DNA of 64,000 nucleotides from Macrostomum lignano (GCA_002269645.1 NIVC01000381.1:216023-280022), one strand, 5' to 3'; positions 1 through 64,000 are shown, counted from the first letter of the stretch. Made by a program: numbers and translations. Notes: generated from the sequence alone by a model not told the origin.

Positions 1-1
1 G

Positions 2-1507
2 CTTCATGTACCCTGCCAGAGCGAGCTGAGTGAGACAGATGAAGACGCTCAAGTTTGTTCAACTGCTACTGCTCAAAGAGCCGGTGAAATTAATACCATT
101 GAAACAGCAGAAGAACATCTCCAGTTCACTGGAGATGAACAAACCAAACCAACTGAGGAACAACCCGAACAGGCTGCGGAACAAACCAAACCAACTGAGG
201 AACAACCCGAACAGGCTGCGGAACAAACCAAACCAACTGAGGAACAACCCGAACAGGCTGCGGAACAAACCAAACCAACTGAGGAACAACCCGAACAGGC
301 TGCGGAACAAACCAAACCAACTGAGGAACCACCCGAACAGGCTGAGGAACAACCCGAACAGGCTGCGGAACAAACCAAACCAACTGAGGAACAACCTGAA
401 CCAACTGAGGAACAACCCGAACCAACTGAGGAACAAACTAAAGAGAAGATTGAACAGACTAATCAGCATCCCAGCCCAACGGAACAGCTTCAAGAGTCAA
501 CGGAAGAGTGCCAAAATTCAAACCAAGAACAAAGCGACGTACCAGAAGCCAACGAAGAAGCGGCACAAGAACATTTTGAACCGAGCAATCCAGATCTGGA
601 CGAAAAGCACCAGATGGACTCTAAAGAATATAAAGAACAAGCTACCGATGAACAGCAAGAACAAGCTACCGATGAACAGCAAGAACAAGCCACCGATGAA
701 CAGCAAGAACAAGCTACCGATGAACAGCAAGAACAAGCCACCGATGAACAGCAAGAACAAGCCACCGATGAACAGCAAGAACAAGCTACCGATGAACAGC
801 AAGAACAAGCTACCGATGAACAGCAAGAACAAGCTACCGATGAACAGCAAGAACAAGCCACCGATGAACAGCAAGAACAAGCTACCGATGAACAACACGA
901 ACAGGCTACCGATGAACAGCAAGAACAAGCTACCGATGAACAGCAAAAACAAGCTACCGATGAACAGCAAGGACAAGCTACCATTGAACAGCAAGAACAA
1001 GCTACCGATGAACAGCAAGAACAAGCTACCGATGAACAGCAAGAACAAGCTACCATTGAACAGCAAGAACAAGCTACCGATGAACAGCAAGAAAAAGCCA
1101 CCGATGAACAGCAAGAACAAGCTACCGATGAACAGCAAGAACAAGCTACCGATGAACAGCAAGAACAGGCTACCGAAAGACACAAAAGAGAACTTTACAA
1201 GCAAATTCTCCAGCCCGAGCAAACCAAGACTAAAAACAATTGTTCTGATGACCAACCCGACCAAAACGAAATAACAAAGACACTCGGTGACAACGTAACT
1301 ACTTCGAAAGTTCATGAGCCGGAAACGAGTCAATTCACGCCATCCAACAACCACCACTTAGTCAACGGCACCTCTGATGAGTGCGATGGGGAGAGGCGCC
1401 TCAGCGATTACTACAAAGCCGAATCGCAACGATTAGTTGGCCAGGTGATGGAGGACAGTATGGTAGGATTCGCTGTGGCTGATGCTAGTTCTGCCGATGA
1501 GTTTTAA
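2..1507 (+). CDS. 3'-terminal coding exon of an acidic Glu/Gln/Thr-rich tandem-repeat protein (5' end outside window or at a CAG acceptor at 17-19)
   Basis: Frame 2 is open from base 2 to TAA at 1505-1507 (track ORF 614..1507 is its 3' part). It reads ...SELSETDED...(QTKPTEEQPEQAAE)n...(EQATDEQQ)n...SSADEF*. AATAAA at 1568-1573. No recognisable domain. Confidence 0.7.
   Translation, partial: LHVPCQSELSETDEDAQVCSTATAQRAGEINTIETAEEHLQFTGDEQTKPTEEQPEQAAEQTKPTEEQPEQAAEQTKPTEEQPEQAAEQTKPTEEQPEQAAEQTKPTEEPPEQAEEQPEQAAEQTKPTEEQPEPTEEQPEPTEEQTKEKIEQTNQHPSPTEQLQESTEECQNSNQEQSDVPEANEEAAQEHFEPSNPDLDEKHQMDSKEYKEQATDEQQEQATDEQQEQATDEQQEQATDEQQEQATDEQQEQATDEQQEQATDEQQEQATDEQQEQATDEQQEQATDEQQEQATDEQHEQATDEQQEQATDEQQKQATDEQQGQATIEQQEQATDEQQEQATDEQQEQATIEQQEQATDEQQEKATDEQQEQATDEQQEQATDEQQEQATERHKRELYKQILQPEQTKTKNNCSDDQPDQNEITKTLGDNVTTSKVHEPETSQFTPSNNHHLVNGTSDECDGERRLSDYYKAESQRLVGQVMEDSMVGFAVADASSADEF
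136..430 (+). repeat. Coding 42-bp tandem repeat (14 aa QTKPTEEQPEQAAE), about 6-7 units
   Basis: Unit gaacaaaccaaaccaactgaggaacaacccgaacaggctgcg at 136, 178, 220, 262, 304, then degenerate. Confidence 0.9.
633..1175 (+). repeat. Coding 24-bp tandem repeat (8 aa EQATDEQQ), about 22-23 units
   Basis: Unit gaacaagctaccgatgaacagcaa read directly. Confidence 0.92.
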
Positions 1508-2584
1508 GTCAACCGGATAAACATTGTATAGTCAATGGTTTTAAAATGGACCTTTTGGAGGTAAAAAAATAAATTAAAATTATGTACAAGCGCGCAGCCG
1601 ATTCTGTAATAAGGTTAATATTACATTTAAGTGAATTTATAAGCTCTCTTGGTTTTAATATCACCTCACTTTTCACTTGCCACTGCATGGTATTACATGT
1701 ACGTCCTACGATATTACTGAGTGAGTACTATCTATTCATACTAAATTGATTCAATTTTGCTTACATCAGTTATTTGTTTTTATGTGCACGCATGCCTGGC
1801 TAACAGTAAATAAAAAATTGTTTAAATGCATGCTATGCTGCAGGCATCTGCGAAAATTTGCTGCTAAAATATGAAGAATATATAAGCAAAAATGTAACTT
1901 GCTTTGGTTATTTCTTAGACAGCTTAAAAACAACTATAAAAAACTCTCGTTTCAAGACTACTACTTTGAGTAGAAGAGTGAGCTCTGGCCAAAATATTTT
2001 ATTATCACATTATTAAATTGTAGAATTTGTAAGAATATAAGCATTAGTCTATCTAAGCAAACAGATTCCACAGATAAAATTAGGGTAAATTCTAGGTCAA
2101 AAAGAAGTACGCAAAATAAAACTACAGTTTTATTATCTTTCAGTACAGCTGAGTGGTCAGAGTGCATCAAGAGACCAAAGTGCATTTGTAGAAAGTTCCT
2201 AAAAACCTTTGTTTTTTATTATAACAAATATAAAAGATATAATAGTCAGTGAAGGGACAGTGCTATAATTATTGAAGGCAGATTATTAGTTAAAAACAAA
2301 AATATATTCGGCTATAAAATCCAGTAAAAATATTTACACAGTAAGGCATTTATTACAGACTCAAAGATTGAATAACAGCGCACTAATTTCTTACAGAAAA
2401 ATCCTGACACAACCTGCCGCAAAAAACTTTCCATTGGCTGCTTTAAAAGTTGCTTGTGCAGGTGTTACCAGAGGACAAGAAATTGAAATAATGAAAAAAT
2501 CATATCCAAAGGTCGTCTGCTTGAACCGCTGTGTAAAATAAATTATATATTTTAAATAAAATTAATCCATCTTTATAAAAGTTT

Positions 2585-3917
2585 TCATTTCTTCGCGAGA
2601 CTTTTGCGTGTTTGATAGCCCCGGAAATTTGCTTGAATTTTCGTGGCCGCCTGCTGCTCCTCAGTTGCGTTGGCCGCCTCGTCGCCATTCTGCTGCTCGG
2701 ATTGCTGGAATTCCATGTGAATTACATTTTATGATAATCAAGTGCGCCTTAACTACTAAACAGTAAGTAGAATATTAGAATACGAAGAAGGAAATGAAAA
2801 TTTTTTCAATTTAATGAAAACCAATAACTTTAATATCGTCACTCAAAATGTCTCAGTGTCCGAGTGTCTTAATGTCAGAGTGTCTCAGTGTCAGAGTGTC
2901 TCAATGTAAGAGTGTCTTAATGTCTTAATGTCTTAATGTCAGAGTGTCCTAATGTCAGAGTGTCTCAATGTCAGAGTGTCTCAATGTCAGAATTTCTTAA
3001 TGTCCGAGTGTCTTAATGTCCAAGTGTCTTAATGTCAGAGTGTCCTAATGTCAGAGTGTCTCAATGTAAGAGTGTCTTAATGTCAGAATTTCTTAATGTC
3101 CGAGTGTCTTAATGTCCAAGTGTCTTAATGTCAGAGTGTCCTAATGTCAGAGTGTCTCAATGTAAGAGTGTCTTAATGTCAGAATGTCTTAATGTCCAAG
3201 TGTCTTAATGTCAGAGTGTCCCAATGTCAGAGTGTCTAATTGTCCAAGTGTCTTAATGTCAGAGTGTCTTAATGTCAGAGTGTCTTAATGTCCAAGAGTT
3301 TTAATGTCAGAGTGTCCTAATGTCAGAGTGTCTTAGTGTCCAAAGTATCTTAACGTCAGAGTGTCTTAATGTCAGAGTGTCTTAATGTCAGAGTGTCTTA
3401 ACGTCAGAATGTCTTAATGTCCGAGTCTCTTGATATCAGAGTGTCTCAATGTCCGAGTGTCTTAGTGTCCCAAGTGTCCTTGTGTCCAAAGTGTCTTAGT
3501 GTCCAAAGTGTCTTAGTGTCCGAGTGTCTTAGTCTTTGAGAGTCTTAGCGCATTAGTGCAGTGGCCTACCAATAGTAAAAAAGTAACAGCCTACTCACCT
3601 GAGCAGCCACAAACTCCTCCCTAGTCTTGAAGCCATCGAATGCCGCCTGAATAGTCTCAGCCGCCGTGTCCTCATCCATCGCATCCTTGCTGGGATCCGC
3701 TGGCCCCTCCTTGCCGGCATTGTTCTCAGCGAACTGCTGTCTGGTTAGAAAGCCTTCAAAAGCGGCCTGAATTGTCTCGGCAGCCTTGGTCTCGTCTTGC
3801 TGCACGTGCTGCGGCTTCTGGTTGAAGAAGACGTAGTCAAATAGCCCGGCGAGGTCGTAAAACACCTCGCTGTCATCTCGATCGCCGAGTACCTTGGAAA
3901 TTAAGGGAAAGATGTTG

Positions 3918-4000
<83 letters not shown>

Positions 4001-4011
4001 GGATAGATAGG

Positions 4012-4094
<83 letters not shown>

Positions 4095-6776
4095 ATAGAT
4101 AGATGGATAGATAGACATACATAGGCAGACTCACAATGCACAGCTTGCCGGCAAGATCAAAGTGCCGCACTACAGGCAGCGTGTGCTCCTTAAAATAGGA
4201 CATCCGCTTTGACACGGCGGCAATGTTGTCACCCAGGCCGCCCTGCTCGCGGCCCCTGGCCAACAGCCGGCGCACCATGTAGGTCTCCTCGCAGTCCAGC
4301 AGCACGGTGAGGTCGGGCTGGCCAACGGTTTTGTACAGGTCGCGCAGCTGGTTGGCGTTGATCGGGTAGCCCTCCAGCAGGATGCAATTCGCTCCGCGGC
4401 CTTTTTCTGTCAACAGTCGACGCAATTCTGCTGCGTCAACTTCCTCGTCCAGGTCGCCCTGAGTGGCGATGTCGACTAGCGCGGACCAGGCGGCGTTGGC
4501 TCCGGCACCAAGCGACCTGTTGCGCGCCTCCTCGGAGGCGTTGATGTGCACGAAGCCCGCGTAGCGCTCGGCGACTCGGCGCAGCTGACTGGACCTGCCG
4601 CTGCCCGGGCCGCCCATCACCAGCACTATCGGGCACTGCGGCAGGTCCGACGGCCGCTTCACCGGCTCGGGCACGTTTTCGATCTCCTCGATGTACGTGA
4701 CGGCCGAAGCAGACACCGCGGCAGCCTCCGACTCTTCTTCGGTGTCGTCTCTCGAGTCGGCGCCCCCTCGCCGGCCTTTGGCGCCTTCTTGGGCCCGGCG
4801 CTGGTGTCGACAGGATCGTAGAAGGCGTCCATTGCTCGGGCAGCCTCGGCAAACACGGAGGCATCGTCAAGGTCCTCGTCAACCGGCACAACAACAAGTC
4901 GACGCGCCTCGTCGTAGATTTGACAGGCTGGCAGGCCGGCCGACCGGAAGTGGCCGATGCGGCGGCCGATGTTAGCGGGCTGGTCCTCGATGGCGCCGAG
5001 GCGGTGGTATCGCCGAAGCAGCCGCTCCTGAAGCAGGTCCTCCTCAAAGTCGAGCAGCAGGGCACGGTCTGGCTGCTTGATCTGAGTTCAGAACAGTGGA
5101 GTTGAGTAGCGGATTGAGGATGCTCATGTGCGACCGGTGCACAAATTTTATGCAATTCCGGCTGTGAATCTCCGCTGCAACGTCTTCGATGCCCATGAGC
5201 GTTTACCAACAGAAGTACGAGTAGTACTTCTTAGTGCAACAGTAGTAGCAACTATAGGGAGTGCGCCTCTGTCTTTCTATTCAGATAAAAACGATAAAGA
5301 CGTCAGGGTGCCCTCCACCTAAATTCCAGCAAGACGCTCTACACTTACGTGCTCAGCAATGGCGTCGACCTGCTCAGGCGAGCGCGGGTAGCCTTCAACA
5401 AACACGCCTCGGCAGCGTCCGTCGGCCACCAATTGATTGACGGCGTCGATCAGCGCCGGCAGCAGCAGGTCTTCTGGCACAGCGTCGCCGCGTTCGAAAG
5501 CGGCCGCCGCCACTGCCCAGCGTTGACGCGAGGCGTCGCGCGAATCCCGGATGCCGTTGCGGACCAGGTCACCGACGCACAAGCTGGCGAAGCCGTACCG
5601 CTGGGCCAGGTGGCGGCAGATGACCCGCTTGCCGCTGCCGGGACCGCCCAGCACCAGCACTAGCGGGCAGGTGAGCGGCGCCGTCAGCTTCTGCAAATTA
5701 GACGAGTCGGAGAGGGCCGACGATTCTCTGACGGCTACGGCGGCGGCCGCTGCGACCTGCTGTCGGCTGGCGTCTTCGACAGCTTCGTAATTGGCGGAGT
5801 TTCCGCCGCCACCGATGGGCGGTAGGACCGGCTTCTTTTCGCCCAAATCAGACACCGATGAGGCTGGTAAAAAGTTTGTTTGGAGGCAAATGAAGAGCTA
5901 GGGGATAATTAAGATCAACATGCGCATGGATACGTACGCAAGTACATACACCTTTATGAGTAACCATTACTCTCATTGTCTGGCAGTGTGTACCTACTCC
6001 CTGCCCTGAGGATTGGCTTTCATTGTTTATCTCTGGCCTGTTCATCAATTTCATTGTTTATCTATGACCCGTGTATGAATGCCATTGTTTATCTCTGGCC
6101 TGTGTTATCAACTTCATTGTTTATCTCTAGCCTGTGTTATCAACTTCATTGTTTATCTCTGGCCTGTGTTATCAACTTCATTGTTTATTTATGGCTTATA
6201 TTATCAACTTCTTTGTTTATCTCTGGCCTGTGTTATCAACTTCATCAACTTCATTGTTTATATATGGCTCGTGTTATCAATACCATGGTTCAGTGGTGGC
6301 CAAACTATTGCTTGTCTAACAAAAAGACAACAGAAATATTGTCGAACAGGAATATTAACAGTCTTTGGTTTTTAGACTCATCATACATATACACTTAGTA
6401 GCAAGTATTAAGCATGACTGTAGCTCGTAGCAGAATTTGCAGCCAATTTCACTTACTGTGGCTGGTCGATCGCTTTGCGGACCTTGGTGGCGTCACCGGG
6501 GGCAGCGGCGTCTTGGCCCGCTTAGCCTCAAGGAAGAGGTCCCAGCGCACTCCGGAGACACCCTGTACTTTGATCTTGTCCAGGCACTGCTGCAGGTAGG
6601 CAATGTGATCCGATGGTCTGTGGTACATCAGGCCGGTCATGAGGCACTGCGGTTAAGAGTTTAGGATAAAATAGTAAATTTCTTGCTGTTTAAATATTTT
6701 TCTTTGTTATTTTCATACTTACCTCAAAGAGTTGCGGGATCTGTTTCTTGGAAACGTACTCTTTTGCGTCGGACAT
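2585..6776 (-). CDS. AK5: Adenylate kinase 5-like protein (N-terminal RIIa/Dpy-30-like docking domain, two AK domains, three C-terminal IQ-like motifs); 6 exons, one apparent frameshift
   Basis: Exons (minus): 6723-6776, 6457-6646, 5349-5863, 4135-5081, 3599-3892, 2585-2704. All GT-AG with matching phases (0,1,0,0,0). N-terminus [44 protein letters not shown] resembles that of vertebrate AK5. P-loops GGPGSGKR and GGPGSGRS. Last exon QSEQQ...[18 protein letters not shown]. Spliced length 2120 nt = 3n+2: frame changes between the AK domains inside exon 4 (~4660-4860). Confidence 0.88.
2850..3545. repeat. 16-bp minisatellite (aatgtcagagtgtctt) filling AK intron 5
   Basis: About 40 degenerate units read directly. 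Confidence 0.9.
3917..4115. repeat. (GATA)n microsatellite filling AK intron 4
   Basis: About 50 near-perfect GATA units. Confidence 0.97.
6015..6275. repeat. 32-bp minisatellite (ttcattgtttatctctggcctgtgttatcaac) in AK intron 2
   Basis: About 7 degenerate units. Confidence 0.85.
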
Positions 6777-8761
6777 TTTAACTCTAGCTGTGGACGATTT
6801 AGGCTGAAAAAATCATCCAGTCGTTATTATAGCATAATTTTATTGCATCAGGATCAGTAGGACATAATTAAAACATTTTAAATCTGTATAACGTTTTTCT
6901 AAATAAAAAAATTTAATAAACAGAAATCAATTCAAGTACTACATATATCATACTTTATAATACAGAGCCTATGATTTTCATTATAAAAATGCTACCAAAT
7001 AAAAATCTGATTTGGGTATTACAAACTTGTGTGAAATGTCATGAAGGAAATAGATATAAAGGTTTAAAATCAAAATTGATTTTTCAACATCCATTCATAC
7101 ATTATCATACACACATCACATGTATTCATTCAATTAAACGCTTTTATCAAATGCTTTTTGAAATTTTTAAAACCATTGGCATTATGGCATTAAGATCTAA
7201 CTATCGTTTACAATTAATCAGAAAGTGCATTAAAAAGGAATTTTTTAAGTGCAATTAAAATATGTTTTTTAATAGTAAGCAGTAAACACGTTATCGCAAA
7301 CATGCACATAATATTCATAAACAAAAATAAATTAATCTGGCTATTGTTCAATCCTTTAAATTGCTTTATATGTACGTCATGGCTACATATGAGAATCGGA
7401 AGAAGAAATGGTAACGCTAGAAAGGCGGAAATTGCACAATTTCAGAAAGAATAATTTGACAAATGGCAATTTCGAGTCTCCGACGTGACTATTAATGAGA
7501 AATTGTAAGCGTAGTCTAAAGCAATATATTTGCTAGTAAAAACACTTTTTATTTCACACGTCAGTTCCTGCCTGCTCTTAACTATAGATATGATAAGAAG
7601 AGAAATCTCCATTATTTAAGATTTTGCCGTTGTGCAAGGCGAAGACAATTCGTGGGTAAACTGAATATCGAATTCTGAAGTTGAACCTTTGTTTAAAAGC
7701 CTTGACAACCCAATATTTAAGTTGCTTTTGAACAAAGTAAACAAGAAAAATATATTATGCTTTATTATCACTAAAAAATTGGTACTTTAATTTTGTAATA
7801 CATAGAAATGATATGCTTTGTTATAGCTTTTAAACAAAAAATTTAAATGGATTCAATTTGGACTCTAGTCTATACGAGTTTTGCAATATGGTATTTGAAA
7901 GAACGCGGAAATGTTATTAACGATACTTGGACGACTAATGAAGCGAAAGAAAAAGCAAGGAGTTAAAAAAAGTATTGCGTGAAATTTATGTATGTAGTTG
8001 TCGGTATTTGCACAAAACAGCTTAGTCCTTACGTTATAAAAGTAAATTTATATAGATTTTAATTAGATGACAACAAAATTGTATAAAATATAAAATTTGA
8101 AAGAGCGCATAGGGTTTTTTTGCGGTTTTTACGGATGGACTAAAAACAGGTACCGTATGGCTTTGATGCAAACAACGGTTCATCCAAAATGCAATAGATT
8201 GTATGCATTAATCTGTCAATGAAAAATATCGAGTATAAGGATTGCTCATAATATTTGGCGATTATTGTATACATGTAAATATTCTGTTTGAAGGCCTAAA
8301 AACCATCTAACGACTTATGGTCATTAAATAGAAATTTTTTCTATTGAAATAGAAACTTCTCTGCAGAAATGCGCCAAGGAACCGTACCAAGGACGTTAAT
8401 CGTGATGGTGGGAATTAGAATACGCGGACTCTCAGTACTTTACTGCTATACATGTATATAAAACATGCTGAATATTTCAGGTAAATAAATTTAACTGTAC
8501 ATGACATCGTAAATTTGGAATTGGAATTGTACCTATGTACTAATCGTAATTAAATAATTAGTGCTAAAATATTGTCTCCTATTCCTGAAGTAATCTTAAA
8601 TACACAGAAATATATTGGCCAAACAGGCTTCTTGCCTGAGCCAACTTACTTACTTACTTACTACTACTACTCATTCATGTGATCGTGTGCTAAATCTGAT
8701 TGCATTAAAACGCCTTAAAATCGCAATTTAAATCGCTTTTGTTTCGCCAGTTTCAGTATTT

Positions 8762-9610
8762 TTAGGTGCCGAAAGCCTGCACTACCAAATACATTAAGGA
8801 CAGCAGCCGCACAGCCACTCTTCCCTGCTCGCTGACTGAGTTGCCGCCCGTGACTGTGACGCAGCCGCTGCCGCCGATGCAGGCGGAGCCGCCACCTCCT
8901 CCAGCCTGGCCAAATCCGAGACCTCCACCGCCTCCGCTAAAACCACCGCCGGCCCCAGGGGCTCCTTTTCTGCCTCCAGCGCTCCCGCCTCCGCCGCCAC
9001 CTCCACCGAATCCGCCTCCGCCGCCACCTCCACCGAATCCGCCGTCGCCGTCACCGCCACCACCGCCACTGCCGCCAATCCAGCCGTCAGCTTCGCTGCC
9101 GCCTCGCTCTCCATCGGGGTCGCCTCGTCTCGAGTTGACGGCTTTGCCGAGCTAGCCGGCACCGCAGCCCCCGTGGCTATAATCATCTGGAGTGTCCATC
9201 GGGTTGTTGAAGCTCTACTTATCTGCACTGGCAGCTGCTACTGCTCACTCTTGAACACGACATCGAGCCTGTAGGCCCTCTCCCGAATCAGCTGCTCGAG
9301 ATTGTCCACCGTCCACACGGATTCGCCCGCCTCGGAACCGAGAACTCGCGTCACGTGACTCGCCGTCGGTCCCGGAGACTGCGACGCATCGTTGATGAAG
9401 ACGAGTTGGCAGGTGGAGGTGCCCTCACGAAAAGCCGCCAAAGCGCAGGCTCTCATTCCGCGCATGAACAGACAGTCTGGCACCGAAGCCACATTGGTCT
9501 CGGTGATAACGTCACACTGCTCACAATTCGGTCGAGCGAGACGGGCAGGGCCGAGCGGACGCGCCTGTACTTAGTCTTTGTGCAGTTCGCTGCTGATGAA
9601 GGCAACACCT
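8762..9610 (-). pseudogene. Pseudogene copy (copy 1) of the PAN + ALK/LTK-like glycine-rich protein
   Basis: Homologous to 11624-13665 and 15445-17464. 2-bp GT insertion in exon 1 (agcagtgtgacg vs agcagtgacg, ~9512). Intron 1 runs straight into the middle of exon 3 at ~9220, so exon 2 is lost. TGG>TAG nonsense at 9152-9154. Terminal TAA at 8762-8764. 5' end not resolved. Confidence 0.85.
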
Positions 9611-11303
9611 CTGCAGCTTCTTTCGTGAATTAGTTGATTTTAGAGTTACTTTCTTGCATGCATACGAGTATTGCCACAGATGTTGTAGTGCTACTACGCT
9701 TCTATGGATCTGCGGTTGCTGTAGATGCATTTTAATTGTTGCTTACCTATAATTGGTTCCAAAATCACCAGCGCCAATAGCAAACAGAAAGCCTTCATGC
9801 TACTTATTAATCCACGATAAAAATATTTTCGAGATTAGTGCCGAAGCTCGCGTGTGTTTCTCTGCAGTTTGAAATTTCCTATCTCCCAGCTGTTCCAGCC
9901 GAAATATACATCGCAAATGGAGTCGGTGTCAACAGCGTAACAGATTTTATCTCCTTATTTTTCTAATACCTGCTGGTTTAGTGTTTACTCCCACACTTTA
10001 ATAAACAGCAGTCGAGATATTTAAGACGTTGATAGACATATATAGTGATTTTTCGAAATAATTGACAGGTTTCATGTAGAATTTGAGACAGGAAGCAGAG
10101 CCAGAGCATTCTCAGGAGACTTAACTCTCGAAGAAATTTAAATTATTTCTATTTCAGTGATCTTGCCCGTAGAACGTGGTAATCATGCTGTGCATTACTT
10201 GTAATTAGCTGTTCTGTCCTCCATACGAGCATCGCTCAGATAAATTGGCTTCTAATAGAAATCGTACGATTGATTCGAAACTTACTACTTTCTTGTATCA
10301 TAAGCCTCTCTGTTGAAGTCTACTGGATAAACTGGACAAACGACTTACTAGACTATCCGATCCAAAGAGGCTAAACCAAACCATACAGACAAACCATAGT
10401 CACATTTTGTTCTACACACCACACCGCACCGCACAATGTCCCAGCTTGTGCGAAGAATTTCCTCAGTTGTGAAGTCAGCGAAGGCGCCGTTTGGTACAAC
10501 AAAATCAACAGAACAGTTACAGGCTGTTGACTACGTTCCGGGCAATGCATTGAGTCTGGCTCAACTTTAATTTTTCGCAGAAATGCTATGCAACCAGATT
10601 TCCTCGGTCTCTTCAAGTCTCCTTCAAATTCAAACATCTAGTAAGTTAGAGGCAGCTCGTGTACTCCTCTGATGAGAAGTCGGCTCTGGATTGGCATGCC
10701 CAGATTGACATGGGAATCCTCTGTTTCTGTGCAAGCGATTCGCCACACGGCTTCAGTTTTTTACTCATGCGGATTCAGAGAGACGTAATTTATCTATCTA
10801 TCCTTCTATTTTTTTAACTTCATGCGTCAACAGCAACCACACGGGGCAATGCAGAATCCAGAAGTTAATGCTAAGCTTGGTTGACGTGGAGGTTTGTCCA
10901 CTTTGTGTCCTCATCCATTCAAAAGGGCTGTATAAAGGAGAGTTCAAAAGAGCGACGAACTCAACCTTCTCTGCCGCGTTTCTGCAGCTGCTGCAGAAAT
11001 TTGAAAAAAACGTTGCTGAAAAAGCGGCAACGCTAAGAGTACATTTGTATTTTTGGCTGTTAAATTCAACTTGGTAAAAATAACATAAAGGTACATTTTT
11101 AACTCGAGGTTTCAGTAGAAGGGGTGGCAACGGGGTATTCATGCGCGTTGTGTATCAAAATATAAAATATTGAAACTAAAGCGCATTTGCATATCTTTGG
11201 ATGAAAGCTTTAAAACAAGCGGCTAAAGAAATAAAATATGGCTTTTTGTTATTTTGTTATTGGTTAAAATTAAAGGCAAACTTTGCCATTGTCCACGTAT
11301 ACT

Positions 11304-11599
11304 TCCCTGTATTCACGGGTCTTTTTTGGCTCGCTTGGTTGAAATACTCTTGACTCTTGGATTCCAGTCAAACTTCACTTAACAACATTGAGATGAATTA
11401 TGTTGAGTTCAATGCAGCAATTTCGAATGTACTCATGTAGTTTCGAAGTAGTTTCGAATGTAGTTTCGAAGTACATTCGAAATTGCTGCATTGAACTCAA
11501 CATAATTCATCTCAATGTTGTTAAGTGAAGTTTGACTGGAATCCAAGAGTCAAGAGTATTTCAACCAAGCGAGCCAAAAAAGACCCGTGAATACAGGGA
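11304..11599. mobile_element. 296-bp hairpin MITE / foldback (130-bp perfect inverted arms)
   Basis: 11304-11433 (tccctgtattcacggg...tcgaatgtact) is the reverse complement of 11470-11599. The 36-bp spacer is made of tagtttcgaa repeats. CT on both flanks could be a 2-bp TSD (weak). Confidence 0.85.
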
Positions 11600-11623
11600 C
11601 TCGGTATAAAGCAAAATATGACG

Positions 11624-13665
11624 TCAGCACGTCGAGGATGAAGCGTGCAGCAGCCGCACAGCCACTCTTCCCTGCTCTCTGTCTGAGTTGCCGCCAGTGA
11701 CGGTGATGCAACCACCGCCGCCGATGCAGGCGGAGCCGCCGCCTCCGGCAGCGTGGCCGTCTCCGAGACCACCGCCGCCTCCGCTGAAGCCGCCGCCGGC
11801 GCCTGGGGCTGCGGCTTTGCCTCCAGGGTTGCCGCCTCCGCCGCCGCCGCCGCCGAATCCGCCGTCGCCGCCGCCTCCGTCGCCGCCGCCTCCGTCGCCG
11901 CCGCTGCCGCCGATCCAGCCGTCGGCCGCGCTGCCGCCTCGCTCTCCGTCGGTGCTGCCTCGTCTCGGGTTGACGGCCTTGCCGAGCCAGCCGGCACCGC
12001 AGCCGCCGTGAGTGTAGCCGGACCCAGTGCGGCTCGGAGTGTTGGAGCCCGGAGCCCCGTTGGTTCCACCAAAGCCGTTGAAGCCGGAGTACGAGCCAAT
12101 CGTGTCCGAACCGTTGCGTCCGGCCTCACCAGGCAGTCTTGTTGTTTGGATCGTTTAATTGGTTTGAGTACCATCTCTGTTGTAATGTTGCAGTGCTTCT
12201 TACTGCTTAAAAACTTGACTAGTCCTTGATCCTGGCTGGTTTCATGTGTTGCTAGAACTTCTATCATGGTTCTATCTTTCAATAAAGTCAATAGGATAAA
12301 CTATACATTGATACCCCAAACCAAGTGTGCCTAAACGAGAGTTGGAAAACCTGGCGTCATTTGCAGTGCAAGTTAGCTGAAGTCAATCGCTCCACCAATG
12401 CTGGTTTTTAATTTTGCTCAGTTGTTTGTCCTACACAGCAATGCTTCTTAAATTCTTAGATTTATCGTTCAAATGTATCACCAGGAGCAATACAAAATTT
12501 CCAACTACACTTAACGGGAAGTGAGCTTCTCTTTTTACCACAACATGGTACTTTGGGCCTCACTCAGCATATGTACTATACACGGGTGAGCATATATTTT
12601 CAACTCACTATAAGAAGTATATTCACACAAAAATGTGGCGTCTTAGTGGTATCGCTGAAACCTCGACTGCTTTGAGAACCTGTCAGATGCAAAGCACACG
12701 TCGCTGACCCACTGAAGACATCCCGGCTTGCACGAAAGCGAGTTTGTCTGTGGCAAAAACACCATTTCGGGAAACTCCTCACCGTTTCTACCCGTGGCGC
12801 CACCGCCGCCGCCGCCCGCAGCCAGCAGCAGCCGAGTCTCCGATCCGTCGCTTGTCCACACGAAGCTGCCGCCGCCTCCGCCAGGCGCAGCGCCGTTCAC
12901 CGATTCGTCGCTGCCCGCCTGTCCAACTGCGATGTCCAGTCGGGTTCCGGCCGTCAGGCTGAAGTTGGCAGCCGCGGTGGCTCCGTGGCCTCCGACGGTG
13001 CCTTTGGACAGCTTGCCGCCGCCTCTGGCTCCGGCGGCCTCGATGCGGTAGCAGCCGGTGACGCCGATCTGCAGGTGCTGGACGGACCCGCTGCTGCCCG
13101 TGGACGAGTCTGCAATTATAACAACGCGTAGAAAACAGACCTTCTGATCTCAGCTGCATCCAATTGATTATATTTGGAATATGCCAGCAAAATATAAGGA
13201 TACTGATATCTGCACTGGCAGCTGCTACTCACTCTTGAACACGACATCGAGCCTGTAGGCCCTCTCCCGGATCAGCTGCTCGAGGTTGTCCACCGTCCAC
13301 ACGGAGTCGCCCGCCTCGGAACCCAGAACTCGCGTCACGTGACTCGCCGTCGGTCCCGGAGACTGCGACGCATCGTTGATGAAGACGAGTTGGCAGGTGG
13401 AGGCGCCATTGGGAACAACCGCCACAGCACAGCCTCTCATTCGGCACCTGAGCAGACAGTCTGGCACGGAAGCCACGTTGGTTTCGGTAATGACGTCACT
13501 GCTCACGGTCGGGTCGAGCGAGACGGGGAGGACCGAGCGGACGAGTCTCAGAGGCTTGCAGCTGGGTGCAGCTGTCTGCGGCGTCTGCGATGCAGCAACT
13601 GCAGCGAGGCAGCAGAGCAGATAGAGCTCCGTCAGCACTGAGAGGCCATCATTGAAGCCAAACAT
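11624..13665 (-). CDS. Secreted PAN/apple + ALK/LTK-type glycine-rich domain protein, copy 2 (intron-2 acceptor mutated)
   Basis: Exons 13233-13665, 12783-13109, 11624-12138 (424 aa if spliced like copy 3). Signal peptide; PAN-like motif SVPDCLLRCRMRGC...TCQL; exon 2 QHLQIGVTGCYRIEAAGARGG...NFSLTAGTRLDIAVGQAG...GGGGGSFVW...LLLAAGGGGG matches the ALK/LTK glycine-rich region; exon 3 is poly-Gly. The acceptor is CAA|G instead of CAG|G (12139). Confidence 0.75.
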
Positions 13666-14399
13666 TTTTCCGGCTGGTAGAGAAGCGACTCAGAGTCAAA
13701 GTCTACTGTATCGGAAAATTTTTAATTGAGAGAGAACGACGGGGGACGGTGGGGAGCTGAGTTTATAGCTTGGATAATAAAGAATGAGGTATGCGTGGGC
13801 CGCTTGATCATTATCTCTATCTACTGTCAGCTGAGGTCCGCTAATTAGCTGCATGCAAAAATTATGCAGCCAACGATGCGTATTTGCCATTTGCATCAGA
13901 AATGTTGTGTGTGGCTTTTTAATGAAGCTAACAGCAGCGCACCAGGAATGCTAAAACAAAAATGCTATTTCTCTTACGATGATGGGGTTGAAGTCTTTGC
14001 ATTGAGTTGATTGGGCATAAAGTTTTGCAATACTGCTTTTAGTTTGCTGCCCAGTAGGACAATCGAATGCACACTTTATTTTCTGGCGTTTAACAGTTGC
14101 TATTCCTGTAAGACTGTCAAAAAAACCTACTGCAGATAGACTAAAGCATGCCCGTGCGTATGACTCAAGGACTGCTCAAGTAGAATGACGGGAAACTGCG
14201 ATTCAAAAGATGAACATTGGCTCTGCCTCCTATCGAAAGCAATAACAATTTCAATATGAAAAAAGTGAAAACTTCCCATCTCCGTAGGGTATTTTTCGGC
14301 GAAAACCGGCTTCCTTATGTTTCTCCAAGAAACGTCTTTTTTTCTTGAGAATTCCTTGGTATGACTGCGTACGTACCCGCGCGCGTGTGCTGCTCAGGG

Positions 14400-14500
14400 G
14401 AGGCGGCGGTATGGGCAGGGCAGCAATGCCTCTCGGCGGTTGTGAGACAATGTCGCTTGATGTGCGCCAGGGTGCACACAGACCCCTGCCTCTAATGCCT
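14400..14500 (+). mobile_element. Short dispersed-repeat fragment sharing its 3' end with the SINE-like insert at 59330-59590
   Basis: gagacaatgtcgcttgatgtgcgccagggtgcacacagacccctgcctctaa vs gtgacaatgtcgcttaaagtgcgccagggtgcacacagtccgctgtctctaa. Confidence 0.5.
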
Positions 14501-14596
14501 TCAATAAAAAAACTAAAGTACTAATAATCTTTTAAAATAAACAGGCGCAAAAGGCAAATACTTGATCAATTTTCTTGATAAATATTGGCCGCCTTC

Positions 14597-14770
14597 TGTT
14601 TGTTTGCCGGTAGCCTTTTGGTTGTTTGTCGGTTGCCTTTTGGTTGTTTGCCGGTAGCCTTTTGGTTGTTTGTCGGTTGCCTTTTGGTTGTTTGTCGGTT
14701 GCCTTTTGGTTGTTTGTCGGTTGCCTTTTGGTTGTTTGTCGGTTGCCTTTTGGTTGTTTGTCGGCTGTTT
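14597..14770. repeat. 22-bp minisatellite (gccttttggttgtttgtcggtt)
   Basis: About 8 units read directly. Confidence 0.9.
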
Positions 14771-15444
14771 ATCAGTTTTTTATGAATGGGCATCCGTGAG
14801 ACCATTGATTACCATATGAGACGTAATTACCTGTTCTTAAAAACCTAAATTACTCAATTACTCATTCACTAAAATAGATCAATAATCTTGCTCTGATGCA
14901 AAACACCGAACTACGAGCTGTGTAAATTTCGCAGTGCTACAGAGTCACAATCAATTGTGCCAGCTACTAAATCTAAAAGACTTGTACTTTATTACACACG
15001 CTCACTCAGGGTCAGGCATGTACAACTCTGTGGCCCTGGGGTTGCCACTCATAACTGGCCAATTTTCGTGCACAGAGAAGCCCCAACTGAGTGTCACCGC
15101 TCCAATCGAACCAGGGGTCTCGCTGGTTACAGTTAAGCCGCTCCGCTCGATAAAGAATCAACCAGGATTATTGTGAAAATAATGACCAAGGTCCGTAGGG
15201 CCAATAAAGTCAGGGTTCCTTTGATATTGAATGTTCATCCAATTAAAAATTGAATTAAAGCGTTTTCAAAGATTCTGCAACTGCTGTTGACAGGCGCACC
15301 TCAAGAGGCTCCGTGGCCTTCAACAGAATTTTAAAAGAAAAAAGATCCATTTATGTCAGTAACATTGACACTTTCAAATTAGCAACGAACTCTTCAAGTT
15401 TAATTAATTCTGCACGGGGCTGTCAGTAACCGGTTATTCGAAGA

Positions 15445-17464
15445 TCAGCACCCATCGGGAGGAGCAAGCAGCCGCACAGCCACTCTTCCCTGCTTGTCTG
15501 AGTTGCCGCCAGTGACAGTGATGCAACCACCGCCGCCGATGCAGGCGGAGCCGCCGCCTCCTCCAGCGTGGCCGAATCCGAGACCACCGCCGCCTCCGCT
15601 GAAGCCGCCGCCGGCGCCTGGGGCTGCGGCTTTGCCTCCAGGGTTGCCGCCTCCGCCGCCGCCGCCGCCGAATCCGCCGTCGCCGCCGCCTCCGTCGCCG
15701 CCGCTGCCGCCGATCCAGCCGTCGGCCGCGCTGCCGCCTCGCTCTCCGTCGGTGTTGCCTCGTCTCGGGTTGACGGCCTTGCCGAGCCAGCCGGCACCGC
15801 AGCCGCCGTGGGTGTACCTGGACCCAGTGCGGCTCGGAGTGTTGGAGCCCGGAGCCCCGTTGGTTCCACCAAAGCCGGTGAAGCCGAAGTACGAGCCAAT
15901 CGTGTCCGAACCGTTGCGTCCGGCCTCACCAGGCAGTCCTGTTGTTTGGATCGTTTAATTGGTTTGAGTACCATCTCTGTTGTAATGTTGCAGTGCTTCT
16001 TACTGCTTAAAAACTTGACTAGTCCTTGATCCTGGCTGGTTTCATGTGTTGCTAGAACTTCTATCATGGTTCTATCTTTCAATAAAGTCAATAGGATAAA
16101 CTATACATTGATACCCCAAACCAAGTGTGCCTAAACGAGAGTTGGAAAACCTGGCGTCATTTGCAGTGCAAGTTAGCTGAAGTCAATCGCTCCACCAATG
16201 CTGGTTTTTAATTTTGCTCAGTTGTTTGTCCTACACAGCAATGCTTCTTAAATTCTTAGATTTATCGTTCAAATGTATCACCAGGAGCAATACAAAATTT
16301 CCAACTACACTTAACGGGAAGTGAGCTTCTCTTTTTACCACAACATGGTACTTTGGGCCTCACTCAGCATATGTACTATACACGGGTGAGCATTTATTTT
16401 CAACTCACTATAAGAATTATATTCATACAAAAATGTGGCGTCTTAGTGGTATCGCTGAAACCTCGACTGCTTTGAGAACCTGTCAGATGTAAAGCACACG
16501 TCGCTGACCCACTGAAGACATCCCGGCTGGACGAAAGCGAGTTTGTCTGTGGCAAAAGCACAATTTCGGGAAGCTCCTCACCGTTTCTACCCGTGGCGCC
16601 ACCGCCGCCGCCGCCCGCAGCCAGCAGCAGCCGAGTCTCCGACCCGTCGCTTGTCCACACGAAGCTGCCGCCGCCTCCGCCAGGCGCAGCGCCGTTCACC
16701 GATTCGTCGCTGCCCGCCTGTCCAACTGCGATGTCCAGTCGGGTTCCGGCCGTCAGGCTGAAGTTGGCAGCCGCGGTGGCTCCGTGGCCTCCGACGGTGC
16801 CTTTGGACAGCTTGCCGCCGCCTCTGGCTCCGGCGGCCTCGATGCGGTAGCAGCCGGTGACGCCGATCTGCAGGTGCTGGACGGACCCGCTGCTGCCCGT
16901 GGACGAGTCTGCAATTATAACAACGCGTAGAAAACAGACCTTCTGATCCCAGCTGCATCCAATTGATTATATTTGGAATATGCCAGCAAAATATAAGGAT
17001 ACTGATATCTGCACTGGCAGCTGCTACTCACTCTTGAACACGACATCGAGCCTGTAGGCCCTCTCCCGGATCAGCTGCTCGAGGTTGTCCACCGTCCACA
17101 CGGAGTCGCCCGCCTCGGAACCCAGAACTCGCGTCACGTGACTCGCCGTCGGTCCCGGAGACTGCGACGCATCGTTGATGAAGACGAGTTGGCAGGTGGA
17201 GGCGCCATTGGGAACAACCGCCACAGCGCAGGCTCTCATTCGGCACCTGAGCAGACAGTCGGGCACCGAAGCCACGTTGGTTTCGGTAATGACGTCACTG
17301 CTCACGGTCGGGTCGAGCGAGACGGGCAGGGCCGAGCGGACGAGTTTCAGAGGCTTGCAGCTGGGTGCAGCTGTCTGCGGCGTCTGCGATGCAGCAACTG
17401 CAGCGAGGCAGCAGAGCAGACAGAGTCTCAGCCACAGTGCGAGGCCGTCTTTGAACGGCAGCAT
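15445..17464 (-). CDS. Secreted PAN/apple + ALK/LTK-type glycine-rich domain protein, copy 3 (intact, 417 aa)
   Basis: Exons 17032-17464 (ATG at 17464, MLPFKDGLALWLRLCLLCCLAAVAASQ signal peptide), 16582-16908, 15445-15938. Canonical GT-AG, phases 1/1, total 1254 nt = 418 codons with no internal stop. Ends GRVAVRLLAPPDGC* with no TM segment. Confidence 0.85.
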
Positions 17465-17841
17465 AGCTAGTCTTGATGAATGGAGATGATGCTTCAAAAA
17501 ATATTTGCATTAGAACAAAAGGAAAATTCACAGCAGTTGCAGTATTTATTATTGAACGGAAGGCAATTACTTTCATTGCATTGCCGTGGCAAACACATGT
17601 TGGGAAATTAAACAAAATTAAGAATTCAATACTTGTAAATTCACTTCAGCTAGAGCCTGCATTAGGCGTACTGACGAAAGTGAAGCCTAATTAGGAAAGA
17701 CGGATCTCTAGTGCTAATGAGGAAACACAAGGCCGTAAGTGTCCAATTACATCTGCTTTTGTGGGTGTATGACATCTGTGGAATATTACACACGGGGTGG
17801 GCAACTGCTTATGGAGGTTTTTCTGCACCAAAAAAGCCAAA

Positions 17842-18740
<899 letters not shown>

Positions 18741-19575
18741 CTCGAGCATCTCAAAATAAACCAGAAATTAAGTTTGCATGTTCTGCAGATTTTATTACTA
18801 CCCGTTTTTGTATTTCAATGATTAGCTCGTGCATGTACGAATATTTTAGAATTTTTGGTTGTTTGAAAATACTTTTATATTATGTATCTCAGTGACTGTA
18901 CAGTAATAGATATGTACTCATAAATGTTAAGAAGAGTGACACGTAAACATAAGTTTACAATAACATGTTCACTTGATGCATTTCATGTAAGTGGCATCGT
19001 CACAACCACAGCGTGATGCAATCTGAATAAAAACACTGTTTCACAAGGTAGTGAGGGAATTGAGAGAAGCTGTAAGATAGGCGAATGGGGAGGCGAGGAA
19101 AAAAAGAAAAAAAGAGGAGAGACGAATGACAGCAGAGAGGAAAAAAGATCTCAGGTCCCTCAGATCTCAGATGCAAAGATCTGAGGGAGGATCAAGAGAG
19201 CTGATAGACGAGAGAAGATAAGAGAGAGGGGCAGATTCGAGTCTATTTAAGCTTTTGAGCTTTTCTTTGCGAATTACTACTACTCACTCTCAGTACAACA
19301 CTCAGCAAATCTTAGTTTATTTTAAGTTCTCCGTAGGAGGCTACATTTCTGCATTTCGGCATTCTGAGAGACGGCATCAACTAGACCGCTCAGTCACGAC
19401 CACAGCTAGCTATACCCTCCCTCCTGAGCCTGAGGAACTCAGCAGACGGAGTCCCCTTTATTTTGCACCCTGCGTCTCGTTCGAGTTTGTTTGAATCGCA
19501 AAGACCAGCACCGATTTGAACAAGGAGAAGTCTGAATATCTTGAACTTGAAGTCAACATGCAATGCATGCAATCC

Positions 19576-22500
19576 ATGCAGGGATTCCCCGAGCGATATT
19601 CAAGATCGATATTCGGAAATAACAAAAATCTTTGCTTTTAAAGCACCAACCGCTATGATTTTTTACAGAAAAAACATCACTCACAAGATAAACCGACTTG
19701 AAAAAAATTACGGCTACAGATAGAAAGGATTTTTTACAATTTGCAAAAAACTGATGTTCCTATCTCCACAATGCATTAGATTGATATTCGATTTCGAGTA
19801 CTTCTGCTTGCTCTCTGTCGCTGAAAATTGACATGCAGGACTTCACCCAGACACTAAGCGATTATCATAACTCAAACCGAACTCAAAGCTTCATGCTCGA
19901 GAACTATTCGAGAAAAACTGATGTTCCTATCTCCACAATGCATTAGATTGATATTCGATTTCGAGTACTTCTGCTTGCTCTCTGTCGCTGAAAATTGACA
20001 TGCAGGACTTCACCCAGACACTAAGCGATTATCATAACTCAAACCGAACTCAAAGCTTCATGCTCGAGAACTATTCGAGAAAAACTGATGTTCCTATCTC
20101 CACAATGCATTAGATTGATATTCGATTTCGAGTACTTCTGCTTGCTCTCTGTCGCTGAAAATTGACATGCAGGACTTCACCCAGACACTAAGCGATTATC
20201 ATAACTCAAACCGAACTCAAAGCTTCATGCTCGAGAACTATTCGAGAAAAACTGATGTTCCTATCTCCACAATGCATTAGATTGATATTCGATTTCGAGT
20301 ACTTCTGCTTGCTCTCTGTCGCTGAAAATTGACATGCAGGACTTCACCCAGACACTAAGCGATTATCATAACTCAAACCGAACTCAAAGCTTCTTGCTCG
20401 AGAACTATTCGAGAAAAACTGATGTTCCTATCTCCACAATGCATTAGATTGATATTCGATTTCGAGTACTTCTGCTTGCTCTCTGTCGCTGAAAATTGAC
20501 ATGCAGGACTTCACCCAGACACTAAGCGATTATCATAACTCAAAGCTTCATGCTCGAGAACTATTCGAGAAAAACTGATGTTCCTATCTCCACAATAATA
20601 TGTGAATATGTCAACAGCACAGGCAATAAATCCTTTTCTAAACTTCTGAACTTCGAGGACGAAGAACAAGCTCAGGGAACTACGCTGGATCGAGATGAAA
20701 TATTCAATGATGCGGATGAGAGAAGTCAGCGTCGCACAAAGCAGAAAAATCGAACACAAGGGAGGTCAGGCAGTCCAGCTGATCCAATCGTAGCTCAACT
20801 TAAGCATCCTGTCGGGTTTTCTATTTTGGAGTCGCAGAGAAAAAGTTTAGAAGGGAGCAACTGGATAGATTATCATGTAAGTTCTTACATGTTTTCTTAC
20901 AGGTTCCCATGTTTACTGGAAGCCATTTTTACCTGGTAGCGATTAACGTATCAGCTAGAAATGTTTACCTCTTCGACTCCTCTACCAGTAATATCCGCCA
21001 GCAGAATGTGTTGCCCAGAATTGTAGAAAACTGGAAGTAAGAAGCCTTTCCTTTCAACCTTTGACTTCAGATAAGACAATTATGAATGTAAGAATACACA
21101 TCCATGTAAGCTTTTCCGAACACCAATTGTAGTGTTTTCTACGTCTGGCACCAAAAGAAATCTACGAGTATTTTTCACTCAAAGAAAATACTACTTTTCG
21201 CAGTGGCAGCGCTCCACACTAAGCAAGACGATTGTTTTCGATTCTAAGCAAGCAGAAGTACTCGAAATCGAATATCAATCTAATACATTGTGGAGATAGG
21301 AACATCAGTTTTTCTCGAATAGTTCTCGAGCATGAAGCTTTGAGTTCGGTTTGAGTTATGATAATCGCTTAGTGTCTGGGTGAAGTCCTGCATGTCAATT
21401 TTCAGCGACAGAGAGCAAGCAGAAGTACTCGAAATCGAATATCAATCTAATGCATTGTGGAGATAGGAACATCAGTTTTTCTCGAATAGTTCTCGAGCAT
21501 GAAGCTTTGAGTTCGGTTTGAGTTATGATAATCGCTTAGTGTCTGGGTGAAGTCCTGCATGTCAATTTTCAGCGACAGAGAGCAAGCAGAAGTACTCGAA
21601 ATCGAATATCAATCTAATGCATTGTGGAGATAGGAACATCAGTTTTTCTCGAATAGTTCTCGAGCATGAAGCTTTGAGTTCGGTTTGAGTTATGATAATC
21701 GCTTAGTGTCTGGGTGAAGTCCTGCATGTCAATTTTCAGCGACAGAGAGCAAGCAGAAGTACTCGAAATCGAATATCAATCTAATGCATTGTGGAGATAG
21801 GAACATCAGTTTTTCTCGAATAGTTCTCGAGCATGAAGCTTTGAGTTCGGTTTGAGTTATGATAATCGCTTAGTGTCTGGGTGAAGTCCTGCATGTCAAT
21901 TTTCAGCGACAGAGAGCAAGCAGAAGTACTCGAAATCGAATATCAATCTAATGCATTGTGGAGATAGGAACATCAGTTTTTCTCGAATAGTTCTCGAGCA
22001 TGAAGCTTTGAGTTCGGTTTGAGTTATGATAATCGCTTAGTGTCTGGGTGAAGTCCTGCATGTCAATTTTCAGCGACAGAGAGCAAGCAGAAGTACTCGA
22101 AATCGAATATCAATCTAATGCATTGTGGAGATAGGAACATCAGTTTTTCTCGAATAGTTCTCGAGCAAGAAGCTTTGAGTTCGGTTTGAGTTATGATAAT
22201 CGCTTAGTGTCTGGGTGAAGTCCTGCATGTCAATTTTCAGCGACAGAGAGCAAGCAGAAGTACTCGAAATCGAATATCAATCTAATGCATTGTGGAGATA
22301 GGAACATCAGTTTTTCTCGAATAGTTCTCGAGCATGAAGCTTTGAGTTCGGTTTGAGTTATGATAATCGCTTAGTGTCTGGGTGAAGTCCTGCATGTCAA
22401 TTTTCAGCGACAGAGAGCAAGCAGAAGTACTCGAAATCGAATATCAATCTAATGCATTGTGGAGATAGGAACATCAGTTTTTCTCGAATAGTTCTCGAGC

Positions 22501-22818
22501 AAGAAGCTTTGAGTTCGGTTTGAGTTATGATAATCGCTTAGTGTCTGGGTGAAGTCCTGCATGTCAATTTTCAGCGACAGAGAGCAAGCAGAAGTACTCG
22601 AAATCGAATATCAATCTAATGCATTGTGGAGATAGGAACATCAGTTTTTGCAAATTGTAAAAATTCCTTTCTATCTGTAGCCGTAATTTTTTTCAAGTCG
22701 GTTTATCTCGTGGGTGATGTTTTTTCTGTAAAAAATCATAGCGTTTGGTGCTTTAAAAGCAAAGATTTTTGTTATTTCCGAATATCGATCTTGAATATCG
22801 CTCGGGGAATCCCTGCAT
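19576..22818. mobile_element. Foldback / Mutator-like (MULE) non-autonomous DNA transposon, 3243 bp
   Basis: Termini atgcagggattccccgagcg (19576) and cgctcggggaatccctgcat (22818) are inverted. 9-bp TSD atgcaatcc at 19567-19575 and 22819-22827. Each arm is a ~175-bp unique end plus 167-bp tandem units (5 full + partial on the left, to ~20594; 8 full + partial in inverse orientation on the right, from ~21247). Confidence 0.93.
20600..21230 (+). pseudogene. Degenerate Ulp1/SENP-like (peptidase C48) fragment in the core of the foldback element
   Basis: ...WIDYH|gtaag..tacag|VPMFTGSHFYLVAINVSARNVYLFDSSTS (exon 20903-21036) resembles the Ulp1 P-x4-5-H-W/F...Y-x-D-S motif. The downstream NTNCSVF resembles the catalytic DCGVF but is out of frame. 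Confidence 0.55.
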
Positions 22819-24382
22819 ATGCAATCCCTCGTCCTCAATAGGATACCATATTTGGTATGGTAATATGATAGGTATTATTTGCCAATTTAAATGATGTGTA
22901 AGCGTTATTGACATGTTCGTAGGCCTATTACTATTAGACGCCAGATAGCTAGCCCTGGCCGAGGAAAATAGACTTATTTGTGACTCTTAAATTTTCATTA
23001 GAATCAGGCTTTTTAGTCAGACCTATGCAATAAATCAAATCAAACCACAAACAAATATTTCAAATATAGCTTTCAGTAAGTAGTAGTAGTAGCAAAGGGC
23101 CTATTCTCCACAAGGCTAATAAGGGATAGACATGCATAAGCCACAATCCAGGTCTTTATTATATCAATTGTGGATCATTTTTGTTTAGGCCTAGAATAGG
23201 CCTACATTCTACAATCCTACTAATCTATACTATATTCATCAAATTAGGTTCCCAGCCCTAATGCAATGGTCTAGTTTTCTATATGAAATAGGCCTAGAAA
23301 GTTAGTCTATGTTTATTTGTTCAATGATTTATTTAATATTTAACCAATTATTATGCCTATTGCCTAGGCCTATTGCCTAATATATCATTTTTAGCTTTTA
23401 TATCCTTGTATCTACTGATAAAAATAAATTTAATATAGCCAAATACTTCTAAAAATGCTTCAGAAGTCAGTCTTAAATCTAAAATGCATTAAGTATAAAA
23501 GCAAACATAGAAAAAACATTTAAATATAATTTTTTATTAGGCATTAAGGGCCTAGCCATTAGGCCTAGGCCTTAAGCCTACTACTACTAGTAGTAATGGC
23601 AATGCTTCTAAATATTTTATTATCTTTTTGAAAACAATATTTTGACATAGATATTAAAAAAGTTGTTTCTTGACTAGGTCTAAGGTCTACTCTAAGTAAC
23701 TAAGGCAACAAAGCTTTTGTAAAAGAAACTTTTAAGTTCCTATAGTTGGGGACTAAAGCAATAGACTTTTTGCTTTATATATACATTGCATAAATAATAT
23801 GGTAAGGGCTATAGTTTAGGATAAAACTTTCATTTTCAATATTAAAAGAGTTTTAATCTACTCTTAAGTCTTTCAAGTTAGAGTTTTAAGCATTAAAGAT
23901 TTCCAATACCATATGCACATTGTATGGTTGGGGTAATTAGGGGCTAAGATAAGATAAATGAAGTCTTACTCTTAATTAAAGGTTGGAGAGAATTTAAAAA
24001 AAAATTTTAGGACTTGAAATCTATACTTTTAAGATAATTGAGTTTTAATCAAGATTTGATATTAAACCTAGGCATAATTAGCATCTAATAGGCATATTTA
24101 CACCATTCTATTTATCAATGCTAATATTTTTCTTTAGTAAGTATATACAATCATCATAATAGAATGAGAAATAGTTATTATCGTAGTCACCAATAGATTT
24201 TACATTATAGTTAAATCTTGACTTTTTTCTATATCTTGAAACCAAGATCAAGATTAAGATTTTGAGATCTTGTCTAACCTCTAATCTTAGCCATTTTTGT
24301 ATAATTAAAAGATAAGAACTTTAATGAAGAATATTACTATTGCTCTTTATTTTATCAATATATTATAGAGAAGGATTAATAA

Positions 24383-24890
24383 TTGTGGCTCATAGGAGAA
24401 TTGCTAAGAAGTCAAGGTTTATATGGGGGAATTGCTGAGGTGTCGTGGCTCATAGGAGAATTGCTAAGAAGTCAAGGTTCATATGGGGGAATTGCTGAGG
24501 TGTCGTGGCTCATAGGAGAATCGCTAAGAAGTCAGGTTTATATGGGGGAATTGCTGAGGTGTCGTGGCTCATAGGAGAATCGCTAAGAAGCCAGGTTTAT
24601 ATGGGGGAATTGCTGAGGTGTCGTGGCTCATAGGAGAATTGCTAAGAAGTCAAGGTTCATATGGGGGAATTGCTGAGGTGTCGTGGCTCATAGGAGAATC
24701 GCTAAGAAGCCAGGTTTATATGGGGGAATTGCTGAGGTGTCGTGGCTCATAGGAGAATTGCTAAGAAGTCAAGGTTCATATGGGGGAATTGCTGAGGTGT
24801 CGTGGCTCATAGGAGAATTGCTAAGAAGTCAAGGTTCATATGGGGGAATTGCTGAGGTGTCATGGCTCATAGGAGAATCGCTAAGAAGCC
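24383..24890. repeat. 59/60-bp minisatellite just upstream of the nuclear receptor ATG
   Basis: Unit tgtcgtggctcataggagaattgctaagaagtcaaggttcatatgggggaattgctgagg, about 8.5 copies. Confidence 0.93.
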
Positions 24891-25007
24891 ATTATATATG
24901 ACAACTACTCAAGAGACTATTAATAACTTGTAATAAATTGTTCAAAGCCTAATATACTCCAGACTGACCACTTACTAATCTAATAAGCCATTAACTAAAA
25001 GTACATC

Positions 25008-27867
25008 ATGGAGTGCAGCATCTGCGGCGCGCCCCCGTCTGGCGTGCACTATGGCGCCACCACCTGCGAAGCTTGTAAAGCATTTTTTAAACGTACTGTG
25101 CACTCCTGTCTTACCTATTCCTGCATTCGGCCGGGAAATCCCGGACAGTGTCCGGTGCACGGCAATCGGCGTCGTCAGTGCGCCGCCTGTCGCTGGCGCC
25201 GCTGCCTCACTGTCGGGATGCGACCAGAGTTGATTAGGTCCTCCGGGACTGCCGCAGCCGACGCTTCTGCTACCGCTAATCCACAGCCGTTGGAGCAGCC
25301 TCAGCCGGTCCAGGAGGACCAGTCTCTGGGATTTCTTAACCATGACCCGAAACTGGCTGACACAGGTGAGAGCTGGGCTAGATGGGAATTAGACACAGGT
25401 GAGAGCTGGGCTAGATGGGAATTATACACAGGTGAGAGCTGGGCTAGATGGGAATTAGACACAGGTGAGAGCTGGGCTAGATGGGAATTAGACACATGTG
25501 AGAGGTAGGGTAGATGGAAATTAGACACAGGTGATAGCTGGGCTAAATAGGGATTAGACACAGGTGAGAGAGAGGGGAAATGATGCGGATTAGGCACTGT
25601 AAGACCAGAATTACGAGAAAATCAGGAGGCCTCCGCTGTCGTACCGAACGTCTTAGCGCTGGTGGGACGACCGGGTCGATTGCTGCTTCGGTGTCACCGT
25701 CGTCATCGTCATTGCCGCCTGACAGCTGAGCCCAGGCGTCAGGCACACCCAGCTGCTCAGGACTGGTGCTGGTAGCCGGAGCCGGCTGCTGCTCATCGGT
25801 CAGTTGCAGAGAGCCGCGCCGCTTCACGAATGGCTTGAGGCGGTCATGGTGCACCACGAGCTTGCGACGCCGCCGAACCGCTAGGCCAGGTGCCAGCCGC
25901 ACTCGATAGTTGACCTCACCCAGCCGCTTGAGAACGACGTAGGGCCCCGTCCAGCGGTTGCTGAGGCTCTTGGAGCGACCAGGCTTCACCGTCTTGCAGC
26001 TTAGCATGACCAGATCGCCTTGGTTGTAGGGCTGAAACCGCACGTCCTTGTTGTATCGTTCGTTTCTATCAGTCTGCGCGCTCTGAAGCTTCTGGTGGAC
26101 GAGCCTCCGACTCTGCAAAAGCCGTTTCTGAACATCCTCGACGTACTCCAGAGTATCCGAAGCGCCGCTGTTGGTGTGCGGCAGCTTGACACCAAGGCAG
26201 TCAGGCAAGTAGACTTATTTAGACACAAATGAGAGGGGAAATGATAGGGATTAGACACAGGTGAGAGGGGGGAAATGATGGGGATTAGACACAAATGAGA
26301 GGGGAAATGATGGGGATTAGACAACAGGTGAGAGAGAGGGGAAATGATAGGGATTAGACACAAGTGAGGCAAAAGAGCGATTAGACAGACTACTGTAACT
26401 GCCCCTCCCCCAACCGACAGGTCTGTTTCAACCGCTCGTCGAGCCGCGCCATCAGCTAAAAGCTGACAGCCCTTTGCTCTACCGCCTGCAACAGTTGGAC
26501 TCTCCGCTGGATCAGCTGCCACCACCGTCGGAGCCTGTGGAGACTCAGCCACCCTTGAGCAGCGAGGAGATCACGGCGGGAGTGTCTCAGGCAAACGAGA
26601 ACCTAGTGCAAAACCTAGTGAGCTTTGCTAAAGGCCTACCAGAGTTTTCTTCGCTGCCTATGTCCGATAAAAAGCTCTTGCTGCAGCATCATTGGTTAGG
26701 CTTGAATGTGTGGGAGATTTCTAATAATTCTGTGCCCTACAACGGTGAGTTAAGGATATTAAGACAGATTAATGAGTTTTTGTCCTAATAAGTATCCAAG
26801 AAATACTTGCTCATAATTCTCTGTCAAAATACCTGTTGGAATACATATTGAAATCCCTATTATAATTCCTATTCGAATCTTTATTAAAATCCACATTAAA
26901 ATCCCAATTAGAATCAGTATTGAAATACCTGTTACAATCTCTATTAGAATCTCTATTAGAGTCCCTATTCTAATATTTATTAGAATCCCTATTTGAATCC
27001 CTATTAGAATACCTATTAGAATCTCTATTATAATATTTATTAGAATCCCTATTTGAATCCCTATTAGAATACCTATTAGAATCTCTATTAGAATCCCTAT
27101 TAGAATCCCTATTAGAATGTCTATTAGAATCCTATTAAAATACCTATTAGAATCTCTATTAGAATCTCTATTAGAATCTCTATTAGAGTCCCTATTATAA
27201 TATTTATTAGAATCCCTATTTAAATCCCTATTATAATACCTATTCGAAGACCTAGTAGAATATCTATTATAATCCATATTAGAATACCTATTAGAATACC
27301 TATTAGAATCTCTATTAGAATGTCTATTAGAAACTCCATTAGAGTCCCTATTATAATATTTATTAGAATCCCTATTAGAATCCCTATTAGAATACCTATT
27401 AGAATCCCCATTAAAATCCCTATTAACCCCATACAACCCATGCAGGCTACATCCGGTTCAGTGACACCTTCCGTCTGCACGAGTCGCACTCGTCTCAACA
27501 CTCGCGCTCATTTTCTAGTCGAGCTGGCCAGCAGATGCGCACGTTTATCCGTAGACTAACCTCTCTGCAGGTGACTAGATTGGAATTTCTGCTACTAAAA
27601 GCAATTTTTCTATTAGACGCAGATGCTCAAACCGAATGGTCGAATAGAGAAGCTATCGACGCTGCTCAGAATTGCTATTTGGTTGAGCTGGCCAAGGTGT
27701 GCGGAGATCCTACCAGGAAGAGCACACTGCTCATGCTGTTTGGCACCCTGTCAGCGATGAAGATTCACTCTGTGGGATTCTGGGCCTCAGTTATTGAGCG
27801 GACGAAGTATCTGCCGCAGCCGCTACTGTCCGAGATGCTGGAATTCTCATTAGCCACAGGAGTCTGA
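25008..27867 (+). CDS. ERR: Nuclear receptor, ERR (NR3B)-like, 3 exons, 367 aa
   Basis: Exons 25008-25365, 26421-26744, 27446-27867 (phases 1/1, 1104 nt). C4 zinc fingers CSIC-x13-CEAC with P-box EACKA. LBD signature FAKGLPEFSSLPMSDKKLLLQHHW, helix-9 motif EFLLLKAIFLLDAD, AF-2 PLLSEMLE. Orthology to ERR rests on the P-box and LBD motifs only. Confidence 0.88.
25358..26390. repeat. 33-bp minisatellite filling NR intron 1 (25358-25595 and 26216-26390), split by a Gypsy fragment
   Basis: Unit gacacaggtgagagctgggctagatgggaatta begins at the exon 1 donor. Later variants read gacacaggtgagagaggggaaatgatggggatta. Confidence 0.88.
25596..26215 (-). mobile_element. Gypsy LTR-retrotransposon integrase C-terminal fragment (GPY/SH3-like region), antisense in NR intron 1
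   Basis: ORF 25543-26208: ...FQPYNQGDLVML...SLSNRWTGPYVVLKRLGEVNYRV...VVHHDRLKPF...LRRSVRQRRPPDFL, a typical Gypsy pol tail. No LTR or TSD seen. Confidence 0.85.
26840..27425. repeat. 12-bp minisatellite (tattagaatccc) filling NR intron 2
   Basis: About 45 degenerate units. Confidence 0.9.
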
Positions 27868-28561
27868 ATTGCTATGTATGAATCGAGGACTTAAAAAATG
27901 TTGTTGAGAGAGAATTTTACACTTCAAAATTTACTTAAAAGGCTTAATTGAATATATTATAAGCCTTCAAATAAGTTCATGTTCATTTTTCTAAGCGTTA
28001 TTTCCTTTTACTACCGTTGGTCCTTGGTTCGAGTTCTGCTTTTCAACGACGATTTAAGACTCAATTATGTTCAGATTATGCGTGTAAATTCTAACCGTGA
28101 TCCCCATTAATTTTAAGGTCCCCAAACATGCAAAAGATTGGAATCTCAGTTCTGTTTGTTTATAATATAACCTATTCTATTTAGAGTTTAACTAAACGCG
28201 CTAAGCCGTACTGCTTGCTAAGGATATCAGTAGTCAGCTCCATTAATATGGCATTTTCTCCTATTTGCTTCTCGATTTACTTAGCGTTCCAAGTTCGAGA
28301 TTCTTAGCGTTACCACTGCACTGGCGGTTGTATTGATGAGCACGTATATAATAAAAGTACTGATTGTACTTAATTGTTTTGTTCACTTGTAATAATGTCT
28401 GTTTTTTGTCTGTGCACACGTTGCTTGTTTTGTTCCTGACATTCTACATGTTTTAAATCCGGTATGTAATTATTGTTAACGGTAAAGCCGCTGTTGTATT
28501 TCGAATTTGTTCAATTCGATTATAGAGCCGTCATCCTCTTTCAGTTCCATTATCTTAGACC

Positions 28562-29030
28562 CGCTTTCCACCCCTTCCTCCCGCTATTTTATAGCAACCA
28601 CCCCTTCCTCCCGCTATTTTATAGCAACCATCCCTTCCTCCCGCTATTTTTAGCAACCACCCCTTCCTCCCGCTACTTTATAGCCACCACCCCTTCCTCC
28701 CGCTTTTTTATAACCACCACCCCTTCCTCCCGCTTTTTTATAACCACCACCCCTTCCTCTCGCTTTTTTATAACCACCACCCCTTCCTCCCGCTATTTTA
28801 TAGCAACCACCCCTTCCTCCCGCTACTTTATAGCCGCCACCCCTTCCTCCCGCTATTGTATAGCCGCCACCCCTTCGTCCCGCTATTTTATAGCAACCAC
28901 CCCTTCCTCCCGCTATTGTATAGCCGCCACCCCTTCCTCCCGCTATTTTATAGCAACCACCCCTTCCTCCCGCTATTTTATAGCCATCACCCCTTCCTCC
29001 CGCTATTTTACAGCCGCCACCCCTTCCTCC
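28562..29030. repeat. 30/33-bp minisatellite (accccttcctcccgctattttatagcaacc)
   Basis: About 15 units read directly. Confidence 0.92.
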
Positions 29031-30277
29031 ATTATCTTAAGTCCTGTAACATACTCTTATGCATACTAGAGAAACAATGCTAAATGAATATGTACGCGTA
29101 CTATTTCTACGTGCTATTTGTACTTTTTGCGGTATTTTGTATCATGCACAGTTTCAAATGATTGTTCTCGCACTTTGTTTTTGCATTCCTGTAAACATAT
29201 CAATAGCATGTTTATATTATGCGAAATAGAAGCTTTATTAGACAGTTTTATTAACCAACTAATAGAAGGCATTAAAATTGCCCGAACTTTTAATCGATAG
29301 TCTTTCTTAATCCCATAATAATCTGCTCTAAGTAATAATTGTTGGTAAAATATTAATAACCGTTTCGCTTGATTTTTCGTTAATCGTTTTCGTTTCTTTA
29401 ATAAAAGCGGATTCGTTGCTTTTGTTCAATTGAATTGTTTTAATAAATTTTTATTTGATTGTTTGGAAGAAAAAGTTGAAATTTATTGGAACGCCTACTG
29501 CTGCCTTTAATGCTTTGGTCGCTAGAAGGAGTTCTATGTTTGACTAATAAATAAAACTCTTTGTTATATTACTAGTTGACAAAATAAATGCAAATTAGTG
29601 CAAAAAGTCAAGTTTTTATCCTGTCTTCTTTAAATTGATTTTTTTACTAATAGCTGCAGCAGATAACATTGTATAATTACATTAGTATATAGTTATTAAA
29701 AAATGCTATTGCACTACTCTTAGGAGTTAGGAGTACTAGTTTTAAGTAGTGCAAAAATAGACGAAATAGTCGATGGTTTACAAGTCACTTTATACGAATT
29801 GAGAGTAAATTTACTCTCACAGCAGCCTGGATAAAAAATAGATTTCGAATCGAACTTCAGAAAACAGCAAACCAAAACCAAATCAAAGTAATTAATTTCG
29901 CAAATAATTTTTAAACATTCAAACCCAGCCAAATTGAAAACAAGGAAGTTTTGGAAGTCTGTGATTACTCAAATGAAGGACTTTGCGCGTTGAGTGTCCA
30001 ATTCATGCCTTATAAGAACATTATAGGAATATTCTGGCCAGGGTTCAACTGAATAGCAAAAGTGCCATACTATACAAACTGAGCGATAAATTTATTAAGC
30101 GATTAGTAAAGACAAGATTACAAAATCTGAAGTTGAGCCAAAAAGTCATAGGCGCAGATAAGCTTGTATATTTTACAATAATACCGCATATACTCAAATC
30201 ACGCTAGAGTACTAAATGTTATATTACCAAGATTTATAATCATGCTAGTTACATATATTTCCTTTTTGAACGAATTT

Positions 30278-32311
30278 TTACTCAATTGACTGTCTGTCAC
30301 TGGTGGACTCAACAGTTTTTATCGTGACCGTCTCCGGCTCGTCAGGCGGCGCGTAGTAGAAAAAAGCGGCCAGTCCCATCAGGGCGACTTCCAGCACCTT
30401 GAGTACGCCGGCAAAGGCGATCACAATCAGCCAGAAGCTCTCGCCGTTGTAGAAGCTGCACGAGCCCTGATGACCGCAGCCGCCGGTCCACAGGCTGCAG
30501 GTGGTGTCAATCAGTTTTCCCATCAAGGGCGGTCCTGGGATGCTGCCGAACAGTCTCAGGATCATCCACTGCAGGCCAAGGCCGAAGTCTTTGAGTGTAG
30601 CCGGTATGACTCGCATCGTGCAGTGCAGAATTGGCACCGAGGTTGAGAATAGTACAAAAATGAACAAAAACAGCATGCTGAGCAGAATCTGCAACTTGTG
30701 ACACGCGTTTTTTATACACGCTCCCTCCACTGCCGAGAACTTTTGATCGCTTCCGTCGATTGCAATCTGTCCGGTAATGCAAGTGCAGTCTGCATAGTAC
30801 TTTGCGCCATTGATCATCGTGCCATTGCTTTGACAGCCTGCGTAGCAGGGCGAGTAATAGATGACGGAGTCTGCGCCGCACACCGGACTGTACATGAACT
30901 TGCTCTCCTGACAGTGGCAGTTCATGTTGCACGTAGCATTCAGCGAGTTGGACTGGTTTGGCGTAAGCGGGTAATTTTGATTGACACCTGCAAACTTCTG
31001 CGGATTGCACTTGGCCAGCAGCCCGAGTCCGAGTATCAAATCCACACAGGCCACGATGAAGCTCAACCACAGAAGTCGTTGTACAGAAAACTTAGTAAAT
31101 CTAATCAATAAACCGCCTGTCATGACGCCAAAGGCGGCTGCGGGCACGGTTACGAGGCCCATAGTGATTGTAGAAGAGCTTTTTGTTAAGTAGAACAAAA
31201 TTTGCAGGATTTTTGGACCGAAAGTGGATAATCCAGTCATTATGACATACTGCATTGCGCCGGAGAATGACAGGAACACAAATGTAGCATTTTTCAGAAG
31301 GGTAACAATTGAACTCCAGAAATGCTTGGCACTGATCTGCGTTGCTGCATTTTCTGCGCCAACGATGTCTCTAGGCGATTCGTGTCTACTCTGCGTCTGA
31401 GAACTTGTCGAGTGGGAAAATCTTTTAGGAAACCCAAAAATGGGTACGACAGATACCAGTGACAGGGTTCCAGACAGAAAAAAGCCGATCCACCAGGCGC
31501 CAACCCACAGGTTATTATTCTTAGGGCTGATATCAGACGGCGTCACGCCCAGCTCGACGTAGATATTGAGGAATATGCCGCCAAGAAGGTAGCCCATGGC
31601 GGGACCGATCAAGCTCATCATGTAGTAAGCACCCAGGAACGCGCCCGACTGCTGCACAGTCAGGTTGTCGTCAAGGTACGCCACGGCCAGTGTGTACAGC
31701 GGAGACGCGCCCACTCCGTGCAGGAACTGTCCGAGCCAAAACACGAACTTGTAGTTGTTGAGAGTCTGCTTGGTACAGAAATCCGGATAGACCTTGCCGG
31801 ACAGGTAGCACAGAGGCGACACCGGACTCTGGTAGTTGTAGGCGTCGGTGGTGAACTGTGGAATGGTGAAGACAAACGATCCGACGCTCATGATGAGCAG
31901 CCCGATGGAGATGAGGCGACTCCGCCGGTACCGGTGTCCGATGTAGGTGACTGGGACCAGGCACAGAACGCTCCCGATGTCGTACATGGAGGCGATGAGT
32001 CCGCTCTCGGATGAAGTCATATCGTATCGCAGCTCGAGGGTTGTTAGCACCGAGTTGACAAAGCCGTTCACGACCAGGCCTTGAGTAAAACTGCTCAGGC
32101 AGAGCCACAGCAGCAGGCAGGAGGGTCGGGCGAAGCACTGGCAGCACTGGGGTTGGCACTTGGGGTGCCAGTTACACGCCACCTCATCCGGGTCGTCATT
32201 GAGCTCATTGCTGTCGCTTTTCAACACATCATCAGTTTTCGGAGAACTTTTCGCAGCGACTTGTTTAGGTTCCTCCACCTCTTGGATTTGAGATGGCGTT
32301 GCTGGCCTCAT
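30278..32311 (-). CDS. Organic anion transporting polypeptide (OATP/SLCO, SLCO4-like), intronless, copy A
   Basis: Single ORF (track 30278-32452; likely start MRPATP at 32311 just after a ttttttcag acceptor, 677 aa). SFTQGLVVNGFVNSVLTTLELRY, GLIASMYDIG, WVGAWWIGF, Kazal-like loop PVCGADSVIYYSPCYAGC, GSIPGPPLMGKLIDTTCSLW; about 12 TM segments. Confidence 0.95.
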   Translation of the reverse strand: MRPATPSQIQEVEEPKQVAAKSSPKTDDVLKSDSNELNDDPDEVACNWHPKCQPQCCQCFARPSCLLLWLCLSSFTQGLVVNGFVNSVLTTLELRYDMTSSESGLIASMYDIGSVLCLVPVTYIGHRYRRSRLISIGLLIMSVGSFVFTIPQFTTDAYNYQSPVSPLCYLSGKVYPDFCTKQTLNNYKFVFWLGQFLHGVGASPLYTLAVAYLDDNLTVQQSGAFLGAYYMMSLIGPAMGYLLGGIFLNIYVELGVTPSDISPKNNNLWVGAWWIGFFLSGTLSLVSVVPIFGFPKRFSHSTSSQTQSRHESPRDIVGAENAATQISAKHFWSSIVTLLKNATFVFLSFSGAMQYVIMTGLSTFGPKILQILFYLTKSSSTITMGLVTVPAAAFGVMTGGLLIRFTKFSVQRLLWLSFIVACVDLILGLGLLAKCNPQKFAGVNQNYPLTPNQSNSLNATCNMNCHCQESKFMYSPVCGADSVIYYSPCYAGCQSNGTMINGAKYYADCTCITGQIAIDGSDQKFSAVEGACIKNACHKLQILLSMLFLFIFVLFSTSVPILHCTMRVIPATLKDFGLGLQWMILRLFGSIPGPPLMGKLIDTTCSLWTGGCGHQGSCSFYNGESFWLIVIAFAGVLKVLEVALMGLAAFFYYAPPDEPETVTIKTVESTSDRQSIE

Positions 32312-33214
32312 TTGATTTTTCTGAAAAAAAGCTTTTGTTTGATTCTTTCTTGTTAGAATTATTCTTCCAAGTTTTTCGGCCTGGTAAGCTTTATATAATC
32401 GGTCGCATAAACTTGCGATTTCGTTGTCTATGGCTTGCGGAACCGTTTTCACTTTTTGTCTGCTGCGGTGTTTTGGTCTTTCTGCAAAAGTGCAGATGTC
32501 TTTTTCCCGAGCGTTGCTATTAAAAGCGGCACATCTGTATGCAAACCAAAAGAATTATTTTTTATCTTTTGCACCATTTTGAAAGCAGTTAAGGTAACTA
32601 CTTGTTAAGTACATGCTAAATATTTTAAATGACTTTTAAGTTTTTGTCTGTTACAGGTCTCGGTTAGTTTGTATGCCAAACAATATTTATAAAACACACA
32701 TTTTTTAGTCAATAAATATTTAATAAAATGTCAGATACAAGCGTAATGCGAGTCAAAAAGATACTTTTATGCACGAAGTGGCGCTGAAAGGGTAAGCATA
32801 GTTTTTATCATCACAGCAAAGAGGAGTGAAATAGTACTGTAATTTCATAGTCTCTGATATCAACTGAACTACAAAGAGCGTTAATAGCGTGTATTTTTAA
32901 AGCATTTAAAATCGGATAATTACAATTACTGCACACTTTAGTATCCATGCTGCACGGAAGATATATTGTGCTAAACACGGTGAGAATAAAAAGAGCTTAA
33001 AAGTGTGACTAACTAGGCACGCAGTAAAACTGTTGGTAAATAGATTAGACGAAAACCACCAGAAGTTGCAGTATTATGAATTACATTGCTCGAACAACGT
33101 AGGATAAAATTAACAGTGATTAAAAACATTCAGCAGGAAAATAAAACAAAAAATAAGTCGCACATTAAAAAGCTGCATTACACAGACGCGGATCTGTAAT
33201 TCTTTAAAAATGGT

Positions 33215-35266
33215 TCAGGCAATGTCCGGTTTGAAAGCTTCGTTGGCGTGCGCCTCGGGGCCAGCGGACTGACCGTCAGGTTTGGTCTCGATTTCAATGT
33301 CAACCTGAATGACCTGGTCAGGCGGCACGTACAGCGCGGCGGCGAGGATCAGGAACAGAATCTCCAGGGCTTTCAGCACGGCCGCAAAGCCAAGCACCAT
33401 CGCCCAGAAGCTCTCGCCGTTGTAGAAGCTGCACGAGCCCTGCTGACCGCAGCCGCCTGTCCACAGGCTGCAGGTGGTGTCAATCAGTTTTCCCAGCACC
33501 AGGGGTCCCGGGATGCTTCCGAACAGTCTCAGGATCATCCACTGCAGGCCCAGGCCGAAGTCCTTTAGCCTAGCTGGTATTACTCGCATCGTGCACTGCA
33601 GCGTGGGTATCGAAATAAAGAAAATTCCAAATAGAAAGAAGCCAATGGTTACTAGCACAATGGGCATCTTGTTGCAGCTGGCGTCCTTGCAAGTGCCCTC
33701 CATAGCTGAGAAGTTGTAATTGTTTGCTGTAATCTGTCCGGTAATGCAAGTGCAGTTTACATAGTACTTTGCGCCATTGATCATCGTGGCATTGCTTTGA
33801 CAGCCTGCGTAGCAGGGCGAGTAATAGATGACGGAGTCTGCGCCGCACACCGGACTGTACATGAACTTGCTCTCCTGACAGTGGCAGTTCATGTTGCACG
33901 TAGCATTCAGCGAGTTGGACTGGTTTGGCGTAAGCGGGTAATTTTGATTGACACCTGCAAACTTCTGCAGGTCGCACTTGGCCAGCAGCCCGAGTCCGAA
34001 TAGCACGTCAACTGCCGCAACTCCAACGCACATCCAGAGTAGACTACGGACTGGCAAGTTGCTGAAGCGAATCACTAAGCCGCCGACTAGCAACCCGATG
34101 GCAGCGCTCGGCACGGACACTAGGCCGATGGTGAGGGTGGCCGTGCTCGCGCTCACCATGAACAGAGTCTGCAACACTTTCGGCCCAAAGGTTGACAGTC
34201 CGGCTACTAAGATAGCGTCCGCGGCACCGCTGAAGGAGATGAACACAAACACTGGGTTGCTCAGGATGACGCCAACCGAGGGGCAGAAGTCTTTAACGTT
34301 TAATTCCTGCATTTCGGCACATTTCGCTTCGGAGTTGCCATGCGTCTCTTGCTTTTTCTCGTGCTGAATGCGAGCCGATCCAGGGAAAAGTTTTGGAAAG
34401 CCAAACAAAGGAACCACAATAATAAGAGACAGAGTTCCAGAAATGAGAAAGCCGACCCACCAAGCGCCAACCCAGAGACTGGTGTTGCTTGGCGTTAGGT
34501 CTGACGGTGTCACACCCAGCTCGACGTAGATATTGAGGAATATGCCGCCAAGAAGGTAGCCCATGGCGGGACCGATCAAGCTCATCATGTAGTAAGCACC
34601 CAGGAACGCGCCCGACTGCTGCACAGTCAGGTTGTCGTCAAGGTACGCCACGGCCAGTGTGTACAGCGGAGACGCGCCCACTCCGTGCAGGAACTGTCCG
34701 AGCCAAAACACGAACTTGTAGTTGTTGAGAGTCTGCTTGGTACAGAAATCCGGATAGACCTTGCCGGACAGGTAGCACAGAGGCGACACCGGACTCTGGT
34801 AGTTGTAGGCGTCGGTGGTGAACTGTGGAATGGTGAAGACAAACGATCCGACGCTCATGATGAGCAGCCCGATGGAGATGAGGCGACTCCGCCGGTACCG
34901 GTGTCCGATGTAGGTGACTGGGACCAGGCACAGAACGCTCCCGATGTCGTACATGGAGGCGATGAGTCCGCTCTCGGATGAAGTCATATCGTATCGCAGC
35001 TCGAGGGTTGTTAGCACCGAGTTGACAAAGCCGTTCACGACCAGGCCTTGAGTAAAACTGCTCAGGCAGAGCCACAGCAGCAGGCAGGAGGGTCGGGCGA
35101 AGCACTGGCAGCACTGGGGTTGGCACTTGGGGTGCCAGTTACACGCCACCTCATCCGGGTTGTCCTTGAACTCTTCGTTCTCCTCGACCTCACTTACCAC
35201 TGGACTCATCTTGCTTTCATAATTTTGCTCGACCTTCTGCCCCGAGTTGGCTTTTCTGTTGTTCAT
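33215..35266 (-). CDS. Organic anion transporting polypeptide (OATP/SLCO, SLCO4-like), intronless, copy B (683 aa)
   Basis: Same OATP motifs; tandem paralog at constant offset 2967 bp. Splice acceptor atctcttttag lies ~20 nt upstream of the ATG. Confidence 0.95.
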   Translation of the reverse strand: MNNRKANSGQKVEQNYESKMSPVVSEVEENEEFKDNPDEVACNWHPKCQPQCCQCFARPSCLLLWLCLSSFTQGLVVNGFVNSVLTTLELRYDMTSSESGLIASMYDIGSVLCLVPVTYIGHRYRRSRLISIGLLIMSVGSFVFTIPQFTTDAYNYQSPVSPLCYLSGKVYPDFCTKQTLNNYKFVFWLGQFLHGVGASPLYTLAVAYLDDNLTVQQSGAFLGAYYMMSLIGPAMGYLLGGIFLNIYVELGVTPSDLTPSNTSLWVGAWWVGFLISGTLSLIIVVPLFGFPKLFPGSARIQHEKKQETHGNSEAKCAEMQELNVKDFCPSVGVILSNPVFVFISFSGAADAILVAGLSTFGPKVLQTLFMVSASTATLTIGLVSVPSAAIGLLVGGLVIRFSNLPVRSLLWMCVGVAAVDVLFGLGLLAKCDLQKFAGVNQNYPLTPNQSNSLNATCNMNCHCQESKFMYSPVCGADSVIYYSPCYAGCQSNATMINGAKYYVNCTCITGQITANNYNFSAMEGTCKDASCNKMPIVLVTIGFFLFGIFFISIPTLQCTMRVIPARLKDFGLGLQWMILRLFGSIPGPLVLGKLIDTTCSLWTGGCGQQGSCSFYNGESFWAMVLGFAAVLKALEILFLILAAALYVPPDQVIQVDIEIETKPDGQSAGPEAHANEAFKPDIA

Positions 35267-36833
35267 CTTGTCGCGGCGCTAGACTCTAAAAGAGATAAGA
35301 TTGCATTATTTCAAAGCTAGCTCGTACTTACAGCTCAGTATTTAATCTTGAAGATTACAAGCCGGCTTTGTTGTCAGTTTGCGTAAAAAATCTCACTTTA
35401 AACCGTTTCCCCGCCATGTTTGTCAGGAACAACACAGTGGGGAGGGCTTATAGATTTACTGCCGATATTGTCTTCCGGGATTCAGGGATTTTTAATCGCC
35501 TCAGTGTTTCTGGATACCAGTACTGATTTTCCCCTAGCGGAATTACTAATAAAAAGATTACAGTAAAAAAGTACAGTTTTAAAGGGACAGTATCTTGGCT
35601 GAAATGAAAGAAAAATTGCCATAAAGGCAACGAAAATTTACCTGAAAGCAGATACAATAGATATCTTTCTCAGGTCAAGTAGTCAAGAACTACCTCCTGC
35701 GATCTGGTTTTCGTTGCTTGATCTGCTTGCTGAAATGTTTCGACGTCCTTTAAGCTGACGATGAAGATGAGCCCCTTCCGAAGCAGAGAAGATTAGCCGG
35801 ACCCTCGCAGCGCTATTTACCTTTACAGACAGTGCGGCAGCGTCAGACTGTGAGAAATTCTGCTTGTTGAGCACCAGTTTGCATTGGCACCCCCTGCCGC
35901 TGGCTGAAACAATGAAACGCTCATCTTTATTACAGGGCAGGGGGAGGGCGAGAAGCTAGGCTTGGCCGTTCAATTCCAATCCATTTAGAGAGTGCAGAGG
36001 AGTTGAGCGTACATGTACATCATGAGCGTACATCGGAACACGCAGTTACTATATTTAGCATTTAGGCAACAGCTTTACCCCACTATTGTAGGTGCACACT
36101 CAGTGCTTGGGAATGGCGATATAGCTGAGACTTCTCTGGTTTCGTTTCTCTTCAAAGGTGTGTATGCAAGTTTGTGTGTGTTTTGTTCCTAAACCCTTCG
36201 TGTGCCTTTCCTCTGTTTGTGCCCGTAGCTATTGCTCTTTCCACTGTGAAGTTTTGGTCGTCAGCGGAATGGCACAAATGGCTTTTGCAAGGCCTGTTGT
36301 CGACTTTTTCTTCGTGGCTTCTGTTCTCCTTCTCATGTTTACCGTTCAATGTCGATTCTTCTTTTGTCTCCAGTCTGACGACTTTATTTGACTATACTTT
36401 TAAAAAGTCTGACTTGTCCCCAAAAGCATAAAGCGATGAGCTGAAAGTAGACAGTAAATCAAAATGTAACCTGATCGATGGTTATATGTTTGACTAGCAA
36501 TTAGTATTGGTTTGACAGCGGACTAAAGCATCAGAGCAGGGCAGAAGATCCAATTAAAAATGCTGTCTACGCCCCCTGATGCCATTTTTGTATTGCTAGG
36601 TGGTTCCTTCACGCGTTATTAAAATCAAGCATAGTCTAGATTTGGAAATGTTACATTAGACTATGAAGTTTTCCAGAGTCATCTATAAGAGTCGTTGCAG
36701 TTATGAAAATTGGTAAAATGGGAAAGGGCGACTGTATTACGAGCGTATTTTTATTACTATTATTATTACTATTACTAGTATTAAATACGCACGCCGATAG
36801 GTGCTTATTTTTAGTTTTATAATATTAAATGAC

Positions 36834-37140
36834 GGGGGTTGTAGCCTAGTGGCTAAAGCGTCGGACTCACGACTTCACGGCCGGGGGTTCGATTCCCAAT
36901 CCCACTCGGAACAATTTGTGACCTTGAGCAAAATGCTTAACTCTGCATTGCTTCAGTTCACCCGGCTGTAAAATGGGTGCCAGCATTAGCTGGGGTAGTT
37001 GAGGCTGTGTGGCGACCCCCCAGTCCTTGGACTGAACAGCCGTACGCAGCCTTCAGATGCGCCGCGCAATAGCTGCGGCTGAGCTGTCGGTTGCAGACCT
37101 GCCCGGGCAGGTGTAATCAATTATATTATTATATTATTTT
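36834..37140 (+). mobile_element. tRNA-derived CORE-type SINE, copy 1
   Basis: Pol III A box tagcctagtgg and B box ggttcgattcc. The central gtgaccttgagcaaaatgcttaac...cttcagtt...ctgtaaaatggg resembles the CORE domain. AT-rich (TAT) tail. Second copy at 42718-43021. Confidence 0.85.
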
Positions 37141-37452
37141 TATTGAAGCGATCTAATTGATATAGCAACAGAAAAAAAAATTATTGAATAAAAATATCTA
37201 AATTTTCTACGAATTATTTCTTTTGTTTTTCGCATTTTTCAACTGTAACGGAATTAAAAATATATTCTCATATGCACACAGAATAATTCGAGATTTGGTT
37301 CTCTATTACGCTCGAATGTCATCGAATTAATCGTCCATGACAGTAGGTGATACTTAATATTGAAGTCTTTCAGGTCGCCTTCAATCATTTGCTTGGCAGT
37401 CTCATTCTTTTTGGGATGAATAGCTAGATTTGGACAGTTCTCGCCATGGTGT

Positions 37453-38851
37453 GACGATCCTTCAATCTGACGATCCTTCAATCTGACAATCCTTCAATCT
37501 GACAATCCATCAATCTGACAATCCATCAATCTGACAATCCATCAATCTGACAATCCATCAATCTGACAATCCATCAATCTGACAATCCATCAATCTGACA
37601 ATCCATCAATCTGACAATCCATCAATCTGACAATCCATCAATCTGACAATCCTTCAATCTGACGATCCTTCAATCTGACAATCCTTCAATCTGACAATCC
37701 ATCAATCTGACAATCCTTCAATCTGACAATCCATCAATCTGACAATCCTTCAATCTGACAATCCATCAATCTGACACTCCTTCAATCTGACAATCCATCA
37801 ATCTGACAATCCATCAATCTGACAATCCATCAATCTGACAATCCATCAATCTGACAATCCATCAATCTGACAATCCATCAATCTGACAATCCATCAATCT
37901 GACAATCCTTCAATCTGACAATCCATCAATCTGACACTCCTTCAATCTGACAATCCATCAATCTGACAATCCATCAATCTGACAATCCATCAATCTGACA
38001 ATCATTCAATCTGACAATCCTTCAATCTGACAATCCATCAATCTGACAATCCATCAATCTGACAATCCATCAATCTGACAATCCTTCAATCTGACAATCC
38101 ATCAATCTGACAATCCTTCAATCTGACAATCCATCAATCTGACAATCCTTCAATCTGACAATCCATCAATCTGACACTCCTTCAATCTGACAATCCTTCA
38201 ATCTGACAATCCATCAACCTGACAATCCTTCAGTCTGACAATCCATCAATCTGACACTCCTTCAATCTGACAATCCATCAATCTGACAATCCATCAATCT
38301 GACACTCCTTCAATCTGACAATCATTCAATCTGACAATCCTTCAATCTGACAATCCATCAATCTGACAATCCATCAATCTGACAATCCATCAATCTGACA
38401 ATCCTTCAATCTGACAATCCATCAATCTGACAATCCTTCAATCTGACAATCCATCAATCTGACAATCCATCAATCTGACAATCCATCAATCTGACACTCC
38501 TTCAATCTGACACTCCTTCAATCTGACAATCCATCAATCTGACAATCCATCAATCTGACAATCCATCAATCTGACAATCCATCAATCTGACAATCCATCA
38601 ATCTGACAATCCATCAATCTGACAATCCATCAATCTGACAATCCATCAATCTGACAATCCTTCAATCTGACGATCCTTCAATCTGACAATCCTTCAATCT
38701 GACAATCCATCAATCTGACAATCCATCAATCTGACAATCCATCAATCTGACAATCCATCAATCTGACAATCCATCAATCTGACAATCCATCAATCTGACA
38801 ATCCATCAATCTGACAATCCATCAATCTGACAATCCTTTAATCTGACAATC
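37453..38851. repeat. 16-bp minisatellite (aatccatcaatctgac), about 87 units, abutting the 3' end of a LINE fragment
   Basis: Read directly; ccat/cctt variants. Confidence 0.96.
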
Positions 38852-39385
38852 TGGTCTCCGGGAATTCGGATGCAGCGGGGAGGCGTTGCCACCCATTCCG
38901 CTAACCCCTGGCGACCACGGGCAGCTGGTGCTGCGGTGTCGCGCAGGGAGTTACGGTGGTGCCGGTGTCCGCAGTGCGGCCCCCCTCCGGAGAGTCCAGG
39001 AGGTGGATGGTTGCTCGCCCAGTAGTGGACGAGAATTCTCGGGCCTGAAAACGTCAGAAAGATCCGGGTTTGGGCCGAGGTAGGTGAGCCTGTCCTGAGT
39101 AAAGGCGGGGCATTCACAGATGAAGTGCTCCGCATTCTCGACACCGGAGAGGCAGAATGGGCATTCCTCACTGCGGATTTTTCCCTGGAGGTGATGATGC
39201 CTGGCAAAACAGCCATGACCCGAGAGGGCTATTGTCACCGCTCTGATGTCCCTGCGGTTGACTCCAAGCAGGGCCTTGCGCAGGGCGGAAGAAGGACAGG
39301 GGACAGCCGCACGGGATTGCCGGCAGTCGGGGGCGTTAGCCACCTCTCCCTGTGCTTTGAAGCCACGCACTGGTTGATCCGAGTG
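38852..39385 (-). mobile_element. 5'-truncated non-LTR retrotransposon 3' end (RT C-terminal CCHC knuckle; LOA/I-group-like)
   Basis: ...HRERW/..DCRQSR...[58 protein letters not shown]: xGH plus C-x2-C-x8-H-x4-C motif typical of LINE ORF2 ends. Confidence 0.85.
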
Positions 39386-40994
39386 GTGATAAATTGTCAG
39401 ACGTTAATGTGTTGCTAGGGTAGATATTTTTGTAGTCCAACATTTTTCTCAGGAACTCACGCTTCTTTGTTAAAGTAAACTATTTGCTTCTCTTGATTAA
39501 TATATAGCTTCAAACATCAGCATTCAGCTCTTTGATAATTTCTGTTCGATTGGCCTAATTTCGCTCACGTCATGACACTAAAGCGACCTTTTCAACGACT
39601 CTTAAGCGCTTCTTTAACGTTTTCAACAAGGACTGCAGGATTGGGTAACGGATATTCTGCATGTGCACAAGGCGAATTAAAAGGCGAGTTTTTTGGCGTT
39701 TTGTGTTTTATAGTTTGCCAATTTCTTGGCATTTAAATAAATCAAGTCCTTCTAGGTGGCTACTGATGCCTGCTTGTGTTAGTAGCTAATAAAGCATTTT
39801 CATTTTTAGCTACTTTTACGCTGAAGATAGAAATTTAAATCCCAGTGCCACGAAGCTGCTCTGAAATGCATCGCTGGTTGGCTTGAAAAGTGCCGGTTTT
39901 GCAAAGCTAGATTTTCTGTAGAAACTCGCATGCAGTTTGTTCTACAGAAAGTCGAGGCCGACAAAAAAAGCCTTTTAATTTTACCGAAAGAAATTCTATT
40001 TAAAAAATGATTTGCTGCGACGGCTGAAATAGCTTCCTAAATAACAAAAACGGCTGATAAGCAGAGATGGGTTGCTGATTGAACAATTGAACAAGCGCTG
40101 GTTCAATCCATGCAGTCTGGTGAGCTGCTAGTTCTACAATAGAACTAGAGACTCAAGCTTAGCAATTACTTTCCACACCCGAATGCAGATCTACAGACTC
40201 AACCATTGATCACTCCTAGCAAAAATTTTCGTTTTCTCGAGTTTGTCTATGGTAAAACCCGCGGCCAGATCGTATTTTATTGTGTTTATCTGTTCAAAAT
40301 TTGTTCAAGAGAGCGCTTTAGCTGAGCGACTGTCTTCTTCGTGTTTCCAGTTTAAAAAACTCGATTTTTACAAGCTATAATCTTCATAAACTTGTGCATT
40401 AAAGAAAGAAATCGGGTATCAATCAAGATTAAATCAATTTCCATAGCGTGGACATACCATGGAATGTCCTAGTAAAAGATGATAGTTGCATAGGTTAAAC
40501 GTTGTTGGCATCTCTAAATGGGATGGCTTTTTTATCAGTGGGTGGGAAGGCACGTACAGACGGCTTATTATTCCCTTTCCCATTGTTACTATGGTTTACC
40601 ATACTCCATAGCGCTTCCTATGGCAGTGTCGATGTCGTTGTCGATGTCTATGGCCAGAATATACCAGAAGGCAGAAAGAGATCGGCCTGAGGATTTACAT
40701 ATTTCTCAATGAAGTAACTATTCCCATCTAATTTGCAAAGGCGGGAAGAAACGTCTTTTCTCTTCCCGAGAGCCAGAAGCCCATGGATTGCAATGTGAAT
40801 CAGACGCAAGATTCGTTTCTCCACCCGCTTGGATAAATTTTAGTGTATGGAATCATTTTCATAGTCTATGGTCGAAGCTCTAGTTCATTTAAAGTTATGT
40901 TGAGAGAAGCATCTTCCTTGCATTGGATGCATCTATACGCTTTGGATCCGGAATTGGAAAATTTGCTTGAAGATCTTGCCGATCTCGGAGCTGA

Positions 40995-41161
40995 AGTATT
41001 GGCTGAACTGGAGTAACCGGCTCTTCCACCGAGCCGGTACCAATCGTGTCAGAAGCGGGTCTATGTGAATTTAGTAACCGAAATTTAGTAACCGTGAATT
41101 TAGTACCGCTCGAATTTAGTACCGAAATTTAGTAACCGTGAATTTAGTACCGCTCGAATTT
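40995..41161. repeat. 167-bp tandem duplication of the left foldback junction (flank plus element start)
   Basis: agtattggctgaactggagtaaccggctc...gggtctatgtgaatttag occurs at 40995 and again at 41162. Confidence 0.88.
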
Positions 41162-41223
41162 AGTATTGGCTGAACTGGAGTAACCGGCTCTTCCACCGAG
41201 CCGGTACCAATCGTGTCAGAAGC

Positions 41224-42652
41224 GGGTCTATGTGAATTTAGTAACCGAAATTTAGTAACCGTGAATTTAGTACCGCTCGAATTTAGTACCGCCTGAATTT
41301 AGTACCGCCTGAATTTAGTACCGCCTGAATTTAGTACTGCCTGAATTTAGTACCGCCTGAATTTAGTACCGCCTGAATTTAGTACCGCTCGAATTTAGTA
41401 CTGCCTGAATTTAGTAACGCCTGAATTTAGTACCGCTCGAATTTAGTACCGCCTGAATTTAGTACCGCCTGAATTTAGTACCGCTCGAATTTAGTACTGC
41501 CTGAATTTAGTACCGCCTGAATTTAGTACCGCCTGAATTTAGTACCGCCTGAATTTAGTAACGCCTGAATTTAGTACCGCTCGAATTTAGTACTGCCTGA
41601 ATTTAGTAACACCTGAATTTAGTACCGCTCGAATTTAGTACTGCCTGAATTTAGTACCGCTCGAATTTAGTACTGCCTGAATTTAGTACCGCCTGAATTT
41701 AGTACCGCCTGAATTTAGTACCGCTCGAATTTAGTACTGCCTGAATTTAGTAACGCCTGAATTTAGTACCGCCTGAATTTAGTAACGCACATATATGTAG
41801 GCACAAAATATATTATGTATAAAACTAATGTATAATATATATATATAGTGAAGTTGCAGAACAATAGAACTTTCCTTCACTTCATATTCACTTCCTTTCC
41901 TTCAGGAAGTACTATACTAATGTATTATACTATGTATTATACTATGCATGTATACTATGTATAATACACTAGTATAGTACTAATGTATTAGTATTGTACT
42001 ATCTCTCAGCTGCACCATTTGTTGCGTTACTAAATTCAGGCGGTACTAAATTCAGGCGGTACTAAATTCAGGCGGTACTAAATTCAGGCAGTACTAAATT
42101 CGAGCGGTACTAAATTCAGGCAGTACTAAATTCGAGCGGTACTAAATTCAGGTGTTACTAAATTCAGGCAGTACTAAATTCGAGCGGTACTAAATTCAGG
42201 CGGTACTAAATTCAGGCAGTACTAAATTCGAGCGGTACTAAATTCAGGCGTTACTAAATTCAGGCGGTACTAAATTCAGGCAGTACTAAATTCAGGCGGT
42301 ACTAAATTCAGGCAGTACTAAATTCGAGCGGTACTAAATTCAGGCGGTACTAAATTCAGGCGGTACTAAATTCAGGCGGTACTAAATTCAGGCGGTACTA
42401 AATTCGAGCGGTACTAAATTCAGGCGGTACTAAATTCAGGCAGTACTAAATTCGAGCGGTACTAAATTCAGGCGTTACTAAATTCAGGCGGTACTAAATT
42501 CAGGCAGTACTAAATTCAGGCGGTACTAAATTCAGGCGGTACTAAATTCGAGCGGTACTAAATTCAGGCGGTACTAAATTCAGGCGGTACTAAATTCGAG
42601 CGGTACTAAATTCACGGTTACTAAATTTCGGTTACTAAATTCAAGGGCACCC
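41224..42652. mobile_element. Foldback-like element with inverted arrays of a 16-bp minisatellite (gaatttagtaccgcct)
   Basis: Left array ~41232-41788 and inverted right array ~42022-42642 share the distinctive end tgaatttagtaaccgaaatttagtaaccgtgaatttag. AT-rich ~235-bp spacer. No clean TSD found. Confidence 0.78.
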
Positions 42653-42717
42653 CGTAAAGAAGTATAGTTGGCTGAGTTCACGTGGCAAGAGAGTAAGAGA
42701 CACGTCTTCTTTTAATA

Positions 42718-43021
42718 AGAATAACAATAATTGATTTCACCTGACCTAATGGGCAGATGTGCAACCGACAGCTCAGCCGCAGCTATTGCGCGGAGCATCT
42801 AAAGGCTGCGTACGGCTGTTCAGTCCAAGGATTGAGGGGTCGCCACACACCCTCGATTACCCCAGCTAATGCTGTCACCCATTTTACAGCTGGGTGAACT
42901 GAAGCAATTCAGTGTTAAGCATTTTGCTCAAGGACACAAATTGTTCCGAGTGGGATCGGGAATCGAACCCCCGACTTTCAAGTCGTGAGTCCGACGCTCC
43001 AACCACTAGGCTACAACCCCT
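42718..43021 (-). mobile_element. tRNA-derived CORE-type SINE, copy 2
   Basis: Reverse complement is highly similar to 36834-37140, with A and B boxes intact. Confidence 0.85.
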
Positions 43022-43591
43022 GACTGAACCCCTGACTTCTTTTAAACACCATTATACCAATATTGATGGGCTGCAGAGGGCAGAGACATTGGGTGGGAAT
43101 AGACCAAGGAGTTAGAGTTCTATAATTAGCATCTGGAGTGGAAGCGAAGAAACACCCGTTACATCATGAGGCCAGTTTTTCTTATTGATTTCTATTACTT
43201 TTTTCTTTGCTTTCTGTAGAATCTGTCCAACTAAAAAGTGAAGCGACGGAATTTTTGCTGGCGAGTGTTTGTATTCAAATAATTGAAATTAAAATAAAAA
43301 TCGAGTATAAAATGGTGACGTAGAACGGGCAAAGGAATGTACACAAAACGGAAGTGAGCAGGTTAGATTTTTCAGAGCAGTGGCATCTCAGACGGAAGTT
43401 ACTTTGTCATTGACAAATCAAAGTTACATGTACTTGTTTGAGCTAGCACTAGAAATTTTGCTAGAGAATGGAAGACACCCACTTCCTAATCAATTGGCGC
43501 AATCTGCCATGCCACGAGCTCGGTAATGTCGATTTTTTTAATTGAACTTCATTTCTGAGTCCACCACTATCAACAGACGTGACAAGTTTGC

Positions 43592-44914
43592 TTGGTGAAA
43601 AGTGACCGTTCTGACGAGGAACTGCCTTGTCTAGATGAAGAGCAAATGGACATCTCCGAGATGGATCGAATTGAGATTGAAAGTTTGCCGAACGAGACGC
43701 GCAAGCAAATGTATCAGCACGGCGAACGGTTTCGCGATTTTCTCGCGAATGAGAAACTTCGAAAAGCCACAGCTGTACCTACGGAAACGCTTAATCAGTA
43801 CTTAATGTACTATTACTATAAACTCAGGAAGCAAGATGGAAAGCCTTATTCACCCGCTTCTCTTATCTGCATCAGGACGGGGATACAGAGGTATCTGCGC
43901 ATGATTCATAAATTGAAAGTGGATGTCATCACTGGCCAAGAATTTCGATCAGCGAACGAAATGCTTCATGTGCAGGTTAGAAAGTTTCATCAGGAAGGCG
44001 GTGACATCCAGCAATTCGAGCCGATTGAAGCTGGCGACATGTTGAAACTGACAGACTATTTTCAACGAGGAACCGCTGAAACCGAGCAGGATAGATTCCT
44101 GTTCTACGTTCCTTACAGTCTGGGTGAGAGTGGACAAGAACACTTGAAGTATTTGAAGCATAGAAGCGTACTCGAATTGCACACTGACGCTGATGGTAGT
44201 ACTATTGCCTGCCAACGCTTCCGTCAAAGAACAAGACTGCCGATCCAGTGAAGGCTAAATTGCGCAAGGATAACAAACAGGCCCGTATCTACGAGACCGC
44301 CAACGTTCGAAGATATCTGGATCTGCTGCCCCCGCAAACAAAGGACAATCACCTTTTTTCCGCGGCCGTTAGCAAGTAGCGATGGAAGCATCACGTACTC
44401 TATGAAGCAAAATCGCGCTGACAATTACCTACAACGCTTTATGCGTAATCTAAGTGAGAAAGTCTTGATTCGTATACGCTTTGGACAGACATTGTATTAG
44501 GTGAGTCTAAGAATTAGTCGATTTTGTCAATTAACTATCCGATAAAAATATTAATGCTAAGCTATTTATTTATTTATTTATTTATCCAGAGTCACCCGAG
44601 TCTGTGATTTGGAGGGCGCTGGACACAGTTTGAGTGATATTATGTCGATTACCGGCCAGACCTCAGAGAGGACAACACGCCGATATCCAGCCAGACCGCG
44701 TGATCGTTCCTTGCAGAAGAACAGCGCAGCGGTTTCTTTGGCTCTACAGTTACATACGGCTGAAGATGCGTCTGTCGCAGTCCCTGATCAGGATTCAGAG
44801 GCCACTGTCTCGTTTCAATCGGCTATGAGCTTCTCCAGAATCAACAGCCACGAAAATGTTGGGTCTAAGTTCACTTTTCAAGGGTGCACGTTCACTGACT
44901 GTAAATTCAACTAG
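43592..44914 (+). mobile_element. Crypton (tyrosine recombinase, DUF3504/CryptonA-like) relic with one intron
   Basis: LRKQDGKPYSPASLICIRTGIQRYL...EFRSANEML...EPIEAGDMLKL. After frameshifts, ...HCIR is split by intron 44501-44589 (AG|gtgagt...ccag|A), then VTRVCDLEGAGHSLSDIMSITGQTSERTTRRY (H-x-x-R ... TGH>TGQ ... Y). The catalytic R of GxRG reads GESG, so the element is probably inactive. Confidence 0.85.
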
Positions 44915-45188
44915 TTTTTTACGAGAAATTTTGAAACTGAGACTTCTGCGAGGGACGCATTGATTACTAAGTCTTGGATCCAAAACTCTTACGAGCTGTT
45001 GTTGAATGGTTCTTCTCTGTTAAAATTCAATTGTCGTACTCGTTCGCTTTCTAAAATGATATCCCGGTAAATTGCTTCATTGTCGATTTCAATGACCTGC
45101 TTGAATGTCATTGCCTTAACGTAAATTATCATAGACATTTTGAACAATGGATTAACGTAAATTACCATAGACATTTTGAACAATGGAT

Positions 45189-45291
45189 AAATAATCATCG
45201 GTCCCAGTGCGTGACAACGATTGTCTGGCGAGCGCTGGTAGGCGCGAGCCATAGACAAATCGTTGTCACGTGCTGCGACCGCAGATTCTTT
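45189..45291. other. Imperfect ~100-bp palindrome, probable Crypton subterminal hairpin
   Basis: aaataatcatcggtcccagtgcgtgacaacgattgtctggc pairs with gccatagacaaatcgttgtcacgtgctgcgaccgcagattcttt. Confidence 0.65.
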
Positions 45292-47384
45292 GCATTGTTT
45301 TTCTGTTTGACGATCCTAAAAACAATGCATTGTTTGCAGTCATGTATTGTTCTGCATAAAAAATGCGAATAATGATCGTCAAATTGCTAAACAATGAGGC
45401 TCTAAAGCACGAGTGCGCTTGGCGACAGCAGAAGATTTCCTGTTTGGCGGGAAAACCCTACAATACATTTCTATTCAACCAGTAGCTATAAATTACTGAC
45501 TATCGACCTTGTCAGCCTTAAAGTTATTTCAGACGGATATTAGATAACCTTCAGAGACTTTGTTCAACCAAAATAGTCGCATAAAGCAGATAAAAAAGCA
45601 TTTTTCAAAATTATTGACAAGCTAAATTAGAAATTTCAGGAATTCACTAGGACGGATATTTAACTCGTAAATCTCGTCAAGCACACTGCTTGAGCATTCT
45701 CTGCTGCAGGTTGCCAAAGCTACTCGAAAATCCGTGAACTTCCTAGACTAGACATCAGTTTATTTAAAAAAATATAATTTTAATCATTTTAATGGTATTT
45801 TATATACAGGGGCCGACTGTTGCTATTTTAATTTAAGATATTTATGCGCAGAAAGTCTTCTATCTTTCTGCGACATCGTAGAAAACTGATGTCGGAGGAC
45901 GCTGCACTCGTTTTTTTTATAAATGAGCTGGCGCGCCCGGTAAGGAACGGATGTTTGTCGGATTGCCAGCGCATTCAGAAGGCCCTAAGCAGCGACAAAC
46001 ATATACGACAAACATATAGTCCTTCTACTGCAGTTATCCATGTACTCTTTAAATTGTATTGTCCAGATCAAGGTGACCCTGAGCACTCACTCAGGTCCTG
46101 ACTGACCATGAGTCGCACCATAAATCACAGTCCGATTTTCCTGCTCAAAAGATGCACCGTGTTGCATTTATTGAATTGTAAATTTATGCAAATCGTAAAC
46201 AAGACAATGGAAAGCAATATCTAGAGTCGGAGAGTCAGTCAGCAGGGGCTGCGGTAGAACTGAGCAGCCAATAGAATTTCTAGTAGCCCATGCAGCAACC
46301 TCAGGCTCCGATGGTTGAGCGTCGCAACCGTGTGGTATTAATACTCGGGCAGAGTCGATGCCAGCCATCCTCTCCTTCACAGCCTTTTTGAGGAATCTGC
46401 TGTGAGAACACGGACAAAAGTAGTTAGCTGAATATCTTCAGAGTTGGAAATGAATACCTGCTTCTGTCTGACAAGTTCCAGCGTGCTGCTGCTGCTGCTG
46501 CTTTCCTTGACAACGCCAGCGCACGCTAACTCGATAGTGAACTCGGACTCAATTAGCGACGCAGGTGAGACCGTGTCGTATTTTGTTTATAAAATGAAGC
46601 TTAACGTAACACAATAAATCAACACCTGCAAACATTTCCAGAGCTAAAAGATGCTGACGACAATGTAGAGCAGCTTTACCTGGACCTGTTGGCTCGTAGA
46701 AATGGTAATGAGCATGCACAAACACATTGAACTATCACATTAATCGCTGCCAGCATTGCATTAGTAATTTCTGCAATCACCCGCAGGCGACATTGCGGGC
46801 TCCCATGGACCAGGAGACTGCTAAAACGTCTGCAAGCTGCCGCAATCAAGAAGCGCAACGAGCTGCCACCAATCTCTACTCTGCGATTCGGCTAACGAGG
46901 AGCAGCGCGGGGGTCGTTGATGAGTCACGAGAGCCGTCACCGCAAATCTGACTATTGACACAGACTGACTTTGATCCCCTGCATCTCTATTAATTTTATT
47001 GCCTAGCTGAAACCCAAATGTTTCAATTGAAATTAATGGAAATACACTGGTTCGGGGGCTGAGTGAGCTCTCGTTCTCCAGTCATGATGAAATGGCTTGA
47101 TAAAAATAACAATCTATTATTATCTTTATTGTTAATTGCTAGAGCTGAGTCAGGCTTTCATAGTCAATTAAACTGGATAATTGTGTGGGCGAATTGTGAC
47201 TACAGGTCGCTCTATGGCTCAAACCAGAGATGGCCAGATACCCGCAATTATGAACCTCAACCACGTGCATGTGGCTTTCCGAATTTTTCAGATGAAAATG
47301 CAATTGTATTTCCCTTGCCATCAGCCTTTATAGGCACATTGTTATGACTGCACTTGTATCACTACCTGCATCCACACTCATGAC

Positions 47385-47885
47385 TCCCTGCATCAGCCTC
47401 ATAACTCCCTGCATCAGCCCCATAACTCCTTGCATCATTCTCATAACTCCCTGCATCAGCCTCATAACTCCCTGCATCAGCCCCATAACTCCTTGCATCG
47501 TTCTCATAACTCCCTGTATATTACTACCTGCGTCATCCTGACTACACCTCCCTGCGTCATCCTGACTACACCTCCCTGCGTCATCCTGACTACACCTCCC
47601 TGCATCATCCTGACTACATCTCCCTGCATTATCCTGACTACATCTCCCTGCATCATACTGACTACACCTCCCTGCATCATCCTGACTACACCTCCCTGCA
47701 TCATCCTGACTACACCTCCCTGCATCATCCTGACTACACCTCCCTGCATCATCCTGACTACACCTCCCTGCATCATCCTGACTACACCTCCCTGCATCAT
47801 CCTGACTACACCTCCCTGCATCATCCTGACTACACCTCCCTGCATCATCCTGACTACACCTCCCTGCATCATCCTGACTACACTA
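47385..47885. repeat. Adjacent 21-bp (cctgcatcagcctcataactc) and 24-bp (cctccctgcatcatcctgactaca) minisatellites
   Basis: Read directly; the switch is at ~47520. Confidence 0.9.
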
Positions 47886-48323
47886 CACATCCAGCAACAA
47901 AAAAACTAGAAAGTGGAATATTTCAGCAATGAAAATCATGGCTTGAATTAGCAGCATTGAGTACTGAGCTTTAACTCGCTCAACTGAGCAGGTTGAATAC
48001 CGCTTTGCCGTAGCTCAGTTCGGTGTACCTGCAAGGCAAATGCTGACTGCTTCTTGCCCATCGAAGCCTGACGTGAGCGGCTATTGAAAAATAAGCAAAA
48101 TGATAGCCAAATTTAGTTGGCGAAGCTTCATCACTTTGTTTATTGTCAAGCAGAGGGAGTATGTTTAAATCATTTTCCTGATTATGCACTTCTTTAACAG
48201 AATCGAAAACGATTCACGATTTTTACGGTTGAAAATTTTTGCTCTTTGCGACGGTGCTATTGGGAGAATGTTTTTGCGTATTTTGGACTTTTATTGGCAC
48301 CTTGATTCGCATTTCAATTAGCT

Positions 48324-48503
48324 TTGGGATCAGGGTTGGGATTAGGATTGGGATCAGCGTTGGGAGTGGGGTTGGGATTAAGGTTGGGATCACGGTTGGG
48401 ATTAGGGTTGGGATTAGGGTTGGGATTAAGGTTGGGATTAGGGTTGGGATTAGGGTTGGGATCAGGGTTGGGATTAGGGTTGGGATTAGGGTTGGGATCA
48501 GGG
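48324..48503. repeat. 12-bp G-rich repeat (gggattagggtt) containing TTAGGG
   Basis: About 15 units alternating TTAGGG and TTGGGA. Confidence 0.88.
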
Positions 48504-48589
48504 TGAAAATCACAATTCAGATCAGCATCCAGATGAAGATGCAGATGTAAAGCTCAGTCAGACACTTCAAAGCAGATCAGTTTCTGGAA

Positions 48590-50716
48590 TCAGGCGAGCT
48601 CCGAGTCCAGAAACCGATAGGCATAGCCCGGCCCGAACCGCTCCGACATGACGCCGTTGCGAAACCCCGCAGCGAACGAGTCGGTCTTTCCAAGAAACTC
48701 TACCACCAAGATTCGCTCCGTGTTCGGCTGCACGAGGCCGGCGTGACGCGCCGAAGCGGCGAAATTCGACCCTACGTGGTAGACGCCGGAGCCGCGAACC
48801 CCCGGCAGCTGACGAGAGGAGCAGCAGGCGAGCCGAAAACGCAGCACAACTCCGTCAGCGCCGCCGAAGAGCTCCAAACTCGTCGGCGCCTCGCCCCAGA
48901 TAGTTCGCGCCGCCTCGGGGAAGCTCATCGACCAATCGGGCTGAGTCGACGATCTTGACGTCATGCCGGAGCCGCGGCCGCGACCGAAGCCGCCGTAGAA
49001 GCTGCGCCGCCTGGGCAGGAACCAAATCCGCAGCGGCTGCGACTCGCCCGGCGCCAGCAGGCCGGCGTGCACGGCCGCGGCGCCGACGTCGGACGAAGCG
49101 GCATAGACGCCCAGACCGTCGCCGCTGCGTCCGCTAGAGGCGCCACCGATCACGACGCCGTCAGTGTTTCCGACAACGCCGAGCGTTGCCAGCATGCCGT
49201 AGTAGAAGGCGATCTCGTTTGAGCCGCTGGGCGGCGAAGGGAACTGATGGGCGGGGAAGCGGAAGCTCAAGCTGCCGGCGTAGTCACCGCAGTCGCTCGA
49301 GGCGACACCGTACCGTCTGGAGCCTTTGTAGGCCGTCAGGGCCTGGCCGAATTCGACAACTGTCGACGCGGCAAAACTGTAGCCGCTGAACAGGCCAGCG
49401 TGAATGGCCGCCGACACCAGGTCAGAGTCGCTTCGGTAGGTTTCGGTGCCGCAGACTCGAGCGTCGGGCCTCTGGGCGGACAGGCTGACGTAAAGGCGGA
49501 CGCAGCGGCCGGCCCAGACCCGGGGATCGAAGCCGCTGAAATTCGCCGGCGCGGGGTCCTGCGGGGTGCAGCTGGCTGCGGGAATTGCAGAGAGAAAGGG
49601 GTTTGACTGTGAAATGAGCGCCTGAACTGGGTTCCGAGTCAGGACATGTCCCAAGGAGCTTGTTGCGGTGTCTCAGCAGCTGGGGATCTGGGAGGCTGGG
49701 AGAACAACTGACACTCTGAAAGGCTGGCCCCAGCAACTGAGCATCTGAGAGGCTGGCACAGCAACTGAAGATCTGGGAGGCTGGCCCAGCAGCTGAGCAT
49801 CTGGGAGGCTGGCACAGCAACTGAAGATCTGGGAGGCTGGCCCAGCAGCTGAGCATCTGGGAGGCTGGCTCAGCAACTGAGCATCTGGGAGGCTGGCACA
49901 GCAACTGAAGATCTGGGAGGCTGGCCCAGCAGCTGAGCATCCGGGAGGCTGGCCCAGCAACTGAGCATCTGGGAGGCTGGCCCAGCAACTGACACTCTGG
50001 GAGGCTGGCCCAGCAACTGGGGATCTGGGAGGCTGGCCCAGCAAATAAGGATCTGGGAGGCTGGCAGCCCAGCAACTGAGGATCTGAGAGGCTGGCCCAG
50101 CAACTGAGGATCTGGGAGGCTGGCAGCCCAGCAACTGAGGATCTGGGAGGCTGGCAGCCCAGCAACTGAGGATCTGGGAGGCTGGCAGCCCAGCAACTGA
50201 GGATCTGGGAGGCTGGCAGCCCAGCAACTGAGGATCTGGGAGGCTGGCAGACCAGCAACTGAGGATCTGGGAGGCTGGCAGCCCAGCAACTGAGGATCTG
50301 GGAGGCTGGCAGCCCAGCAACTGAGGATCTGGGAGTCTGGCAGCCCAGCAACTGAGGATCTGGGAGGCTGGCAGCCCAGCAACTGAGGATCTGGGAGGCT
50401 GGCAGCCCAGCAACTGAGGATCTGGGAGGCTGGCCCAGCAACGGAGGATCTGGGAGGCTGGCCTAGCAACTGAGGATCTGGGCAAGGAAGCCTCTATATG
50501 TTCGCTTCGAATCATAATCAATATTTATAACAATAGCTCAATCAAGCCTACATGTGTAGTGACGGCAGATGCAGTTCGCATCAATAAGTTAATCGCTAAA
50601 GAGTACTTGTAAAGCACCACCTGAACAGCAAAGAGTTCTTCACCTGGATCAATAGCAGATGCTAGCAAAGCAACTCCTGAGAAGCAGATTAATAGCAAAA
50701 CGTACAAACGCAGCAT
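48590..50716 (-). CDS. Secreted protein with three LCCL domains, 2 exons, 352 aa
   Basis: Exon 1 50644-50716 (signal peptide MLRLYVLLLICFSGVALLASAIDP), exon 2 48590-49575, phase 1. Three LCCL-type motifs: GTETYRSDSDLVSAAIHAG, GVYAASSDVGAAAVHAG, GSGVYHVGSNFAASARHAG, each followed by a G-x-(R/G)-(Y/N/S)-G-(V/M)-x-S motif. Confidence 0.85.
49675..50480. repeat. 28/31-bp minisatellite (ccagcaactgaggatctgggaggctggc) filling the LCCL gene intron
   Basis: About 27 units; same family as in TrxR intron 1. Confidence 0.92.
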
Positions 50717-51130
50717 GGCCGACAAATTGATTATAAAAGTTATAACTTCAGCTACGAAGGTCACAGAAAATCCAGTTGCATTAGCCACTTAAATCTGCAC
50801 CTCAGAGCGGTACGTACTTGTACATGTAGATATATATTTAAACAAAATTTGTCACCTGACTTAAAAGCCTACAACAGCGAAGCACATGTATGAAAACTTA
50901 TAGGTAGGTAAGTTGTATGTTTACATTTTAACTTTAGCGTGACTGCCAATTACGGGTCATTCAAAATGATAAATTTCCAACCTGCATCATGTTAGGGCAT
51001 TCATAAATCCTTTTAAATTTTTACGAGCTAAATGTATCCAGGGGGTCGCCGGGGATTTTTTGTTTGGGGGGGGAACAAAGCCAAGAATTTTAAATGTACA
51101 TGTTCAATATTTTCAGAATTGGTGTTCTCA

Positions 51131-54092
51131 ACACTCATTTTGGCGCTGCAGGCACTCATTTTGGCACTGCAGGCACTCATTTTGGCATTGCAGGCACTCA
51201 TTTTGGCACTGCAGGCACTCATTTTGGTGCAGCAGGCACTCATTTTGGCATTGCAGGCACTCATTTTGGCACTGCAGGCACTCATTTTAGCACTGCAGGC
51301 ACTCATTTTGGCGCTGCAGGCACTCATTTTGGCATTGCAGGCACTCATTTTGGCACTGCAGGCACTCATTTTGGCACTGCAGACACTCATTTTGGCACTG
51401 CAGGCACTCATTTTGGTGCAGCAGGCACTCATTTTGGTGCAGCAGGCACTCATTTTGGTGCAGCAGGCACTCATTTTGGCACTGCAGGCACTCATTTTGG
51501 CGCTGCAGGCACTCATTTTGGTGCTGCAGGCACTCATTTTGGTGCAGCAGGCACTCATTTTGGTGCAGCAGGCACTCATTTTGGCACTGCAGGCACTCAT
51601 TTTGGCGCTGCATGCACTCATTTTAGCGCCGCAGGCACTCATTTTGGCACTGCAGGCACTCATTTTGGTGCAGCAGGCACTCATTTTAGCGCCGCAGGCA
51701 CTCATTTTGGTGCAGCAGGCACTCATTTTGGCACTGCAGGCACTCATTTTGGCACTGCAGGCACTCATTTTAGCGCCGCAGGCACTCATTTTGGTGCAGC
51801 AGGCACTCATTTTGGTGCTGCAGGCACTCATTTTGGCACTGCAGGCACTCATTTTGGTGCAGCAGGCACTCATTTTGGTGCAGCAGGCACTCATTTTGGT
51901 GCAGTAGGCACTCATTTTGGTGCTGCAGGCACTCATTTTGGTGCAGCAGGCACTCATTTTGGTGCAGCAGGCACTCATTTTAGCACTGCAGGCACTCATT
52001 TTGCCATTGCAGGCACTCATTTTGGCGCTGCAGGCACTCATTTTGGCACTGCAGGCACTCATTTTGGCATTGCAGGCACTCATTTTGGCACTGCAGGCAC
52101 TCATTTTGGTGCAGCAGGCACTCATTTTGGCATTGCAGGCACTCATTTTGGCACTGCAGGCACTCATTTTAGCACTGCAGGCACTCATTTTGGCGCTGCA
52201 GGCACTCATTTTGGCATTGCAGGCACTCATTTTGGCACTGCAGGCACTCATTTTGGCACTGCAGACACTCATTTTGGCACTGCAGGCACTCATTTTGGTG
52301 CAGCAGGCACTCATTTTGGTGCAGCAGGCACTCATTTTGGCACTGCAGGCACTCATTTTGGCGCTGCAGGCACTCATTTTGGTGCTGCAGGCACTCATTT
52401 TGGTGCAGCAGGCACTCATTTTGGTGCAGCAGGCACTCATTTTGGCACTGCAGGCACTCATTTTGGCGCTGCATGCACTCATTTTAGCGCCGCAGGCACT
52501 CATTTTGGCACTGCAGGCACTCATTTTGGTGCAGCAGGCACTCATTTTAGCGCCGCAGGCACTCATTTTGGTGCAGCAGGCACTCATTTTGGCACTGCAG
52601 GCACTCATTTTGGCACTGCAGGCACTCATTTTAGCACTGCAGGCACTCATTTTGGCGCTGCAGGCACTCATTTTGGCATTGCAGGCACTCATTTTGGCAC
52701 TGCAGGCACTCATTTTGGCACTGCAGACACTCATTTTGGCACTGCAGGCACTCATTTTGGTGCAGCAGGCACTCATTTTGGTGCAGCAGGCACTCATTTT
52801 GGCACTGCAGGCACTCATTTTGGCGCTGCAGGCACTCATTTTGGTGCTGCAGGCACTCATTTTGGTGCAGCAGGCACTCATTTTGGTGCAGCAGGCACTC
52901 ATTTTGGCACTGCAGGCACTCATTTTGGCGCTGCATGCACTCATTTTAGCGCCGCAGGCACTCATTTTGGCACTGCAGGCACTCATTTTGGTGCAGCAGG
53001 CACTCATTTTAGCGCCGCAGGCACTCATTTTGGTGCAGCAGGCACTCATTTTGGCACTGCAGGCACTCATTTTGGCACTGCAGGCACTCATTTTAGCGCC
53101 GCAGGCACTCATTTTGGTGCAGCAGGCACTCATTTTGGTGCTGCAGGCACTCATTTTGGTGCAGCAGGCACTCATTTTGGTGCAGCAGGCACTCATTTTG
53201 GTGCAGCAGGCACTCATTTTGGTGCAGCAGGCACTCATTTTGGTGCAGCAGGCACTCATTTTGGTGCTGCAGGCACTCATTTTGGTGCAGCAGGCACTCA
53301 TTTTGGTGCAGCAGGCACTCATTTTGGTGCAGCAGGCACTCATTTTGGTGCAGCAGGCACTCATTTTGGTGCAGCAGGCACTCATTTTGGTGCAGCAGGC
53401 ACTCATTTTGGTGCAGCAGGCACTCATTTTGGTGCAGCAGGCACTCATTTTGGTGCAGCAGGCACTCATTTTGGTGCAGCAGGCACTCATTTTAGCGCCG
53501 CAGGCACTCATTTTGGTGCAGCAGGCACTCATTTTGGTGCTGCAGGCACTCATTTTGGTGCAGCAGGCACTCATTTTGGTGCAGCAGGCACTCATTTTGG
53601 TGCAGCAGGCACTCATTTTGGTGCAGCAGGCACTCATTTTGGTGCAGCAGGCACTCATTTTGGTGCTGCAGGCACTCATTTTGGTGCAGCAGGCACTCAT
53701 TTTGGTGCAGCAGGCACTCATTTTGGTGCAGCAGGCACTCATTTTGGTGCAGCAGGCACTCATTTTGGTGCAGCAGGCACTCATTTTGGTGCAGCAGGCA
53801 CTCATTTTGGTGCAGCAGGCACTCATTTTGGTGCAGCAGGCACTCATTTTGGTGCAGCAGGCACTCATTTTGGTGCAGCAGGCACTCATTTTAGCGCCGC
53901 AGGCACTCATTTTGGTGCAGCAGGCACTCATTTTGGCACTGCAGGCACTCATTTTGGCACTGCAGGCACTCATTTTAGCGCCGCAGGCACTCATTTTGGT
54001 GCAGCAGGCACTCATTTTGGTGCAGCAGGCACTCATTTTGGTGCAGCAGGCACTCATTTTGGTGCAGCAGGCACTCATTTTGGTGCAGCAGG
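51131..54092. repeat. 21-bp minisatellite (gcaggcactcattttggtgca), about 141 units
   Basis: Read directly. Variant units on the left, nearly homogeneous on the right; higher-order 462-bp duplication. Confidence 0.97.
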
Positions 54093-57069
54093 CGATTTCT
54101 AACGTCAAGGTCGAGGACGAGGTTAAGGATGACAGCGGGAAGAGCGCAGTCGGAGACATTTTCGTCGGAGAGCCGGACACGCAAAGTATTCTCGGTTTGA
54201 ACTTCATTCGAGCACTTCATCTGATACCTGACTTGGACTCAAGCTTAAACTGCGCTCCTGTCACCGTCAACGAGGCAGACAAATTCACAGCAAGCTTTCG
54301 CCTGAAATCTGGAGCGTCATTCGAAGGTATGTGCTACCCAGCTCGATCACTGCCATTCTAAATGAAAACTATTGTCGAGATCGAGTTGAAGAGACTTCTG
54401 GGCGCAGGAATCATTTATCCTGTACAAAATCCAATAGTTTCATGCCCAACCGTGCCAGTGTTGAAGCCCGAAGGATTGAAGGATCGAAGGCCCGAAGACT
54501 ACTCAGTGACACTCAATAGACTCATCGACGCAGATCGATACAAGCTTCCAAAGCTAGAAGAAATCCTCCATGCCATTCCGAACGCTAAGTACTACTCCGT
54601 CATCGACCTAGAAGATGCATACCTACAGATAGCACTGACAGAAGAGAGTCAAAAGCTAACTTGCATCTCTACACACATTGGTCACTTTGCATTTCGCAGC
54701 ATGCAATTCGGAATCTCTTCGGCACCTTTAATCTTCCAAGAAGTAATGGATAAGCTTCTTCGTGACATTCCAAACGTCGCTTCGTACCAGGACGATGTTA
54801 TCACTGGAACACCAGGTCTGAAAGAGCATCACCGAGTTCTGTCCTTGGTAAAGAATCGATTGGCACAGTACGGCTTCCGAATCAACACCCGTAAGTCGCA
54901 AGAATGCAGAGAAAGTGTAAAGTTCCTCGGATTCATACTTCAAGAAGGTCAACTGTACCCGGATCCTGCTAGGATGAAGGTTTTGACTGAGTTACCGGAG
55001 CTGCAAGGACAAGCTGCGAAGTGCGATATCCACCTTACGGCATTATGGACTGTTTTGCAAGAACTTTTCCATGACAGCCAGACCGCTTTACCATCTGCTA
55101 AAGAAGAACGTGCAATGGAGTTGAACGGAGACTCAAAGACAGGCATTTAATGAATTGAAGGCCAACATCGCTAAATCGAGGCAGCATAGTTCCATACGAC
55201 ATCTCGAAGCCGCTGTATCTTACTTGCGACGCGTTAAAGGACGGCATTGGGTTCGTTCTTTCTCATGATGAGCGCCAAAGTCGAGTAGTTTGGCTCGCCA
55301 GTCGGATTCTGACGCACGCCGAGTCCAACTATTCTAATATCGAGCGCGAAGCTCGATATCAATAGTTGAAGGAGTAAAATACTTTCACCAATTTCTCGCT
55401 GGACGCAGCTTCACAATTCTGTCTGACCATTGTCCCCTGATGTACATCTTCAACCCAGGGAAAACTTCAGAGCGTGTTTCTGCTCGTCTGCAACGTTGGG
55501 CTCTTGCTCTAAGCGCATACAACTACAGACTGTGCTATTCGAAAGGAGAGACAATGCTCGCTGCAGACACGCTATCAAGATTGCCAAGTGGGCAAGAAGC
55601 TGCAAGGACTAACACTGTCAACATGCAAGAGATTAACAGTCGTCAAGAGTTCAGACAATCTGATTACACTTCTTCAAAGAATTTCTACTTCCAGGGATCC
55701 TGAGATTCAATTGCTGAAAAAGTTCGTCACGCAAGGTTGACCAGAGTACCTTCCACGATCTATGCAGCCGTATAGCAAAGACCGATCTGAATACACCATT
55801 CAGAATGGAATCGTCTACAAGGGCATTCGAATTGTTCCTCCCGTTGCAATGAGACTCGAAATTCTGAAATTGCTCCATGAGCAGCATCATGGCATCGTGC
55901 GAATGATTCGGCTCGGACGGCAGTATTTCTGGTGGCCATCCATGGACTTGCACATCCAAAGCTTTGTGCTGAGATGCGCCACATGCCAGCTACACGCACA
56001 CAAGAATCCCAATTCCAACTTAAGCCACCTGGACGGATGCCGAGGAATTTCTCGAACGAGTTCATGTCGACATTGCGATGTACAAAGACTTCAAGTTCCT
56101 CCTATTCGTGGATGCATTTTCTCTCTGGATTGACGTGCAAATTCTCAGCACGCTCGCATCTTCTTCTGTCATCAAGGCTTGCAGGAAGACCTTAAAGTAT
56201 GTTGGTTTGCCAAAGTTTCTCGTCTCAGACAACGGAACCAATTTTCGTTCTGAAGAATTCTGAAGAAGAAGAAAAAGCAAAGCAAATTCTAACACCTCCT
56301 GGACATCACCAGTCCAACGGTTTGGTTGAGCGAGTGATTCAAGAGCTCAAGCTGTCGCTTAACAGATCGTCTGGGGAGGTGGACCATTCAATCACCGCGT
56401 TTTGCCTGACACTCAACACCACACCGTCTACTATCGGAGCCATGCCTGCCGGACAAGTCTTCCTGAAGATTCCGCGCACACTACTTTCTGCTTCTGCAAC
56501 AGAGTTTCACCCACCGACAGAATCTGCTAAGCCTGTGTACATTCGTGTGGAATCGAAGCCTAACAAACTTTCTGACCAGATCGAGTCCAAAATCGGTTCC
56601 AACACATTCACTGACAACAGAGCCCGGTTAGTGCACCAGTCTGACATCACTGCCAGGACTCCAGACCAAGAGACTTCGCAGGCCAAGGATTCGTCAGATT
56701 TCAAGGAACTCAATCCTACTGGTTCTACTGAGGCTGAATGCAAAGTCTTCGATGCAGAGTCACTTGCACAGCCTACTGAACAAATTTCAATCCAAGTTTG
56801 GAACTCCGTAGAAGCACCAGAATTCGAAAACCACCCGAGAGATTGATCTATCGGTAGTTTCCTGGTGCATGCGAACTTTCTTCTGTACTTCTTTGCATTG
56901 GTCGGGGTGTTACATGTATATATTTTCTAAGGCTATCATTTCTGAGCCATTAAGACCCCACCATCTTTAGAATAAAAAAGGATATTCTGCTTCAGTTTTG
57001 CATACACGCCAACAAATGTAATTGCTGCTACGATCACGCACTAGACTTCGACTTCCTTTACGTATAACA
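54093..57069 (+). mobile_element. Degenerate 5'-truncated Gypsy (Mag/K02A2.6-like) LTR retrotransposon: partial protease, RT, RNase H, integrase, 3' LTR
   Basis: SILGLNFI (protease end); YSVIDLEDAYLQI, MQFGISSAP, YQDD (RT); RLQRWALALSAYNY (RNase H end); HEQHHG...WWPSM...CATC (integrase Zn finger); VSDNGTNF (core). Multiple stops and frameshifts. Confidence 0.93.
56908..57069 (+). repeat. 3' LTR (162 bp, TGTTA...TAACA)
   Basis: Preceded by a purine-rich ggtcgggg; inverted 5-bp termini; internal AATAAA. No 5' LTR in the window. Confidence 0.7.
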
Positions 57070-57785
57070 GTGTCGGAGGTATAAAGTATCGGAGATATAG
57101 TGTGGGAGATATGAAGTGTCGGAGATATGCAGTGTCGGAGATATGAAGTGTCGGAAATATGAAGTGTCGGAGATATTGAGTGTCAGAGATATGAAGTGTC
57201 GGAGATATGAAGTGTTGGAGATAAGAAGTGACGGAGATATGAAGTGTCGGAGATATGAAATGTCGGAGATGTAGTGTGGGAGATATGGAGTGTCGGAGAT
57301 ATGGGACGTCGGAGATATGAAATGTCGGAGATGTAGTGTGGGAGATATGGAGTGTCGGAGATATGGAGTGTCGGAGATATGGAACGTCGGAGATATGAAA
57401 TGTCGGAGATGTAGTGTGGGAGATATGGAGTGTCGCAGATATGGAGTGTCGGAGATATGGAACGTCGGAGATATGGAGTGTCGGAGATATGAAATGTCGG
57501 AGATGTAGTGTGGGAGATATGGAGTGCCGGAGATATGGAGTGTCGGAGATATGAAATGTCGGAGATTTAGTGTGGGAGATATGGAGTGTCGGAGATATGG
57601 AGTGCCGGAGATATGAAGTGTCGGAGATATGAAATGTCGGAGATGTAGTGTGAGAGATATGGAGTGTCGGAGATATGAAATGTCGGAGATGTAGTGTGGG
57701 AGATATGGAGTGCCAGAGATATGAAGTGTCGGAGATATGGAGTGTCGGAGATATGAAATGTCGGAGATGTAGTGTGGGAGATATA
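57070..57785. repeat. 16-bp-based minisatellite (gtgtcggagatatgga) starting at the LTR end
   Basis: Read directly, with a higher-order pattern containing gtagtgtgggagatat. Confidence 0.92.
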
Positions 57786-58227
57786 ACGTTAGCAACTTCT
57801 ACATTGTACATATACCGGTTTGTAGTTATTGACAACTTCCAGTTATTTGCAACATCTATCTAGCAAGTTTAAGTTACTAACATAAATGACAACTTTTAGT
57901 GCAAGTTTTCTACTGGCTCTTGATCAACACCTAGCTAGTAACTTCCGGATTCGCAACATCTACATGTACTGGTAGCTGTGAACTTCCGGGTTGCAATCCA
58001 GACAGCCAAAACAGTTCGAATAGCAACTTCGGCAGAGCATCTACCTTCTATAATGAATAAAAGCTCAAAGACAGGCATGCAGTTAGCAATTACGCGATGT
58101 CATGAAAGCCGTAGCAAAATTGATTTGCTTCTTTGATATGAATATGAGCAACAGTTTAATCATCAAATTCTCGTTTCTAATTGGGCAAAATAAAAATATA
58201 TATACTACGGATTGAACTACAACAGCA

Positions 58228-58316
58228 GCAGGCAATGTCTGTTCAGGCAACCGGACCAATGGACCACAAACGGGCCAATGTTTAATTCCGAGAGGCCGTC
58301 ATAAGAGCACCACTGC
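58228..58316 (-). promoter_or_regulatory. Candidate SECIS element in the TrxR 3' UTR
   Basis: Minus strand gcagtggtgctcttATGAcggcctctcggAAttAAAc...tccggttgccTGAacagacattgcctgc. ATGA at 58302-58299, 11 nt to AA, GA partner at 58244-58243. Helix II ggcctctcgga/tccggttgcc; helix I gcagtggtg/cattgcctgc. The apical part is somewhat long. Confidence 0.7.
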
Positions 58317-58499
58317 GAGTCCAAAAAAATTGAGCAGTTAAAATGAACATGATTTCTGGGTTTTTGAGAGTCACGAGCCGTGGAGAGGGGTCGAACTAAT
58401 GTCTCATTCGTTACTGGAACTGAGCTGCCAGTTTTTGAAATGCGAGCATTGTACGACCAGTGGACGAGGGTGTCTTTAGTCAGTGATTCAGTGCAATGT

Positions 58500-58667
58500 G
58501 AAACCAACAGACATCAATGCCAATAGCTGACAAACACCAGCAGACATCCAATGCCAATAGCTGACAAACACCAACATACACCAATGCCAATAGCTGACAA
58601 ACTCCAACAGACACCCAATGCCAATAGCTGACAAACACCAACAGACATCCAATGCCAATAGCTGACA
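58500..58667. repeat. ~34-bp minisatellite in the TrxR 3' UTR
   Basis: aatgccaatagctgacaaacaccaacagacatcc, about 5 units. Confidence 0.88.
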
Positions 58668-58774
58668 ATTATTAGTAATGTTTAGCTAGAACAAACCAAG
58701 ACACCAAAACTCGGCCCACCTTTCAGCAGCAGCAAAAGCTATACGCGCTGAAAACCTCTCCAAACGACTCTGAG

Positions 58775-63187
<4,413 letters not shown>

Positions 63188-63359
63188 TTAAATTGCATTA
63201 AAAAGCTGGAAATATTGTAAAATAAATTTAGCATGTGGATGCAAATAGAAACTTCTACAAAGTAACGCAGGTTATCGTACCGTAGGATCTAATCTAATAC
63301 GACAGAACCACTTTCTGTTTTGTTAAATTACGGATAATATAGGTGAGGGTAGATAAAAT

Positions 63360-63670
63360 ATGAGAGGAGAGGAGAGAGGAGTGGAGAGGAGAAGGGAGGG
63401 GAGAGAAGAGAAGGAAGGGGATGGAGAGAGGAGATGAGAGAGAGAAGGAGGGGATAGGAGAGAGGAGATGAGAGAAGAGAGGAGGGGATAGGAGAGAGGA
63501 GATGAGAGAAGAGAAGAGGGATAGGGAGGAGATGAGAGAAGAGAAGGAGGGATAGGAGAGAGGAGATGAGAGAAGAGAAGGGAGGATAGGAGAGAGGAGA
63601 TGAGAGAAGAGAAGGGAGGGGATAGGAGAGAGGAGATGAGAGAACAAGAGACAAGAGATTAGAGAGAAAA
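63360..63670. repeat. Polypurine (GA-rich) degenerate tandem repeat upstream of TrxR
   Basis: ggagatgagagaagagaaggaggggataggagaga-like units. Confidence 0.85.
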
Positions 63671-64000
63671 GAACCTGAGAAAACCTGAGATAAGAAACAA
63701 AACTTCAGCGGGCCGGATTGCATTGTGAAGTTTCAAAAGGACCCGATGGCCAGATACAGAGGCTTTTCAGGCCGGAGTTTGCGGACCCCTGTTCTAAGGA
63801 GATGAAGGACTCTGTCAGAAATTCGAAACAATCATGGCCTATAAGGAATGGGATATGGGAGTCTGTACTCCTGAAAAAGATTCTTTCTATACCCTTTTGT
63901 ACGAACCTTCCTACTCCAATATGACTCGGAAGAATTATAATCCCGATCTGACAAAATCAATCTGAATACCACTTATAACTCCCCCAGAGACAGGAAAAGC

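Follow-up and report, generated by a model that had tools for sequence, protein, structure and literature searches.

Three tandem paralogs of a predicted secreted PAN-like and glycine-rich (TG) domain protein in Macrostomum lignano, with a probable extracellular binding role

The TG supradomain is the fold by which ALK and LTK bind their cytokines. An earlier note placed this glycine-rich domain (TG domain or GRD) in three tandem genes of Macrostomum lignano that seemed to lack a receptor kinase. We followed this up in the window, i.e., the whole 64-kb stretch of DNA analysed here.

Copy 3 of the array lies on the minus strand and has three exons bounded by GT/AG (donors GTGAGT/GTGAGG, acceptors CAG), whose splicing and translation give a CDS of 1254 nt and a protein of 417 aa. 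The three exons and the length of 417 aa given in the earlier note were recovered exactly. The exons are as follows.

17032..17464, minus strand: copy 3 exon 1, with the ATG, a predicted signal peptide (aa 1-~27), a PAN/apple-like domain (aa ~36-144), and a phase-1 GTGAGT donor (from translation, splice sites, hydropathy, and AF2/Foldseek)
16582..16908, minus strand: copy 3 exon 2, N-terminal half of the TG/GRD (from Pfam PF12810 and the family profile)
15445..15938, minus strand: copy 3 exon 3, C-terminal half of the GRD, with polyglycine runs and the final beta-strand GRVAVRLL (from the family profile and homolog alignment)

The architecture runs from the signal peptide through the PAN/apple-like domain to a complete TG/GRD, and ends at the stop codon (TGA, 15445-15447) 8 residues past the last GRD strand. 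The protein begins with MLPFKDGLALWLRLCLLCCLAAVAA followed by SQ (KD-19 = 2.18). Hydropathy reveals a single segment strong enough for a membrane helix, aa 7-25, which is the N-terminal signal peptide; outside it all KD-19 windows stay below 1.6 and the C-terminus lacks hydrophobic character, in agreement with the claim that the protein stops without a transmembrane (TM) helix. The claimed lack of a receptor kinase was also borne out: the tyrosine-kinase motifs HRDLAARN, DFG-type, and VAIK are found in no frame of the 64 kb, with the exception of DFG inside the OATP genes, and a Pfam scan of the large ORFs tested in the window gave no kinase. Pfam matched no EGF-like module, MAM, or LDLa in the copy 3 protein, which ends after the GRD. 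Glycine makes up 35% of the GRD part. The protein contains three sequons for N-glycosylation and an even number of Cys, a conserved C-terminal one included. The product is predicted to be a secreted, soluble protein of ~390 residues when mature, without EGF module, membrane anchor, or kinase.

The assignment of the GRD draws on several profile searches. The Pfam family PF12810 (ALK_LTK_GRD), whose gathering cut-off is 24.5 bits, matches exon 2 above this cut-off in both copy 3 (E=1.1e-7, 32.5 bits) and copy 2 (E=8.8e-8, 32.9 bits). It matched neither the full-length protein nor exon 3 alone, probably because of the composition filter. We built a family profile from 49 relatives outside the window and searched it against the 1065 stop-to-stop pieces of the window, where it matched only exons 2 and 3 of copies 3 and 2 and a fragment of copy 1 (E 2e-13). 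Exon 2 covers profile positions 41-157 (E 3.7e-38 in copy 3, 8e-37 in copy 2) and exon 3 positions about 153-310 (E 2.9e-32 and 6e-30, respectively). Since the two exons abut in the profile, they jointly cover the whole GRD without a gap, which fits the earlier claim of a full ALK/LTK glycine-rich module. The profile also matches ALK over the whole TG domain (E=2.7e-27, 99 bits, residues 62-355 of 7N00), LTK (7.9e-27), and C. elegans SCD-2 (6e-16). In single-sequence phmmer searches, the matches of the window GRD to ALK/LTK are marginal (E=0.03-0.16). Membership of the GRD family (PF12810) appears solid, and the predicted domain is complete, with the N-terminal strands, the polyglycine motifs, and the closing C-terminal strand.

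The fold of the GRD, a beta-sandwich with a polyglycine-II (PGII) lattice, was read from the AF2 model of an M. lignano homolog (P0003, 49% identical; pLDDT 84.9, and >90 over the GRD), not from the window protein. The likeness to ALK/LTK structures expected in the earlier note holds for this homolog model: the top 21 Foldseek matches in the PDB are all ALK/LTK GRD (E 4e-10 to 5e-5, probability 1.0), with 18-27% identity in the structural alignment. The TM-scores (0.37-0.61) and the rmsd (about 8 Å) suggest that details of the loops and lattice differ from those of ALK/LTK or are mis-modelled.

The N-terminal domain is PAN/apple-like by predicted fold and cysteine pattern, a modest match without the support of sequence models. 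Its AF2 model (pLDDT 78) has the order strands-helix-hairpin, and the top 20 Foldseek matches are all PAN/apple modules, among them the HGF N domain (3HMS, E=0.0098, probability 1.0, TM 0.44/0.54), plasminogen, FXI A4, and SML-2. The series Cys70-x3-Cys74-x4-Cys79-x11-Cys91 lines up with the core cysteines of coral PAN_1, and hhalign aligns the domain with the coral PAN_1 region at E=0.019 over 37 columns. Pfam PAN_1 to PAN_4 gave no match at E<=10 to the window N-domain or to 8 flatworm homolog domains, and a profile search of PDB sequences with the N-domain found nothing. In UniProt, three homologs bear the label 'Apple domain-containing'. Of the two HMMER hits foreseen in the earlier note, the one to PF12810 was obtained on exon 2 and the one to PAN was not.

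The two other copies consist of the following pieces, listed with an inverted repeat that adjoins copy 2.

13233..13665, minus strand: copy 2 exon 1, open, PAN-like domain and a signal peptide with the first 15 codons diverged
12783..13109, minus strand: copy 2 exon 2, N-terminal half of the GRD, open, with one synonymous-level difference from copy 3
11624..12138, minus strand: copy 2 exon 3, C-terminal half of the GRD, open, with in-frame indels (from translation and the family profile)
11304..11599, no strand: perfect inverted repeat with 130-nt arms and a 36-nt spacer, directly 3' of the copy 2 stop
9247..9617, minus strand: copy 1 exon-1-like piece, PAN-like domain with 87% aa identity, frame shifted by a 2-bp insertion
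8798..9208, minus strand: copy 1 exon 3, 3' part, directly fused to the beginning of intron 1, with a TGG>TAG stop at 9152-9154

Copy 2 is 97.2% identical to copy 3 over 2009 bp, introns included, and its indels relative to copy 3 (15, 3, and 3 nt) are all in-frame. The acceptor of its intron 2 is AA, not AG (12139-12140), and use of the nearest AG leads to a +1 frame shift. Its last ~8 codons and 3' flank are unrelated to copy 3; here the 130-nt inverted repeat, which takes the place of the 3' UTR and poly(A) signal of copy 3, marks the end of the duplicated unit. The dN/dS between copies 2 and 3 is 0.45, which, on only 21 changes, gives no evidence of positive selection. Copy 1 (8798-9617) lacks all of exon 2 as well as the 5' part of exon 3. 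The three copies are at three stages of decay, as previously proposed: copy 3, judged from sequence, is intact, in copy 2 the splice acceptor was disabled recently, and copy 1, a deletion pseudogene, also carries a frameshift and a stop codon. Only one of the three is clearly functional.

With two of three copies damaged, one may ask whether the whole cluster is dead, copy 3 being open by chance, or whether these exons belong to a larger receptor gene with TM and kinase exons downstream. The product of the neighbouring OATP gene has no exact database match and no window-encoded protein is among the homologs listed, which would fit such an explanation. It is nevertheless very improbable. The copy 3 stop follows the final GRD strand, at the same point in the alignment as the ends of the homologs from M. 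lignano and coral. It is followed by an ATTAAA 40 nt 3' (at about 15405), and on the same strand a 22-bp tandem repeat fills the next 1.7 kb, up to the start of copy 2. Furthermore, the 64 kb hold no kinase motif, and copies 2 and 3 are open, with in-frame indels only and the dN/dS given above.

The closest relatives that we found are at least 11 divergent M. lignano paralogs that are already in UniProt (among them A0A1I8HRN4, A0A1I8GEH1, A0A1I8GD17, and A0A1I8I814; BOX15_Mlig028980g1 at NCBI), which supports a lineage-expanded family. They are 45-50% identical to the window protein over 60-86% of its length and share with it the signal peptide, the PAN-like domain, a conserved NSSTG junction, the GRD, and a short Cys-containing tail. 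They also have an intron at the boundary between PAN and GRD, as in the window gene, whereas the window GRD has one extra intron. The one relative locus inspected is single-copy, in contrast to the decaying tandem array of the window. Some of these paralogs are misleadingly auto-named 'receptor protein-tyrosine kinase' or 'Protein kinase domain-containing': Pfam matched no kinase in two of them (P0009 and P0010), and the others have no precomputed kinase family.

Cnidarian relatives were found in Porites harrisoni (ABFA07_017308), Pocillopora verrucosa ('lysozyme-like'/'loricrin-like'), and Nematostella vectensis ('loricrin' XP_048576998). They too have a PAN N-terminal to a single GRD, are 36-43% identical over the GRD, and end after the last strand, with a C-x(4-5)-C...TGGN...G-x-V-x-I ending. 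Two coral proteins (P0017 and P0021) have PAN_1 and ALK_LTK_GRD, both above the Pfam cut-offs, whereas PAN_1 does not recognise the flatworm N-domain. The corals differ further by an added COLFI-like piece or added EGF modules, by ~20 residues inserted into the GRD, and by a single-exon GRD, which in the window is split over two exons; the intron between PAN and GRD is conserved in M. lignano and coral. ENA contigs whose sequence looks cnidarian-like have a PAN ORF 2.7 kb upstream of a GRD ORF. The window genes are part of a lineage-expanded flatworm family whose cnidarian counterparts share the domain order. The earlier note saw here a candidate for an undescribed system. Yet this PAN+GRD architecture is already catalogued for M. 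lignano, Porites, Pocillopora, and Nematostella, under automatic names such as 'Apple domain-containing protein', 'receptor protein-tyrosine kinase', and 'loricrin', and is uncharacterised rather than undiscovered. Our literature searches turned up no functional work on any GRD protein that lacks a kinase, and the only comment on such proteins that we found is that there is 'no hint of a function' (PMC4859500).

The GRD itself is widespread. A GRD profile search returned 12,852 protein clusters at E<=1e-3, with bacterial T9SS giants and cnidarian PAN+GRD or EGF+GRD proteins among them, and the module, which the earlier note described as otherwise known from ALK/LTK, is not confined to these receptors. 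Multi-GRD proteins of 2,000-7,000 aa make up the top-scoring clusters, of which the only named one is from Flavobacteriia and has T9SS sorting signals. Bacterial multi-GRD surface proteins (Flavobacteriia 'glycine-rich protein', T9SS/PEP-CTERM sorted) have the same PF12810-type module, are extracellular and kinase-less, and outscore ALK against the family profile; unlike the window protein, they often reach 2,000-7,000 aa, with 2-9 GRD copies and T9SS, PEP-CTERM, or FN3 modules, not PAN. The PGII receptor-binding tips of phages (S16 gp38, Pam3 gp24) also carry an extracellular PF12810-type module, in trimeric fibre tips. The Pam3 fibre, a weak Foldseek match of the P0003 model, was published as ALK-GRD-like (PMC9608196). 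The TG supradomain of ALK, LTK, and SCD-2 (PDB 7N00, 7NX1, 7LRZ, 7LIR) is homologous over the whole domain and falls in the same Pfam family, but ALK and LTK have a TM helix, a kinase, and an EGF-like module (ALK also MAM/LDLa), none of which the window protein has, and its N-terminal partner is PAN-like. The PF12810 superfamily is very large, extracellular, and mostly bacterial; the family of the window genes appears to be one of its branches, and not a derivative of an ALK gene.

This bears on the first hypothesis of the earlier note, by which the product would act in ALK signalling as a soluble decoy or ligand trap, or else as a co-factor, its free TG domain binding the ALK ligand of this lineage. 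In its favour, the homology to the TG domain by which ALK/LTK and SCD-2 bind their ligands spans the whole length of that domain. We nonetheless give it very little credence, because the window GRD shows little similarity to ALK/LTK (phmmer E=0.03 at best, and the low identity in the structural alignment), whereas cnidarian and bacterial GRDs are much closer to it. Among the 120 best matches listed for the window protein (all E<=6.4e-6) ALK/LTK are absent, whereas cnidarian secreted and bacterial T9SS proteins are present, and none of the 10 best GRD profile matches scanned with Pfam has a kinase domain. Moreover, no ALK gene or ligand was seen within the 64-kb window, and Jeb and HEN-1, the ALK ligands of invertebrates, do not act in the same way as ALKALs.

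We favour instead a soluble extracellular binding or recognition protein, and such a role for the product of this three-paralog cluster seems probable to us, if not strongly so. We infer the function from the known roles of PAN modules, from the PGII/TNF-like tips of phages, and from the extracellular sorting signals of the bacterial relatives. The PAN-like domain would engage the target, a glycan or a protein, and the rigid PGII lattice and TNF-like sandwich would form a stable scaffold displaying variable loops, like ALK and phage tail-fibre tips, the latter using such folds for receptor binding (PMC9608196, PMC13243192). The turnover of genes in the array may reflect a fast-evolving secreted role in immunity, mucus/surface, or reproduction.

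Alternatively, the PGII lattice could make the protein a building block of extracellular material (mucus, adhesive secretion, eggshell, rhabdite content), with PAN as a cross-linking or anchoring module and not one of specific recognition. The Gly content and the sequons are compatible with this, the even number of Cys and the conserved C-terminal one could provide intermolecular disulfides, the family has expanded in a flatworm rich in glandular secretions, and it was composition that led RefSeq annotators to 'loricrin'. However, the glycines lie in a conserved, globular predicted fold (by the pLDDT of the homolog model over the GRD) rather than in repeats of low complexity, the protein is a small one with a single domain, and the bacterial and phage relatives use the fold within surface or adhesin proteins (PMC9608196), so that we consider a structural material unlikely and retain the binding protein as the preferred reading.

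At a larger scale, the flatworm and cnidarian PAN-TG proteins could represent an ancient eumetazoan-wide family of free secreted TG proteins that have ligands of their own and are the free-standing sister or ancestor of the module, its fusion to a kinase in ALK/LTK being a later event; we regard this as possible, though doubtful. Were it so, their study would reveal the TG ligand that preceded the use of the domain in cytokine receptors. On this reading, bacterial surface proteins may be the ultimate source of the TG module.

Elsewhere in the window, the product of the neighbouring OATP gene shares 59% identity with an M. lignano protein, and its next-best matches are from molluscs (41%).

The three-exon, 417-aa model that the earlier note had proposed for copy 3, one of three tandem minus-strand paralogs (copies 3, 2 and 1), was reproduced exactly by three-frame translation and explicit splicing. 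The exons are the following.

17464-17032, minus strand, copy 3 exon 1
16908-16582, minus strand, copy 3 exon 2
15938-15445, minus strand, copy 3 exon 3

The donors (GTGAGT and GTGAGG, each in phase 1) are followed by the acceptors TTGCAG and AACAG, and the resulting coding sequence of 1254 nt encodes 417 aa and ends in a TGA stop, with an ATTAAA 40 nt 3' of it. A profile built from 49 relatives, none of them from the window, was run against every one of the window's 1065 stop-to-stop pieces. It matched exon 2 of copies 3 and 2 (E=4e-38 and 8e-37, respectively) at profile positions 41-157, and exon 3 of the same copies (E=3e-32 and 6e-30) at positions 153-310. Since the two exons join at one point of the profile and jointly span the domain, these matches provide independent support for the splice model. 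The only other match among these pieces was the remnant of copy 1 (E=2e-13), and thus there are no further copies in the window; a tblastn search of the whole window with copy 3 did not find additional ones either. The segment 28617-29033 was considered as a fourth copy and rejected: it is Gly-rich low-complexity sequence with a weak tblastn match (37-43% identity), and the family profile does not match it.

The membership of this protein in the PF12810 (ALK_LTK_GRD) superfamily, i.e., the TNF-like/glycine-rich (TG) domain that binds ligands in ALK and LTK, is established. With PF12810, the model named in the earlier note, scores were above the curated cut-off of 24.5 bits for exon 2 alone (32.5 in copy 3 and 32.9 in copy 2), but Pfam had no match for the full 417 aa, for exons 2 and 3 together, or for exon 3 alone. 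We treated the negatives on the longer pieces as an effect of the composition filter, which our custom profile bypassed. A single-sequence search of PDB chains returned only the ectodomains of LTK and ALK, with weak E values (0.03-0.16). When the family profile included the window protein together with the 49 relatives, it matched ALK (E=2.7e-27, 99 bits), LTK (E=7.9e-27) and SCD-2 of C. elegans (E=6e-16), and the alignment with ALK extends from the first to the closing strand, with GRVAVRLL paired with GEVNIKHY. The structure of the domain was modelled for P0003, a homolog from Macrostomum lignano with 49% identity, from which we infer the TG fold of the window protein itself. The model has a pLDDT of 84.9, exceeding 90 across the Gly-rich region. 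All 21 of its significant PDB matches are TG domains of ALK, LTK or SCD-2 (E between 4e-10 and 5e-5, probability 1.0, TM 0.37-0.61), and the next match is the fibre of cyanophage Pam3.

At least 11 proteins of M. lignano are closest to the 417-aa product (E between 1e-85 and 1e-40, 35-50% identity); in these the domains come in the same order and the NSSTG junction is conserved. Their automatic names in UniProt include 'Apple domain-containing protein', 'WSC domain-containing', 'PE-PGRS family protein' and 'receptor protein-tyrosine kinase'. Kinase-type names are misleading in five M. lignano records that have only the glycine-rich domain (GRD) or PAN+GRD (P0006, P0008, P0009, P0010, and P0031): no Pfam kinase domain was found in P0009 and P0010, which we scanned, and none is precomputed for the other three. 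The name of P0009 ('Protein kinase domain-containing') was therefore not taken to indicate a kinase-linked form. Cnidarian proteins rank next (E between 1e-25 and 1e-16). Those of Porites and Pocillopora have PAN_1 and ALK_LTK_GRD, both above the Pfam cut-offs, and the cnidarian PAN+GRD proteins share the domain order of the window protein. Here too the names are deceptive, as those of P0317 and P0411, from Nematostella and Pocillopora, are 'loricrin' or 'lysozyme-like' due to composition; in RefSeq a Nematostella protein with EGF and GRD is called 'loricrin'. The window, M. lignano and coral all have an intron between the PAN and GRD parts. In two ENA contigs the 'GRD-only' ORF is preceded by a PAN ORF, 2.7 kb away on the same strand, which suggests that many apparent GRD-only matches are probably the last exons of PAN+GRD genes.

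After the cnidarians come bacterial GRD proteins linked to T9SS, PEP-CTERM or FN3. Judged by sequence similarity, ALK and LTK are farther from the family of the window protein than these bacterial proteins are. An exhaustive profile search gave 12,852 clusters at E<=1e-3, 7,500 at 1e-10, and 2,260 at 1e-30. The top-scoring clusters are proteins of 2,000-7,000 aa in which the GRD is repeated 2-9-fold, and the only named one is a T9SS-sorted 'glycine-rich protein' of Flavobacteriia. None of the 10 top clusters scanned has a kinase domain, which, given the number of clusters, argues that the kinase-less GRD is the rule and ALK/LTK the exception. The window protein itself bears out the earlier claim that it lacks a transmembrane or kinase part. 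Apart from the N-terminal signal-like peptide (KD-19 of 2.18, and 1.56 elsewhere), no segment reaches the hydrophobicity of a membrane helix, a tyrosine-kinase motif is absent from every frame of the 64-kb window, and the homologs of M. lignano and coral terminate where the 417-aa protein does.

The N-terminal domain was harder to assign. Pfam PAN models had no match, even at E<=10, in this domain and in eight homologous flatworm domains; a profile of the nine found no Pfam PAN family and nothing in a PDB sequence search; and a word-indexed homolog search with the domain alone gave no matches. However, the AF2 model of the exon-1 domain (pLDDT 78) has PAN modules as its first 20 fold matches, including the HGF N domain, plasminogen, apple 4 of FXI and the SML-2 lectin, the best with E=0.0098, probability 1.0 and TM 0.44/0.54. 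The cysteines C70-x3-C74-x4-C79-x11-C91, in a helix followed by a hairpin, are in register with those of a coral domain recognised by Pfam as PAN_1, with which hhalign aligns the window domain at E=0.019; the disulfides predicted for it are C70-C91 and C74-C79. The PAN domain of the earlier note is thus backed by the predicted fold, with modest support, and by the cysteine pattern, and by none of the PAN sequence models; we describe it as PAN/apple-like on the first two only.

The N-terminus is of secretory type, and a PAN-like fold and a complete TG domain follow it, but no anchor does; such a protein could be soluble and act in extracellular binding or recognition. PAN modules in general bind glycans or proteins. 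Considering also that phage receptor-binding tips and ALK/LTK both use the TNF-like/PGII combination as a rigid platform for binding (PMC9608196; PMC13243192), and that bacterial GRD relatives carry extracellular sorting signals, we tentatively favour this role. A material or adhesive role ranks second and seems rather doubtful. The soluble decoy for ALK ligands put forward in the earlier note is very unlikely, since no similarity measure applied here derives the family from ALK.

The three copies are correctly described as intact, splice-damaged and pseudogene. Copies 2 and 3 share 97.2% identity across 2009 bp including introns (11649-13656 versus 15467-17455). All exons of copy 2 are open, with three indels of 15, 3, and 3 nt, but its intron-2 acceptor AG is lost by a G to A change at 12139, and the sole nearby AG, one base downstream, would shift the frame if used. 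With 11.5 non-synonymous changes against 9.5 synonymous ones, the two copies have a dN/dS of 0.45, which fits purifying or mildly relaxed selection; positive selection was rejected, as these 21 changes show no sign of it. Copy 2 also differs from copy 3 in the first ~15 and last ~8 codons, and where copy 3 has its 3' UTR it has a perfect inverted repeat of 130 nt, which could be a foldback/MITE-like insertion or an assembly artefact.

11304-11433 and 11470-11599, inverted repeat, 100% identity, 36-nt spacer, directly 3' of the copy-2 stop

An 11-bp tandem repeat occurs inside it. What remains of copy 1 is a part of exon 1 (87% aa identity), which carries a 2-bp insertion, and ~30 nt of the start of intron 1, running straight into the 3' part of exon 3, where TGG has become a TAG stop. 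The duplication and decay of the array, together with the many divergent paralogs of M. lignano, are in keeping with a secreted family of fast turnover. Copies 3 and 2 are separated by a spacer that contains a tandem repeat (14591-14764) of the 22-bp unit GCCTTTTGGTTGTTTGTCGGTT, with 7.9 copies and 94% match. A short minus-strand ORF upstream of copy 1 (9747-9798), MKAFCLLLALVILEPIIG, precedes a GTAAGC donor and may represent an alternative exon for a signal peptide, with no relation to exon 1 of copies 2 and 3.

The domain family, the PAN+GRD architecture and the close homologs are already in Pfam, UniProt and RefSeq. Hence, this is a known yet uncharacterised kind of protein, to which the locus adds one member and no new system. 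To our knowledge, experiments on the TG/GRD fold have dealt almost solely with ALK and LTK, oncogenic receptors in which it binds cytokines. In the literature searched we came across no work on the function of GRD proteins that lack a kinase; a single remark, on three PF12810 proteins of fungi, notes 'no hint of a function' (PMC4859500). The locus offers a kinase-less animal protein of small size (390 aa), in which one TG domain is paired with one other domain, a tractable and compact animal model for the function of the fold outside receptors, and material for rooting the origin of the ligand-binding domain of ALK. Automatic names ('receptor protein-tyrosine kinase' and 'loricrin', for instance) hide the family and can be corrected.

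The large neighbouring ORFs comprise two OATP genes, adenylate-kinase-like, LCCL and coiled-coil ORFs, and a reverse-transcriptase fragment. These and other features of the window are listed here.

30-1274, Pro-rich ORF, cornifin-like Pfam match
3901-4716, adenylate-kinase-like ORF
17842-18000, (TAAC)n microsatellite, about 40 units
30278-32452 (724 aa) and 33215-35266 (683 aa), minus strand, OATP/SLCO4A1-like transporter genes in tandem, apparently without introns
36835-37071 and 42784-43021, two inverted copies of a ~240-bp element, about 5.7 kb apart
48590-49654, LCCL ORF, three LCCL-domain matches

The two OATP ORFs match Pfam OATP with E of about 1e-144 to 1e-149 and have a Kazal insert; the best relative is an M. 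lignano protein (59% identity), followed by molluscs (41%). On these identities, and on the ~240-bp element shared with an M. lignano contig, we placed the window in a flatworm that is related to M. lignano but not the same species. Long ORFs are open on both strands at 51028-54207 and 54362-55150: one of 1059 aa on the minus strand, with weak coiled-coil-type Pfam matches, and two of 1002 and 814 aa on the plus strand. They adjoin the reverse-transcriptase fragment (RVT_1, E=3e-27), and the region looks repetitive or retroelement-associated. Finally, the ~240-bp element is 87% identical to a sequence of M. lignano contig NIVC01002498.1 that adjoins the P0033 gene, and probably represents a shared repeat family or transposon ends.
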